A DNA stretch of 64,000 nucleotides from Ignavibacteriota bacterium. Lineage in GTDB: Bacteria > Bacteroidota > Ignavibacteria > UBA10030 > CAVZMI01. A model generated the notes under the pieces. It worked only from the letters and a program-made list of their open reading frames with translations, was not told where the DNA came from and did not search any database. Both the position numbers and the translations under genes were made by a program. Location: the NCBI GenBank assembly GCA_963776275.1, contig CAVZMI010000012.1, positions 1 to 64,000 of the forward strand, written 5' to 3'. Of the stretch, positions 1 to 64,000 are shown piece by piece; within the stretch, counting starts at the first letter, position 1; each line of letters begins with the position of its first letter.

Positions 1-32
1 CATAAACCTATTGATATTCATTCTCTCCTGAG

Positions 33-172
33 CTAATAATCTGTGGGTCGTAGGCAGCGAGTACTCCCGACTTGTCCTGAGTGAATACTACCGAAGGTAG
101 TACGAGTCGAAGGAAGGTAGTGCGAGCAGTCCCGACGATCTTTGTCGGGATTCGAGCCCTACAGGGCCCACC
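33..172 (+). pseudogene. 3' half of a tRNA (Ile2/Met-CAU-like), probable att-site remnant, interrupted by a 96-bp insertion (55-150)
   Basis: Removing 55-150 gives CTAATAA-TCTGT-GGGTC-GTAGG-TTCGAGC-CCTAC-AGGGCCC-ACC: anticodon loop, 3' anticodon stem, variable loop, perfect T-arm and acceptor 3' strand. No 5' half upstream. Confidence 0.75.
55..150. repeat. Nested miniature palindromic (REP-like) insertion
   Basis: Contains CTTGTCCTGAGTGA...CGAGTCGAAGGA (71-114; same termini as 47782-47829 and 52725-52772) and the hairpin TCCCGAC-N7-GTCGGGA (130-150). Confidence 0.75.
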
Positions 173-282
173 GATCTATAAATCGGTAAAGGTGACATCA
201 TAAAAAAAGTAATTATTACCGTTCCTTCTATTACCTCTTATAAAAACACTGTTTTTCACGAATTTAACCCCATTAGATAGAT

Positions 283-298
283 TGGCATATCAGTTGCA
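283..298 (+). promoter_or_regulatory. sigma54 (-24/-12) promoter of the major pilin
   Basis: TGGCATATCAGTTGCA, with GG at 284-285 and GC at 296-297 in exact -24/-12 spacing, about 115 bp before the pilin ATG. Confidence 0.75.
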
Positions 299-411
299 TG
301 TATTTATAGTATGAAAAAATATAATTCAAGAGGCTAAAACCCCAATTTTTAAAAATTCACAAACCACTTATCACAATAATTAATTCATTTTCACATTAGG
401 AGGTTAATACT

Positions 412-822
412 ATGGGACAACAACAACTTCTATTGATCATTCTCGGAGTGATCATTGTGGGTATCGCCGTTGCGGTCGGTATCACCATGTTTAAGACGAA
501 TGCCGTTTCGGCGAACCGCGATGCACTGGTTGGTGATATGACAAATATCGCAGCTCGTGCACAACAGCACTATCGTCGTCCGATATCGCTCGGCGGCGGT
601 GGAGGCGATTTCACAAAGGGTGGTGCAAAAGGCACCGGCTTCGAACTTGCTCCAAAAGAAGCGAAAAATCCAAATGGTACTTATGTAGTTACTTCAATCA
701 GCGCAGGTCAAATCGTACTCACTGGGACCGGGACGGAAATAGGAGATAACAATACATCGCCCGTCATTATGGTGATGACCGTAGCTCCTGATTCTATTAC
801 CAGCACGGCTCAAACGAACTAA
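412..822 (+). CDS. Type IV pilin-like protein (MGQQQ family), probable major pilin
   Basis: N-terminal hydrophobic helix MGQQQLLLIILGVIIVGIAVAVG, 136 aa, AGGAGG RBS, first gene of a T4P locus. Confidence 0.8.
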   Translation: MGQQQLLLIILGVIIVGIAVAVGITMFKTNAVSANRDALVGDMTNIAARAQQHYRRPISLGGGGGDFTKGGAKGTGFELAPKEAKNPNGTYVVTSISAGQIVLTGTGTEIGDNNTSPVIMVMTVAPDSITSTAQTN

Positions 823-854
823 GTGCTTTTTAATTATAACTGTCGGGTAAAGTC

Positions 855-1247
855 GTGGGACAACAACAGTTACTCCTTATAATAGTCGGGGTGATTATAA
901 CAGGCATCGCAGTAGCAGTTGGAATAACCATTTTTCAGGCGAATGCCGCAGGTCAGAACCGCGATGCAGTATGGAGCGATCTGAATCATCTTGGCGCGAA
1001 AGCCCAGCAGTATTTTAGAAAGCCACATGCTCTTGGAGGAGGCGATCGAAGCTTCACCGGCTTTAAGATCTCAAGAAAAGAGGCGGAAAACGATAATGGT
1101 ATGTATTATGTTACTGCAGACCCCTTAGAGGTCAAAATCAAAGGGTATGGACGTGAGATTGGTAATGATAATACTAACCTGGTTACAGTGAATCTTGTCG
1201 TTCATCCGGATACAATGTATGTCGATGAAAGCCTTGGATTTAACTGA
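855..1247 (+). CDS. Second MGQQQ-family pilin-like protein
   Basis: Clear paralogue of 412-822; GTG start. Confidence 0.8.
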   Translation: MGQQQLLLIIVGVIITGIAVAVGITIFQANAAGQNRDAVWSDLNHLGAKAQQYFRKPHALGGGDRSFTGFKISRKEAENDNGMYYVTADPLEVKIKGYGREIGNDNTNLVTVNLVVHPDTMYVDESLGFN

Positions 1248-1280
1248 AAAATAACGAAAATTGCGATGAAACTTGACGGG

Positions 1281-1311
1281 AGGGGAGTCTTGAGAAAGAC
1301 TCCCCTTTTTT
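1281..1311 (+). terminator. Rho-independent terminator after the pilin genes
   Basis: GGGGAGTCTT-GAGA-AAGACTCCCC followed by a T run. Confidence 0.8.
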
Positions 1312-1343
1312 CTTTTCCCCGTGCTTTTATGTGACCTATTAAC

Positions 1344-1372
1344 TTGACATTATCAAAGAAATCCGATAACTT
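1344..1372 (+). promoter_or_regulatory. Putative sigma70 promoter of pilC
   Basis: TTGACA-N17-TAACTT. Confidence 0.45.
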
Positions 1373-1410
1373 TCGCTGGAAATGTTCTCTCACTGTAAAG
1401 GGGTACGGCA

Positions 1411-2800
1411 ATGCCTGAATTCAGGATAGAGGGGCTGACACCGGCAGAGCGGCCGGTAAGCGGTATCATCAATGCAGATTCACTCGGCCTTGCAAAACAG
1501 AGAGCGCAGGCTCTCGCTAAAGAAAAAAGATTCAGAATTATCCGTGTCGTCGGTCGATCGACATTTCTCTATCGTGTGCGTCGGGGAGATGAGAAAGCAA
1601 TCACCGGTGAACAGAAAGCCTTCACAAAAGAGGAAGTACGGGACGCTCTCCAAAAAATGGGATATAAAGTACTGAGCGTCAATAGGAAGTTGTTGAATTT
1701 TAAACCAAAACCTCCGGCCTCAGAGATTATTACATTTGTCCGCGTTAGCGCTGACTTGATGCGTCAGAAGCTTCCCTTTAACGAGATCATGCAACTGTTG
1801 ATTAATGATGTCCAGAATAAAACTCTTCGGGACACTATCCGTGACATCAACCAGGAGCTGAAGCAGGGGCGCGATAGCGAAACTTGTGTTCAGGAAATAT
1901 GAAAATATACTCGGGAAATTTACGGCAAACATGTTGGGACTGGCCTCTAAAAGTGGAAACATGGCCGAGATTTATGACAGCGCGGCAAAGTTTCTTGAGC
2001 GCCAGCAGGATTTTAAAAAGAATTTAAAAAGCGCGCTAATTATGCCCCTTGTCACACTCTTTGTTCTTTTTCTTGCCGTAGTTTTTTATGTCGGGTATGT
2101 GTTCCCGGCGACGGCTGAGTTGTTTGTGAGATTCAAGATCGATCTTCCGCCGATGACGAAAGCAACGCTAAAGATGAGTGATTTTATTACTGAGAACATC
2201 ATCTTTCTGATTATTATAATGGTTGCACCGGTCATCATCGCGGCTCGTTTCTTTAGTACCGATAAGGGGCGCTTTATTCTCGATAAATATGTCATCAGAA
2301 TACCGGTGATGGGGCCGCTTCTTCACAAACAGAGCATAGAAATCTTCTGCCGTGTGTTTTATGCTTTGTACAGCGGCTCGGGGGAAAATATCGACGTCAT
2401 AAAAATGGCGGCTGAGGCATGCGGCAATAAGTATATGGAACATCAAATCAAATCGATAGCCATTCCTTTGATGATTGAAAAGGGAACAAATCTTACGGAA
2501 GCATTTGAAGCGACAGCAGTGTTTACAAAAACCGCGTTATCACGTTTTCACTCGGGCGCTGAGACGGGAACAGTAAAACATACGGCGCTACAACTGGCAG
2601 AATATTACGAGAAAGAAACATCATATAAATTAAAAAATGCAATTGAGTTCATTCAACTCTCCGTCTCGATGTTAATCATGGTCGTTTTGACAGCCTTGAC
2701 TCTGGTATCATCCGAGACCGCCACAGTCAGACCGAAAGCGGGAACGACAGGGATGGGGTCCAATCAGGAAATCCATCGTGTCGATAGACCGCTTGTGTAG
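1411..2800 (+). CDS. pilC: Type IV pilus platform protein PilC/GspF family (one frameshift near 1885, probably a sequencing error)
   Basis: ORFs 1411-1902 and 1886-2800 join into a protein with two T2SSF domains and TM helices (LPPMTK, IPVMGPL motifs). Confidence 0.85.
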
Positions 2801-2808
2801 GTGCAACA

Positions 2809-4596
2809 ATGGCAGAGATAGATATTACTGATAAAATCGGTTATACACTTCTGAAGAAGGGTGTGATCGATTATGAGACGCTCGAAAAGTCGCTCCGGAT
2901 TAAGGATGGCGAAGATAAGAAGAATCGACGGAATCTTGGCCAGATACTTGTCACGGATTTTGGAGCGGATCACGATGCGGTATTTCGCGAAGTGGCTAAC
3001 CTGTATGCATTTCGCGAGATCTACCTCGCCGATGAGAATGTCGATAAAGACCGGGTCGTACAGATCAGGAAAATGATCGAAGCGCTTCCCGATACTGCTC
3101 GAGAACTTATCGTCCAAACAAAAATGTTACCGCTCCGTTTCGACGAGCGTCAGCCTGATAAGCTGATTATTATTGCAGCCGACCCGACTGACCGAAACAT
3201 ACCGATGATCGTCAGGAATTTTGGCGTCAAGAAGTACGAAGTGGCCTACTGCCGGCTTAAAGATCTTCAGAACCTTCTCGAACAGGTTGTTCCAGCACAA
3301 AACGAGTTTCTCAAACTCCTCGAGACAAGCGATATCAGCATCGATACAGCAAAAGAAGAAGAAGCTCTTGATGAAGAATCTCTTCAGGCTGAAATCACAA
3401 AAAGCGCACTGGTGAATTTGATCGAAGGATGTCTGGTTGAGGCGGTGCGTCAGGGAGCAAGCGATGTGCATATCGTAGCGAAGGAAGGCAATCGAACCGA
3501 TTTCTTATTCAGAATCGATGGCAACTTAAAGCTGTGGCATTGTCAGGAAGGGACTATGCCTGAAGCAGTTCTCGCCGTTGTCAAAGACCGGTCTCGGAAT
3601 ATCGACCGGTTTGAGCGCGAGATGGCGCAGGACGGATTCATACAGCGCTCGGTCGACGGTCATAATATCCGATTCCGTGTCTCGATCCTTCCTATTGTAA
3701 CCACCGAGTTTAAACATAAATATGAAAGCGTCGTCATACGAGTTCTGGATGATCGAAAGGTCATTACCGATATCGAAAAACTAGGACTTCAGGGACCGAC
3801 GAAAAAATTCTTCCACGAGGCAATTAATAAACCGCAGGGAATGGTGATCCTGACCGGACCAACAGGATGTGGAAAATCCACCACGTTGATTGCAGCATTG
3901 TATCAAGTTATCGATCCAACGGTCAATGTCCTGACGGTTGAAGATCCTGTTGAGTATATAATCAAGGGAGCCCGGCAGTTGAAAATTGGCCCGAAGATGG
4001 ACTTTGAACTCGCGATCAGAGGTATTCTTCGTCACGATCCTGATATTGTGTTGGTTGGTGAGATGCGCGATAAGATCACGGCAGAGACAGCGATCAAACT
4101 GGCAAATACCGGTCACCTGACGTTTTCCACGCTTCACACAAATGACGCTCCCAGTGCAATTGCGCGTTTATATAAAATGGGTGTGGAACCGTTCCTCATT
4201 GCTTATGCGATCAATATTATTATTGCACAGCGGCTTGTCCGGACGCTCTGTCCGTTTTGCAAGCGTCCGGTGAATCGTGATGATATTGATTGGGAACCGT
4301 TCAGGACGATCGGATTTAATGATGATATGATCGAACGGGCGAATTTTCATGAGCCTGTCGGGTGTGAAAAGTGTAATGCGGGATGGAAGGGCAGGGCGGC
4401 AATTCAGGAAGCTCTCTATTTCACTAAAGATATCCGTAACATTATTATCCGTTCGGGTGAAGAAGTTGACGAAGAATCTATCCGAAACCAGGCGGAAATC
4501 GACGGGATGTGGAACCTGCGCCGCGCAGGATTCGAACGGATGATAGAAGGAGTCACAACACTCGAGGAAGTGCTCGGTACTACAACGGTAGATTAA
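2809..4596 (+). CDS. pilB: Type IV pilus assembly ATPase PilB/GspE
   Basis: ASDVHI, Walker A GPTGCGKST, Asp box TVEDPVE, LRHDPD..VGEMRD, TGHL..STLHTN, Zn motifs CPFC/CEKC. Confidence 0.93.
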   Translation: MAEIDITDKIGYTLLKKGVIDYETLEKSLRIKDGEDKKNRRNLGQILVTDFGADHDAVFREVANLYAFREIYLADENVDKDRVVQIRKMIEALPDTARELIVQTKMLPLRFDERQPDKLIIIAADPTDRNIPMIVRNFGVKKYEVAYCRLKDLQNLLEQVVPAQNEFLKLLETSDISIDTAKEEEALDEESLQAEITKSALVNLIEGCLVEAVRQGASDVHIVAKEGNRTDFLFRIDGNLKLWHCQEGTMPEAVLAVVKDRSRNIDRFEREMAQDGFIQRSVDGHNIRFRVSILPIVTTEFKHKYESVVIRVLDDRKVITDIEKLGLQGPTKKFFHEAINKPQGMVILTGPTGCGKSTTLIAALYQVIDPTVNVLTVEDPVEYIIKGARQLKIGPKMDFELAIRGILRHDPDIVLVGEMRDKITAETAIKLANTGHLTFSTLHTNDAPSAIARLYKMGVEPFLIAYAINIIIAQRLVRTLCPFCKRPVNRDDIDWEPFRTIGFNDDMIERANFHEPVGCEKCNAGWKGRAAIQEALYFTKDIRNIIIRSGEEVDEESIRNQAEIDGMWNLRRAGFERMIEGVTTLEEVLGTTTVD

Positions 4597-4625
4597 TTCT
4601 CACTTTTTGGAGGGGAGGGTAGACT

Positions 4626-5159
4626 ATGGGAACAGGACAAATGATGTTGACGGTATTGGCGGTATTCTTGCTTACTACCATCATTCTTTCGATGAATAGA
4701 ACATATGTGGATAATACAGAGACGATTGTTCGGACGAAATCGAATCTTGTTTCTATATCGTTCGCTACATCGCAAATCCAAAAAGCTGGCAGGCTCGCAT
4801 TCGATGATTTCACGAAGGTTACAAATGATACTATTGTTGGCCCGCTGGTATTTGATAGCAGTTCTTTTAGTGCACAATTGAGGCCAGAAACTGGAGAGAC
4901 GGCAAATAAAGACTCGCTCTTTAATGATATCGATGATTACAATGGATATACTTATAATGATACAACCCAGACAGGTGATGTATATTATATCCTGACAAAA
5001 GTGAATTATGTGAGCCCGAATAATCCATACGGAGATACAACTGCAGGAAAGCAATGGGCAAAGCGAGTAACGGTACGAGTGTGGCCAAAGGTTGCTGGCA
5101 ATTTGAAACCCGATACAATAACATTAATGCAAGTGTTCAGTTATTGGAGATGGAGGTGA
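4626..5159 (+). CDS. Minor pilin-like protein
   Basis: MGTGQ followed by a hydrophobic helix; FNDIDDYNG motif; position in T4P locus. Confidence 0.65.
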   Translation: MGTGQMMLTVLAVFLLTTIILSMNRTYVDNTETIVRTKSNLVSISFATSQIQKAGRLAFDDFTKVTNDTIVGPLVFDSSSFSAQLRPETGETANKDSLFNDIDDYNGYTYNDTTQTGDVYYILTKVNYVSPNNPYGDTTAGKQWAKRVTVRVWPKVAGNLKPDTITLMQVFSYWRWR

Positions 5160-5163
5160 TATT

Positions 5164-5802
5164 ATGTCAGTGATGTTGGATCTTATAGGTTCATCGATCG
5201 TTGGCGGTATTCTCATACTATCGATACTGCGAATCAATGCCGTGGGAATTGAGAACAGATCGTATTTTGTTGAGGATCTTTCTGTGCAGGAAAATCTGCG
5301 TAATGTAATTGAGATTGTAGAGGATGATTTTCGGAAGATCGGATATGGAGCAACGATCAGTCAATCCGGAAATATTTATATTCCGGACATACTTATCGAG
5401 GGCGATTCAAACAAAATTAAATTTTGTTCGGATATTCATCACGATACAATAAACGTTCCAAGGACTATGGATACAATAACATACTGGCTTGGAAGTCCTG
5501 TATTATCTACACCGAATATAGACGACAGATACTTGATGAGGAAAGAAAATAATCAACCCGCTCAAGCATGGAGTACGGGATTGGTTCAATTCAATTTAAG
5601 TTATATTGATAACACGGGAAAGGCATTGCCTGTACCTCTCTCGTTTAACAACAGGGCAAAGGTTCGCCTAATACGCATTGCAGTGAAGGTCCAGAGTCAG
5701 TTTCTTACAAAATCAATGTTTGAGGCGGACTCGATGGGGTATAAAAAGCGATCGGCGATCTGGCGTGAATCACGTTTGATCGCTCGAAATCTAACGCAGT
5801 AA
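5164..5802 (+). CDS. Minor pilin-like protein (PilW-like)
   Basis: N-terminal hydrophobic helix, DFRKIGYG motif, C-terminal RNL. Confidence 0.65.
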   Translation: MSVMLDLIGSSIVGGILILSILRINAVGIENRSYFVEDLSVQENLRNVIEIVEDDFRKIGYGATISQSGNIYIPDILIEGDSNKIKFCSDIHHDTINVPRTMDTITYWLGSPVLSTPNIDDRYLMRKENNQPAQAWSTGLVQFNLSYIDNTGKALPVPLSFNNRAKVRLIRIAVKVQSQFLTKSMFEADSMGYKKRSAIWRESRLIARNLTQ

Positions 5803-5815
5803 GGAGGGGTTTGTC

Positions 5816-7129
5816 ATGGGAAAAGCTTCTTTGATTATGGTTCTTGGTTTATCGTTTGTGCTCGCAGTGATCCGAGTAAGCATTACTTCGCGAGCTACTG
5901 ATGCGACGACAAATTTTTTAAGATATTTATCCTGGGCGCAATCATATTCACTTCGAACAACCGGTCTGGAAGTAGCTCTTGGTCGATTCGATAGGCTACA
6001 GTGGGTTACTGCCGGTGTGCTTCTAAATGATTCGGTGAAGGTTAATAGCCAAACATATAATTACAGAGTAGTTTTAGTACGGCCGCGAACAGATACAGCC
6101 GCTATTTATTCATTGGTATCATACTATGATAGGGATGCCAGGCGGTCATATAGTCAATATTCATGCGTTGAATTACAGAACCAATCCTTTTCACGATATG
6201 CATATTTTACAGACAATGAAACAGGATTCTCTGGGACGAGTAGAATATACTGGATGACGAAAGATACCATGGGGTATCAATCGTATCCGGACAACGGAAA
6301 TCTGCATACAAATGATGCCCTGTCTGTCTCGGGGGAACCCTGTTTCTGGGGGAGGGTAACCACATGGGGAGGAATTTATAAGAATCCGTCTAGCAGTGAC
6401 CCTCACTTCTATGGAGGACACGAAGATGGTGTCCATATTGATTTACCCCTTTCCTTCGAGGAAGCTATCGCGAATATGGGAAGCGGATCATATATAAAAA
6501 ATAATACAGATTTATATATTAACTTGCAGGCCAACGGCACTATGAAAGTTAAAACATCGCCTTCTGGCACTGAAACTACATTAAAAGTTGATTCGGTCGC
6601 ATCGAGTGGTCTCATTGTAGCAAATGGTGGCAATATTCATATAAAGGGGACAGTAGGTACAACGACATCGGGAACGGACCTCAGACTAACTATAGTCGCT
6701 TTGAATAAATCGGGGTCAGGGGGTAATGTGTATATTGATGATAATATAGTGTATAATCATCAGGGCACTTATCCATATTCAGATCCGTATAATGGAAACT
6801 TACTTGGTCTTTGCGCTGATAACGACGTCATCGTTACTAACAACACAGCAAACAACAGCGATGGTGTTGATATTATGGGGACAATGATGGCGAGAACAGG
6901 ATCATTTTACGCGGAGGATTGGGATAGTAGGCATGTCAGCGGCGATAACTCAATTCGTATGTGGGGTGGGGTAATCCAGGATACACGAGGTGCGGTGGGG
7001 ACATTTAGCGGATCTTCAATAGTAACGGGCTTTAAAAAGCACTATACATTTGATCCAAGGCTTAGACGTACTCGTCCGCCCTTTTTCCCAATGACCCCAA
7101 TATTCCATATAACTCAATGGTGGGAATAA
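5816..7129 (+). CDS. PilX-like minor pilin with large C-terminal domain
   Basis: MGKASLIMVLG N-terminus; FSRYAYF, GNLHTN and GFKKHYTFDPRL..RPPFFP motifs. Confidence 0.65.
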   Translation: MGKASLIMVLGLSFVLAVIRVSITSRATDATTNFLRYLSWAQSYSLRTTGLEVALGRFDRLQWVTAGVLLNDSVKVNSQTYNYRVVLVRPRTDTAAIYSLVSYYDRDARRSYSQYSCVELQNQSFSRYAYFTDNETGFSGTSRIYWMTKDTMGYQSYPDNGNLHTNDALSVSGEPCFWGRVTTWGGIYKNPSSSDPHFYGGHEDGVHIDLPLSFEEAIANMGSGSYIKNNTDLYINLQANGTMKVKTSPSGTETTLKVDSVASSGLIVANGGNIHIKGTVGTTTSGTDLRLTIVALNKSGSGGNVYIDDNIVYNHQGTYPYSDPYNGNLLGLCADNDVIVTNNTANNSDGVDIMGTMMARTGSFYAEDWDSRHVSGDNSIRMWGGVIQDTRGAVGTFSGSSIVTGFKKHYTFDPRLRRTRPPFFPMTPIFHITQWWE

Positions 7130-7133
7130 GGAT

Positions 7134-7162
7134 TTGACTTTTACTAACAAATAACATATATT
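7134..7162 (+). promoter_or_regulatory. Putative sigma70 promoter of pilT
   Basis: TTGACT-N17-TATATT. Confidence 0.45.
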
Positions 7163-7244
7163 TAGCACAAAATGCTATTATTAAAAGAACTATATCGGGC
7201 GACGGAAAGTAGAACTTTAATAAAAACGATGTAACCATTTCTAA

Positions 7245-8474
7245 ATGGAACAAGTCCGCCAAATTTTACAGCAAACGCTCGCGCAAATTCCTGAGACGGC
7301 ATATGGCGTTGAACGTCAGATGGTTATTGGCGATCTTGTTGCCCAGCTATCGCAAGAAGATAAAACGCTTTGTAAGAGATCCCTCGACGGTTTCCTCCTT
7401 AAAATGCTGCAAACTGGCGCATCAGATATCGACATGGGAGGCTATGGCTCGCAGGGATATGTTTGGTATAGGACATATGGTCTAAAGAAGCCCGATCAAA
7501 CGCTGGGGAAATACCGCCCTGAAGAAATCAGCGCGCTGATTCAGAATATCATCATGGAACGACAGCGCCAATTTCTTTACGAGAATCGAAATCTCGACTT
7601 CTCATATTTCATTATGGAAGGGGAGACGATGCATCGATTTCGTGCCGATGCATATTTCGATCTCGATCAGCTGGCTTTGAATATGCGAATGATCAATGCA
7701 GCAGTACGACCGTATAAAAATCTCGAATTGCATCCAAATGTAACAAAGGTACTGAGCCTTGTTCATTCAAAAGAGGGTTTAACCCTGGTTACGGGAATTA
7801 CGGGATCAGGAAAAAGCTCCACTCTCGATAGTATCATTGATGCGAATAATCATGCGACCGATGCGCATGTTGTGATCATCGGTGCGCCGATCGAGTATGT
7901 TCACAATTCCGATCGGTGTATCATCCGGCATCGCGAGGTGGGACGCGATGTGATGTCGTTCAAAGAAGGAGCCATTCAGGCGCTCCGTCAGGATCCGGAT
8001 ATCATCATGATCGGTGAGATGCGCGATCCCGAGACGATTTTAACGGCTCTTGAAATCACCGACAGCGGACACAAAGTATTCTCCACGCTGCATACTGCGT
8101 CGGCCGTCGAGAGCATCGATCGAATCATCGGAGAGGTTCCGCCAATTGAGCAGGAACGAGTTAGATTCCGATTAGCCGATGTCTTACGGTGCGTAATCTC
8201 GCAGAAGCTTGTTTCGAGTCTGGATGGTAAACGAATTCTGGCAAAAGAAGTATTGCTCGGAACTCCATCCGTTCGCGCGGCAATCAAGAATAATAATACG
8301 GGCGAGATTTATCAGATGATATCTGAATCGAGCGAGATGGGAATGGTGACGCTCGAACAGGATCTGAAGAGACTCTATATGATGAAAAAGATCTCGCTTG
8401 AAAATGCAATGAATTTTGCAAACAATAAGCGGCGTATGCAACAACTTCTTTCAATCACTGGCACGACTGAGTAA
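7245..8474 (+). CDS. pilT: Type IV pilus retraction ATPase PilT/PilU family
   Basis: GITGSGKSS, HREVG.D..SF, ALRQDPDIIMIGEMRD, SGHKVFSTLHT. Confidence 0.88.
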   Translation: MEQVRQILQQTLAQIPETAYGVERQMVIGDLVAQLSQEDKTLCKRSLDGFLLKMLQTGASDIDMGGYGSQGYVWYRTYGLKKPDQTLGKYRPEEISALIQNIIMERQRQFLYENRNLDFSYFIMEGETMHRFRADAYFDLDQLALNMRMINAAVRPYKNLELHPNVTKVLSLVHSKEGLTLVTGITGSGKSSTLDSIIDANNHATDAHVVIIGAPIEYVHNSDRCIIRHREVGRDVMSFKEGAIQALRQDPDIIMIGEMRDPETILTALEITDSGHKVFSTLHTASAVESIDRIIGEVPPIEQERVRFRLADVLRCVISQKLVSSLDGKRILAKEVLLGTPSVRAAIKNNNTGEIYQMISESSEMGMVTLEQDLKRLYMMKKISLENAMNFANNKRRMQQLLSITGTTE

Positions 8475-8500
8475 ACAACCATTATCGAAAGGTTCCATGA

Positions 8501-10078
8501 ATGGTCTCTCTTTCAGGACAGGGTAAAGTTGCATTAGGTGTATTCGTTGATGGACTGGATGTGAAATTAGCGCATCTCTCGCGTGCAGGGAAAAGAGTAT
8601 TCCTTCGAGATCTGAAGAAAGTGACGCTTGTCCGGAGACTTGAAGAAGAGCAGATGCTCGAAGGCGCCGGAGGTCTGGGGGGTGATGTTGAAGATGCATT
8701 CAATCTCTCTGCTACGACCATCACCGAAGGAGCACTTGAAGATCGTGGGGCAGATTCAAATGCATCGGTGATCCTCGGTCTGTTGAGCGAATATCCACGG
8801 CAAAAATACCAGCTCTCGTACAGCATTTCCGAACCGGTCATCTTCTATCATACTCTTGAAAGCGACGGCGGTTTGAAGGGAGAGAAACTCAAGACGCGAA
8901 TTATTGAAGATCTTCAAAATCTCCGATCAATCAAACCGGATCGGGAAGCCCTATCGTATTTCAAGACGGAAGAAAATAACATTGTAGCCATTGTTCGTGA
9001 AGACGGTCTTCAGCTCATCAGTATCTTCAAGGAAATTAAAACATTCCTCGGCGGGCGAATCCCAAAGATTCCTACGATCGGGAGTGCCGATATCGCACTG
9101 ATTAATCTCATCCGCTTGAATTATTATTTTTCCGAAGATGAAATATCGATACTTGTATATGTCGGTGTAGAATTCAGCCGAATCATTTTCTTACGCGGAA
9201 CACATTTCTTGCATTTCGCACCGGTGATCGGCGAAGGCTTTGAATCGCCCATGCTCCAAAATACGCTCTATAGCCGTATTCTCCTGGAGCAGGATAATCT
9301 TGCGATACCGCATATACACCGAATCATCCTCGCGGGCCATTATGGTGAAGTCGATTTAAAAGCAATGCTGGGTCCACAATTTGCCGATATTGAGGTGGAA
9401 CCGATCAGGTTATCGAATCTCGAGATATCCACATTTGAAGGTGGGGGGGATCTTGGAGATATCGAGATGAAGATCGCAGAATTCTCGATTCCTATCGCGA
9501 CAGCGTGGGGAGTTCTCGATCCGACAAACAAGCTGCTCTATTCTGTAGATCTTCTTCCCAAGACAATAAAGGAAGAGCAAAAAGTATTCAAGGTTGCGTG
9601 GCATGGACTCGTCGTACTTGTATTGATATTTCTCTTAACCCTCTTTCTTACGTCGAATGTTGCCGAGAAAATCCGCGAGATTGGAGGGCTCCGTGAAGCT
9701 TTTAAGGTGAAACAGGCGCAGTTATTGGAGAATCAGCGGATGCAGACACAAATCGATAGTATCCAGGCGCAAATGCAGCAATACACAAAATCGTTGGCAC
9801 TGTTCGATTCTTTGGTACCGGGGAGTGATCGTTGGGCAAAAAGCGTTTCGGGCATTGCCAATGGCGTGGATGATATCAGCTCGTCATGGATTACAAGCTT
9901 TCGAAGCACACCGACTGGCGGGACTGTTGTGAATGGATTCTCGGTCTATCGGGCCCGGATTCCACGGATAGTGAGTCTGTTTGGAGAGCAGGCGGTGTTG
10001 AGAAAGGTAACGGTTCAAAAAATCCGGGAAAAAATTGTATACGAATTTGAGATCGAAGTTCCAAAGCCGGCTAAATAA
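8501..10078 (+). CDS. Fused PilM-PilN-like alignment protein
   Basis: Actin-like N-terminal part (ALGVFVDG, YVGVEFSRIIF, IILAG), then VDLLP, a TM helix, coiled coil and PilN-like C-terminus. Confidence 0.65.
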   Translation: MVSLSGQGKVALGVFVDGLDVKLAHLSRAGKRVFLRDLKKVTLVRRLEEEQMLEGAGGLGGDVEDAFNLSATTITEGALEDRGADSNASVILGLLSEYPRQKYQLSYSISEPVIFYHTLESDGGLKGEKLKTRIIEDLQNLRSIKPDREALSYFKTEENNIVAIVREDGLQLISIFKEIKTFLGGRIPKIPTIGSADIALINLIRLNYYFSEDEISILVYVGVEFSRIIFLRGTHFLHFAPVIGEGFESPMLQNTLYSRILLEQDNLAIPHIHRIILAGHYGEVDLKAMLGPQFADIEVEPIRLSNLEISTFEGGGDLGDIEMKIAEFSIPIATAWGVLDPTNKLLYSVDLLPKTIKEEQKVFKVAWHGLVVLVLIFLLTLFLTSNVAEKIREIGGLREAFKVKQAQLLENQRMQTQIDSIQAQMQQYTKSLALFDSLVPGSDRWAKSVSGIANGVDDISSSWITSFRSTPTGGTVVNGFSVYRARIPRIVSLFGEQAVLRKVTVQKIREKIVYEFEIEVPKPAK

Positions 10079-10110
10079 CAAAGCCAACTCATTTTAGAAG
10101 GAGTCCAGCG

Positions 10111-11001
10111 TTGTCATACGCACTGCGGAACACATTAGTGTTAGGCGTGATGTTGCTTATCATTCTGGCTGTTGGAATATACTTTATCGGGGTTCCATTA
10201 TCCCCGGCAGGCATACGGCAATCAGAAAAAGTATGAAACAGCTGGATGTTCAGCTTCAAAACACACCTGATCTCGTCAATCGGTATAATGAAGCATCACT
10301 TCAACTGAATGACATGGAAAAACGTTGGAGCGGTCGGAGTAAGGATATTCCGACATACGATGCAACTTCTCAAACATACGCCTATCTCAATCGAATCATG
10401 GATTTGAGCGGTTTTGTAAAAATGGACATGGTATATACAGGCGTTCAAAACAAAACAAACTATGGATTTAATATCTATGGCTTGAAAGGTGAAGGATCGT
10501 TTGAAAATCTTTACCGATTCCTCTGGTATATCGAGAATGGCCGGCGGCTGTATAAGATCAATGCGATTACGCTGAAAGGAAATCCGGTAAAGGAAAAGGA
10601 AAATGAAGCGGCAACGACGGTCGTGGTCTTTGAAATTGAACTTTATGCTTATTTTCACATCATTGCCCGAATTAGCATCGTCCATCGGCTGGCGCGATAC
10701 GATCGCGACTCCTCCCTCAGGGAATCCATTCCTGGCGGCAATCGCGGCAGACCTCCCGCCCAATACGCGGGGTTTGATAGAAGTCGAGCGATCTGATTTG
10801 AAAGCTGTTATTCCGGGGAAAGCGTTTGTTCTTGATCAGGCTGGTGTCATGCGGTCACTAACTGAAGGGGATGAAGTCTACTTGGGATATGTCTCACGGA
10901 TTCTCCCCGAGCAAGGGAAAGTCGAATTCACACTGAATAAGGCAGGTATCGTAGAACAGTTTGAACTTCGTATTCGTTTTGAATCATCCACAACGAAATG
11001 A
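10111..11001 (+). CDS. PilO(-PilP)-like protein, frameshifted
   Basis: TTG start after AAGGAG with a TM helix (MSYALRNTLVLG...), continued by ORFs 10233-10796 (GSFENLYRFL..IE..RRL) and 10603-11001. Confidence 0.65.
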
Positions 11002-11010
11002 GGATACAAA

Positions 11011-12206
11011 ATGAGAACAATTTTGGTTTTGTGCGTTTTTACTGTAGTGTTCTGGAGCTGGATTCACAGCCCTCGCACAATCACCGACAGAGATGCAGCG
11101 TATTTCGAAAGGATATATCTCACCCGATGAGATCGTGACGATATCGCGTACCATGCCGTTCGATAAAGCGCTTGCCGTGATCTCGGAGGTCAGTAAGAAA
11201 TTTGCTGGGGAAAATTATAATTGATCCTGAAAAGCGAACAACCGCCATCGGTGTGGATATCACAGGAATGTACTGGAAAGAAGCATTGGAGTTGATACTC
11301 CGGACAAATTCGATCTGGTATGATGAAGCAGCCGACTATATCCGCATTCTCTCGACACCAAAGGGGGGAGCGGTAAATGGGGGAAGAAATTCCGACTCTG
11401 CGAACTCGTGAAGTCAGTATCTCCGCTGTATTTTTTGAACTCGATGTTGAAAAACTAAATGAATCGGGTATCAATTGGAGCATTCTACAGGGGGAAAACG
11501 TAAACGTCGGCGGTACAATGACAACGAACGACCGGCTCTCACAACAAGAGGTCTTTGAGATTACAATCGAACCAAAATCTGAAAAGCTCGCGCTCGATCT
11601 TAATGCCGCCATTCGATTTTTCGAACAGAATCAAACAGGGGAAGTGATTGCCCGTCCGCAAATCGTTGTTCGTTCAGGCCAGGTCGGAAGAATGCAGATT
11701 GGAACTGAATTTGGTGTATATCAGAGAGACTTTGCAGGCAATTTAACGACTCAATTTTTCTCGGCTGGAACGATCATTGAAGTAACCCCGACAATTATTA
11801 ATCAACAAGGGAATTGATTTCGTCAGCATGGCGATCGATGTCCAGACGGAGTGCACTCACATCTATCAGTCCGCCGGTTCTTGATAAAACACAGGCAAAA
11901 ACCAAAGTTCTTCTTCTCGATGGCGAGGAGACCGTCATCGGAGGATTATATAATAACGAAGAATCGACGATCCGACTCGGAATTCCGATCTTGAAAGATC
12001 TCCCATGGTGGGTGTTCGGCTTGCGGTATCTCTTCGGGTATGATCGCGTTCTAACAACACGAAAAGAACTCGTCATGATCATCAGTGCTGAACTCGTACC
12101 GTCACTTCAGGATCGCGTAACGACAAAAGGAACAAATGAAAATTTGATCCAGGAAACACTCAAGGGATACCGGCAGGATGCTAAGAATAAAAAACGCGAC
12201 CAGTAA
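11011..12206 (+). CDS. pilQ: Secretin PilQ/GspD family, several frameshifts
   Basis: Fragments contain WKEALELIL, GINWS, IARPQIVV, GTIIEVTP, GEETVIGGL, GIPILKDLP..LF, RKELV. Confidence 0.8.
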
Positions 12207-12245
12207 GTTAAGCATAGGGTGTGAATTATTAAAAGGAACTTTGCC

Positions 12246-15200
12246 ATGAAAAAGCAGTTCTTTGTTGTTCTATTTCTTGCATTCACAATGTTGTATTTCT
12301 TCGGTTGTGAAAAGAAAACCACGCCAACTGAAACCACCACGGGACTGAAAGAGAATGAGTTTATCATCACCGGAAAAGTAACACGCTCCGATACAAAAGG
12401 AGCCCGTTTCTGATGCGATTGTCTCATTTTATGTCGAAAATCCGGTTGCGACACGCACGGATACCGCCGGCTATTATGGTTTTAGTATCACGACAACAGT
12501 TGTCTACACAGCGAAGATAGTTGCTTCAAAAGAAGGCGTCGGGACATCGGATACATTGGAGGTTACCGTATATCCCCAACGGCAAATCAGCCAGGATATC
12601 ACCATTAAAACTACTACCGTACCGGTCAGGAAATCCGGACCGCAGCAAGCATTGTGTTGCTTTCTACATCAGCGGATAATATCAGCGTCAAAGGAACCGG
12701 GTCAAATGAGTCATCACAGCTAGCATTCGAAGTGCGCGACTCGAGCGCAGTACCGGTTGATCCGGCTCATAAGGTGACGGTCACTTTTGCCATTCAGGGC
12801 GGACCCAATGGCGGCGAGTTTGTCTCCCCGCATAGTCAAGACACTGACAGCTCTGGTCAGGTTAAGGTAACACTCGGTTCGGGAACGAAGCCGGGGGTAT
12901 TGCAACTGGTCGCCCAGGCGATCGTTGGATCACGGCAGATTCAATCATCGCCGGTATCGGTCTCGATCGTTGGTGGACTTCCCGATTCGGCGCATTTTAC
13001 ATTATCGTCGAATGTACTAACAAATCTTGTCTGGCCTTCAACAGGCGATCCTATCGGCCAGATCAATGCTCAGGTTGGTGATAAATTTGGAAATCCTGCC
13101 AGACTCGGTACACCTGTCTATTTCTCTGCGAGTGCAGGAGTTATCGAAGGAACGGCAAAAACTGATGACAAAGGAAAAGTGTCCGTGACGTGGTCGGGTG
13201 GGAATCCGACACCTTTATCGGACGGTCGGGCGTATGTAACAGCCAGCACGATTGGAGAAAAAGGCGTTATTATTATAGATACATTACGGTTTGAGTTTGG
13301 AAAGATCGTATTACCACACCGTCCGGGTGCTGCGAGCATAAGTCTTGTTTCTATAAGTCGACAACAATTAAGCGTTCGTGGAGCCGGGACAAATGAATCG
13401 GCCGATATAATTTTTGAAATCCGTGATTCAACCGGTGTTCCGGTTGGTCTCAGTAATCAAGTGACAGTGAATTTTTCTATTCAGGGTTCCTTGAATGGCG
13501 GTGAGTTCCTTACACCGGTATCGGCAGCGACTGACACCGCCGGGAGAGTTAAAACAATAATCAATGCAGGTACGAAAGCCGGTGTCATTCAAATCAGCGC
13601 TCTGGTGCAGGTAGGTACGGCAGTCATTCGTTCGTCACAGGTCACGGTAACAATCTCCGGCGGAGCGCCCGATCGGTATCACTTCTCGATGACTTCAAAT
13701 GTTATATCGAATATCGATTGGCCGCAGGCGGGAACAGTAATCGGTACGATCAAGGTACAGATCGGCGACATATACAGTAATCCGGTTCAGCAAAATACAT
13801 CGGTTTATTTTTCAACAACAGCAGGGATTATTCAGAGTACCGGTTATACCGATGAGACTGGAATTGTGAATGTAAAATGGTATTCTGGAAACCCACCACC
13901 ACAGAATAATGGCTTGGCAATTGTGAAAGCGGCGGTTGTCGGTGAGAACGGCGTGGCAATTACTGATTCTCTGATGTTTGTGTTCACCGGATCGGCCCGT
14001 AAATCCGAACCAGCGACCAGCATCGTGCTGATTTCGACCTCTGAGAACAATATCAGCGTGAAAGGAACAGGTGCAAACGAATCTTCCCAGCTGATATTCG
14101 AGGTACGCGACTCGAGCGGAGTTCCGGTTAATATAGAGAATAAAACCACCGTCACGTTCAGCATCCAGGGTGGTCCGAATGGAGGCGAATTCGTTTCCCC
14201 GCACAGCAAGGATACCGACAGCTCCGGTCAGGTCAAAGTGACCCTTGGAGCCGGAACCAAACCGGGAGTGTTACAGGTAATCGCAGAGGCGATCGTCGGA
14301 GCGCGTCAGATCAAATCCTCCCCGGTCTCGGTATCGATCGTCGGTGGATTACCCGATGCAGCGCACTTTACACTGTCGTCGGATATCCCGGTGAATATTG
14401 CATGGCCGCAGACGGGAACAGTAATCGGTACGATCAATGTTCAGGTCGGTGATAAATTTGGAAATCCGGCTAGACCCGGTACACCTGTCTATTTCTCTGC
14501 GAGTGCAGGAGTTATCGAAGGAACGGCAAAAACTGATGACAAAGGAAAAGTGTCCGTGACGTGGTCGGGTGGAAATCCTCCTCCGTCCGAAGATGGTCAG
14601 GCATATATCACGGCGAATACGATCGGCGAGAACGGCATTCAGATTTCAGATATACTTCATTTTGAATTCGGAAAAATCATAGTGCCGCATCGTCCGGGTG
14701 CTGCGAGCATAAGTCTTATTTCTGTTAGTCGACAGCAATTAAGCGTACGTGGAGCCGGAACGAATGAATCGGCAGATATTATTTTTGAGATCCGGGATTC
14801 GGTCGGCGTCCCGGTTGGTCTCAGTAATAAAGTTACAGTGAATTTTTCAATTCAGGGCGGTTTGAATGGAGGCGAATATCTTACGCCTGTGTCGGCAGAA
14901 ACTGATACTTCCGGACGGGTTAAGACAACGGTCAATACAGGCTTCAAGGCGGGTGTCATTCAGATAAGCGCAATCGTGCAGGTAGGAACTGCTACGATCC
15001 ATTCCTCTCAGGTGACCCTGACAATCTCAGGTGGTCCCCCTGACCAGGATCATTTTGCGTTAACATCGGATATTAAGTCGAATATAGATTGGCCGAAAGC
15101 GGGCACGGTACTCGGACAAGTAAAAGTCCAAGTAGGTGATAAGTTTGGGAACCCGGTTCAAGTAGGGACGGCAGTGTTTTTCTCAGCATCTTGTGGTATT

Positions 15201-16466
15201 ATTCAGGGTGCTGGATATACCGATGCGAGCGGCTTTGTCTCCGTTTCATGGAACGCAGGAAACCCAACTCCGAAATCGGATGGAAGTGCATTTATTACGG
15301 CCGAAACAATCGGTGAGAATGGAATAACTATCACGGATACACTTCAATTCATCTTTACAGGCCCATCTATAACGGGCGGGAATGCGAGATATATAAAATT
15401 TATTTCAGCTACCACAACATTGCTATCCGTCGATCAAGCGGCCGGTCCACAGAGCACCGATGTAATCTTCGAAGTCGATGATTCCTTAGGGATGCCTGTC
15501 AATAAGAATCATCAGGTAACAGTATCATTCTCATTTTCGTATGCCCCACCAGGTACGATGATGACTCAACCGACATGCCTTACCGACCCTCAAAATGGAC
15601 GCGTTCGAACGATAGTAGTTGCAGGAACGGTTGCCGGTCCTCTCCAGATAAAGGCATCGCTCACAACTGCGGAGGGGGCAACAATTACATCAACACCAGT
15701 GAAAATTGATATTTCAGGCGGATTACCCGATTTCGATCATTTTACTGTTGCTACTGAGAGGGTGAATTCTCCGGCATGGTGGTGGAAGGGATATGTAACT
15801 AAGACCGATGCTCTGGTCGGAGATAAGTATAGTAATCCAGTCCAACCGGGTACTGCTGTCTATTTCTCCACTACATGTGGTGTTATTGATAATAATACTG
15901 CGTTCACAGATAAGTATGGAGATGCGACGGTTAGTCAGATCAGTGGCATCCCATTTCCACCTCTGGGACAGGCAACAATTACAGCCACAACAGTAGGTGA
16001 AAATGGGGTTCAGATACAAAGAACAATTTCACTATTGATCACGGGACATGCGCATATTGCGAATGTTATGGTGTCTCCTAATGGACGTTCCAACTTCACT
16101 CCATTTACTATTGATAGTCTCTTTCATGTCCCGGTTGGTGGAAGAATTTATGTTTCATTCGATGTATTCGACGAGAATGAGAATGTACTGTCTGCAGGAA
16201 CAACTATAACTGCGGAGATTGGTTTTACACCTCCACCCTTGACATCATATATCGTTAAGGTCTCTGGATTACCACGAGATCCTCTAGGAGATACTCAACA
16301 GAAAGGGCCAGGGCTGACACATTTCCTTATTTCGATTATAGATGGAACTATCGGTGGTACAAACTCTAAGTGGTCTGGGTACATCACGATTGCCGTGAAG
16401 GCTCCCTATGCAAGCGGTATTTCTTCGACAGATTACTACACTCTTAATGGTGAGCTCGGCCCGTGA
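12246..16466 (+). CDS. Large lipoprotein with tandem Ig-like (invasin/Big-1-like) repeats; frameshifts in the first 400 bp
   Basis: MKKQFFVVLFLAFTMLYFFG-C lipobox at 12246; the 1270-aa ORF has five units of about 228 aa (FEVRDSSG.PV, GDKFGNP..GT.VYF, TD..G). Confidence 0.75.
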
Positions 16467-16508
16467 TAGCTCGATTTCTCGATAATTACTTTAACGGACA
16501 CGGTACCT

Positions 16509-17015
16509 ATGGAAACAGCGCGAGAATCTATAAAAGAACAAACCAGCGTCTTGCTCGTCGATGACGAGGAAGCCCTCCGATCGACCCTTGCGGGTGAGCT
16601 TACGAACGAGGGATTCAGAGTGAAGGAGGCTGCCGATGGCGATATCGCGATCGACATGGTTAAAAAAGAGAATTTTGATGTCGTCTTGCTCGATATCAAA
16701 ATGCCTCATGTGGACGGTTTCGAGGTGCTCAAATTTGTAAAGATGCACCACCCCGAAACGAAGGTCATCATGCTGACCGCGTTCGGTGACATGCAAAATG
16801 CGATCCAATCGCTGAAACTCGGCGCAAGCGACTTTGCAAGCAAACCGTACGATTTCCACGATTTGCTTGCGACAATATCTACGAGCGCTGGCAAAATAAA
16901 AGTAAATCAGATTGTTAAAATTACAACGCCATCCCGATCAATCGAGATGGCGTTCGTATTATGTACAGCGGCCCGTAATTTGTGTACACCTGCTTTGTTA
17001 CTCAAGCGATTTTGA
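16509..17015 (+). CDS. Single-domain response regulator; the true stop may be near 16899 if an indel is corrected
   Basis: [25 protein letters not shown]. Confidence 0.85.
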
Positions 17016-18278
17016 TGCAGCCTGTATCGTTTTTTCAATATCCTCTTCTGTGTGTGCGGCTGAAATAAAAGCAGCTTCAAATTGAGAAGGCGCGAGATAG
17101 ATACCCTGCTCGAGCATTGCATTGAAGAATGATGAAAATTTCTTCGCATCCGATGTCTTTGCCGATTCGTAATCGACTACTTCATTCGATGTGAAAAATA
17201 TCGTGAACATTGAGCCAACCCGGTTAAATCTGATCGGAAGTTCCAGGTTGTCAATAATATGTTGAATTCCTTTACCGAGCGCACAAGACGGTTCTCTAAT
17301 TGTTGGTAGATCGACGGATCATTCTCGAGTAACGAAAGCATCGCGTTCCCTGCGGTCATTGCGAGCGGATTGCCCGAAAGCGTTCCCGCCTGATACATCG
17401 GGACCGGCAGGTGCAACCATCTGCATAATTTCTGATTTTCCGCCATATGCACCGACTGGAAGACCACCGCCAATAATTTTTCCAAGCGTTACAAGGTCTC
17501 CATATACGCCGTAAAGTTCTTCGGCTCCACCGAGGGCGACACGAAATCCGGTCATGACTTCATCGATGATGAATACAATCCCATATCGTGTGCAAATGTT
17601 CCTTAGCCCCTGCAGGAAACCCCGGCGCGGGGGAACACATCCCATATTCCCTGACAACGGTTCTATAATGACGGCGGCGATTTGATCGTGATTTTGCTGA
17701 ATGAGTGTTTCTACCGATGCGAGATCATTATATCGCGCCGTCAATGTACCTGATGCTATTGCAATCGGAACTCCGGGGCTGTCGGGAACACCGAGTGTCA
17801 TCGCTCCGGAACCCGCCCGAATCAGGAACGAATCTCCGTGTCCATGATAACATCCCTCGAACTTGACGATTTTATCACGTCCGGTATAGGCACGGGCAAG
17901 ACGAATCGCGCTCATCGTCGCTTCGGTGCCCGAATTTACCATTCGAACCATCTCCACCCACGGCATGCATGTGGTTATTCGTTCGGCAAGCTGTATCTCG
18001 AGTTCCGTTGGCGCACCAAAACTGGTCCCTAGCTCTGCTGCACGTTTTACTGCATCGATGATGGTGGGATGAGCATGACCGAGAATCATTGGCCCCCATG
18101 AACAGACGTAGTCGATGTATTCATTTCCGTCGACATCCCAGATTTTCGATCCGCGGGCTTTTTGGATGAAGAGAGGATTGCGTCCGACCGATTTGAAGGC
18201 CCGCACCGGAGAATTCACGCCGCCCGGAATAAGATCCTGTGCCCGGTTAAATAATGCATCAGATGTCTGTGTTTTCAT
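16998..18278 (-). CDS. hemL: Glutamate-1-semialdehyde 2,1-aminomutase (frameshifted)
   Basis: [57 protein letters not shown] spread over three ORFs. Confidence 0.93.
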
Positions 18279-18289
18279 TCCGCTTCAGA

Positions 18290-19321
18290 TTATTTCTTGA
18301 GTATTCGGGATGCATCTTTTGCAAAGTATGTCAGTATCAGATCTGCTCCGGCCCGTTTGATTGCGGTCAGCACTTCCATCATTACACGTTCTTCATCAAT
18401 CCAGCCGAGCTTAGCTGCAGCTTTGATCATTGAATATTCGCCGCTGACATTGTAGGCGGCTGTGGGCATCCGAAATTCATCTTTGACACGGCGGATGATG
18501 TCGAGATAAGAAAGCGCGGGTTTCACCATAACGATATCGGCTCCTTCCCGAATGTCGAGTGCAACTTCACGGATTGCCTCATCGCTGTTAGCCGGATCCA
18601 TCTGGTGCGACCGCCTATCGCCGAATTTCGGGGTGCTCTCGGCGGCTTCGCGAAACGGTCCGTAAAAACCCGATGCGTATTTTGCCGAATACGCCATAAT
18701 CGGTAGGTTGAGGAATCCATTCTCGTCGAGGATTTTCCTGATCGCGGCCACCCGTCCGTCCATCATATCCGATGGGGCAACCATATCGGCGCCGGCCTGG
18801 ACGTGACTGAGCGATTGCTTTGCAAGAAGAGATAGGGTTTCATCGTTAACAATTTCGTCACCGCGGACAATACCGCAGTGTCCATGCGAAGTATATTCGC
18901 AGAGGCAGACATCGGTAATGATATACATATCAGGAACATCGTGTTTGATTGCTCGGATGGCTTGTTGGATGATGCCGCGGTCATCATAGGCTTCCGATCC
19001 CACCTCATCCTTTTTTTCCGGGATACCAAAGAGGATAACGGCAGGGATTCCGAGAGATTGAACCTCGGCGCATTCGCGTACGATTGTATCGACCGACATC
19101 TGATAGACACCGGGCATTGAGCCGACTTCTCTTTTTACCTTTGTTCCCGGGCAGACGAATAGGGGATAGATAAAATCTGAAGGAGAGATTTCGGTCTCGC
19201 GTATCATCGTACGGATTACCGGGGACATGCGCAAGCGGCGTAGTCGCGTTGTTGGATATCCGGTGTGAAATCCAGTTTTCATCGGAATCATTCCTTTTAA
19301 AAGACCAACATCATGAACCAC
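18290..19321 (-). CDS. hemB: Porphobilinogen synthase
   Basis: [40 protein letters not shown]. Confidence 0.95.
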
Positions 19322-19388
19322 CGCTGAATATCAGGGCATTGCAGCTTACAGCATAATTAATAGTGATGCAATCAGCACTTGAATTTTT

Positions 19389-20696
19389 CTACCCCCGTTT
19401 TTGTATAGGGATATACTCGCGTTTGTCTATTCCGAGATAGAGCTGACGCGGACGCGCAATTTTTTGCTCAGGATCATGCAGCATTTCAAGCCACTGGGCG
19501 ACCCATCCCGATGTACGGCTGATTGCAAACAGCACTGTGAACATCGATGCCGGCAATCCCATCGACTGATAAATCAGGCCTGAGTAGAAGTCAATATTGG
19601 GGTAGAGTTTTCGTTTGATGAAGTAATCGTCTTCGAGGCCGATCCGTTCCAGCTCGAGTGCAATGTCGAGCAATGGATTTTTTCCCGTTACTTCAAAAAC
19701 TTCATAAGCAAGTTTTTTAATTATTTTCGCGCGCGGATCGTAATTCTTATATACCCGATGGCCGAAGCCCATCAGTTTTCCTTTTCCCTCTTTCACTTCT
19801 TTAATAAAAGCGGGTACTTTTTCTTTCGAGCCGATTCCATTGAGCATTTTGATCACTTCTTCATTGGCGCCACCGTGGACAGGTCCGGAGAGGGCTGCGG
19901 TTGCAGATGCGATCGCAGAGTACGGATCGACACGCGAGCTTCCGATATTGCGCATTGCATTCGTGCTGCAATTCTGTTCGTGGTCAGCATGCAAAATGAA
20001 AAGGGTATCGAGTACTTTTACAAGAACTGGATTTGGTTCATATTTAAGTTCCGTCATCCTGAAAAGCATGTTCAGGAAATTCTCAATATAATTAAGATCG
20101 TCATCAGGATATGAATAATGGAATCCGCGTAAGTGCCGATAAGCGAACGCGGAGACAGTCGGAACCTTTGCAATGAGGCGATGTGTGGAGAGTCTGAGAA
20201 CTTCGGGATCGTTAATATTTTTCGCGTCGGGGTAAAACGTCGAAAGAGCAGCAAGTGTGCTGATAAGCATTCCCATCGGGTGAGCATCGTAGTGGAAACC
20301 GTCAAGGAATTTCTTCACATTCTCGTTCATGAGCGTATGATGTTTGATGTTCTTAGCCCATTCATCCAGCTGTGACGCTGTTGGAAGCTCTCCGTAGATG
20401 AGTAGGTATGCAGTTTCAAGATATGTGCTTTTCTCTGCAAGTTGCTCAATTGGATAACCGCGATAACGAAGTATCCCTTTTTCCCCATCGATGAATGTGA
20501 TGCTGCTCTTGCAGGCAGCCGTATTCATGAACGCAGGGTCATATACCAACAGTCCAAAATCGTCTTCAGAGATCTTGATCTGGCGGAGATCGATTGCACG
20601 GATGGCTCCATCCTGGACTGGAATCTCATATTGCTTCCCGTTTCGATTGTCAATAATCTTTAGTGTATCTGCGCTCATGAAAAATTTCCTTTCCAA
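19389..20696 (-). CDS. gltA: Citrate synthase
   Basis: LHADHEQNCST, HGGANE, LMGFGHRVYKNYDPRA, YPNIDFYSG. Confidence 0.95.
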   Translation of the reverse strand: MERKFFMSADTLKIIDNRNGKQYEIPVQDGAIRAIDLRQIKISEDDFGLLVYDPAFMNTAACKSSITFIDGEKGILRYRGYPIEQLAEKSTYLETAYLLIYGELPTASQLDEWAKNIKHHTLMNENVKKFLDGFHYDAHPMGMLISTLAALSTFYPDAKNINDPEVLRLSTHRLIAKVPTVSAFAYRHLRGFHYSYPDDDLNYIENFLNMLFRMTELKYEPNPVLVKVLDTLFILHADHEQNCSTNAMRNIGSSRVDPYSAIASATAALSGPVHGGANEEVIKMLNGIGSKEKVPAFIKEVKEGKGKLMGFGHRVYKNYDPRAKIIKKLAYEVFEVTGKNPLLDIALELERIGLEDDYFIKRKLYPNIDFYSGLIYQSMGLPASMFTVLFAISRTSGWVAQWLEMLHDPEQKIARPRQLYLGIDKREYIPIQKRG

Positions 20697-20759
20697 AATT
20701 ATTCAGACTGGAATTTATTGTTCAAAAAAGAATAGAATACGCGCCGGTCGTTTCTCCTC

Positions 20760-22286
20760 TTAGAATGCAGATTGTGCATACTTGCTCAATTCTATTGCAG
20801 AAGCCTGTTCCACGTCCGCATGAAGACTGTTTCCATGGGCGTCCATTGTGACAATGGCGGCAAAATCCTTCACCGTCATATGCCACATGGCCTCGGGGAT
20901 TCCGAATTCAAGGAAATCAACCCCTTCGACACTGGGAATGCACTCGGCATAATACTGTGCTGCACCTCCAATCGCATTCAGATAGACAGCTCCGTACTCT
21001 TTCATAGCCGCCAGGGTTTTCGCTCCCATTCCGCCTTTCCCGATCACTGCCCGAATGCCGAACTTACGAATCACATCAGCCTGATATGGTTCTTCACGGC
21101 TGCTGGTCGTCGGTCCCGCCGCCTTTATCGTCCATTTTCCCGCTGCATCTTTGAGTGCGACCGGTCCGCAATGGTACAATGCAGCTCCGTGCAAATCAAC
21201 CGGAGAATCGTGCTCTACGAGATACGAATGAAGTGCATCACGGCCAGTGTGGACAGCGCCGTTCAGAAGAATGATGTCGCCGACTTTGAGTGAGCGTACG
21301 GTCTCTTCTGTTAACGGCGTGGTGATCACGATTTCCCGTCCTGTCAGAGGAATCCCTTTTTGTCGTGCCATTATTTTAATCGGGGCTTCCTCGCGATAGA
21401 GCCAGCGTTTAATTGCACCGGTATGAACATCGAGTACGACTCCGAGTCTCCGGAACGCCCAGCAATCATATACAATAGAGACGAAGAAACTTGCCGGAAG
21501 CCGATGAATCGACGCCACCTTACAGCCTATGATCGTCACTGAACCGCCAAATCCCATAGTCCCGATTCCGAGCTTGTTGGCCTCAGTCATCACGTAATCT
21601 TCCAGCCTGGCCAGTTCAGGATCGGGATTAATATCGTCGAGCGTACGGAAGAGCTGCTGTTTTGCTATTTCGTAACCGGTGACACGGTCGCCTCCGATAC
21701 TTGCGCCGATGACGCCGATACTGCATCCATGTCCTTGAGCCTGCCATACCGCATGCATAAGGCATTTCCGTATGCCGTCAAGATTACGGCCGGCCTTTCC
21801 AAGGTTCGGTAGTTCCGTCGGGAGTGAGTACTGGATGCTTTTATTTTCGCAGCCACCGCCTTTCAAAAGAAGTTTTACTTCAATCTCGTTTTTATTTTCC
21901 CACTGGTCGAAATGAAATGTGGGTGTTCCGGGACCAAGATTATCTCCGCTGTTTTTTCCCGTGAGCGAATCGACGGCGTTTTGACGGAGTTTTCCCTGTG
22001 TTGTAGCCTCGGCGACCGCCTCTCGTGTCAGGCTCTTCATCTGGATGAAATTGGCACCAACGGGTGCCTGTATATAAAAAGTGGGCCAGCCGGTATCCTG
22101 ACAAATAGGACTGATATTCTCACAGGCCATATCAATATTTACGGCAATGGTTCCGAGCGCCATGGAAGAACGTGTATTGGGGATTTCCGAATCAATCGCC
22201 CTGGCGATGGCACGGCGGACATCAGCTGGTAAGTTCGTCGAAGTCTCGGTTATCAACTGCAGCATGCTGTCTTTGAAATGTTCCAT
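20760..22286 (-). CDS. Class I (Fe-S) fumarate hydratase
   Basis: ICQDTG, KGGGCEN, TGRD, YHCGP, AGPTTS.R, IGKGG, MDAHGNS. Confidence 0.88.
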   Translation of the reverse strand: MEHFKDSMLQLITETSTNLPADVRRAIARAIDSEIPNTRSSMALGTIAVNIDMACENISPICQDTGWPTFYIQAPVGANFIQMKSLTREAVAEATTQGKLRQNAVDSLTGKNSGDNLGPGTPTFHFDQWENKNEIEVKLLLKGGGCENKSIQYSLPTELPNLGKAGRNLDGIRKCLMHAVWQAQGHGCSIGVIGASIGGDRVTGYEIAKQQLFRTLDDINPDPELARLEDYVMTEANKLGIGTMGFGGSVTIIGCKVASIHRLPASFFVSIVYDCWAFRRLGVVLDVHTGAIKRWLYREEAPIKIMARQKGIPLTGREIVITTPLTEETVRSLKVGDIILLNGAVHTGRDALHSYLVEHDSPVDLHGAALYHCGPVALKDAAGKWTIKAAGPTTSSREEPYQADVIRKFGIRAVIGKGGMGAKTLAAMKEYGAVYLNAIGGAAQYYAECIPSVEGVDFLEFGIPEAMWHMTVKDFAAIVTMDAHGNSLHADVEQASAIELSKYAQSAF

Positions 22287-22386
22287 TCGAACTTCCTATT
22301 TACGGAATCAATAACTAAATAATAAATATATATAAAAAATCTCTATCGAACAATAACTTTCTGCGCGACTATTCCCGGGGACGGAC

Positions 22387-23784
22387 TCAGGTCGATGTCG
22401 TAATGGATAGCGCAACACGTGCCGAAGTGCGGTCTGCATTGATGACGCAGTCGCTTACTGAAATTCCACCCCGGTAATTACTGCAAATGAATAAACCAGG
22501 AACGTTTCTTTCTAGAACATCAATCGCGTCGAGAACGTTCTGATATCCCAGATTGTACTGAGGAATTGCATGTTTCCATTGATGGACCCGTATAAATGCC
22601 GGTGCTACTTCTATGTCCATGATGGAGTGTAATTCATCCCGGACAATCCCGAGAAGTGTGGAATCGTCAACGTCGAGAATGTCGGGCTGTCGTGAACCGC
22701 CTGCAAAAGTTGTGAGAGCCTCAAACCCTTCAGGTGTACGGCCGGGAAAAATCGCCGAGGTCCAGATTGTGCCAAGGATCTTCCGCTCTTCTTTTGCCGG
22801 GACAAGAAATCCAAACCCATCAAGGATTCGCGGAATATGTTCTTTCCGATATCCCAGAAAAATCTCGGCGACCGGCGGATAGTAAATAGTATACAGGAGC
22901 TGCGCTGTTTCCGGAGAGATTTCTCTCAGCAATTCTGCAGCGGCGCTAGATGGTACTGCAAGAATAACTGCGAGGCATTGAATATTCCCGACTCCTCCAT
23001 CATAGGTTTGATACTCGACATGGAAGCGGGGCACGGCATCAACTGATGCAGCCGAGACTTTCTGCACATGACTCTGAAACATGAAGCGGCTCCCAAGTCT
23101 TTGTGCGATTGTGCTCGGCAGAGTTTCCATGCCTCTTTTGAATGAAAACATGCGTGCACGGTCTTTTGATATTTCGGCTCTCAACCTCCGTTCCTTCCGG
23201 CCCCGGATCATTCCTTTGATTAATCCCCCGTAATTTTCTTCGAGAGCATAGAGTTTCGGCAACGCGGTACGGACACTCAATTGTTCGGGATTGCCCGCAA
23301 AGACACCTGCGATAAATGGATTGATTGCATATTCTAGGAATTCCCGGCCTAAACGGCGTTCGACGAATTCCGCTATCGTTTCTTCATCCGCCGCTCTGCC
23401 GATGAACGGTTCTTTGAAGACTCGCAGCTTTCCTTGAAGTGAGAATAAATCTGTTTTTATGAACGCCATCGGTGACATCGGAAGAGAGTGAAGTTTGCCG
23501 TCGCGAAGGATGTAACGATTGTCCGCTTCAGGATTTGCATACAAAATTTCGGACTCGATGCCGAGTTCGCTAAAAAGCTTTGCAAAAAGCGGAGTTGTCT
23601 CTAGCGCACTGTTCGGTCCTGTTTCCACCATCCATCCGTTTTCAGCGACCGTTTGCATGGTGCCGCCCGGTGTAGAATTCTTTTCAAGCACAACCACATC
23701 GATTCCCTGCTTATGAAGCCACCAGGCTGTCGCAAGCCCTGAAATTCCTCCGCCGATAACCACAACATCATGAAAAGTACTCAT
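22387..23784 (-). CDS. hemY: Protoporphyrinogen oxidase (HemY type)
   Basis: GGGISGL FAD motif, ETGPNS, GFGFLVP, AIPQY. Confidence 0.9.
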   Translation of the reverse strand: MSTFHDVVVIGGGISGLATAWWLHKQGIDVVVLEKNSTPGGTMQTVAENGWMVETGPNSALETTPLFAKLFSELGIESEILYANPEADNRYILRDGKLHSLPMSPMAFIKTDLFSLQGKLRVFKEPFIGRAADEETIAEFVERRLGREFLEYAINPFIAGVFAGNPEQLSVRTALPKLYALEENYGGLIKGMIRGRKERRLRAEISKDRARMFSFKRGMETLPSTIAQRLGSRFMFQSHVQKVSAASVDAVPRFHVEYQTYDGGVGNIQCLAVILAVPSSAAAELLREISPETAQLLYTIYYPPVAEIFLGYRKEHIPRILDGFGFLVPAKEERKILGTIWTSAIFPGRTPEGFEALTTFAGGSRQPDILDVDDSTLLGIVRDELHSIMDIEVAPAFIRVHQWKHAIPQYNLGYQNVLDAIDVLERNVPGLFICSNYRGGISVSDCVINADRTSARVALSITTST

Positions 23785-23790
23785 CGACTA

Positions 23791-24795
23791 TTATTGGAAT
23801 AGTTTTGATGGTTGTTCTATATGAGATCTGACAAGTTCCGCAAGTGCTTCGATGAAAGCTGGAGAAGTGTTGAGTCCTTCGGTGACTTCAAATTGTTCGA
23901 TCCCATTTTTCCTTCCGATCTCTCGCACTTCAATATTCAGCTCGTAGAGCGTTTCAATGTGATCCGATACGAAGGCAACGGGAATTATGAGAAGATTTTT
24001 CACACCTTCATTCCCTCGCTGCCGGACCACGTCGGCGGTAAAAGGAGAAATCCATTCCTGCGGGCCGACGCGGCTCTGAAAACTCAGGTCATATTTCAAA
24101 TCGTATTTCCCCATTGTCATTACAGCGGTAACTGTCTTTTCTATCTGCTCTTTATATGGATCGCCCTGTTTCACAAGTTTGAGTGGCGTTCCATGTGCAC
24201 TAAATATCAGGTGGACCCTCGATCGTGATTTCTCTGGAAACCGGAGGAGTGCCTCGTTGATTCTTTCGACCATACTCCGGATATATATCGGGTGTTGAAA
24301 ATAATCTTGAATTATTTCCGTTTCGAAAAAAGTTCCTGATGCATGGACGATTCTATTCCATTCATTGACGCTTGATCCCGTTGTCGATGCAGAATATTGA
24401 GGATAGAGAGGAAGAAGCAATACTCGCCGGATATTCTCACGGTTGAGGGCGTCGACGGCTTCACTTGTTGACGGTTTCCAGTAACGCATTGCGATGTACA
24501 CTCGTGCAGGAAAAGTCTTATTGAGAATATTCTCGAGAGCTGCGGCCTGCCGTATCGTTATTTCATTGATCGGCGACCGGCCGCCGATTTTCTGATAATG
24601 TCCGGCAATGAGAGGAGCACGTTTTTTTGAAATTAAACGTGCAAGCGGTTTTCGGAGAAGGGAACCGAGGGGAAAATTGATGATATCCGGATCGCTGAAG
24701 AGATTGAACAGGAAAGGTTCAACTGCCTGGAGTGAATCCGGCCCGCCAAGTTGAAGCAAGACGACTCCGATTCGCGTTGTGGGTTCTATTTTCAC
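23791..24795 (-). CDS. hemH: Ferrochelatase
   Basis: LGGP, MRYWKP, LYPQYS..T.GS, FSAHG, FQSRVGP..W, FVSDHIETL.E. Confidence 0.95.
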   Translation of the reverse strand: MKIEPTTRIGVVLLQLGGPDSLQAVEPFLFNLFSDPDIINFPLGSLLRKPLARLISKKRAPLIAGHYQKIGGRSPINEITIRQAAALENILNKTFPARVYIAMRYWKPSTSEAVDALNRENIRRVLLLPLYPQYSASTTGSSVNEWNRIVHASGTFFETEIIQDYFQHPIYIRSMVERINEALLRFPEKSRSRVHLIFSAHGTPLKLVKQGDPYKEQIEKTVTAVMTMGKYDLKYDLSFQSRVGPQEWISPFTADVVRQRGNEGVKNLLIIPVAFVSDHIETLYELNIEVREIGRKNGIEQFEVTEGLNTSPAFIEALAELVRSHIEQPSKLFQ

Positions 24796-24797
24796 AA

Positions 24798-26189
24798 TTA
24801 CACTGTTCGTGAAAAGAGTGGATGTTCTTTCGTTATTTTTTCAAGGTATGCATCAAAACACATTGCGATGTTTCGAATAATAAACCGGCCCATATCATGG
24901 ACAGTAATGGTATCGGGACTATTCGTGACGCATCCCTCGACGAGAAAATCGGTAAGTTGATCGATTCCGTCTGCAAAATATGAATCGAACTTGATGTCGA
25001 ACCGGCGCTCGACATCCCCTTTATCGATTTCAAAGTCGCACATCAATCGGTTGATAACATATTTCCGAATATGATCGTCCGAAGACATGCGGTAACCGAC
25101 ATGTGTTGCAAGCATTCCACTGGAGATCCTGCGATAATATTCAGGGAGCGTCTTGGCATTCTGTGCATAGATATCGGTAAATTGGGAAATCGACGACATG
25201 CCGAAGGCGTACACGTCTGTCCCCGCTTTGGTCGAATATCCCTGAAAATTTCTGTAGAGAGTCTTATTCTTCTGTGCAACAGAGAGCTCATCGCTCGGTT
25301 TCGCGAAATGATCCATTCCTATATACCGGTATCCCGCATCGGTGAGTTTCTCGATGGTCATTTTTAGTATTTGTAATTTCGTCTCCGGTGCCGGGAGATC
25401 CTCCGGATGTATCAATTTCATGTGCGGCTTCAACCATGGGACATAAGCATAGTTAAACACAGCAATCCGGTCGGGTGAAATATCGATGATTTTATTGATG
25501 GTTTTCTCGAACGACCGGAGTGTCTGGAAGGGGAGTCCGTAGATCAGATCAAGATTGATACTCGAGAATCCGAGTTTCCGGCACCATTCGATTGTTGTCC
25601 GTGTCATTTTTTCGGGTTGAATTCGATTAACCGCCTGCTGGACTTTTTCATTAAAATCCTGTACGCCCATGCTTACACGGTTGAATCCGCCATCACGCAA
25701 TAACTTCATGTGCTCGAAGGTGAGTCCCCGCGGATCGATTTCAACACATGCTTCAATATCATCCGTAAAAATAAAATTTTTCCGTATAAACGAGCTCATA
25801 TCGATGATGTCATCGGGATCGAGGTAGGACGGGGTTCCGCCTCCCCAGTGAAGTTGAGTAACACGGCGTTTGGACGATATCAGAGGCCGAACCAGCGATA
25901 TTTCTTTTTTCACCTGCTCGTTGTATTCTTTAATACGCTCACGGCTGTGTGTCACCAGCATTGTGCAGCCGCAAAAATAACAGAGTGTATCACAGAAGGG
26001 AAAGTGTATATAGAGCGATATATCGGAATGTATTCCATCGGCGTTTGTCCGAACAATTTCCTTTTGAAATTTGTCGGGACCAAAATCGTTGCTGAAAACC
26101 GGTGCCGTAGGATAACTTGTATAGCGCGGACCCGGTCGATCGTACTTCCGGAGTACTCCGATATCAATTGATTGAAATTGCCGCCCCAT
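24798..26189 (-). CDS. hemN: Oxygen-independent coproporphyrinogen III oxidase
   Basis: GPRYTSYPTA, HFPFCDTLCYFCGC, GGGTP, IGMDHF, RNFQGY. Confidence 0.95.
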   Translation of the reverse strand: MGRQFQSIDIGVLRKYDRPGPRYTSYPTAPVFSNDFGPDKFQKEIVRTNADGIHSDISLYIHFPFCDTLCYFCGCTMLVTHSRERIKEYNEQVKKEISLVRPLISSKRRVTQLHWGGGTPSYLDPDDIIDMSSFIRKNFIFTDDIEACVEIDPRGLTFEHMKLLRDGGFNRVSMGVQDFNEKVQQAVNRIQPEKMTRTTIEWCRKLGFSSINLDLIYGLPFQTLRSFEKTINKIIDISPDRIAVFNYAYVPWLKPHMKLIHPEDLPAPETKLQILKMTIEKLTDAGYRYIGMDHFAKPSDELSVAQKNKTLYRNFQGYSTKAGTDVYAFGMSSISQFTDIYAQNAKTLPEYYRRISSGMLATHVGYRMSSDDHIRKYVINRLMCDFEIDKGDVERRFDIKFDSYFADGIDQLTDFLVEGCVTNSPDTITVHDMGRFIIRNIAMCFDAYLEKITKEHPLFSRTV

Positions 26190-26206
26190 TGGTTTTTGTC
26201 TTCCCC

Positions 26207-26619
26207 TTATTCGTTCAGTATTTTTTGAACGGCGCGTAGTAATTCTTCGATTCTATACGGTTTCTGAACGACACCCTGAACTCCCAGTGCAATGATTTCC
26301 TGGGCAGTCTCATCCTTGCTGTGTCCTGTCGAAAGTATAATGTTCACATCTCTATTGATTTTTCTGAGCTTAAGAAATGTCTCTCGTCCGCTCATACGGG
26401 GCATCGTCAAATCGAGAATAATGCAATCTATTTTTTCCTTGCTATCCTTGAAAATAGAAATTCCTTCAATTCCATCCTGTGCGCACACGATTTTATATCC
26501 CTCCATCTCAAGTATTTCGCGTGCGAGTTCTCGGATCAATCTCTTCATCATCAATAATCAGGATCGTATGCGATGACAACGGTGCACTGGTATTTGATCC
26601 TTGCATTTAAATACCCCAT
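26207..26619 (-). CDS. Single-domain response regulator (frameshift near the 5' end)
   Basis: ILIIDDE in one frame joins ORF 26207-26554 (IILDLTMP.MSG, STG, QKPY). Confidence 0.75.
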
Positions 26620-26623
26620 GGAT

Positions 26624-27673
26624 TTAGTATGAATGATATGGAACGCTTTCTTCTTTCACGGCCAGAACAAATGCTTTTACGTGTTCGACTGGCGTGTCAG
26701 GATAAATACCATGCCCCAGGTTACAAATGTGTCCTTCACCTTTCCCGTATTTTGCCAGGATATTTTTTACTCCTTCCCGGATCTTTTCGGGTGGCGCGTA
26801 GAGCAATGCCGGATCCAGATTTCCCTGAAGAGCGACTTTCCCCTCCACTATCGTCCGTGCATCCCCGATATCGATATCCAATCGAGTCCGACAACATCGG
26901 TACCAATTTCCGCAATGTCTCTTAAGTGAATAATCCCGCCCCTTTGCAGAACACGATGACCGGCACGTCCGGCTGTTTTAATGGATCTGACGATATGTTC
27001 AATATATCGCAATGAAAATTCCTTGAAATCATCCGGGGTGAGAATTCCACCCCACGTATCGAAAATCTGAATTGCCTGTGCGCCGGCTTGAATTTGCGCT
27101 TCACAAAATTGAATCACCGAATGCGCGATTTTGTCGAGGAGTGCATGAAGTATCGATGGCTGAGAATACATCATCATTTTGATCGATAGGAAATCCTTCG
27201 TACCTCTTCCTTCGATCATATAGTTAGCCAGTGTCCATGGTGATCCGACAAAACCGATCAGGGGTACCCGGCCGTTAAGCTCTTTCCGTGCAAGGCGAAT
27301 GGTGTCCATGACATATCCGAGTTTTTGGCAAGGATCAGGAATGATTAATTTTTGGATATCCGCTGCAGTACTTGATAGGTTCCGGAAATCGAGGTCCACC
27401 TTTCCCTTCTTCGACGATAAGTTCCATTCCCATTGCCTGCGGGAGAACGAGAATATCGGAAAATATTATTGCTGCATCGACCCCAAGGATATCGACAGGC
27501 TGGAGAGTGACTTCCGCTGCAAGCTCAGGTGTCGTGCACATCGTCAGGAAATTCACTTTCGAGCGAATCGCACGGTATTCCGGAAGATATCGGCCGGCCT
27601 GGCGCATGATCCAGACCGGTGTACGGTGGACATGAAGTCGACAACATGCCTGAAGAAAAATATCGTTTTGCAT
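26624..27673 (-). CDS. hemE: Uroporphyrinogen decarboxylase (frameshifted)
   Basis: [38 protein letters not shown]. Confidence 0.93.
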
Positions 27674-27674
27674 T

Positions 27675-28510
27675 TTATTTTCTGATATTATGATGGTATA
27701 AGCGTACGATCGAATCTATAAGAGCCTCACTGGTCGAGCGTGCCGGAATAATTGTCGGTCGATATTCCCTCCATCTGAAGGGCTTCAGCCGTTACTGTTC
27801 CAATGACGGCTGTCTGGATTCCCCGAAAAACCGCGGATAGAGATTCATTCTCCGGAAATGCCTCCGCATCGAATGAAAAAAGCCCTCGACACTCGACGGA
27901 CTAAAAAATGTAATCAGATGAATATGCCGGTTCTCCAGCATATCAAATAGAACCAGGGCTGCTGATGGATCGGCGTATTCAGTTTTATAACAATACATTC
28001 TTCAACAAGTGCACCGAATTTGTCAGACCATCGTGAACATATCTCGACCCCTGTTGCCTCTGGGTGAAAGATATCGTTTTCCCTCGATGTTAATCGGTTT
28101 CAGCGCAGCGACAAGTTCTTCTGCTGTGAAATGTTCCGGGATTATCGTCACGGTGCAATGCCGGAAGTCCGCAAAGCTTCCTGTGTCTTTATCCCGATAG
28201 CACAAAGTATTTTTTCCTTAAGATCGAACAGCGTATTGGCATCAACACGCTGGAAGAATTTCTCGACTGCATTTACACTCGTGAAAATAATTCCATGATA
28301 TCCGGCGATCTTTTTGATGCATCGATCCAGATCATCCCACGAGTCGGGATCGCATATCCGGATTGTAGGAAATTCCAAAACATCTGCCCCCAGTGAACGG
28401 AGTGCGGTGCTGAATTCCTCTGCCTGATGAACAGCACGTGTGACCAGAATTGTTTTTCCCCGCAAAGGGGATGTTTGTGTGATATCCGATATTTCGTGCG
28501 CGATTCCCAT
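27675..28510 (-). CDS. hemD: Uroporphyrinogen-III synthase (frameshifted)
   Basis: [27 protein letters not shown] fragments between hemC and hemE. Confidence 0.85.
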
Positions 28511-28516
28511 AAATGA

Positions 28517-29469
28517 TCACAATGTCGCACCACCGGTACGAATATCCCGTAGAATTACGTCAGCTCCCTCGCGAAGAAGTCTCTCTGCAAGCTGGCGGCC
28601 GAGAGTTTCAGGATCATCAGCGGTTCCCGATACAGAATCACGAATGAGCTTTGTGCCATCCAGTGAACCGACCATTGCATTAAGGGTAAGAATATCGTCT
28701 CGAACCAGACCGAAGGCACCGATAGGAATCTGACAACCTCCTTCCAGATGCCGCAGAAGGGCTCGCTCACTCAAAGCGGCCTGAGCCGTGGGAATATGAT
28801 TTAACGTTTCGACATACCGCTGTGTTTGTTCATCTCCCGTCCGTATCTCGATACCCAGCGTTCCCTGTCCGGGGGCGGGAAGGATTTCATCCGACTCAAG
28901 GAGAAAGCCGATAGCAGCATCCATCCCAAGGCGGTGGATGCCCGCATAGGCGAGCAGCATGCCATCCCAGGTGGTGATTGTGCAAGTTTATTGAAACGAG
29001 TCTGAATATTTCCCCGGATGTCGATTATCTGAAGATCTGCGCGACGATGGAGAAGCTGGCACTTTCGTCGAAGGCTACCTGTGGCAATCGTTGCACCGTG
29101 CGGCAGATCATTGAACGATCGATAGTGTTTTGCAGGATGTGGAATGAACGAATCCCTTACGTCTTCCCGTTCCGTTATGGCGCCGATTGATAATCCATCC
29201 GGTGTTTGTGTCGGCATATCTTTGAGACTATGTACGGCAATATCAATTCGTTTTTCAAGTAATGCCTGTTCTATTTCCCGGGTGAAGAGTCCTTTGTCTC
29301 CGATTTTCGATAGAGGTGAATCGAGAATTTTATCGCCGGTTGTCTTGATGATGCTAAGTTCGACCGCCAATGAAGTAAAATGCCTGCGGAGTTCGCCCTG
29401 GACCCATTGTGCCTGCCAGAGGGCCAGATCGCTTCCACGGGTTCCGATGACAAGTCGATCAGGTATCAT
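28517..29469 (-). CDS. hemC: Hydroxymethylbilane synthase (frameshifted)
   Basis: IGTRGS.LALWQ, GDKGLFT, AVHSLKD, PAPGQG, ERA.L..LEGGCQ.PIG. Confidence 0.93.
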
Positions 29470-30733
29470 GCGATTTATGTTCCAATCCGAAAAGATGCCT
29501 TATCGTGCTGATTTTTTTCAGGATTTCCTCGTCGGAGGCACCGTTTCCGTTCTTCAAATTGATGACAGGTGTATGGAGTATTTTATTGACAATTCGCTTT
29601 GTCAGTAGTTCAACCAGTTCTCTGTCCGACTCGGCGAAGCGGTTTATATGTCTTTGCACTTCGTCGCTTCTTATCGATTCGATCACCTCGCGAAGTTGTT
29701 GAATTGTCGGACTTACTTGCAGTGAATCAAACCACTTATGAAACGACGATAACTCTTCGAGAATAATCCGGTTGACTTTTGGAATTTCTGATTTTCGTTT
29801 CTCGAGATTTTGATCTATCATTCGATTCAACGTGTCGATATCGTACAGGAATACATTCTCGATCTTTTTCGCTGCCGGATCTATATTACGGGGCATGCCG
29901 ATATCGATGATGAAAAGCGGATCATTAAAGCGTTCTCTCATTACACGGCGGAGATCTGCTTCACGCATAACGAAGCCGGGTGTCGAAATACTACTGATGA
30001 TAATATCGATGTTTGTAAGCTCGCTCGAGATCGACTCAAAATCCACAACGCTTCCACCGAGTTGCGATACAATTTCCTCGGCTTTGCTCCGGGTTCGATT
30101 CACCACGACAAGTCTGCCGATGCCTCGTCCGATGAGATGTTTAGCGGTAAGTTCTCCGGTTTCGCCGGCGCCGATTAAAAGTGCCCGTTTTTTCCCGAGA
30201 TCGTCAAAAATTTTTCCTGCAAGCTCGACTGCCGCATAGCTGATTGAAACCGCCCCTTCGCAGAGTTCTGTTTCAGTCCGTACGCGTTTTCCGACATGGA
30301 ATGCGTTTTCGAATAATTTGTGAGTAATGATACCGGTCGTTTGCGTCTTTCTGGCGAGGGCATATGCGTCTTTAACCTGGCCGAGAATCTGTATATCACC
30401 GATGACCATAGAGTCTGCTCCAGAAGTCATTTTGAATAGATGATATACTGCTCCGCAGGAAAAAAAGGTATAGAAATGTTCGGGGAATGCGGCGTCGGAT
30501 GCATTTTTGGTTCGTATGAGGTACTCTACAATTGTGTCGCCACTTAAAACATCTTCGCCGGTCAGCCCGTAAAGTTCGGTTCGATTACACGTAGAAAAGA
30601 GGACGGCTTCATTGAGCATGGATTCTGTCAACTCCGCCAACGATTTTTGTATTTCATCGTCCGTGAAAAACAGCCGTTCCCGAATCTCAATCGGTGCTGT
30701 TCGGTGATTGAGGCCGACTGCTATGAGGTTCAT
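29459..30733 (-). CDS. hemA: Glutamyl-tRNA reductase
   Basis: [38 protein letters not shown]. Confidence 0.95.
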
Positions 30734-30755
30734 TGAGAGTATTTAAGCCCTTATT

Positions 30756-31580
30756 TCAATAGAAATTATGAAAGCTGCTAAAGAACATATTGATAATTGT
30801 CATTGAAAAAAAAGCAATCACAAACCCTGTAATTGCCAGGATCACCAACCGCCTTCCATGCAACCCGCCGATTTTTTTTGCGAGCAGACCGATTCCATAA
30901 AGTGCCCATATCAGAAAAGTTCCGATTAGTTTCGGATCGGTGTATGAAAAACTCTGAAAGGCTCTTGGCAACCATACGAAACCGATGGTTATTGCAGTCG
31001 ACAGGAAAATAAAACCAAAAATTGTCGATTTAAAACTAAGTGTCGCAAGAATTTCAAGACTCGGAAGGCGTTTATAGATTACACCGAACCGGTTCGCTTT
31101 AATATCGTGATACAGCATTAAATAAAGCGATCCATATACAGCTGAAATTGCAAAAGCTGTAAGACCAAGTAACGCGGTTGACACATGAAAACCAAGTAGG
31201 GTACTGCGTAACACAGGTTTCACTTCATAAAGATCTTTGATGAAAATCGATGAGACAACTTGAAAAAACAACGCTAGAACGATGATGAAGGTTCCGGTTC
31301 CCCGTACCCGCGTCCGCATTTCAAGATACAGATATGCTGCAGAAATCGAAAACGAGATTACCGACATGATTTCGAATACAGTAGTGATCGGAGGATGCTC
31401 AAAAACAACTGTACGCAGCAGAAGGTATGCCAGATGAATACAAAGAGTGATCAGAAGAAAACCTCTTTTTGCAGGCTCGAGTGATGTGTTATTTGTGAAA
31501 AAAGCCCGTGCATATATCCAGACTGTGAACGTGTACAGGAGAGGGAGCAGGATAGTCGTGCCGTCGATAAGATTCTTCAT
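30756..31580 (-). CDS. CcsA/HemX-like membrane protein
   Basis: Multi-TM protein with conserved His, DPK motif and C-terminal FH; directly upstream of hemA. Confidence 0.75.
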   Translation of the reverse strand: MKNLIDGTTILLPLLYTFTVWIYARAFFTNNTSLEPAKRGFLLITLCIHLAYLLLRTVVFEHPPITTVFEIMSVISFSISAAYLYLEMRTRVRGTGTFIIVLALFFQVVSSIFIKDLYEVKPVLRSTLLGFHVSTALLGLTAFAISAVYGSLYLMLYHDIKANRFGVIYKRLPSLEILATLSFKSTIFGFIFLSTAITIGFVWLPRAFQSFSYTDPKLIGTFLIWALYGIGLLAKKIGGLHGRRLVILAITGFVIAFFSMTIINMFFSSFHNFY

Positions 31581-31783
31581 GAATTCATTTTTCCTCTGGA
31601 TTTTGCCATAATTAGTAAAAGGTAAACAAAAAGGGTACCACAATCAAGCAATGGAAATTCACAGGGTGAAGAGCTTTTCCATTTAGAGAAATGCTCTTTC
31701 TTGCAAATAGGGGAGTGGTTTCTTATATTTTGAAATCAAATCATACTAGTATTTTATTTCGAGAGAGATGAGGAGTGTGTGGT

Positions 31784-33190
31784 ATGAATCCCTTCCTTGA
31801 GTTCATCGAAGCCAATAAGAATCGATATATGGATGAGCTGAAAGAGCTCATTGCTATTCCAAGTATCAGTACGAATCCCGAAAATACCGGTGACATCCAG
31901 CGGTGTGCGCAGTGGTTAGCCGATCATCTGCGAGGTCTGGGTATAGAACATGTCCAGGTCATCCCGACGGAAAAACATCCCATCGTGTATGGCGATTGGC
32001 TGCATGCAGATGGGAAACCGACAGTTCTGATTTACGGACATTATGACGTTCAACCGGTCGATCCGATCGAGCTGTGGACGAGTCCTCCCTTTGAAGCCAC
32101 GGTTCGGGAAGGAAATCTTTATGCACGCGGTACTGCGGATGATAAAGGCCAGATATTTATCCATCTCAAAGTCAATCGAGGCATACTTCAAAAATACAGG
32201 CAGTCTTCCGATCAATATAAAGTTTCTAATCGAAGGAGAAGAGGAAATTGGAAGTCCGAATCTTGAAATTTTTGTGAAAGGGAATAGCGATTACTTGCCG
32301 CCGATCTTGTATTGATTTCCGATTCTGCAATGTTTGCCAAAGGTGTTCCTTCGATATGCTATGGTTTACGGGGTCTGACTTATATGGAGGTTCAACTGAC
32401 CGGTCCGAATCGGGATCTTCATTCCGGGATCATTCGGCGGATCGGTTCATAATCCAATTCAAGCGTTATGCGGAGATGATTGCTTCGCTGCATAATAAGA
32501 ACGGGCGCGTCACTATTCCTGAATTTTACGATGATGTCCGTCCACTTTCGAAGAAAGAACGCGAAGCATTTAAAAAATTACCATTTAAGGAAAAAGAGTT
32601 ATGCTAAAGATCTCGGAGTGAAACAACTATACGGAGAGAAAGGGTATACAACTCTCGAACGTTTATGGGCGCGTCCTACACTCGAATGTAACGGTATTTG
32701 GGGAGGGTTCACCGGGGACGGAGCAAAGACGGTAATTCCATCAAAGGCAGCAGCAAAGATCAGCATGCGGCTGGTACCCGACCAGGATCCCGATAGAATA
32801 GCAAAGCTATTTGAGAAACATATAAAAAAGATCGCACCGAAACCCACTGCGGTTTTTATCGAATCTCTCCATGGTGGAAAACCTGCGATCACGCCGATTG
32901 AAAGTCCCGGAGTCCGGGCTGCAATAATAGCTCTCAAGAAGGCATTTGGAAAGACCCCGTTATATCAGCGTGAAGGCGGGTCGATTCCGATTGTCGTACA
33001 ATTTGAAGAAATTCTAGGGATCTCGACGGTTTTACTTGGTTTTGGGTTACCGGATGAAAATTCACACTCTCCGAATGAATTCCTTAATCTTGAGAATTTT
33101 TACGGTGGTATTAAAACCTCCCTGTTTTTCATGGAAGAGCTCTCTCACTTGCAGGCGGGATTCGGAAAAAAGAAGAGGAAGGGAAAATAG
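31784..33190 (+). CDS. M20 family dipeptidase (frameshifted)
   Basis: [34 protein letters not shown]. Confidence 0.88.
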
Positions 33191-33195
33191 CCCTT

Positions 33196-33750
33196 ATGGC
33201 CACGAAAATCTATACAAAAACCGGAGACAAGGGGGAGACATCGCTGTTCGGCGGAGAACGCGTTCCGAAAGACGCACTTCGAGTCGAGGCGTTTGGGACC
33301 ATCGACGAGCTTAATTCACTCCTTGGGATTATACGGTCTCAGGAACTTCCGGAAAAGATTGAAGAAATTATCGGGAATATTCAGAATGACCTTTTCGTAA
33401 TAGGAGCCGATCTGGCTGCTCGATATCAAAAAGGGAAAAAGCCGGGTGTTCCACGACTTAAGGCGCGTCGCACGGAAGTGCTTGAAAAATATATCGATAC
33501 GATGGGAGAACATCTTGTCGAATTGCGATCATTCATTCTTCCGGAAGGCGTACGGCCTGCCGCGGAGCTTCATTTTGCTCGAACGGTGTGCCGCCGCGCA
33601 GAACGGCTTATTGTCCGGCTCTCCCGAAGTGAAAAAATAACAACTACAATCATCCCATATATGAATCGGTTATCGGATCTTTTATTCATTCTGGCACGGC
33701 GTGTGAATGACATTAAAGATCATCATGAGAGAGTGTGGCCGCAAAAATAA
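33196..33750 (+). CDS. PduO-type cob(I)alamin adenosyltransferase
   Basis: KIYTKTGDKGET, G.IDELNS, RTVCRRAER, NRLSD.LF..AR. Confidence 0.92.
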   Translation: MATKIYTKTGDKGETSLFGGERVPKDALRVEAFGTIDELNSLLGIIRSQELPEKIEEIIGNIQNDLFVIGADLAARYQKGKKPGVPRLKARRTEVLEKYIDTMGEHLVELRSFILPEGVRPAAELHFARTVCRRAERLIVRLSRSEKITTTIIPYMNRLSDLLFILARRVNDIKDHHERVWPQK

Positions 33751-34003
33751 TTTTTTCTTGCATTCGATAACTATTCTTTGTACACTTCGCCGAAATCGAA
33801 TTGCCTTCCTTTCAAGAATATTTTTCACGATTTTTTTGGAGGAATGGTCGTGTCCAGATTATATTGTAATAGACATTTCATCACTTCTTCTATTAATTTC
33901 AATCCGAAATTTTTTTTAGAGCCGCATGGTGTCGGGTGTTATTTTGGAATAAGAGTCAATTCTAATCAACCTCGTCGTACAAACTTAATGTGAGGAGGTC
34001 TCT

Positions 34004-37000
34004 ATGAAGTCAACCATTTACAAATTGGTTGTATTTCTGGTGATGACAGCCGTACTCTTCACCTCTGGTGTGGCACTCATTCTTTTATGTATGACGAATG
34101 AGTCTTTTGCTCAAGGCGTTACGACTGCAGCTGTCAATGGAGCGGTGATCGATAAGTCGGGAAATCCTGTTGCAGGAGCAACCATTATAGGAATTCATGA
34201 ACCGTCGGGTTCAACGTACGGCACAAGCAGTCGCGAGGATGGAAGATACAACCTGCAGAATCTTCGTGTCGGCGGTCCGTATAGTATAACTGTTACGCTG
34301 ATTGGATACAAAGAACAAAAGAAGGATGGGATTACCCTCGAGTTGAGTCAAAATCTTCGCATAGATTTTTCGATGGTAGAGGAAGCTGTTGTTCTTTCAG
34401 GGATGGAGGTTATCGGCGAACGAAATGCATTGATGAGCGCTTCACGGACCGGTGCAGAGACGCATGTATCGGAATTTCAAATCGAATCGTTTCCGACGAT
34501 CGCAAGAAGCTTTACCGATTTTATGAAATTCACACCGCAGTTTATCGGTAACAGTGCAGCGAACCGCCCCAATCGCTATAATAACATCCAGATCGACGGT
34601 GCGGTGAACAACGATTTGTTCGGTCTTGCGTCGAGCGGGACTCCGGGCGGTCAGGCAGGAACGACGCCGATAAGTCTCGATGCAATCCAGGAATTCCAGG
34701 TCGTCATCGCGCCATATGATGTACGCCAGGCGGGATTCACGGGCGGCGGCGTGAACGCGATTACACGCAGTGGAACCAATACCATAACCGGTTCGGTGTT
34801 CTTCACCGGACGGAATCAGAATTGGGTCGGGACGAGTCCTGATGCAAATAAAACAAAATACGGTACATTCAGCGAGTATCAGGGTGCAATTCGTCTCGGT
34901 GGACCGATTCTGGAGAATCGGCTGTTCTTCTTTCTAAATGGTGAGATCACGCGTAAAAATCAGCCGGTCGATGTCGTTCTCGGCGGGCCGGGTATCAGCG
35001 GTTCAAATGTTTCCGCGATACCGGCCGACTCTGTGGCGAAGCTTTATAACTTTTTAATGACGAAGTATGGCTATAATGCCGGCGGTTATGATCAGTTTGC
35101 GGCAAAGCAGGAAAGCAATAAAATTTTCATTCGCATGGATTGCAACATTTCCGATCAACATCGTCTGACGGTACGTCATAATTACGTCGATGCCTGGAAC
35201 GATAATATGTCTCGTACCCTTACCGGCTTTTTCCTTGGAAACAGCGACTATGTCTTCAAGAGCACCACGAACCAGACGGTTGCTCAGCTGACAAGCTCCT
35301 TTGGTAATACGATGTCGAATGAGTTGATCCTCGGATATACAAGTATCCGGGATCGTCGAACGACTCCAGGTTCAGCGTTCCCATCGGTTCAGATTACAAT
35401 CGTCGGCAGTTCATCGATCACAATCGGTTCTGAAGAGTACTCCCCGGCCAATAAGCTGGATCAGAACATCTTCGAGCTGACGGACAACTTCACATACTTT
35501 GTGGGCGATCATGTGTTTACCGTTGGCACTCACAATGAGTTATTCAGTTTTACCAACCTTTACATTCGTGATTTCTATGGCAGATATGTCTTTAATTCAT
35601 TAAATGATTTCATCATGGGGAACAATCCATCACGCTATCAATACAGTTACTCCATAAAGCCCGGGGTTCAACAACCTGCCGCACAATTCGGCATTAATCA
35701 ATTTGGTTTCTATGCACAGGATGAATGGACGGTCATTCCGAACCTGAAACTTAACATCGGTCTCCGTATCGATATTCCGACATTCCCCGATAAACCATCG
35801 TACAATCACACTGTTGATTCTACCTTCAGCAGTCTCGGTGTGAGCACCGATAAAGTGCCGAGCGGCAAAATTCTTCTTTCACCGCGGTTGGGTTTTAACT
35901 GGGATGCTATGGGAGACCGCACAACGCAGGTACGCGGCGGCATCGGAGTTTTCTCAGGGCGAACGCCATATGTCTGGATCTCGAACCAGTATGGAAATAC
36001 AGGTGTTGATTTCGGACGTTTGGATGTGTCCGGTACAACAAAGACTCCGTTTTTTGTAGCGGATCCGCTGAATCAGCCAAAGCCCGGTTCGAGTCCTTAT
36101 CTCGTTCCACAATCGACGACCGAGGTTGATTTGACCGATCCTAATTATAAGATGCCGCAGCTCCTTCGCTATGATGTGGCCATTGACCGGCAACTTCCGT
36201 ATGGTTTCACCGGAACGCTGGAAGGAATCTATTCGAATGTTTTGAATGATGTAATGTATCAGGATATCAATCTCGGCCCACAGCTCGGTACCCTGGCTGG
36301 TGATGGACGTCCTATTTATGGCGACCTTCACCGGCCGTAATACGACCGCCGGTCAGATCAACAAATCGTTCACAAACGTCATTTATATGAAGAATACGAA
36401 CAGGGGATACCAGTATAATCTCACGGCACATATTCAGCGCCAGTTCTCCGATGGTTTGTTCTTCGATGCTGCCTACACTTATAATAAGGCTGAAGACGAA
36501 AACAGTGTTGTTTCAAGCCAGGCAATTTCGCAGTGGCGTTACAATCCGACGGCAGGAAATCCGAACGATCCGGGTCTCGCCCCTTCGAACTATGATGTAC
36601 GTCATCACATTATTGCATCGCTTTCTTATCGGTTTGAGTACCTGGAAAAATTCGCAACAACCGTTGGATTGTTCTTCAATGCCCAATCCGGTGATCCATT
36701 CTCATACTGTGTTGATGGCGATGTCAATGCGGATGGTCAGACCAGCAACGATCTTTTTTATATACCGAAAGATAAGAACGATATCATCCTGGTAAAAAGC
36801 GGCTCGAGCGATACCCGCACGACCGATCAAATCTGGGATCAGCTTGATTCATACATAAATAACGATGATTATCTGAAAGACCATCGCGGTCAGATCATGC
36901 AGCGCAACGGCGCGCGTACATCATGGTCGAAATATCTTGACCTGCGTATCACACAGGATATCCCGACCATCGAAAAGCACAATCTGCAGATCACTCTTGA

Positions 37001-37208
37001 TATTTTAAATGTCTTGAATCTTCTGAACCATGATTGGGGGTACATCAGGTATGTGCCGAATCAAAGTGATCTCCTTGTACGATTCGAAGGCCTTGATGCG
37101 GCCAACCAAAAGGCGACTTATAGTTTTAAACATGCTCCGGATCCGTACCAGACATCGCAATTGAGCTCACGCTGGCAAATGCAGCTCGGTGTTCGATATT
37201 CGTTCTAG
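34004..37208 (+). CDS. Oar-like TonB-dependent receptor (frameshift near 36325)
   Basis: Signal peptide, carboxypeptidase-regulatory-like N domain, NNIQIDG, ISLDAIQE, GG.VNAITRSGTN, SPRLGFNWD, C-terminal QLGVRYSF. Confidence 0.88.
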
Positions 37209-37228
37209 CCCTCAATATATATTCTTTC

Positions 37229-37264
37229 AAAAAGCCGATCTCCCCTTCAGAGGTCGGTTTTTTT
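37229..37264 (+). terminator. Rho-independent terminator
   Basis: AAAAGCCGATCTC...GAGGTCGGTTTTTTT. Confidence 0.7.
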
Positions 37265-37340
37265 GCGTCTTGACCCCCTCGACTCGTTCACTGCGTTCAC
37301 TCGCTCCACGAAGTGGTACTTTAGTGCGGGGTAAACTCAA

Positions 37341-37490
37341 CCTTTACCTTTACCTTTTCCTCTACCTTTTCCTCTACCTTTACCTTTTACTTTACCTTTT
37401 ACTTTACCTTTTACTTTACCTTTTACTTTACCTTTTACTTTACCTTTTACTTTACCTTTTACTTTACCTTTTACTTTACCTTTACTCTTC
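37341..37490. repeat. Pyrimidine-rich simple tandem repeat
   Basis: TACCTTTTACTT x8 perfect (37381-37476) with degenerate hexamers on both sides. Confidence 0.95.
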
Positions 37491-37602
37491 CTCATTGACT
37501 TTTGATCGTTTTTTTAATAACTTTTTAGAAGTATTTTATTGCATGGTTGATATGTGGTGCAACCTTGAATACTAAATCGTTGTTGGGAGAGTAGAGGCAC
37601 GA

Positions 37603-37959
37603 ATGCTTGAGAGTTATATTCCCATTATGATTATGCTCGGTGTTGGAGTACTGATGGCGCTTATCTTCTCCAATGCAAGCACGCTTTTCGGACCGAAGCG
37701 CCCGACCGAAGAAAAATATTCCACATACGAAAGCGGAATGGAACCGGTCGGAACAACGAAGGAACGAATATCGGTGAAGTATTACATGGTCGCCATGCTC
37801 TTCATCGTTTTTGATATTGAAGTAATCTTTCTCTATCCATGGGCAGTAAATTTCAGGCTTCTAGGTCTTTTTGGTTTTGTTGAAATGTTCATTTTTATAC
37901 TGATCCTTCTTGTGGGGTATTATTATATATTGAAGAAAGGTGCGTTGCGATGGGATTAG
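37603..37959 (+). CDS. nuoA: NADH-quinone oxidoreductase subunit A
   Basis: K...[23 protein letters not shown]. Confidence 0.95.
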
Positions 37960-38447
37960 AAGGACACGATCCGTTGAAGAATGGATTTCTTACAACCCGT
38001 CTGGATGCACTGCTCGCCTGGGCGCGAAAGAATTCGCTATGGCCGATGCCGATGGGTATCTCCTGCTGTGCCATCGAAATGATGGCGGTGGTCGATCCGC
38101 GGTTCGACCTGTCACGATTCGGATCGGAAGTGATGCGTTTTTCACCCAGACAGTGCGATGTGATGATTGTTGCGGGAACCGTCACATACAAAATGGCCAG
38201 GGTTGTAAAAAAGATTTACGATCAGATGCCCGATCCGAAATGGGTAATCTCGATGGGAGCGTGCGCGTCATCGGGCGGAATGTTCCGATCATACGCGGTT
38301 GTCCAGGGGATCGATCAGTTTCTTCCTGTTGACGTGTACGTCGCCGGCTGCCCGCCGCGTCCTGAGAATTTGATGAATGCCTTATTGATGCTGCAGAAAA
38401 AAATTGCGGAAGGGGAAGGCCGGATCCCGAAAACCGGTGTATATTGA
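37950..38447 (+). CDS. nuoB: NADH-quinone oxidoreductase subunit B
   Basis: [31 protein letters not shown]. Confidence 0.95.
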
Positions 38448-38463
38448 TGAGAAGGTCGGTTAA

Positions 38464-38943
38464 ATGACATACGACGAAATACTTACGGGGGTTACTGCGA
38501 AGTTTCCATCATCGGTCATCTCCTCGAATGTATATCGGGGCGAGCTGACGATGGTGATCCGCAAAAGCGACATCATTCAAGTATGCGAGTTTTTAAAAAA
38601 TGAATGTTCGTTCGATGCATTACGTGACCTGTTCGGACTCGATATGAACACGCCCGTTGATCGGTTTTTTGTTGTGTACAATCTGTATTCTCTGGCGACA
38701 CGACGCCGGATAAGGTTGAAAATCCCGGTTGACGAAAAAGATCTGAATGTCCCGACGGTCACCGGCATCTGGTCTGCGGCAAATTTTCATGAGCGGGAAG
38801 CGTATGATATGTTCGGCATAAACTTTACGGGTCATCCTGATTTGCGCCGCATATATATGCCAGAGGATTTTGAATATTTCCCGCTGCGGAAGGATTTCCC
38901 TCTGATGGGCATTCCCGATTCGATTCCTCTTCCTAAGAAATAA
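38464..38943 (+). CDS. nuoC: NADH-quinone oxidoreductase subunit C
   Basis: ERE.YDMFG..F.GHPDLRRI, PLRKDFP. Confidence 0.95.
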   Translation: MTYDEILTGVTAKFPSSVISSNVYRGELTMVIRKSDIIQVCEFLKNECSFDALRDLFGLDMNTPVDRFFVVYNLYSLATRRRIRLKIPVDEKDLNVPTVTGIWSAANFHEREAYDMFGINFTGHPDLRRIYMPEDFEYFPLRKDFPLMGIPDSIPLPKK

Positions 38944-38949
38944 TTCCGT

Positions 38950-40200
38950 ATGGAACAACAAAGTACGTACCGTAGTAAAATTCTCGCTGCCCTTGAAAAT
39001 CAGGATACCAGCGTCATCTTCGATGATACACTCGAAAATGCCATGGTATTGAATATGGGGCCGCAACATCCGGCAACGCACGGCGTCTTACGTCTGCTCC
39101 TGCGGCTGGACGGGGAAACGGTGATAAAGGCTGTGCCAGATCTGGGGTATCTTCATCGCGGATACGAAAAGATTGCCGAGAACTCGACATATCACGAATT
39201 CATTCCGCATACCGACCGTCTTGATTATCTCTCGCCTTTATCTAATAACGTTGCCTATACACTGGCTGTCGAAAAGTTAGCCGGTATCGAAGCTCCGCCC
39301 CGTGCACAATATATCCGCGTTATCGTATCGGAAATGGCCCGTATCGCATCGCATCTGGTTGCAGTCGGATCCATGGGTCTGGATGTCGGGGCAGTAACTA
39401 TTTTGCTCTGGACATTCCGTGAGCGCGAAAAGCTCCTGGATATCCTTGACATACTAACCGGCGCCCGATTCACGAGCAGCTACGCCCGTATCGGCGGCGT
39501 GATGCAGGATCTGACGGATGAATGTATCGCAGCTTTACGATCGTTCCTCGATCAATTTCCGGCGAAACTTGATGAATGTACAGGCCTGTTGAATAAAAAT
39601 AGAATTTTTGTCGATCGCTGTGATGGTATCGGAGTGATTTCGAAGGAAGATGCAATTGCGATCGGATTAACCGGACCAAATCTACGCGGTGCCGGTGTGG
39701 CTAATGATGTGCGGCGTGATGAGCCTTATCTCGTCTATGATCAACTCGATTTTGACGTGATAACGGTCGAAGGAGGAGACGCACTTGCACGATACCACGT
39801 CCGCGTTCGCGAGATGAAAGAGAGCGTCCGGATTCTCTATCAGGCGCTCGATAAACTGCCGAAAGGACCTATCCTGGCCCACGACAAGCCGAAGCGCGTT
39901 CTTCCACAGAAAGAACGCGTTTACACAAAGATGGAAGAGCTGATCCATGATTTCATGCTGGTGAATTTCGGTATCAATCCGCCGGTCGGTGAAATCTATC
40001 AGCCGTTTGAAGCGCCGAAAGGCGAACTTGGTTTCTATATCTATAGTAATGGAAGCGGATATCCATGGCGAATGAAAATTCGTTCGCCGTCGTTCGTGAA
40101 TATCCAGTCGATTCCGATTGTTCTCAAAGGGGCAATGATATCGGATATCGTTGCAGTTATAGGCAGTCTCGATCCGGTGATGGGAGATGCGGATAAGTAG
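38950..40200 (+). CDS. nuoD: NADH-quinone oxidoreductase subunit D
   Basis: NMGPQHPATHGVLRL, GYLHRG.EK, DRLDY, EAPKGELG. Confidence 0.95.
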   Translation: MEQQSTYRSKILAALENQDTSVIFDDTLENAMVLNMGPQHPATHGVLRLLLRLDGETVIKAVPDLGYLHRGYEKIAENSTYHEFIPHTDRLDYLSPLSNNVAYTLAVEKLAGIEAPPRAQYIRVIVSEMARIASHLVAVGSMGLDVGAVTILLWTFREREKLLDILDILTGARFTSSYARIGGVMQDLTDECIAALRSFLDQFPAKLDECTGLLNKNRIFVDRCDGIGVISKEDAIAIGLTGPNLRGAGVANDVRRDEPYLVYDQLDFDVITVEGGDALARYHVRVREMKESVRILYQALDKLPKGPILAHDKPKRVLPQKERVYTKMEELIHDFMLVNFGINPPVGEIYQPFEAPKGELGFYIYSNGSGYPWRMKIRSPSFVNIQSIPIVLKGAMISDIVAVIGSLDPVMGDADK

Positions 40201-40406
40201 GTTTAAGGTTGAAGGTTTAAGGTTGAAGGTTTAAGGTTGATGTAAACTCTTCGACTCTCCACCTACGCTCCGCTGGTGCAGAGCGTCGAAGGATCGTTGA
40301 GGGCGAGAATGAAAAATTAAAAAGTAATTTATATTATTAAGCACCAAACTCTGTGTCCTTTGTAGGCTGCCACCGTATCAGACTTTGTGTACTCTGTGGT
40401 TAAATT
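40199..40406. repeat. Intergenic repeat cluster: AGGTT(T/G)A heptamers, a REP-like hairpin and CT(C/T)TGTG motifs
   Basis: AGGTTTA/AGGTTGA x6 at 40199-40240; CTCTGTGTCCTTTGT...CTTTGTGTACTCTGTGGTTAAA near 40349-40404. Confidence 0.75.
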
Positions 40407-40476
40407 TTAGAATCAGCTATTTCAAATTAATAAGACCACTAAGATCGACATGGATTTATCAAATATAATACGATAA

Positions 40477-40941
40477 ATGCTCACACAAGAAAATCTTAAT
40501 AAAGTTGAAAAGATCCGGAAGCGCTACCCAACGGCGCAGGCTGCGCTTCTGCCTGTACTTTGGATAGCACATGAGCAGGAGGGATGGATCTCGGAAGAAA
40601 CGATGAGATATGTAGGAGAACTCCTCGGACTTCCATTGGCCCATATTCTCGGCGTCGTCACATTCTATACGATGTTTAATACAAAGAAGATAGGCAAATA
40701 TCATATACAAGTCTGTACAAATATTTCCTGTCAGCTTCTCGGCAGTGAAACGATCATGGAATACGTTTCGAAGAAAACAGGATGCAAGAAGGGCGAGACA
40801 AGTCCTGATGGACTTTTCACACTCAGCGAAGTTGAATGCCTCGGTTCATGCGGTACTGCACCGATGATGCAGGTCAATGATGATTATTATGAGGATTTAA
40901 CGTTCGATAAAATCGATGCAATAATTGCATCGATGAAATAA
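40477..40941 (+). CDS. nuoE: NADH-quinone oxidoreductase subunit E
   Basis: V.TFY.MF, VCTNISC, ECLGSCGTAP. Confidence 0.95.
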   Translation: MLTQENLNKVEKIRKRYPTAQAALLPVLWIAHEQEGWISEETMRYVGELLGLPLAHILGVVTFYTMFNTKKIGKYHIQVCTNISCQLLGSETIMEYVSKKTGCKKGETSPDGLFTLSEVECLGSCGTAPMMQVNDDYYEDLTFDKIDAIIASMK

Positions 40942-40945
40942 GGTA

Positions 40946-41050
40946 GTCCCGTAGGTCTACGATCCCGACGAGTCGTAAGACCGTCGGGGGACGGAATATT
41001 TATAGACAACAATAGAAACAACGTATGAGCTCCGTCAGGAGCGACATATC
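40946..41050. repeat. REP-like pair with a nested palindrome
   Basis: GTCCCGTAGG[..CCCGACG...CGTCGGG]GGACGGAATATT and GCTCCGTCAGGAGCGACATAT. Confidence 0.6.
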
Positions 41051-41093
41051 AGTGCTTCATTGATTTTTTTCATTTCAATCACAGCAGGTAATC

Positions 41094-42332
41094 GTGGAAA
41101 AACTGATATTACCGGACATACCGAATCTCCATCAGATTGATATCTATGAAGAACATGGAGGCTATTCGGCACTCCGCAAGGCATTGACCATGAAGCCCGA
41201 GGATGTGACGGAGGAGGTTAAAAAATCGAACCTCCGCGGTCGGGGAGGTGCATGCTTCCCTACGGGGTTGAAATGGACTTTCATGCCGAAGAATTCCATG
41301 AAACCGAAATATCTCTGTGTCAACGGCGACGAGAGCGAGCCGGGTACTTTCAAAGACCGGCAGATATTCGAATTCAATCCGCATTTGTTGATCGAAGGAA
41401 CAATCATAGCATGCTACGCGATGGGGGTTGCCATGGCATATCTCTATATCCGCGGAGAGTATGTCAAATGGATTAAGCTGATGGAGAAAGCCATCGCCGA
41501 TGCATATGCGAAAGGATACATAGGGAAAAATATTCTGGGAGGTAATTTCAGTACAGATTTTTATGTACATAGAGGAGCCGGAGCGTACATCTGCGGTGAA
41601 GAGTCTGCATTGATGAATTCGATCGAGGGAGACCGGGGATACCCGAGAGTGAAGCCGCCTTTCCCGGCTCAGAACGGATTATGGGGATGTTCCACGACGA
41701 TCAATAACGTCGAGACGATTGCGAATGTGCCGATCATTATCAACCGAGGCGCTGAATGGTACTCGGCAATCGGCGCGCCGAAACATCCGGGCCCGCTTCT
41801 ATATGGTATCAGCGGACATGTGAACAAACCGGGCGTGTACGAGCTTCCGACAGGCGAACTGTTGACCGAATTGATTTACACTGTGGCCGGAGGCGTACGA
41901 GGGAATAAAAGGATTAAAGCGGTGATTCCGGGCGGTTCATCGACAATGGTTCTTCGCGGCGATCAGATCGAGGGTGTTCGGATGGATGCCGACTCCCTGA
42001 AAGCCGCGGGCTCGTCAATTGGGACAGCCGGTGTGATCGTGATGGACGAAGATACCGATATCGTGAAGGCACTCACGCGCATTACGAAATTTTATTATCA
42101 TGAGTCGTGCGGACAATGCACGCCCTGCCGCGAAGGAACCGGATGGATGCTGAAAATACTAAAACGCATTGAAGTCGGAGACGCGACTACAACCGATATC
42201 GACCTTCTTGTCGATGTTGCGAATAATATCGAGGGAAACACCATCTGTGCACTTGGAGATGCAGCCGCATGGCCGGTACAGAGCTTTGTGAAGCGGTTTA
42301 GAGAAGATTTTGAGAAAAAGGTAAAGAATTAG
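41094..42332 (+). CDS. nuoF: NADH-quinone oxidoreductase subunit F
   Basis: [45 protein letters not shown]. Confidence 0.95.
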
Positions 42333-42440
42333 GTTGAGGTAGAAGAAAAGGTAAAGGTAGAGGTAGAGTTAAAGGATTTCTCTACTTTGTGTCCTCCTGA
42401 TGGGATATCTTCAACGTTCTTAGTGTCCTCCGTGGTTCAT
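42331..42440. repeat. Purine hexamer repeats and CTTTGTGTCC-type motifs after nuoF
   Basis: AGGTTGAGGTAGAAGAAAAGGTAAAGGTAGAGGTAGAG, then CTTTGTGTCCTCC...CTTAGTGTCCTCCGTGGTT. Confidence 0.7.
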
Positions 42441-42456
42441 CTTTATGGCAATTTCC

Positions 42457-42483
42457 GGAACATTTTAGCCGCTCATTCGTCTA
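42457..42483 (+). promoter_or_regulatory. ECF sigma (RpoE-like) promoter, probably autoregulatory
   Basis: GGAAC-N16-CGTCTA directly upstream of the ECF sigma gene. Confidence 0.7.
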
Positions 42484-42536
42484 TTACATTGTACCATTGC
42501 AGCTAATTAGTTTGCAATAAACAAGTTAAAGTCTGG

Positions 42537-43175
42537 ATGCACTCATTACAGAATCCAATGACTGAATCCCCCGGAGAAACGCGTGGTACACAGGCCAAAG
42601 CGGCGCGGGGGGAGAACGACGCTAAGATCGACGAGCGCCTGATCCGCGATTTCCTCGATGGAAAATCCGACGCTTTCATGCATCTGGTCCAGCGTCATCA
42701 GGAACGTGTGCGCAATCTGATCTATTCGATTCTGGGATATACGCAGATCGTCGACGATCTTGCACAGGATGTGTTCATCAAAGTATATCAATCGCTCCCG
42801 AATTTTCGTTATCAGTCCTCTTTCGCCACCTGGCTCTATCGCGTCACCGTGAATCGCTGCCGGGACGAAATCAGGCGCAGCAAAGTACGCAGAATGTTCA
42901 GGCTTGAGTCGCTGCAGGAAAGGGATCATCCTGTGGAATCGGAATCGACGGATCGGACGGAGCGTATACTCGTCAATGAAGCTTTAAATGCGGCATTACG
43001 ACAATTATCAGAATCTCACCGTACAATTGTTCTCTTGAAAGAAGTCGAAGGATTGCGATACGAAGAGATCGCGGAAGTATTACAGTGCGGAGTCGGGACG
43101 GTCAAGTCGCGGCTCGCACGAGCCCGCATTCGGCTGAAGCAACTTTTACAACCGTATGTGGAGGAGGAGGTATGA
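42537..43175 (+). CDS. ECF RNA polymerase sigma factor
   Basis: DLAQDVFIK, SSFATWLYR...N, YEEIAE.L....GTVKSRL.RAR. Confidence 0.93.
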   Translation: MHSLQNPMTESPGETRGTQAKAARGENDAKIDERLIRDFLDGKSDAFMHLVQRHQERVRNLIYSILGYTQIVDDLAQDVFIKVYQSLPNFRYQSSFATWLYRVTVNRCRDEIRRSKVRRMFRLESLQERDHPVESESTDRTERILVNEALNAALRQLSESHRTIVLLKEVEGLRYEEIAEVLQCGVGTVKSRLARARIRLKQLLQPYVEEEV

Positions 43176-44833
43176 AATCGCATATTGATAAAAAAACAGA
43201 GCGGCTTCTCTCTGCCTATATCGACAATGAAATAACGCCGGAAGAGCGCCGAATTGTTGAAGAGCAGATTCAACATAACCCGGCATGGAAGCGCGAGCTG
43301 CTACGCATGCGCCGAGTGCAGGGAATCGTCGCGGCAAAAGAACCGGTCGGACAGTCGCAATATTTCTGGACAAAGCTTTCGGCACGGATCGAGGATGAAC
43401 AGCTTCATCCGAAGGAATCGTTTTTTCCGTTCCAGCGGAAGTGGCTGCCTGTGACATTAGGTGCCGGTATTGCCGCCCTACTCATCATCATTTTCACTCT
43501 TGTATACCAAAAAGAGTCGATCGTGCAGTACGTCGATACGCAAACGTCGCAGATACGCGATTGGTACGAACAGAATATGTTAAGCGGAAAAGTAAGCACG
43601 CTTGCCAGCATGCTCTCGAACGACGATGTCTTCAATTTCGCGATGACCGGATCGCTGCCGGTAGACAAAGCGAATGGGAAGATGCTGCAGTTCGGCGATC
43701 AGCCGTCGAACGGACATTTTGTCGAAGCCGAGAATTCAACGCCGCAGCAGGCGAATATGACCACGGCAGCTCTTGTAAAGCGGCTCGGGCTTGACAGGTC
43801 GCAGTCGATTGCAATCGATTCGCTCCTGCAAACCTATCGCAGTCGTCTCGAAAACAGCATGCTCGTATCGCAGGAAGCCGATTCACAGTTCATGGCAATC
43901 AACGCTGATGTATGGACGATGAATAAAGTGCTGATGGTTGATATTGCTAAAACACTCACACATCCGCAGAGGAAGCATTTTGCAGGGATGCTCGCTTCTG
44001 CGAATGCACCTGTGAAATTAAATCTGGAAGCGCTCGATTCACCGATGACCGATACGGTGATTATTAATTTTGGGAAGAAAAGACCATCGCGCCAGTTTGT
44101 CATTATCACGCCCGATACTTTGTTTGTTAAAAACGTGACAAAACAGTTTTCAGATAGTTTTGCGGTTCGCTGCGAACAGGTGAACAATGAAGTGCGGAGA
44201 CACTATGAATTGTTAGCGAAACATTCACCCGAACGCGCAGCAGATATAATTGAGAATCTGAAACGTCATCAGGCATTTCGTGATAAGGTATTTGAGAAAC
44301 GAGTAGATTCATCGATTCGGCAGTATTATGCTGATAGTCGAAGTCTCGATGATAAGATGAAAAGATCGGAAGGTGAATATCAGGATTACAATGCAGCCGT
44401 CCAACAAGCCGAGCGAATGCTGAAATCTCTTCCCGATTCCATGACGCTGCGCATCGAGATCAACAGGCAGCTTGGTGTCATGCCGGATAGAATGACGGTC
44501 ATGATGAATAATATTGTAATGACGCAGTCTCTTTCGGCGCCGCATCCGTCTGGAAATGCAAGAATGTTAAAGCCGCACCCGGTAGATTCCGGTATGATAT
44601 GGCACATCCAGATGCCCGATTCGATCCGGATGGTGATGATGCCGCGGCAGCGGGGAGTTGTTCTCGCCGGCGATCAATCGGTACAGGTCGACAGCTTTAT
44701 GAAAGACGGCTATCGAAAAGTGGCGGAAATAAAATCTATACGGTCGCGGCAGGACCTCGAAAAGCGTTTACGCCAGCTCGAAAAAGAACTACAGGAAATG
44801 AGAAAACAAATGGAGAAACTTGAGGAGCCGTAA
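43172..44833 (+). CDS. Membrane anti-sigma factor-like protein
   Basis: ATGA overlap with the sigma gene; LLSAYIDNE...E...VE N-terminal domain, single TM helix, long periplasmic part. Confidence 0.75.
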   Translation: MKSHIDKKTERLLSAYIDNEITPEERRIVEEQIQHNPAWKRELLRMRRVQGIVAAKEPVGQSQYFWTKLSARIEDEQLHPKESFFPFQRKWLPVTLGAGIAALLIIIFTLVYQKESIVQYVDTQTSQIRDWYEQNMLSGKVSTLASMLSNDDVFNFAMTGSLPVDKANGKMLQFGDQPSNGHFVEAENSTPQQANMTTAALVKRLGLDRSQSIAIDSLLQTYRSRLENSMLVSQEADSQFMAINADVWTMNKVLMVDIAKTLTHPQRKHFAGMLASANAPVKLNLEALDSPMTDTVIINFGKKRPSRQFVIITPDTLFVKNVTKQFSDSFAVRCEQVNNEVRRHYELLAKHSPERAADIIENLKRHQAFRDKVFEKRVDSSIRQYYADSRSLDDKMKRSEGEYQDYNAAVQQAERMLKSLPDSMTLRIEINRQLGVMPDRMTVMMNNIVMTQSLSAPHPSGNARMLKPHPVDSGMIWHIQMPDSIRMVMMPRQRGVVLAGDQSVQVDSFMKDGYRKVAEIKSIRSRQDLEKRLRQLEKELQEMRKQMEKLEEP

Positions 44834-44863
44834 CAGCTCGACCACGGCATTTCTCAAGGGGGA

Positions 44864-44903
44864 AAGGGCGCCCTAGCTGTCTATCAGGCTAGGGCGTCTT
44901 TTT
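44864..44903 (+). terminator. Rho-independent terminator
   Basis: GGGCGCCCTAGC...GCTAGGGCGTC followed by TTTTT. Confidence 0.8.
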
Positions 44904-44964
44904 AAATTGTGAATTGTGAGTTGTGAATTGTGAATGTTGATCAAAGCCTGTTAAAGGAAAATCG
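44903..44964. repeat. TTGTGAA heptamer tract; left copy of a direct repeat (right copy 46296-46415)
   Basis: TAAATTGTGAATTG(T/C)GA...GTTGTGAATTGTGAATG...ATCAAAGCCT.TTAA.GGAAAA.CG in both copies. Confidence 0.8.
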
Positions 44965-44970
44965 TTCGGG

Positions 44971-45312
44971 TTGAAATGCGATGCAATTGTTTTTCCTTAG
45001 ATTGTTCCCCTTCCCGTCCTGCTTATTGCAGGACGGGACTCGGGGAACGGGCTCTTTCAACAGCCAGGTTGCCGAGCGGATTGAAGGAGCATTTTATAGA
45101 GCTAGTCGAGGCAACCATAGAAGAATCCGATTGAAATGCGATGCAATTGTTTTTCCTTAGGATGTTCCCCTCGGCTAGCAACCGAGATGGCTTGTTATAT
45201 CCGCTCGGGGGGTGGCTCTTTCAACAGCTAGGTTCCCGAGTCCAATCCTGACGATCTATACTAAATACGCTATGACACGGCTTAGAGATAAGCGAGACGG
45301 AAGTCGAGGATC
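44971..45312. repeat. Two tandem REP-containing units (period 160 bp)
   Basis: TTGAAATGCGATGCAATTGTTTTTCCTTAG at 44971 and 45131; GCTCTTTCAACAGC.AGGTT.CCGAG in both; different internal hairpins. Confidence 0.8.
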
Positions 45313-45444
45313 CGGTATTCACCAAGGGGGTGTTGTATTTGTACGGGAAACTTTTATCTTCATAGCGTATCCTCTTTATAAATAAGGCATTCTCCAATTT
45401 ATCATGGATAGGTATCGGCATTCTGAACTTCTTACAGGGGATCT

Positions 45445-46242
45445 ATGAATATTCACAGAGCAGATCGTGGAATTTTATTTATCCTTATTTTAATGATAAA
45501 CTGTGTAGAGTGCGGAGAACAAAAGAGCGTTCATCCGGTCATTGCATTCATCAGGACTGGAGTATGGTCAATCTATAAGGGGCCGGAAATAGTTGTCTAT
45601 GATGATGGAATGGTGTTGCTCCAAAAGAATACTCGACATTGGCCGATCGAATATTCTTCCTTCACACTCAAGAAGCATGAGATGGATGTTCTTCTGACCT
45701 CTTTGAGATTATTCGATACCGAAAGGGTGAAAGATACTCTGTATAATTTAATTGATGCTTATGATCTCGATGAACAATGGTTGGTAGTCTCACTACCATA
45801 CAAGGTAGCTATCGGGATCTATGGCGATATTCCGGCATACGACAGTTCTGAAAACCGTGTCAGCATCCCGAAAAATATTCTACATCTGTTTCATTCAATT
45901 CTTGCGTTGAAAGGCAGGCAATCCACACAGTGGTCTGCAGAAGTCTTTGAAGTGTCTGTATATTCACGTACCGGGAAAAGCGAAGGGGAACCGGTCATTG
46001 AATGGCCCCGGGATTGGCCGCATCTGAATGATCCGAGGGTGATGAAGCTGGGAGATTTCGGCTATCGATTCCTTCTACAAGGTGTATCGGCCGATACTTT
46101 ACAGGCGATGTATCCTGAAATTGGTAAAGCGAAGCCGGTGAGAATCGACGGTCAACTTTATCATATTAATTATCGGCCCCTGGTACCGGAAGAAGGATCG
46201 ATCCTTCAAGAAGTGAAACGGGCAAAAATACGTTTATGGTGA
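45445..46242 (+). CDS. Hypothetical exported protein
   Basis: 265-aa ORF with a hydrophobic N-terminus and P..VVYDDG.V motif. Confidence 0.65.
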   Translation: MNIHRADRGILFILILMINCVECGEQKSVHPVIAFIRTGVWSIYKGPEIVVYDDGMVLLQKNTRHWPIEYSSFTLKKHEMDVLLTSLRLFDTERVKDTLYNLIDAYDLDEQWLVVSLPYKVAIGIYGDIPAYDSSENRVSIPKNILHLFHSILALKGRQSTQWSAEVFEVSVYSRTGKSEGEPVIEWPRDWPHLNDPRVMKLGDFGYRFLLQGVSADTLQAMYPEIGKAKPVRIDGQLYHINYRPLVPEEGSILQEVKRAKIRLW

Positions 46243-46295
46243 TCGGTTTTTTCCGCTTGCATCCGGATCATCCAAAAAATCTGAGGGGCGGCTTG

Positions 46296-46415
46296 TAAAT
46301 TGTGAATTGCGACCTGTCCGCCGATTTATCCGCCGGAGCGAAGCGAAGGCGGACGAAGGTGGAGTTGTGAATTGTGAATGGTGAGTGTTTATCAAAGCCT
46401 ATTAAGGGAAAACCG
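46296..46415. repeat. Right copy of the heptamer direct repeat, carrying a 51-bp hairpin insertion (46313-46363)
   Basis: Alignment by eye to 44903-44964. Confidence 0.8.
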
Positions 46416-46578
46416 AGCACTACATATTGCATTATAATACGCGGTGTTGTTTTATTTTTATACATGACAAAAAGAAAATACCTTAATATGATCAACGGAA
46501 CAATCATTCTTATGCTATTGTTTTATACTATACAGAGGATACTTCAATTATCGTAGACATTTCTTGAGGTCAGATACA

Positions 46579-47775
46579 ATGCCTGACTACCAGTATCTTA
46601 TTGTAGGTGGTGGAATGACGGCAGATGCGGCAATCCGTGGAATACGGCAAACAGATCGCTCAAATCCAATCGGAATTCTCTCCAATGAAAAGCATCTTCC
46701 GTACAAACGCCCTCCTCTTTCAAAAGCGCTCTGGAAAGAAGAGCCCATAGAAAAAATCTGGCTCAGGACTCCGAAAGAGAATGTGGATATTTTTACGTCA
46801 AGGACAGTGACAAAAATCGACCCGAAGAGTCATACCGCCGTTGACGATCTGGGATTAATCTATTCATACAAGAAACTTCTCCTGGCGACCGGAGGAACGG
46901 TGCGCCGTTTACCATGGAACATCGATGGGATAATCTATTTCCGGACACTCGATGATTATTACTCGCTGAGAGAACTGGCGGCTGAAAGAAAGGACTTTGC
47001 CGTCATCGGTGGAGGATTTATCGGCTCGGAAATAGCTGCTGCTCTCACAATGAACGATCGATCGGTCACAATGATATTTCCGGAGGAGGGAATAGGATTC
47101 CGTCTCTTCCCGCCCGCGCTGTCCCGGTACCTGAACACACTCTATGAAACAAAAAACAATAAAGTACTTGCCAGCGACGGCGTCGTTAAAATCGGGAAAG
47201 AACATAATAAGTATGTTCTCACGACGACAAGTGGGAAGATTATCAAAGCCGACGGAGTCGTCGCAGGAATCGGTATCCAACCGAATATCGAACTGGCGCA
47301 AGCCGCCGGATTGGCTGTGGGGAATGGAATCATCGTCAACGAATTTCTGCAGACCAGTCAGCCCGATATTTATGCCGCGGGTGACGTTGCCAATTTCTAT
47401 AATCCCGCACTGGATAAACATATCCGACTCGAGCACGAAGACAACGCAATTATCATGGGCGAATATGCAGGAAGGAATATGGCCGGTGATATCGTCCGGT
47501 ATCACCATCTTCCGTTTTTTTATTCCGATCTATTTGAATTGGGGTACGAAGCGGTCGGCGAGCTCGATTCGCGATATGAGATGGTTGAGGATTGGAAAGA
47601 ACCGTACCGCGAAGGAGTCGTTTATTATCTGAATGAACAGCGTATCCGCGGAGTGCTCCTGTGGAACACATGGGGACAGGTAGACGCCGCGCGCAGTTTG
47701 ATAGCCGAAAAAGTGCCCGTTCACCCCGATCAATGTAATAGGGAGGTTGCCTGCATAAAACAGTCCCCCCTCTGA
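46579..47775 (+). CDS. FAD-dependent pyridine nucleotide oxidoreductase (ferredoxin-reductase/AIF-like)
   Basis: IVGGG, PY.RPPLSK, LLLATGG, IGGGFIGSE, IYAAGDVA, PFFYSDLF, GVLLWN; C-terminus apparently frameshifted near 47715. Confidence 0.9.
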   Translation: MPDYQYLIVGGGMTADAAIRGIRQTDRSNPIGILSNEKHLPYKRPPLSKALWKEEPIEKIWLRTPKENVDIFTSRTVTKIDPKSHTAVDDLGLIYSYKKLLLATGGTVRRLPWNIDGIIYFRTLDDYYSLRELAAERKDFAVIGGGFIGSEIAAALTMNDRSVTMIFPEEGIGFRLFPPALSRYLNTLYETKNNKVLASDGVVKIGKEHNKYVLTTTSGKIIKADGVVAGIGIQPNIELAQAAGLAVGNGIIVNEFLQTSQPDIYAAGDVANFYNPALDKHIRLEHEDNAIIMGEYAGRNMAGDIVRYHHLPFFYSDLFELGYEAVGELDSRYEMVEDWKEPYREGVVYYLNEQRIRGVLLWNTWGQVDAARSLIAEKVPVHPDQCNREVACIKQSPL

Positions 47776-47781
47776 GGGGGG

Positions 47782-47829
47782 CTTGACCTGAGTGAGTCCC
47801 GACGTTTTGTGTCGGGGCGAGTCGAAGGA
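47782..47829. repeat. 48-bp hairpin element (identical copy at 52725-52772; absent at the homologous site 56012/56013)
   Basis: CTTGACCTGAGTGAGTCCCGACGTTTTGTGTCGGGGCGAGTCGAAGGA. Confidence 0.85.
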
Positions 47830-47884
47830 TGGACGACCGAAGGTCGGCTGGGGTGTGTAAGATAGCGCATTACTACCACCTTAC

Positions 47885-48074
47885 TTGCTTTTTACCCGCC
47901 CTCTTCTTATACTCTTCGCAGTACCTCTCGAGATGCGATAAAGATATACGATTGGATATGCTTAACCGGTCATAGTTAAAAGAAATAAAAACGCTACCCC
48001 GATTTAAGGGGACTAATTCGTTGTACGGTAAAACTGTACCGCTACGCGGTATTGCGTTGTTATACGAATTAGCT
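47885..48074 (+). promoter_or_regulatory. Module copy 1: sigma70 promoter, leader and attI-like site
   Basis: TTGCTT-N17-TATACT (47885-47913); ends CGGTATTGCGTTGTTATACGA-ATTAGCT, where homology to the other copies stops. Confidence 0.65.
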
Positions 48075-48135
48075 GCCATTGCCCTTTGAACTTACTTAAA
48101 AATAACCGACTAAATATTTCTTAAAAGGTAAGACT

Positions 48136-49944
48136 ATAAAAAGGAACTTAATAATCACTATAGTAATATATTTACTTGTTCTTATACCTTCAAGAGCAAG
48201 CGAATCCACTAACATGCTTAATCTGTATGACATTCGAGGTAGGTTCGTCGGCAGTATTGGTAATCCCAATTCGTTTACCACAATTCAAGCTCTTGTGACG
48301 CCGTCTCCTATCAAGGTTATGTACAACAACCAAATTCTTAACATTGCCACCGGTTTTTACTATGCAATTCCTTCAAAACTTGATACGATGTCGGTAAAAT
48401 CATTTTTGAGTAAGGGATTTGGTTTTGAAGACGTAACCTCGTCTTTTCTCCCTTCTCAACAGTGGGATGCCGTGGACATTGCGACCTTCAACGTCAATCG
48501 TGACGGGAAGGAAGATATCATATTTTCATTGAACAGAGTCTACTGTGATAGTATTACCGATAAGCGTCCTCGTGTTTGGGTGCAAACCGATCAAGGACAG
48601 TTTGTCGACGAAACCGAAATGAGAATTCCCCCGGGTCGATACGCAGCAGATCAAATTATCCTTTTCGATTGCGACAACGATAGCGATATCGATATCTTCT
48701 TGACAGGCTGGGGCTGTAACGATGGATTTCCTTCGGCCACCCTGCTCATAAACAACGGTGCGGGGGTCTTTACAGATGAATCCATTACTCGACTTCCATC
48801 ATCTCATTTGATATACTCGGCGGCCGTAGGACAAATCGATAACAATATATCACCTGATCTTCTAGTGGTCGATTGGACTCCGACTGAGCCGACAACTCGC
48901 CAATTTGCTCATCCATTGGTATGGCTTAATAATGGGAATGGTGTTTTCACTCTTGACACCCTGGGTAGATTTAAAGAAAGCGACTATGGTTACTTCATTC
49001 CCATAATAGTCGACGTTAATAAAGATACACACAATGACGTCGCTTTTGCAAATATGAAAGTGTACATTACCCAAAACGACCCTACTCCGAGAGACTCGCT
49101 CAGTGGTCAAACTGCTCTTTATATTAACAATGGTGAAGGGTTCTTCGAAGACGAAACAGCGGAACGTATTCCTTCCGAGCTCACGTCAAGTACACGTAAG
49201 TTGGCCAACGCGGATATAGATCGAGACAACGACGAAGATTTAGTCCAGATTATATACCAATCGAACCCCGAGAGTTCTTATTGCAGACTTCTTTTGAATG
49301 ATGGTACCGGACACTTTTCAGTTGCACCTAACGCCTTCGGGGAGAATATCGCCGGCTGGTTCAACGATGTCGTCATTGGTACGTTGAACGACGATCAGTA
49401 TCCGGATATGTTTTTACCCAGAGTAATACCTGGCCAGGTTTACTACGATGTTCTTCTGATCAACAATGGAAATGGTTCATTCTCCGATTCCAGCTCTCTT
49501 CTTCCATCAGGCGCGGATTTCAGTACTGCCGCTGCCTTCTTTGATCATGAAAATGACGGCGATGAGGATATAATTATCGCCAATTGTGGTCCTCGCGTTG
49601 ACACGACAGGTCAAAATGTTTTATACCATAACACATTATATACTAGTGTAAGTGTCCATAATGATGAACCGGCGGCCCCAAAAGAATTCCGATTATGGCA
49701 GTGTTATCCCAACCCGTTCAATCCAACTACTAATATTTCATTTAGTATCCCCCAAAATTCTCTCGTTTCATTAAACATTTTTGATCTTTTGGGAAGCGAA
49801 GTTGCAAAATTGATCAACGAAGAAATGTCGACTGGAAGCTACTCTAAGCAATGGAATGCGGAAGGATTGCCAAGCGGCGTGTATTTTTGTCGATTGCAGG
49901 CAGGTTCCTTTGTGGCTTCAAAGAAATTAGTTTTATTACGATGA
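48136..49944 (+). CDS. FG-GAP/VCBS repeat protein with T9SS C-terminal domain (cassette)
   Basis: Repeated D.D.DGD.D and L.NNG.G.F motifs; YPNPFNP...KKLVLLR; signal peptide in frame from an ATA at 48136 (first ATG at 48214). Confidence 0.85.
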   Translation: MKRNLIITIVIYLLVLIPSRASESTNMLNLYDIRGRFVGSIGNPNSFTTIQALVTPSPIKVMYNNQILNIATGFYYAIPSKLDTMSVKSFLSKGFGFEDVTSSFLPSQQWDAVDIATFNVNRDGKEDIIFSLNRVYCDSITDKRPRVWVQTDQGQFVDETEMRIPPGRYAADQIILFDCDNDSDIDIFLTGWGCNDGFPSATLLINNGAGVFTDESITRLPSSHLIYSAAVGQIDNNISPDLLVVDWTPTEPTTRQFAHPLVWLNNGNGVFTLDTLGRFKESDYGYFIPIIVDVNKDTHNDVAFANMKVYITQNDPTPRDSLSGQTALYINNGEGFFEDETAERIPSELTSSTRKLANADIDRDNDEDLVQIIYQSNPESSYCRLLLNDGTGHFSVAPNAFGENIAGWFNDVVIGTLNDDQYPDMFLPRVIPGQVYYDVLLINNGNGSFSDSSSLLPSGADFSTAAAFFDHENDGDEDIIIANCGPRVDTTGQNVLYHNTLYTSVSVHNDEPAAPKEFRLWQCYPNPFNPTTNISFSIPQNSLVSLNIFDLLGSEVAKLINEEMSTGSYSKQWNAEGLPSGVYFCRLQAGSFVASKKLVLLR

Positions 49945-49956
49945 ACGTGCAACTGC

Positions 49957-50059
49957 ACATAATAGATAGCGGGCACTACGACGTGAAGAACACTCAAGCC
50001 CGCAGTCATTTACAAAAGTTTTGGTATACGGGACTGCGTAGTGCCCGCACACGTTAATT
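49957..50059 (+). other. attC-like recombination site
   Basis: ACATAAT..GCGGGCACTACG ... CGTAGTGCCCGC-ACAC-GTTAATT; 12-bp perfect arms just after the stop codon. Confidence 0.7.
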
Positions 50060-50161
50060 TTAAATTTGCCAGCCCATCGAGTAAACCAGCTATGTCCAAA
50101 GTTGTCTAAACGTGTTTGATGCGTAGAAAAGAATGTTTTGAACAGAGGAGGCTTCTTTATC

Positions 50162-52337
50162 ATGAGACCTTGTTTTTGCTTTTTTGTCTCCTTGCTCGTT
50201 TCAACCTCCGCCATCTGGGGGCAAAGCCAGTTTACCGCGTTTGTCGTGGATAGCACGAGCGGAGAACCGATTGCGGGTGCAAACGTGTTGGTGACTGGCA
50301 CTAATTTGGGCGCAATGACGGACACAATTGGTAAAGTGACGATTGCGGGGATTCCAAATGGCCCGCAGAAAATAATTATTTCCTGCGTCGGTTACAAAAC
50401 TCGTGCGCTCGTGATTGATTTCCCTTTAGCCGAAGCAACACAAACCATCCAGGTGACGCTGAGCCAGACAAATATTGAGCTTGAAGAAGTGACCGTGACC
50501 ACCGCGAGGACGAGTTACCATCTTTACGACGCGCCTGTGCGCATTGAAGTCAAGGGAGAAGAAGACATCGGCGAGACAATGATCGACCATCCTTCAAGCA
50601 TCTCGGAACTTTTTCTAGAATCAACAGGGATACAGGTTCTGCAAACGTCGGCGGTATCGAACTATGTCAGCATCAAACTTCAGGGACTTGACGGAAGTTA
50701 CACTCAAATACTTAAGGACGGTTTTCCACTATACGGAGGACTTTCAGCTGGATTAAGCGTAACACAAATTCCACCACTTGACCTGAATCGAGTTGAGGTA
50801 GTGAAAGGCTCCATCATCCTCACTCTATGGTGGTGGCGCGATTGCGGGAATCATCAATCTAATCTCGAAGAAGCCAGCCGAAAATGGACAACTCACGTTC
50901 CTTCTTAACGGAACCAGCTCGCTCGGAATTGATGCCGGCGCATTTTACTCGAAACAAGGGGACAATACAGGTTTTACTATGCTTCTTAATGGGAACGTAA
51001 ACGCTGCATACGATGCTGATCAAACCGGTTTTTCTGACATTCCAAACAGGAAGCTCTTAACCATCAATCCAAAAATCTTCTATAATCTCAATGACGACAC
51101 AAAAATTATGTTTGGGCTTTCCACGACCTATGAGAATCTAACGGGCGGTGATATGACAGCGCTGAGAGATGGGGCAAGCACTTTTCATCCATACATCGAG
51201 AAGAGCAAGTCAAATCGGTCATATACGCAATTGGAATTGACCTCCCTCCTGGGTGGTGCTTCGATCAGTTTCAAGAACAGCATCGGCTATTTCTATTTGA
51301 GCAGGTCGCTGAAGTCGGACCGTTTTGAAGGAACACAGTGGACCAGTTATACTGAATTCTCAGCACAGATGAAATTGGGTAAGCATACTTTGACCGGCGG
51401 ACTGAATTTGACTACAGAGAGTTTCTCTGATAATCCGGTGTACAGCGGCGTGGACAGAAGCTTCGGTCGATGAACCGCAGGTCTGTTCGGACAAGACGAT
51501 TGGCAGATCGCTTTGCCATTCACTTTGGAAACGGGTTTGAGAGTCGATCGGGAAAATCTCTATGGTTTTCAGTTGGTGCCACGGATTGCGGGAATATACC
51601 GTCTCAGCGATGAAGTCGGACTCAGGGCAAGTGCTGGACTGGGATACAAAGTGCCGACAATCTTCTCCGACCAGTCGGATCCAGACGTAATCTATAAACT
51701 CAATCCGGTCGGAAGCAATGTTACAGTAGAGAAATCTATAGGTGGGGAGTTTGATTTTACTTACAAGGTCATAGCTTTCGGAGAAATGTCCCTCATTCTC
51801 AATCAGGCATTTTTCTACACGCGGGTTAACAATCCCATCCTGCTGACTGCCGAATCAACACCTGCCAGCTTGTCTCTGGCAAATGCGAATGGATACCTCT
51901 TTAGTAGGGGAGCCGAAACGGATATTAAAATCGCTTACGGTGACTTGGAGGCGTTTATCGGCTACACATTCACGGATGCCCAAAAAAGATTTTCCGAATC
52001 ACACGGTGAGCTTTTCTTAGCGCCCCCTCATAAATTTGTGATGGACGTTTTGGTCGACCTGGAAGAGTTCGGCGAGGGTGGCATCGAACTTCGTTATATT
52101 GGTCGCCAGCTTCTTCATGATGGAACGAAGTCGCCTGAATTTTGGGTGCTTGATATCTTGTTTCAAAAGAAATTCTCGCATTTCACATTTTTTGTTGCAG
52201 TCGAAAACCTGTTGAGTTACAAGGAGGCAAACTATGCTCCAGTTGTTACAGGCGGCAGCGTGAACCCGCAATTCAACGATGTGTGGGCACCGCTCGAAGG
52301 ACGTGTCGTGAATGCAGGGTTGAAATTTCAGATGTGA
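50162..52337 (+). CDS. TonB-dependent receptor, frameshifted near 50810 and 51470 (cassette)
   Basis: GEPI.GANV, GLDG.YTQIL.DG, RVEVVKG, C-terminal WAPLEGR...G.KF. Confidence 0.85.
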
Positions 52338-52385
52338 AACTGAAGCTCAGGGATTGAATAAATAACCAATGGGCCGGCAAACTTC

Positions 52386-52450
52386 AGCTAACGACACAAA
52401 CCACGATCCCGATAAAGAACATCGGGACAGGCACTCGCTTTGTTGAGAAG
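52386..52450 (+). other. Left half of an attC-like site with a 25-bp hairpin insertion (52407-52431)
   Basis: AGCTAAC core; 52369-52392 is partly complementary to the cassette start at 50053-50077; no right arm found. Confidence 0.6.
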
Positions 52451-52614
52451 GAGTATGGTTCGACAAGTGATATTTTAGAAAGATATGTCGGGACATATAT
52501 GAGGTCAGATATTAACAGATTTAATATTTATGTCACATGAGAAATAATATTTTAGCACGAAATTATCGAAGAAGTGCAATAGCACCTTTTTTTATAATAC
52601 AGGTTTTATTTTTC

Positions 52615-53066
52615 TGGGGACAAGTAGACGCCGCGCGCAGTCTGATAGCCGAAAAGGGTCCGTTCACCCCGATCAATGTTGTCGGGATGTTACCTGCATA
52701 AAACAGTCCCCTCTCTGAGGGGGGCTTGACCTGAGTGAGTCCCGACGTTTTGTGTCGGGGCGAGTCGAAGGATGGACGACCGAAGGTCGGCCGGGGTGTG
52801 TAAGATAGCGCATTACCACCACCTTACTTGCTTTTTACCCTCGCTCTTCTTAAACTCTTCGCAGTACCTCTCGAGATACGATAAAGATATACGATTGGAT
52901 ATACTTAACCGGTCATAGTTAAAAGAAATAAAAACGCTGTTCAGATTTATCGCGACTACTTCGTGGTACGGTGAAACAGTCCCGCTTCGCCGTCCTAAAG
53001 GACTGCTACGCTGAGCTCAGCGAGGCGAGACCGTTTCACGGTATTGCGTTGTTACATGAGTTAGTT
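52615..53066 (+). repeat. Module copy 2: oxidoreductase 3' fragment, REP, promoter and attI-like site
   Basis: Homologous to 47671-48074; TTGCTT-N17-TAAACT (52828-52856); ends GTTACATGA-GTTAGTT. Confidence 0.9.
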
Positions 53067-53100
53067 GCCATGCTTCTGAAGAAAAGGAGGAGTGATTACT

Positions 53101-53985
53101 ATGAACATGAAATTCCACATCCACTGTGCGCTTTTATTCTTGCTAGTCATCCCCTGCTATGCTTCTTGTCAACAGAAAGATATGGCAAAAGCGCGCATTG
53201 TACTTCAGACAAATTCAATGAACAATGTCATCATCAAACGGGGCGTTGTATATCGTACCGCTGGAAAAGTTTCACTTTCAATGGACTTATATTACCCAGC
53301 GAGTATAGATCGCTCTGCCAACTATCCCCTCGTAGTCTTTGTATTCGGCTTTCCCGATACCGTTATGTACAAGATGATCGGCACGAAGATGAAGGATATG
53401 GGTCAGTATGTTTCTTGGGCGCAACTCATAGCTTCATCTGGACTTGCTGCGCTGACATACGAAACACTCGATCCTGCATCAGATATTAAGAACGTCATTC
53501 AATATGTTCGAGCCAACGCTTCCGCTTTGCAAATCGACGCAAGTAGAATCGCACTCTGGTCTTGTTCAGGCAATGTTCCAACGGCGTTGTCTTTCCTGAC
53601 TAAGCAATCGAATGACTACCTCAGGTGTGTGGTTTTCTACTATGGGATCACACTGGAACTCCCGGGTTCGACCAAGGTTTCTGAATTAGTAACCAAGCGT
53701 GGATCAACATTTCCAGCAATCCTGAACACACCTGACACGTTGAGGTGGGATGTCCCGACCTTCTTAGTAAGAGCAGGGCTCGACAACGTCCCATATCTCA
53801 ATGAGGCGCTCACTCGCTTCATTACTCTCGCGATATCCAAGAATGCACCACTGCACCTTCACAATTTGCCTAACGCTCAGCACGGTTTCGATGTCTGGGA
53901 TAACAACGATAACTCGCGTGACACCATCGAACGTACAGTGGAATTTGTTAAGTATTATCTTCTATCACAGAAGCATGGCAACTAA
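53101..53985 (+). CDS. Exported alpha/beta hydrolase (cassette)
   Basis: Signal peptide; MDLYYP, PLVVFV, ID.SRIALWSCSGN, HGFD; stop codon lies inside the AACTAAC core. Confidence 0.85.
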   Translation: MNMKFHIHCALLFLLVIPCYASCQQKDMAKARIVLQTNSMNNVIIKRGVVYRTAGKVSLSMDLYYPASIDRSANYPLVVFVFGFPDTVMYKMIGTKMKDMGQYVSWAQLIASSGLAALTYETLDPASDIKNVIQYVRANASALQIDASRIALWSCSGNVPTALSFLTKQSNDYLRCVVFYYGITLELPGSTKVSELVTKRGSTFPAILNTPDTLRWDVPTFLVRAGLDNVPYLNEALTRFITLAISKNAPLHLHNLPNAQHGFDVWDNNDNSRDTIERTVEFVKYYLLSQKHGN

Positions 53986-54111
53986 CAAGCGTGTTTACGA
54001 TGCTCACTTTTTATAGAAGTAATATTGTGTTCGCTCCATCCCGTTTGCCGCAAAATGAATTTGTTTATCATAGCGGTAAACGGGACGGCGTAAACACGCT
54101 AAACGCTAGTT
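53980..54111 (+). other. attC-like recombination site
   Basis: AACTAAC-A-AGCGTGTTTACG ... CGTAAACACGCT-AAAC-GCTAGTT, with an inner stem TCCCGTTTGCCGC/GCGGTAAACGGGA. Confidence 0.78.
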
Positions 54112-54273
54112 GCAATTTCCTCATACTCTTTATAAAAAGAGCACAAATTATGCGTGGGTTATTGTGCTTAATTTATTATGCATTTTTATTTCTTCAATAC
54201 TGACTGCCCAATGGATCCAAACCAACGGCTCCTATGGCGCGATTATTAACTGCCTCGTCGAAAGGAGAGCGCT

Positions 54274-55785
54274 ATGAACGTTCGATCTGTCTGCAGAGTC
54301 ATTGTGCTGCCTGCTTTACTGCTTTTCTCCAAGTCGGAGTCATTCGCACAGGACGCGATTGCGCACGCGGGACAACAACTCATCAACCGTATTTACCGAG
54401 GTTTTCAACAACCGAGCTACGATGGCTCTTTTGACTTCACGATTACTGAAATCGTGCATTGTTTCGAGATAGGCTACCTCAATGTCGCAATTGACTTGAA
54501 TGGAGATAGCACAATTGACAGCTACTCAATTATGGGTGGTGGGACTCAAAATGAGTGGATCATCCGGAATATTCCTATTTCAATGACGACCGAGATATTT
54601 TCTGAACCGACCATAAGCGTCTGGTTTGATTTCAGTGACAACATCCCGATTCCCAGTACGGCAGATTACGCAATGATCATTACTGAGCAACCGGTGTCTA
54701 TCACTATGCCAATACAAATTGAGAAACTTTCAACGTGGGATCGATCTACAGCGGACATTGTCGGCGCGGACTGGGGAACACTCGACACTATGGGTCAGAA
54801 TCTGATCGAGTTCGCGCCGGTAACACCGCCCACCATTGGTGCTGGTCCAGTCATGTTGGAAAATCCTGGTCCGGGAGATAGCCTCGGTGTTCCCGACATA
54901 GCCCAGAAACTGAATGAGTGCGGCCCGACTTCAGCGGCCAACTCTTTGATTTGGTTGGCAAAAAAAAACAAATTCACCGACAAGCTACCCAAAAAGCAAG
55001 ACGGTTCCCTGGACACCAACCAGGTGATTCTGGACCTGATGAAAGCAATGACAGGATCTAACGCTCGCCCCTTTGGAGGAATACAGGAGAATCAGTTGTT
55101 TACAGGGAAGGAACAGTACATTCAGAATAAATCGCTGCCGTTATCAGTTGAGGGCGGCAAGTTGGACACGAATGCGCGAGGTGCAAAGACCTATGATTTC
55201 ATGGTGAAGCAGCTCACGAAGGGACAGGATGTCGAACTCCTAATTTTGTGGCCTGGTGGTGGTGGACACTGTGTTACTGTGACAGGTTATGCAATTGCTC
55301 TTGGAAGGGCATTTGTTTTCGTGCACGACCCAGACGACAAGAAAACCGCGAAAGTGGTCTGGGAATTCGCCGTCGATGGTACTGGCAGGGTCACCGGAGA
55401 CATTACTGCACCAAGGGCGTGCAAAGCGGCGTGGGCTGTCGCTGAATCGCCTAGTCCTGACGTAGGCATTGAAGCGCTGCCAAGTTTGCCGAAAGGGTTC
55501 GCGCTTTATGACAACTATCCGAACCCGTTCAATCCATCAACAATAATTTCTTTTGATCTACCGACACGATCATTTATATCGTTGAAGGTATTTGATTTGA
55601 TAGGAAGAGATGTGGCAACAATTGTCTCTGAAGAATTACCGGAAGGCAAATACACACAGCAATGGAATGCGGCAGGATTTCCAAGCGGAGTATATTTTTA
55701 CCGTTTATCCGCCTATCCTCTGGAAAGTCGAGACAGGCAGGCAGGTAAATTCACCGAGACGAAGAAACTTATTTTACTCAGATAG
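54274..55785 (+). CDS. Secreted papain-fold (C39-like) peptidase with T9SS C-terminal domain (cassette)
   Basis: Signal peptide; Q...ECGPTSAANSL, GHCVTVTG, HDPD; YPNPFNP...TKKLILLR. Confidence 0.75.
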   Translation: MNVRSVCRVIVLPALLLFSKSESFAQDAIAHAGQQLINRIYRGFQQPSYDGSFDFTITEIVHCFEIGYLNVAIDLNGDSTIDSYSIMGGGTQNEWIIRNIPISMTTEIFSEPTISVWFDFSDNIPIPSTADYAMIITEQPVSITMPIQIEKLSTWDRSTADIVGADWGTLDTMGQNLIEFAPVTPPTIGAGPVMLENPGPGDSLGVPDIAQKLNECGPTSAANSLIWLAKKNKFTDKLPKKQDGSLDTNQVILDLMKAMTGSNARPFGGIQENQLFTGKEQYIQNKSLPLSVEGGKLDTNARGAKTYDFMVKQLTKGQDVELLILWPGGGGHCVTVTGYAIALGRAFVFVHDPDDKKTAKVVWEFAVDGTGRVTGDITAPRACKAAWAVAESPSPDVGIEALPSLPKGFALYDNYPNPFNPSTIISFDLPTRSFISLKVFDLIGRDVATIVSEELPEGKYTQQWNAAGFPSGVYFYRLSAYPLESRDRQAGKFTETKKLILLR

Positions 55786-55794
55786 GGCAACTGA

Positions 55795-55820
55795 AACTAA
55801 CAGTTGTAATTTCGCCAACG
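55795..55820 (+). other. Truncated left half of an attC-like site
   Basis: AACTAAC 9 bp after the stop codon, matching the cassette start G(C)TAGTT at 54105; abuts module copy 3. Confidence 0.5.
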
Positions 55821-56137
55821 TTGGAAAGAACCGTATCGCGAAGGAATCGTTTATTATCTGAATGATCAGCATGTTTGCGGAGTGCTCCTGTGGAATACAT
55901 GGGGACAGGTAGACGCCGCGTGCAGTCTGATAGTTGAAAAATGTCCGTTCAACCCAATCAATGTTGTTGGGAGATTACCTGAAAAAAAAGTCCCCTCTCT
56001 TATAGAGAGGGGTGGACGACAGAAGGTCGGCCGGGGTGTGTAAGATAGCGCATTACACTCCCACCCCCATACTTGCTTTTTACCCCCGCCCTTCTTATAC
56101 TCTTCGCAGTACCTCTTGAGATGCAATAAAGATATAC
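55821..56137 (+). repeat. Module copy 3: longer oxidoreductase 3' fragment and promoter; attI-like end missing
   Basis: Homologous to 47592-47949; TTGCTT-N17-TATACT (56073-56101). Confidence 0.9.
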
Positions 56138-56192
56138 AAACAATTGTTTTGAACAATAGATGTTGCTGGGAAAATAATAATAAGGTATTAAA

Positions 56193-56474
56193 ATGTATGA
56201 CCGCATTCTTCACCGAATGAAAGAAAAAATTCGCACCCGGCAATATGTCATGACGATTCACGCCGAGGAGGAGAAGGATGCAGATGGATTGGGTATTTTG
56301 GATGTTGAAAACTGTATCCTGACGGGACAGATTGTGGGGCGATAGAAAGATAAAGTTACCTCAGAATGGAAGTACCGCATCACGGGTAAAAGTATGTCCG
56401 GGCATAGAATGGAGTTAATTGTTAAAATTAGTCCAACTGGAAAATTGGTAATAATTACAGTATATTTATCTTAA
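56193..56474 (+). pseudogene. DUF4258-type putative toxin with an internal TAG
   Basis: MYDRILHRMKEKIRTRQYVMTIHAEEE...LTGQIVGR*KDK...KLVIITVYLS; TAG at 56343-56345; not in the ORF track. Confidence 0.75.
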
Positions 56475-56496
56475 TAGACAAAAGCAGAAATATATT

Positions 56497-56724
56497 ATGA
56501 AATGTGACATTTGCGGCAAAGACGGTGCGAAAGTAAGACGGGTGGCTCGCACCTACGGCAAAGGGAAACGATTGTTAGTCATCGAGAATGTGCCTGTAGT
56601 GTCGTGTCCTAACTGTGGTGAAAGCTACTTGACTGCTGAGACCCTTCATGAAATAGAGCGACTCAAGGCACATCAGAAAAGTCTGGCCTCAGAACGACGG
56701 GTACGGACTTTAGCATATGCCTAG
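56497..56724 (+). CDS. YgiT/MqsA-type zinc-finger protein (putative antitoxin)
   Basis: MKCDICG...VIENVP...CPNCGESY. Confidence 0.85.
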   Translation: MKCDICGKDGAKVRRVARTYGKGKRLLVIENVPVVSCPNCGESYLTAETLHEIERLKAHQKSLASERRVRTLAYA

Positions 56725-56761
56725 GACCCGCGTTGACTGAGCGTAGCACGCTGTACTTCAA

Positions 56762-56851
56762 TCCCGCTTCCCGTTCATGGGAAGCGGGACTTTCTGTCAC
56801 TTTCTTTTTCTAAAAGAAAGTGACACTTGTGTCGAGCATCAGTCGAGACAC
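56762..56851. repeat. Compound hairpin block (copy at 59365-59454; partial copy at 57181-57215)
   Basis: TCCCG.TTCCCGTTCATGGGAAGCGGGA-CTTTCTGTCACTTTCTTTT..AAAAGAAAGTGAC-ACTTGTGTCGAGCATCAGTCGAGACAC. Confidence 0.9.
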
Positions 56852-57030
56852 TAGTGCCTTGGCAACCATTAAATTTTACAAATGAGTTTGTTTTTGTGGA
56901 GGAGATGCTTCTATATTGTTTTTTCCATAGTAAAAAAATCCTCGAGGACAAAATCGCTGGAGCGCGGCGGGAAGAAGGGGGGGCGTGTGTAGGCGCCATT
57001 TTGTGCGTTTCGATCGAGGCATATGGAAAG

Positions 57031-57454
57031 ACATATAATAAGGCCGAGATCGACGGATTCGCGATTGCCATTTTAATAGCGTGTGAAGGAGGCCACTTCA
57101 CGCGGGTTGCGATTTTGTCAGCGCATATTAACGAACTTAGAATTTATTACCAGTGCGCAGTACCTTTAGGTGCAGGCTTTCTTTCTGTCACTTTCTTTTC
57201 CTAAAAGAAAGTGACCCCCTACCCCCATACTTGCTTTTCACCCCCGCTCTTCTTATACTCTTCGCAATACCTCTCAAGATACTATGAAGATGTACAATTG
57301 TATATACTTAACCGGTTACAGTCAAAAGAAATGAAAACGCTATCCCGATTTATGGGGACTACTTTGTGGTACGGTGAAACAGTCCCGCTTCGCCGTCCTA
57401 AAGGACTGCTACGCTGAGCTCAGCGAGGCGAGACCGTTTCACGGTATTGCGTTG
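57031..57454 (+). repeat. Module copy 4 with an alternative upstream segment shared with copy 5
   Basis: 57031-57110 resembles 59243-59325; TTGCTT-N17-TATACT (57231-57259); ends CGGTATTGCGTTG. Confidence 0.88.
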
Positions 57455-57483
57455 CTTGCGGTGTTTAGGAGATCGTTAAGGAC

Positions 57484-58311
57484 ATGATCGCATACCTCAT
57501 CTTGGTGCATCGGTATCCCGGCCAGTTCAAAAGACTCTTTAGGGCAATTTACCATCCCGCCAACTACTACTTGGTACATGTGGATAAGAGATCAGGCATT
57601 GGATTACAGACGGAGATACAAGATTTCTTGTCAAGCTTTGCCAACGCATCCTTGCTGAAAAGCCAAAGCACTCTTTGGGGGGGATACAGCCTGGTAGATG
57701 TTGAATTACGAGGCATCGAGGAGTTATTGAAGATCGGCTCGGAATGGGAATTCTTCATAAACCTTAGCGGACAGGATTTCCCACTAAAGTCGCAGACGCA
57801 CATCCAAGACTTTCTTAGTCGCAATATAGGAAACGATTTCATCAGGGTGGCTAACCAGAGCAAGATACGCCCTGATACACTATCTCGAATCGAGAACTAC
57901 TGTATCGAATTTAGCAACAGGATACTACGCACTTTTATCAAGCGACCGTATCTTCGAGGCGTGACGCCTTATATCGGAAATCAGTGGATGATCTTTAGTA
58001 GGAAGTTCTGTGAATATATATGCTGCAGCCCTGAGCTCGAAAGGTTCAAGAGATTCTATCGGCACACCTTCATATCTGATGAAGGATTCTTTCAGACGGT
58101 AATAATGAACACTAGCTACAAGGCAACTATCGTGAACGACGATAAAAGGACAATTGTGTGGGTGCCGATGGGAACAATAAAGTTACGTCCGAGAGACTTC
58201 ACATCCAAAGACGCCGAATTCTTGCTAGCAAGTCAAGGCTTGTTTGCCCGCAAATTCGACGAAACCGTTGATGCAGGAATCTTGAGTATATTGGAGTCGA
58301 ATCTATCGTAG
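57484..58311 (+). CDS. Core-2/I-branching beta-1,6-N-acetylglucosaminyltransferase (GT14) (cassette)
   Basis: IAYLILVH, HVDK, WGGYSLV, INLSGQDFPLK, G.QW..SR, DEGFFQT, LFARKFD. Confidence 0.9.
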   Translation: MIAYLILVHRYPGQFKRLFRAIYHPANYYLVHVDKRSGIGLQTEIQDFLSSFANASLLKSQSTLWGGYSLVDVELRGIEELLKIGSEWEFFINLSGQDFPLKSQTHIQDFLSRNIGNDFIRVANQSKIRPDTLSRIENYCIEFSNRILRTFIKRPYLRGVTPYIGNQWMIFSRKFCEYICCSPELERFKRFYRHTFISDEGFFQTVIMNTSYKATIVNDDKRTIVWVPMGTIKLRPRDFTSKDAEFLLASQGLFARKFDETVDAGILSILESNLS

Positions 58312-58336
58312 CCATTTTAACTTATCACGAAGGGCG

Positions 58337-58475
58337 GGCTAACACGCGGCTGGAGCCGACCGCCGGAGCGTACGGGTTTAGAGACTTTGGTGCATTCTTC
58401 ACCGCAACGCAACGAACACATAACAACCAAAACACCGACGCTCAATCTTCCCGCCAGAAAGCGGCGGGACACAGA
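58337..58475 (+). other. Two left-half attC-like remnants
   Basis: GGCTAAC-ACGCGGCTGGAGCCGACCGCC at 58337 and ACATAAC-AACCA at 58418, the latter followed by a TCCCGCC...GGCGGGACA hairpin. Confidence 0.5.
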
Positions 58476-58527
58476 AAACGTGTTTGATATGAATTTGCGC
58501 CACTAGAAGGTATGAGTGACGGGTGGA

Positions 58528-58836
58528 TTATGCCATCATACGGGAGAGTGTTCTTCGCGATGCTCCAAGAGTCAACAATGAACGAATAAGCAAATCCAAT
58601 GAAACCGATGGATCGCCCGATTCCATTTTCGCTACTCTTGACTGGCTGGATTTTATCATCTTCGCGAGTTTTTCTTGTGTTATTTTTTTCTGTCGACGGG
58701 TATTCTGAAGATTCTTACCCAACAATAATTTCAACTCGACATAAGCAACTTCTTCCGGTGAAAGGTTCAAGAATTCTTTTGCATCTCCAATCACCCAGCC
58801 TTTATTTTCGAGACGTTTTTTCTTATTATTATTCAT
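58528..58836 (-). CDS. XRE-HTH antitoxin (HigA-like)
   Basis: TQEKLAKMIKSSQSRVAKMESGDPSVSLDLL. Confidence 0.88.
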   Translation of the reverse strand: MNNNKKKRLENKGWVIGDAKEFLNLSPEEVAYVELKLLLGKNLQNTRRQKKITQEKLAKMIKSSQSRVAKMESGDPSVSLDLLIRSLLTLGASRRTLSRMMA

Positions 58837-58851
58837 GGTTATACTCCATTT

Positions 58852-59181
58852 TTAGTTATCATACACTCGCATTCTACGCTTACAATTATCAATAACGCTT
58901 TTCGGAGTGCGCTGTGCTTTCTTCTCAAATACTTCCAATATCACAATTGCATCCGGATCAATTCGATATACAATGCGCCAGATTTTTTCTCGATCATTTA
59001 TTCGTAGTTCATGACACCGTACACCTATTCCAGGCATCGGTCGCGAATGGGGTAATGTCAGATGAATACCCATTTGGAGCTGTCGTAATAAATACCCAGC
59101 ATCAATACGAGCAGCGCTAGATAACGGCGGAGTTTTTATCTCGCCGTGTAACCAAACGATCGGTTTATCATGACTTTTCAT
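58852..59181 (-). CDS. RelE/HigB-like (Gp49-type) toxin
   Basis: LPHSRPMP.IG..CHELRI...WRIVY, F.KK.Q.TP; toxin-first order. Confidence 0.88.
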   Translation of the reverse strand: MKSHDKPIVWLHGEIKTPPLSSAARIDAGYLLRQLQMGIHLTLPHSRPMPGIGVRCHELRINDREKIWRIVYRIDPDAIVILEVFEKKAQRTPKSVIDNCKRRMRVYDN

Positions 59182-59189
59182 GCATGTTC

Positions 59190-59218
59190 AATATATGTCA
59201 TTTTTGACATAATGTCAA
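59190..59218 (-). promoter_or_regulatory. Toxin-antitoxin promoter with an overlapping palindromic operator
   Basis: Minus strand TTGACA-N17-TATATT; TATGTCA-N4-TGACATA palindrome overlapping the spacer. Confidence 0.8.
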
Positions 59219-59242
59219 ATAAGTAGTGCGTTATTTTGCGAC

Positions 59243-59608
59243 ACATATAATAAGGCCGAGATCGATGGATTCGCGGTTGCCATCGCAACAGCGCGTGAAG
59301 GAAGCCACATCAAGAAGCGGGTTGCTGGGCCAGAGGCCCATCCGCCTTTGGCGGAGATTTTGTCTCCCGATTCCCGTTCATGGGAAGCGGGACTTTCTGT
59401 CACTTTCTTTTTTTAAAAGAAAGTGACACTTGTGTCGAGCATCAGTCGAGACACCACCCCCATACTTGCTTTTTACCCCCGCTCTGCTTATACTTTTCGC
59501 AGTACCTCTCGAGATACGATGAAGATGTACGATAGTCAAAAGAAATAAAAACGCTATCCTGATTTATAGGGGCTACTTCGTGGTATTGAGTTGTTACGTG
59601 AGTTAGCC
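59243..59608 (+). repeat. Module copy 5: promoter, shortened leader and attI-like site
   Basis: TTGCTT-N17-TATACT (59466-59494); ends GGTATTGAGTTGTTACGTGA-GTTAGCC. Confidence 0.88.
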
Positions 59609-59639
59609 ACCATTGGTCACTTTGGAAGGGATAATCTCG

Positions 59640-60137
59640 ATGGAAACTATACAGAGCCAGTCATCAACCCTGATATCAGGATGGAGTATTTCTATTCCTG
59701 TTTCAACATACCTTCTTTATTGTGCAATGGTATCTGTTGCAGTAAGGATAGTTCTGTCTACTTTCAAGGCCCTCGCAATCTCCGGCGGTGAGCACTTGGA
59801 CGCAAGTGATATGACTCCTTCCAAAGCCGGGGACAATTCTATTATTGATGCATCTTTTGGCAAACGGTGGTTGACTGCTTTCTGGGGATTCTCAAGTCAT
59901 AGGAATATCCGGGACTATTGGCTACCTGCGATCATCGGGTTCTGCGAAATGGCTGCATACCCTGTGTTGCTTTTCACGAACGAAGCTGCTGTGATAGGCG
60001 GTTGGCTTGCCATCAAAACAGCTGGACAGTGGGGCGTATGGGAGAGATCACGCACTGCTTTCAATAGGTTCCTCGTCGGAAACCTGGTGGTGCTTGCCAT
60101 TTCGTTCTTCTGGTTACTTCGATACATTTCACGGTGA
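59640..60137 (+). CDS. Hypothetical membrane protein (cassette)
   Basis: Several hydrophobic segments; IG..E, GGWLA.KT, R..FN.FL.GN. Confidence 0.7.
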   Translation: METIQSQSSTLISGWSISIPVSTYLLYCAMVSVAVRIVLSTFKALAISGGEHLDASDMTPSKAGDNSIIDASFGKRWLTAFWGFSSHRNIRDYWLPAIIGFCEMAAYPVLLFTNEAAVIGGWLAIKTAGQWGVWERSRTAFNRFLVGNLVVLAISFFWLLRYISR

Positions 60138-60155
60138 TTGAACGTGACCAACGGC

Positions 60156-60287
60156 AGCTAACACCGAAAAACTACGACATTCACTTTGTCGATAGTATTG
60201 AGTTGAGTTCACTCCACACTTTTGCTCACATCGAATGAATCATTAATAGTTCGCAAAAGTACGGCGTAGTGCTTACACACATTGTGC
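60156..60287 (+). other. Degenerate attC-like site
   Basis: AGCTAAC..ACTACG ... CGTAGT..ACAC-ATTGTGC; shares the ACGA..TCACTTT and ACGGCGTA motifs with the 53980 site. Confidence 0.62.
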
Positions 60288-60344
60288 GCAATGCCTGCAT
60301 TAAGAAAAAGAGTTAGAGTTCAATGTAGAAATAACGAGATTACC

Positions 60345-63300
60345 ATGAAAATAAATCTGGCCATTTTTATTGCCTCAATATTTTTATTATTGTTTCCAAA
60401 GCTTTTGTTTGCACAATCCCTGGTTGACCCTGTAACAGAGGAAGAAATCAATCTTGTGAAAAGTTTTGCTAATGAAATATGTCCTAGCCTTTCTTATCCT
60501 TGGTGCCAGCTTCTCACAATTACTGACCATCTTGAGGATATAAAAGATATAATTGAAAATGCCGTGAAAATTAAAGAGATTGCCCAAATACAACGTGAGA
60601 CAAATTCTGGTGAAAGGTTTGAAAATTGTAACAGATACAATAGAGGTGTTCAATTAATTTTTTACCTCTGGCAAACGTCAGTCAAATCTGTTCCACAACT
60701 ATTTCCTCTAATAGGAATAGAAGCTTCTGAATTGGCTTCGGCAACTCTTTCTGCATCAATTTTTCAGGTTTCAATGGTGTGGGAGGTACAGCGTACAGTA
60801 TTATCTCATGGGATTAATAATTTAAAAGGTGGTTTACAACTATATGATTTCGCTATTTATGAAACAAATATACTTTTTGAGGATGTAAGTAATGGTGGAT
60901 TTGATATTGCAGAGCAGGCATTGATCAATGACTTTGAGTTGCATGCATGGCCTCATCAAGCGAATGCGGGTAACGTTTCGTACCCGGGAGTGGATACCCA
61001 CAGCGTCTATGAATGGCAGCATGGTTCGGCTTCAATACGATATAGTCGAATTATAACTTTCAACGGCATGATAGATAATGTAGCACAATTTGTATTCTCA
61101 TTATATTTTTACAACTCAAGCAGTAGTGATCTTAATGATAGTGTTTTTATTGCATTGGTCGATGACAATGGCAATATAATAACCGGATTGAAAGAGAGAC
61201 TCCCCATATGGCAGTTTACTGCGAAATCCTTCGGAAACGATGCTAATTTTCAGAAAATATCTCTCCCTTTTTATATTCCGATGATTGAAATGGCGAAATT
61301 TTCTAATAATGGAAGAGTGAAAATTGATTTTGGATATAATGGTATTGAGGATAATAGTGTGTCTCTTGCTTTGCCTAAGATTCAATCGAATATGGTTGGG
61401 CTGACGATTCATGCAACGAAAGGTCGGCAAGCGAGTGTAACATTTAATATATCTTGCGGTGGAAGTAAAAACGCAGGAGATATAAGATCCTATCCATTCA
61501 ACGTTAGAAAAAATAACTCGTTACTTGCTGATAGCTGGTTTGCACAATCATCACCACTTAAGGATTTAAAATTGGGTGAAACAAGATGGGTAACGATTTT
61601 TATCAATGTTCCAAGTGATGCGGAAACAGGTAGCTATCAAGGTGAATATATAGCAGAGGCTTCTGGAGGAGGAATTCTTTTCCTGCCAACCAATATAACA
61701 ATATCACAAGATAATGTAGAACCAGGGACGATTACAAATCTCCAGGCACAAACTGGAGGAAAGGGAGAAATAAAACTTTCTTGGACTGCATCGGGAGATG
61801 ATGGATACTTGGGTAAAACAACTTCCTATACATTAAAATATTCAACGAACTTTTTAAACGAATCAACTTGGAATAGTGCGATAGAAGTATCAGCACCTCC
61901 CACACCTCAATCAGCTGGTAGCAGTGAATCATTCTCTATAAGTAACTTAACACCGGCTCAACTTTATTATATTGGCATCAAAGCAAAAGATGCTGCTGGC
62001 AACTTTTCTAGTCTGTCCAATATCACGAGTGCAAACGCTGGAATAAATCCCGCTGAAGATACTGTGCATGTAATTATTCCTACTGGCGGTGATAGCAGCT
62101 CGTATACTCTAAAATTTGATTGCGTTGATCTCAATCAAGTTTCCTATTTTACGCTTGGATACGATAATGACACAAACAGTTCAACTTACCATAACATCGT
62201 ACAATGGCAAACACAAAGTGCAACTGTCTGTAGTTATTCTTGGGATGTAGGTTCTGTGCCAGAGGGAAATTATTATATTCTTTCGATAATATCAAAGCCT
62301 GCGTCTCCGCAAGCTATTGTAAAGTACAGTCAGACGAAGATAACGATAAGCCATGGCAACGATAGCAGTTATGAACCGAATGACGACATAGAGCATGCCT
62401 GGGGGCCTATCGTAAGTGGAGAGAATATTTATTCCATGTTATCGATCGTGAATGATAGGGATTACTTCTATTTTTGGCCAGGATCAAATACCCACATAAG
62501 TGGCTTACTCTTTATTCCAGTTGGAAGTCAATACGATGCTAGTATTATGAATACAGGTACTACAATTAACAATACCTCAACTTACCATAATAATGGTAAT
62601 TACGTAGACTTTAGTGCCGATGTTGTAAATAATGTCTCAGGACCTGTCTATGTGGGAATAAGTCCGATCCTCCCATTTGGTCCAACATCCCAGTACAGAA
62701 TAATAGTAAATTGTACTTCAAGAGTTTTTCAACCATCTTGTTATGCAATAGTAAATATAACAAGTCCGACCCATTGGCAAAAAACATTACCATTTACTAT
62801 AGACATCCATTCTTTAAATAACGATGCTGTGAAGTTCGATATTCAATATCGAGATGATTTAGATAATGATTGGCATTTCCTTTATACAAGATTAGACCCA
62901 ATATCAGCCCAAAGAAAGCCATTCCTTTTTGCACTTGATGGACACAATTATCATTTTCGAGCGCGGGGGATTGATCCGATTGGTGGCGAAGGCCCGTTTA
63001 CCGAGTCACCTTTTGGAGTTGTCACAATTGATCTGACTCCTCCAACTTCTGCCGTCGATCCATTAAAAGAATTTCAAACACAACCAAATTTTCCTGTGTC
63101 GTGGAAAGGCTCGGATGCAACATCTGGTATTATGAGTTACAAAGTTCAATATCGAAAGAATGATGGAGGCTGGGTAGATTGGATAATATCAACTTCTGAT
63201 ACTGTGAGAACTTTCGGGATTTCTGTTGATGCATCTATGAAATACAATGACAAATATGATTTTCGTTCAATAGCAGCGGATTCTGCTGGCTGGGCTGAGA

Positions 63301-64000
63301 CAGATGTACCACAAGGTGGCGATGCTTCTACTACTATAATGGCAGATCTCATTTCTCCTCACAACATCACTGATTTACACGCATCCTCAGGTCAAGATAC
63401 GGGGAGTGTAATGCTGAAATGGAACGCTGTCGGTAACGATGGAGATTCTGGAGTTTGTTCATTCTATGTTTTTAAATATTCCCTGTATTCAATAACGGAC
63501 TCTAATTGGGATATGGCTAAGTTTATTCCTAATTCGCCTACGCCCGTACCACCAGGTCAGCCACAAAATCTTATTGTTCAAGGTCTTACTCAAGGTGAGC
63601 ATTTGTATTTTGCAGTAAGAGTGGTTGACGACGCTGGCAATATTTCTATTACATCAAATAGTGCAGACACGATTGTTACAACGAAAGATACAATACCGCC
63701 ATCAATTATTCTGGGCCCAAGAGTTTTCAATAATGATTACCATTCAGCCATATTATTCTGGGCTACAAATGAATTAAGTCGAGGTGATGTTGAATATGGA
63801 TCCGACACCAGCTATGGATACTCTGTTTTTGATTCTGTTTTATCGACAGGTCATAATGCTGTCTTGAATGGCTTAGATTCAGGAAGAATTTATCATTTCA
63901 AAATTCAAATAATAGATCGTTGGGGAAATAATAAAGTTACCAAAGACTCCATCTTTTTTTTGATTACTAGCATTAATACTGAAGAAGTGGGTGTACCTGA
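60345..64000 (+). CDS. Large secreted fibronectin type III repeat protein, more than 1218 aa, running off the window
   Basis: Open frame from MKINLAIFIASIFLLLFPKLLFAQ; FN3 units LSWTASGDDG...KAKDAAGNFS and LKWNAVGNDG...RVVDDAGNIS; missing from the ORF track, presumably because there is no stop in the window. Confidence 0.85.
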   Translation, partial: MKINLAIFIASIFLLLFPKLLFAQSLVDPVTEEEINLVKSFANEICPSLSYPWCQLLTITDHLEDIKDIIENAVKIKEIAQIQRETNSGERFENCNRYNRGVQLIFYLWQTSVKSVPQLFPLIGIEASELASATLSASIFQVSMVWEVQRTVLSHGINNLKGGLQLYDFAIYETNILFEDVSNGGFDIAEQALINDFELHAWPHQANAGNVSYPGVDTHSVYEWQHGSASIRYSRIITFNGMIDNVAQFVFSLYFYNSSSSDLNDSVFIALVDDNGNIITGLKERLPIWQFTAKSFGNDANFQKISLPFYIPMIEMAKFSNNGRVKIDFGYNGIEDNSVSLALPKIQSNMVGLTIHATKGRQASVTFNISCGGSKNAGDIRSYPFNVRKNNSLLADSWFAQSSPLKDLKLGETRWVTIFINVPSDAETGSYQGEYIAEASGGGILFLPTNITISQDNVEPGTITNLQAQTGGKGEIKLSWTASGDDGYLGKTTSYTLKYSTNFLNESTWNSAIEVSAPPTPQSAGSSESFSISNLTPAQLYYIGIKAKDAAGNFSSLSNITSANAGINPAEDTVHVIIPTGGDSSSYTLKFDCVDLNQVSYFTLGYDNDTNSSTYHNIVQWQTQSATVCSYSWDVGSVPEGNYYILSIISKPASPQAIVKYSQTKITISHGNDSSYEPNDDIEHAWGPIVSGENIYSMLSIVNDRDYFYFWPGSNTHISGLLFIPVGSQYDASIMNTGTTINNTSTYHNNGNYVDFSADVVNNVSGPVYVGISPILPFGPTSQYRIIVNCTSRVFQPSCYAIVNITSPTHWQKTLPFTIDIHSLNNDAVKFDIQYRDDLDNDWHFLYTRLDPISAQRKPFLFALDGHNYHFRARGIDPIGGEGPFTESPFGVVTIDLTPPTSAVDPLKEFQTQPNFPVSWKGSDATSGIMSYKVQYRKNDGGWVDWIISTSDTVRTFGISVDASMKYNDKYDFRSIAADSAGWAETDVPQGGDASTTIMADLISPHNITDLHASSGQDTGSVMLKWNAVGNDGDSGVCSFYVFKYSLYSITDSNWDMAKFIPNSPTPVPPGQPQNLIVQGLTQGEHLYFAVRVVDDAGNISITSNSADTIVTTKDTIPPSIILGPRVFNNDYHSAILFWATNELSRGDVEYGSDTSYGYSVFDSVLSTGHNAVLNGLDSGRIYHFKIQIIDRWGNNKVTKDSIFFLITSINTEEVGVP

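Follow-up and report, generated by a model that had tools for sequence, protein, structure and literature searches.

Organisation of the cassette array

The window analysed here, a stretch of 64,000 nucleotides, carries from 47.6 kb to its end what is probably a chromosomal integron-type cassette array without an integrase of its own, in which a promoter/attI-like module occurs five times (Table 1). The array is flanked by an oxidoreductase gene on one side and a Fib_succ_major gene on the other, and it continues past the end given in the first-pass annotation, and beyond the window, to position 65210 of the same contig (C12). Its cassettes are large, reaching ~4.9 kb, and many of them code for T9SS-secreted proteins. 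They end in attC-like sites, as the first-pass annotation had claimed, with three full sites in the window and two sites reduced to truncated 5' stubs. The MqsA-like gene matched Pfam MqsA_antitoxin at E 1e-5, below the gathering score; the ORF upstream of it was considered as a DUF4258-type toxin and set aside for want of Pfam support. The toxin-antitoxin pair is common to G001, a genome of the same genus, at 94% (blastn). An Rfam scan of 44-64 kb at E<=1 returned a chance snoRNA match only.

Table 1. Features of the array and its left flank (window coordinates; positions beyond 64000 are those of contig C12)
Feature	Position	Strand	Details
Left flank, pyridine-nucleotide disulfide oxidoreductase gene	46564..47775	+	Pfam Pyr_redox_2, E 1e-49
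Module 1	47885..48080	+	Promoter-like TTGCTT-N17-TATACT 47885-47913; attI-like site 47972-48080, 91.5 bits; L' 48054-48061; R' ATTAGCT 48068-48074
Cassette A	48075..50059	+	FG-GAP / T9SS-tail protein gene 48214-49944 (Pfam); attC-like site 49957-50059, R' GTTAATT, model R1 37.8 bits, E 8e-7
Cassette B	50060..52614	+	TonB-dependent receptor gene split in three ORFs (50138-50908, 50979-51473, 51513-52337), Pfam CarbopepD_reg_2/Plug and TonB_dep_Rec_b-barrel on separate ORFs; truncated attC stub from ~52511 (TATTAAC-A-...)
Module 2	52615..53072	+	Promoter-like 52828-52856; attI-like site 52915-53072, 88.2 bits; R' GTTAGTT 53060-53066; oxidoreductase 3' remnant 52615-52703
Cassette C	53067..54111	+	Alpha/beta hydrolase gene 53092-53985 (Pfam); attC-like site 53980-54111, R'' AACTAAC, R1 80.3 bits
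Cassette D	54112..55820	+	C39-like / T9SS-tail protein gene 54274-55785 (Pfam); attC stub from 55795, AACTAAC-A-GTTGTAATTTCGCCAACG, cut at 55820
Module 3 (truncated)	55821..56137	+	Promoter-like 56073-56101; without attI-like site; oxidoreductase 3' remnant 55821-55989
Short ORF with in-frame stop, then MqsA-like antitoxin gene	56193..56724	+	MqsA-like gene 56497-56724; directly behind module 3
Terminator-like hairpin block	56762..56851	+	Terminator scan; repeat at 59365-59454, 98%, directly upstream of module 5
Module 4	57231..57474	+	Promoter-like 57231-57259; attI-like site 57318-57474, diverged L'/R' end, 55 and 73.9 bits (two models)
Core-2/I-branching glycosyltransferase gene	57484..58311	+	Behind module 4; Pfam Branch, E 5e-39
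Toxin-antitoxin pair	58528..59181	-	Gp49/HigB-like 58852-59181 (Pfam Gp49); 102-aa partner 58528-58836
Module 5	59466..59614	+	Promoter-like 59466-59494; attI-like site 59532-59614, 95.5 bits; R' GTTAGCC 59602-59608
Cassette E	59609..60287	+	174-aa ORF 59613-60137; attC-like site 60156-60287, R'' AGCTAAC, R' ATTGTGC, R1 54.6 bits
Cassette(s) F	60288..64000, running off the window	+	1326-aa fn3 / T9SS-tail protein, 60282-64262; beyond the window, 195-aa ORF 64462-65049 and attC-like site 65094-65210

A repeat search placed five 81-nt copies at 47872, 52815, 56060, 57218 and 59453, 84-94% identical to the reference copy, which bears out the five diverged modules described earlier. The motif TTGCTT-N17-TA[AT]ACT, said to be kept in every copy, gave exactly five matches in the window, at the promoter-like elements of Table 1. 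Modules measure 150-300 bp, and in four of the five an attI-like site lies ~60-90 nt downstream of the promoter-like element. The left arm of this site is rich in A and ends in AAAAACGC; a variable insert with a hairpin separates it from GCGTTGTT-N6-GTTAG. Copies 1, 2 and 5 are homologous up to GGTATTG(C/A)GTTGTTA-N-(G/A)TTAG and unrelated beyond it, as first annotated, barring ~8-10 weakly similar bases (CTGCCATTG, TTGCCATG and CCACCATTGG). Copies 3 and 4 had both been described as cut short; this holds for copy 3, whose homology stops near 56137, but copy 4 is diverged and untruncated, since its site is complete as far as GGTATTGCGTTG, after which it diverges (CTTGCGGTGTTTAGG), and the attI-like site model matches it end to end. 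The R' of module 1 starts with ATT, not GTT.

The left borders of the modules differ in each copy, consisting of remnants of the oxidoreductase gene (in copies 2 and 3, which the first-pass annotation had not noticed), truncated stubs of attC sites, or hairpins, and this irregularity indicates that the copies did not arise from clean site-specific events. Tandem integration of an island at the oxidoreductase 3' end was also considered and rejected: the remnants begin at different points (equivalents of 47671 and 47592), and there was neither a fitting integrase nor an att duplication. A terminator scan placed terminator-like hairpins upstream of modules 4 and 5. A sixth, diverged module on contig C20 keeps both the promoter-like element and the site.

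The predicted promoter, of sigma-70 type, resembles sequences upstream of the genome's tRNA genes: TTGnnn-N16-18-TAnnnT precedes 22 of 46 of them, against 8.4 +/- 2.6 in shuffles, and TTGCTT serves there as a first hexamer. The module element is missing from the output of a generic sigma-70 scan because TTGCTT agrees with TTGACA at only three of six positions. On contig C15, at a locus without att sites, T9SS cargo genes are preceded by this promoter/leader type too, so the promoter half of the module is not specific to the array.

The attC-like family and core complementarity

Our own pattern scans for attC-like sites gave 10 matches, against 1, 1 and 1 in shuffles. Eleven seed sites have a common L''/L' stem of 12 bp, flanked by TAAC...ACGTTA, in which 11 of the 12 base pairs vary in a compensatory manner; between the R and L boxes, one base is unpaired on the 5' side and four on the 3' side. 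The sites thus have the attC arrangement R''(RYYYAAC)-L''...L'-R'(GTTRRRY), in which structure is conserved and sequence is variable. A covariance model built on the genome's own attC-like repeats (R1) matched 37 sites in the genome at E<0.01, in co-oriented arrays, so that the covariance-model check proposed in the first-pass annotation places the hairpins of the locus in a genome-wide structured family. Four of these sites belong to the locus, three of them in the window, and each is on the + strand immediately 3' of an ORF; four further sites were found at the orthologous locus of G001. The core triplet is changed in three of the four sites of the locus (GCT, ATT, TTT).

Cassette boundaries follow the G|TT rule, with complementary cores at both ends. 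Among 31 consecutive pairs in which the R' of one site was compared with the R'' of the next attC, 13 are complementary at 7/7 positions; matches at the variable positions number 59/93, against 40.3 +/- 4.8 in shuffles, and none of 5000 shuffles reached the observed score. From attI-like site to first attC, complementarity is 7/7 for module 2 (GTTAGTT/AACTAAC), for C22, C23 and C7, for G002 (a genome of a sister genus), and for three G001 sites. Within the locus it is 7/7 from module 2 to cassette C, 6/7 from module 5 to cassette E and 5/7 from module 1 to cassette A, and just 3/7 from cassette E to F (60156 to 65094). This complementarity places the crossovers at the GTT of the modules.

A CALIN is a cluster of two or more attC sites without an integrase nearby. 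The locus has four attC-like sites and no integrase, but with gaps of 3.9, 6.0 and 4.8 kb between sites it might be split at the default clustering distance of 4 kb. Measured against a complete integron as IntegronFinder defines it, the locus has no integrase with the IntI-specific additional domain beside the array; and where such an integron has one attI, with Pc, adjoining intI, the locus has four attI-like sites and a total of five promoter-like elements, all of them away from any integrase.

A candidate recombinase and related genomes

The first-pass annotation had reported that the window holds no tyrosine recombinase and had proposed an integrase acting in trans. The former agrees with our profile search of the genome, whose seven PF00589 and nine TIGR02249 matches all lie off contig C12, where neither profile had a match. 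For the latter, an IntI-related candidate was found on contig C23 (235649-236584). Its best-scoring profile is the TIGR02249 integron integrase, at 237.7 bits against a cut-off of 265 and against 178 bits for XerC/XerD, and its best solved relative is VchIntIA (2a3v). Alignment to 2a3v indicates that it is without ~40 residues matching the IntI-specific domain, with residues 184-204 replacing VchIntIA residues 179-239. This domain is thought to be needed for attC recombination. The proposal of a trans-acting integrase therefore stands as regards a related candidate, but not as regards a canonical IntI, because the domain is missing.

Downstream of the C23 recombinase gene lie 11 attC sites on the same strand. 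Overlapping its stop codon is a site reading AACAACGC-TATATA-GCGTTGTT-GCAAAT-GTTAGTT, which aligns with the module ends; the suggested comparison of modules with the sequence adjoining an IntI gene thus yielded a homologous site. The pattern G[CA]GTTGTT-N6-[GA]TTAG occurs five times in the genome, namely in three modules, at C23 and on contig C34. A model trained on five module sites only (R3) recovered the C34 and C20 sites (E ~1e-5) and the C23 site (E 0.005), and its sole match in G002 ends one base from the IntI-like orthologue. Accordingly, in four of the five copies the 3' part of the module is a site of the type that borders the stop codon of the IntI-related recombinase gene in C23 and in G002. 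We define an attI-type site here by homology to a recombinase-abutting site and by an R' that complements the R'' of the first cassette; both properties were found, with complementarity of 7/7 at C23, C22, G002 and module 2. The recombinase family is present in 49 of 121 genomes of the order that were searched.

Comparison with G001 revealed the same locus with both flanks, three modules and mostly different cassettes; the oxidoreductase gene has 93% nucleotide identity to G001 C9 45568-46748. The earlier suggestion to BLAST the module against related genomes thus uncovered different cassettes behind orthologous modules. Cassette F is missing from G001 at this place, and the indel falls exactly at the attC R' core. 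On contig C21 of G001, tandem attI-like units with 7/7 cores occur with a different upstream module. In G001 we found no such recombinase, only a deleted remnant of it, though attC arrays are kept. By DNA search, the module was present in two of 201 genomes of the order, its own and G001, and pattern scans of metagenomes and genomes for further module variants returned the G001 contig only. Among the flanking genes, the oxidoreductase alone was matched within 16 kb in G002.

Interpretation, known systems and alternative explanations

The arrangement suggests how the array may work. Cassettes would be stored as genes ending in folded attC-like sites of the genome's own family; an IntI-related tyrosine recombinase, putatively the one from C23, would integrate cassette circles at the G|TT of any of the modules, and may still do so; and each module, through its predicted promoter, would transcribe the one or two cassettes behind it, giving five promoter-proximal positions, not one. 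The earlier proposal of a multi-attI, multi-Pc platform served by an integrase in trans or now lost is thus largely upheld by the site families, their homology, the core complementarity, the cassette turnover and the trans candidate, though this candidate is without the IntI-specific domain. Mutated cores and pseudogenes suggest that the array is decaying.

A wider scheme can be advanced tentatively, and may well prove too broad: a distributed integron in an Ignavibacteria-type lineage, in which one co-oriented IntI-related recombinase without the IntI-specific domain, its attI overlapping its own stop codon, would serve many satellite arrays around the chromosome. Mobile units of promoter plus attI, with three or more types of upstream part, would found these arrays and increase in number inside them, so that cassettes could enter at many places ready for expression and not at one.

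A standard integron has one attI and one Pc; expression falls with distance, and most cassettes of large arrays are silent. If the present reading is true, several promoter-plus-docking modules evade this distance limit, incoming cassettes being expressed at several positions, and a recombinase without the IntI-specific domain may still run a cassette system. With sedentary chromosomal integrons and CALINs, the array has in common its co-oriented ORF-plus-attC cassettes, a species-specific attC family, toxin-antitoxin cassettes, the G|TT crossover and the lack of an integrase at the array. It differs in its five promoter-plus-attI-like modules inside the array, against one attI/Pc or none, in its large cassettes with many T9SS-secreted proteins, and in the one (5') and four (3') unpaired bases of its attC sites.

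As in the Treponema system (PMC4889954), the recombinase genes of C23 and G002 are co-oriented with and upstream of their cassettes; unlike there, the attI-like site overlaps the recombinase stop codon, and the recombinase is without the IntI-specific domain. The Delta-attI-type cassettes of mobile class 1/2 integrons (PMC12901181) likewise have attI-derived sites inside arrays, able to act as recombination partners; there, resistance cassettes carry incomplete pieces of attI1/attI2 at their 3' ends, whereas here full sites are repeated, coupled to a promoter-like element, in a chromosomal array. IntegronFinder recognises attI of classes 1 to 3 only, by exact match (PMC4889954); if our reading is true, integrase-less attC clusters can hold attI-type sites that current tools overlook.

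The strongest alternative, though an unlikely one, is that the array is a decayed one whose head (gene end, promoter and attI-like site) was duplicated segmentally, the copies being inert. The unequal left ends of the oxidoreductase remnants in copies 2 and 3 fit it, as do the mutated core triplets of module 1 and of three of the four attC sites, the split TonB-dependent receptor gene, the ORF with an in-frame stop, and a sister genome that retains only a deleted recombinase remnant. Against it, different cassettes with matching cores stand behind different copies (modules 2 and 5), other cassettes stand behind the orthologous G001 modules, and the tandem units on G001 C21 have 7/7 cores behind a different upstream module. 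Together these observations point to insertions at the duplicated sites after duplication.

Extra promoters within arrays restore the expression of distal cassettes in the gene-less cassettes of Vibrionaceae superintegrons (PMC11014356) and the ORF-less cassettes of oral Treponema (PMC6557892). Such published promoter activity invites the explanation that the module is itself a gene-less promoter cassette, as in Vibrio superintegrons, with the attI-like site an unusual short attC; in the C12 and G001 copies, the stem CTAAT/CTACT... with ...(G/A)TTAG does form an attC-like hairpin. We consider this improbable. Those promoters lie in ordinary attC-bounded cassettes; here they are joined to an attI-like site without bounding by two cores. 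A gene-less cassette would run from the previous R' to its own local-family attC without an ORF; the left borders of the modules do not lie at an upstream R', R1 does not match the sites of the modules even when run unfiltered, these sites have no R''/L'' arrangement like that of the local attC family, and their nearest relative overlaps the stop codon of the recombinase gene.

Still less probable is that the modules are a shared promoter and structured 5' leader of co-regulated secreted-protein genes at a gene-transfer hot spot, their end being no recombination site. The promoter and leader motif YYGAGATRYGRYAA at C15 would suit this, as would several stem pairs of G-U type, which fit RNA, but it leaves unexplained the homology with recombinase-adjacent sites in two genera and the core complementarity of 7/7 to the attC sites that follow. 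A polymorphic-toxin or orphan-module array and a riboswitch-like leader were dropped in view of the attC family and the recombinase-adjacent site. An assembly artefact or chimeric contig would be conceivable in a draft genome of 38 contigs with an estimated contamination of 5.3%, but is hardly credible, as the copies differ by 6-25% and in their inserts, and the independent assembly of G001 has the same architecture, a metagenome contig being 100% identical to G001 over 12,037 bases.

Module copies and variable gene content

We delimited an 81-nt core of the repeated non-coding module, which recurs in register at 47872, 52815, 56060, 57218 and 59453 with 84–94% identity to the reference copy (repeat search of the window). 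The promoter-like motif TTGCTT-N17-TA[AT]ACT matches exactly five times in the window, once in each of these copies and at the coordinates that the first-pass annotation had given (47885, 52828, 56073, 57231 and 59466). Copies 1, 2 and 5 run to GGTATTG(C/A)GTTGTTA-N-(G/A)TTAG and lose similarity beyond it. Copies 3 and 4 had both been called cut short: this holds for copy 3, which ends near 56137, while copy 4 is complete with a diverged end. Oxidoreductase 3' remnants from the upstream gene lie inside copy 2 (52615-52703) and copy 3 (55821-55989). The left borders are unlike in every copy, consisting of gene remnants, truncated attC stubs or hairpins; therefore, duplication of the module was not site-specific. 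The later insertions at the module copies were site-specific.

Within its own genome the full-length module occurs at this locus only; a diverged sixth module (contig C20, 316880-317021) keeps promoter and site, with an attC 0.86 kb downstream. In an order-level sample of 201 genomes, the module was present in two, the genome itself and the same-genus genome G001, and the sole match in a metagenome scan was the G001 contig again.

Comparison with G001 for variable cassettes bore out the expectation of changing gene content. Both flanks are kept there, on one side the oxidoreductase (93% identical), on the other Fib_succ_major and PEP-mutase genes (beyond 65210 on contig C12), and between them stand three module copies with mostly other genes, including a Sortilin/BNR T9SS protein, M20 peptidase, EVE and N6-methylase. 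Apart from short pieces, the two loci share just the toxin-antitoxin pair. The 4.9-kb segment with the giant 1326-aa protein is missing in G001, and its borders fall inside the seven-base R' of an attC.

Genes and attC-like sites of the array (positions on contig C12)
Feature	Position	Remark
FG-GAP T9SS-tail protein		gene behind module
TonB-dependent receptor, three ORFs	50138-52337	CarboxypepD_reg/Plug; no match; barrel, in ORF order
Alpha/beta hydrolase		gene behind module
C39-like T9SS-tail protein		gene behind module
MqsA-like antitoxin		gene behind module
Branch-family glycosyltransferase		gene behind module
Gp49/HigB-type pair		opposite strand
174-aa ORF		gene behind module
1326-aa fn3/T9SS-tail protein		gene behind module
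attC-like site	49957-50059	model R1
attC-like site	53980-54111	model R1
attC-like site	60156-60287	model R1
attC-like site	65094-65210	model R1

Several smaller features accompany the locus. Two 35-nt hairpin copies, 97% identical (56790-56824 and 57181-57215), flank a 356-bp segment between the terminator block and module 4; since a hairpin block of the 56790-56824 type directly abuts module 5, this segment has the look of a scar left by insertion or duplication. Another hairpin element (GAGTCCCGACG...GTCGGGGC...; 47781-47834) has short matches in about a dozen places on many contigs of this genome and G001, and is a possible REP-like repeat. An ORF for a Y1 transposase of IS200-like type (C12, 68567-69103) lies within a segment (~68081-69514) without a match in G001.

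Predicted attachment sites and crossover cores

Home-made scans for RYYYAAC...stem...GTTRRRY gave 10 matches versus 4 and 0 in two shuffles, and a second version gave 10 versus 1, 1 and 1. Eleven aligned attC-like sites have a 12-bp L''/L' stem in common, with compensatory changes in 11 of the 12 pairs. R1, a covariance model built from own-genome attC-like sites, found 40 matches in the genome at E<=1, including 37 with E<0.01. The matches form co-oriented arrays on C23 (11 strong, 1 weak), C32 (7 strong, 1 weak), C22, C7, C18, C34 and C20. The model places four sites on C12, consistent with the earlier claim that cassettes end in attC-like hairpins; a filters-off search of 44-64 kb gave no extra site. 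In the G001 locus, four more R1 sites correspond to four regular cassettes behind the third module.

The module end is a predicted attI-type site. On C23, the stop codon of an IntI-related recombinase gene lies inside AACAACGC-TATATA-GCGTTGTT-GCAAAT-GTTAGTT, and module ends and this site are alike in a left arm (...AAATAAAAACGC) and GCGTTGTT-N6-GTTAG, with the modules adding hairpin inserts between. The genome has five instances of G[CA]GTTGTT-N6-[GA]TTAG, of which three belong to modules and the others lie on C23 and C34. An attI-like site model, R2, found 12 sites in this genome, 11 in G001 and one in the sister-genus genome G002; 10 of the 12 have a same-strand attC <=3.5 kb downstream, as read from the R1 and R2 match lists. 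R3, a leave-out model trained solely on five module sites, still recovered C34 and C20 at E about 1e-5 and, at E 0.005, the C23 site. Its sole match in G002 ends one base from an IntI-like orthologue that heads about 25 attC sites.

An integron cassette carries complementary cores at its two ends. Complementarity was perfect (7/7) in 13 of 31 consecutive own-genome site pairs, and the three variable core positions gave 59/93 matches versus 40.3 ± 4.8 in shuffles, with none of 5000 shuffles reaching 59. From attI-like site to first attC, the score was 7/7 at C23, C22, C7 45279 and module 2 (GTTAGTT/AACTAAC), 6/7 at module 5 and C20, 5/7 at module 1 and C7 36728, and 4/7 at C34. The G002 head site scored 7/7; G001 sites gave three at 7/7 and one at 6/7.

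The C12 array looks worn, judging by changed cores (ATT in module 1; GCT, ATT or TTT in three of the four attC sites of the locus), four broken pairs in one attC stem, the split TonB-dependent receptor gene, probably a frameshifted pseudogene within a cassette, and an in-frame stop in the ORF that precedes the MqsA-like antitoxin gene.

Two other arrangements were observed. C34 29791-34983 contains a cassette unit with tRNA genes interspersed: its attI-like site (30226) follows a tRNA-Ala gene by ~360 nt and its attC (33759) comes just after a tRNA-His gene. A second upstream-module type (...cttcccacatac..gatgatgaatc.atatagatttt...) is joined to attI-like sites on C8 of this genome (803-954 / 17911-17963) and on G001 C21 (18623-21707; locus L048), where it stands twice in tandem, each followed by a cassette with a 7/7 attC core match.

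The IntegronFinder 2.0 paper mentions complete integrons in Chlorobi and Ignavibacteriae, and Delta-attI cassettes (PMC12901181) and gene-less cassettes carrying promoters (PMC11014356, PMC6557892) are already known. None of 17 topically matching papers used the phrase 'multiple attI sites'; published supplements may list Ignavibacteria integrons bearing on novelty.

The recombinase gene on C23

The reported lack of a tyrosine recombinase in the window extends to all of C12, genome-wide matches lying elsewhere. Searching the genome for IntI led to the C23 gene (235649-236584), whose adjoining site is of the same type as the module ends. The gene encodes 311 aa and lies directly before the C23 array, in the same orientation. 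In NCBIfam the protein matches the integron integrase TIGR02249 best (237.7 bits, cut-off 265), with XerC and XerD at only 178; among solved structures, the best relative is VchIntIA (2a3v). Because 21 residues stand in place of VchIntIA residues 179-239, the IntI-specific domain is missing. This domain carries residues reading extrahelical bases.

MAGs labelled Ignavibacteriales, Ignavibacteria or Bacteroidota contain abundant homologues, under the names tyrosine recombinase, XerD and 'tyrosine recombinase/integron integrase'. A search at E<=1e-40 detected the C23 protein in 49 of 121 order genomes, and the same search found none in G001, which seems to have lost its recombinase through internal deletion. 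On G001 C19 (46500-46802; L050), an IntI-like remnant with its 5' leader joined to the last ~100 bases abuts an attI-like site and attC.

A second IntI-like copy lies on C22 of this genome (9512-10782; L031; 98% identity over 268 aa). A 127-aa ORF, which we take to be putatively GIY-YIG-like, displaces its 3' end, and the first cassette after this copy is the one that also comes first on C23. The copy may represent a strain variant, a duplicate or the outcome of a homing-endonuclease insertion.

The predicted promoter half of the module

TTGnnn-N16-18-TAnnnT occurs upstream of 22 of 46 tRNA genes, compared with 8.4 ± 2.6 in shuffles, with TTGCTT among the first hexamers; from these sequences, the organism is predicted to use sigma-70-type promoters. 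Genome-wide, TTGCTT-N17-TAWACT has 16 matches against about one expected by simple arithmetic; one of the 16 is some 200 nt upstream of the C23 recombinase gene. The module promoter was absent from generic sigma-70 scan output.

Three more copies of the promoter type lie on the C15 minus strand (57547, 60608, 64128; L045), with a common leader motif (YYGAGATRYGRYAA...TACG). They precede genes with signal-peptide-like starts: two have Pfam matches typical of T9SS cargo (CBM9, Sortilin/BNR, Por_Secre_tail), and a Pfam search with the third (161 aa) was empty. The promoter and leader may be a regulon-type element for secreted proteins. Neither attC nor attI-like matches occur at this locus; since the same type thus precedes T9SS genes without att sites, the promoter half of the module would be a general element, here joined to an attI-type site.

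Three paralogous promoters (TTGCTTTTyAATTCGCArTT..TTATACTCC) occur at C23 236813, C18 208064 and C20 86796. One stands ~200 nt before the IntI-like gene, and each of the other two leads a set of attC-linked genes, that on C18 including TIR (Pycsar-type), KaiC-like ATPase, RusA and Hjc-like genes.
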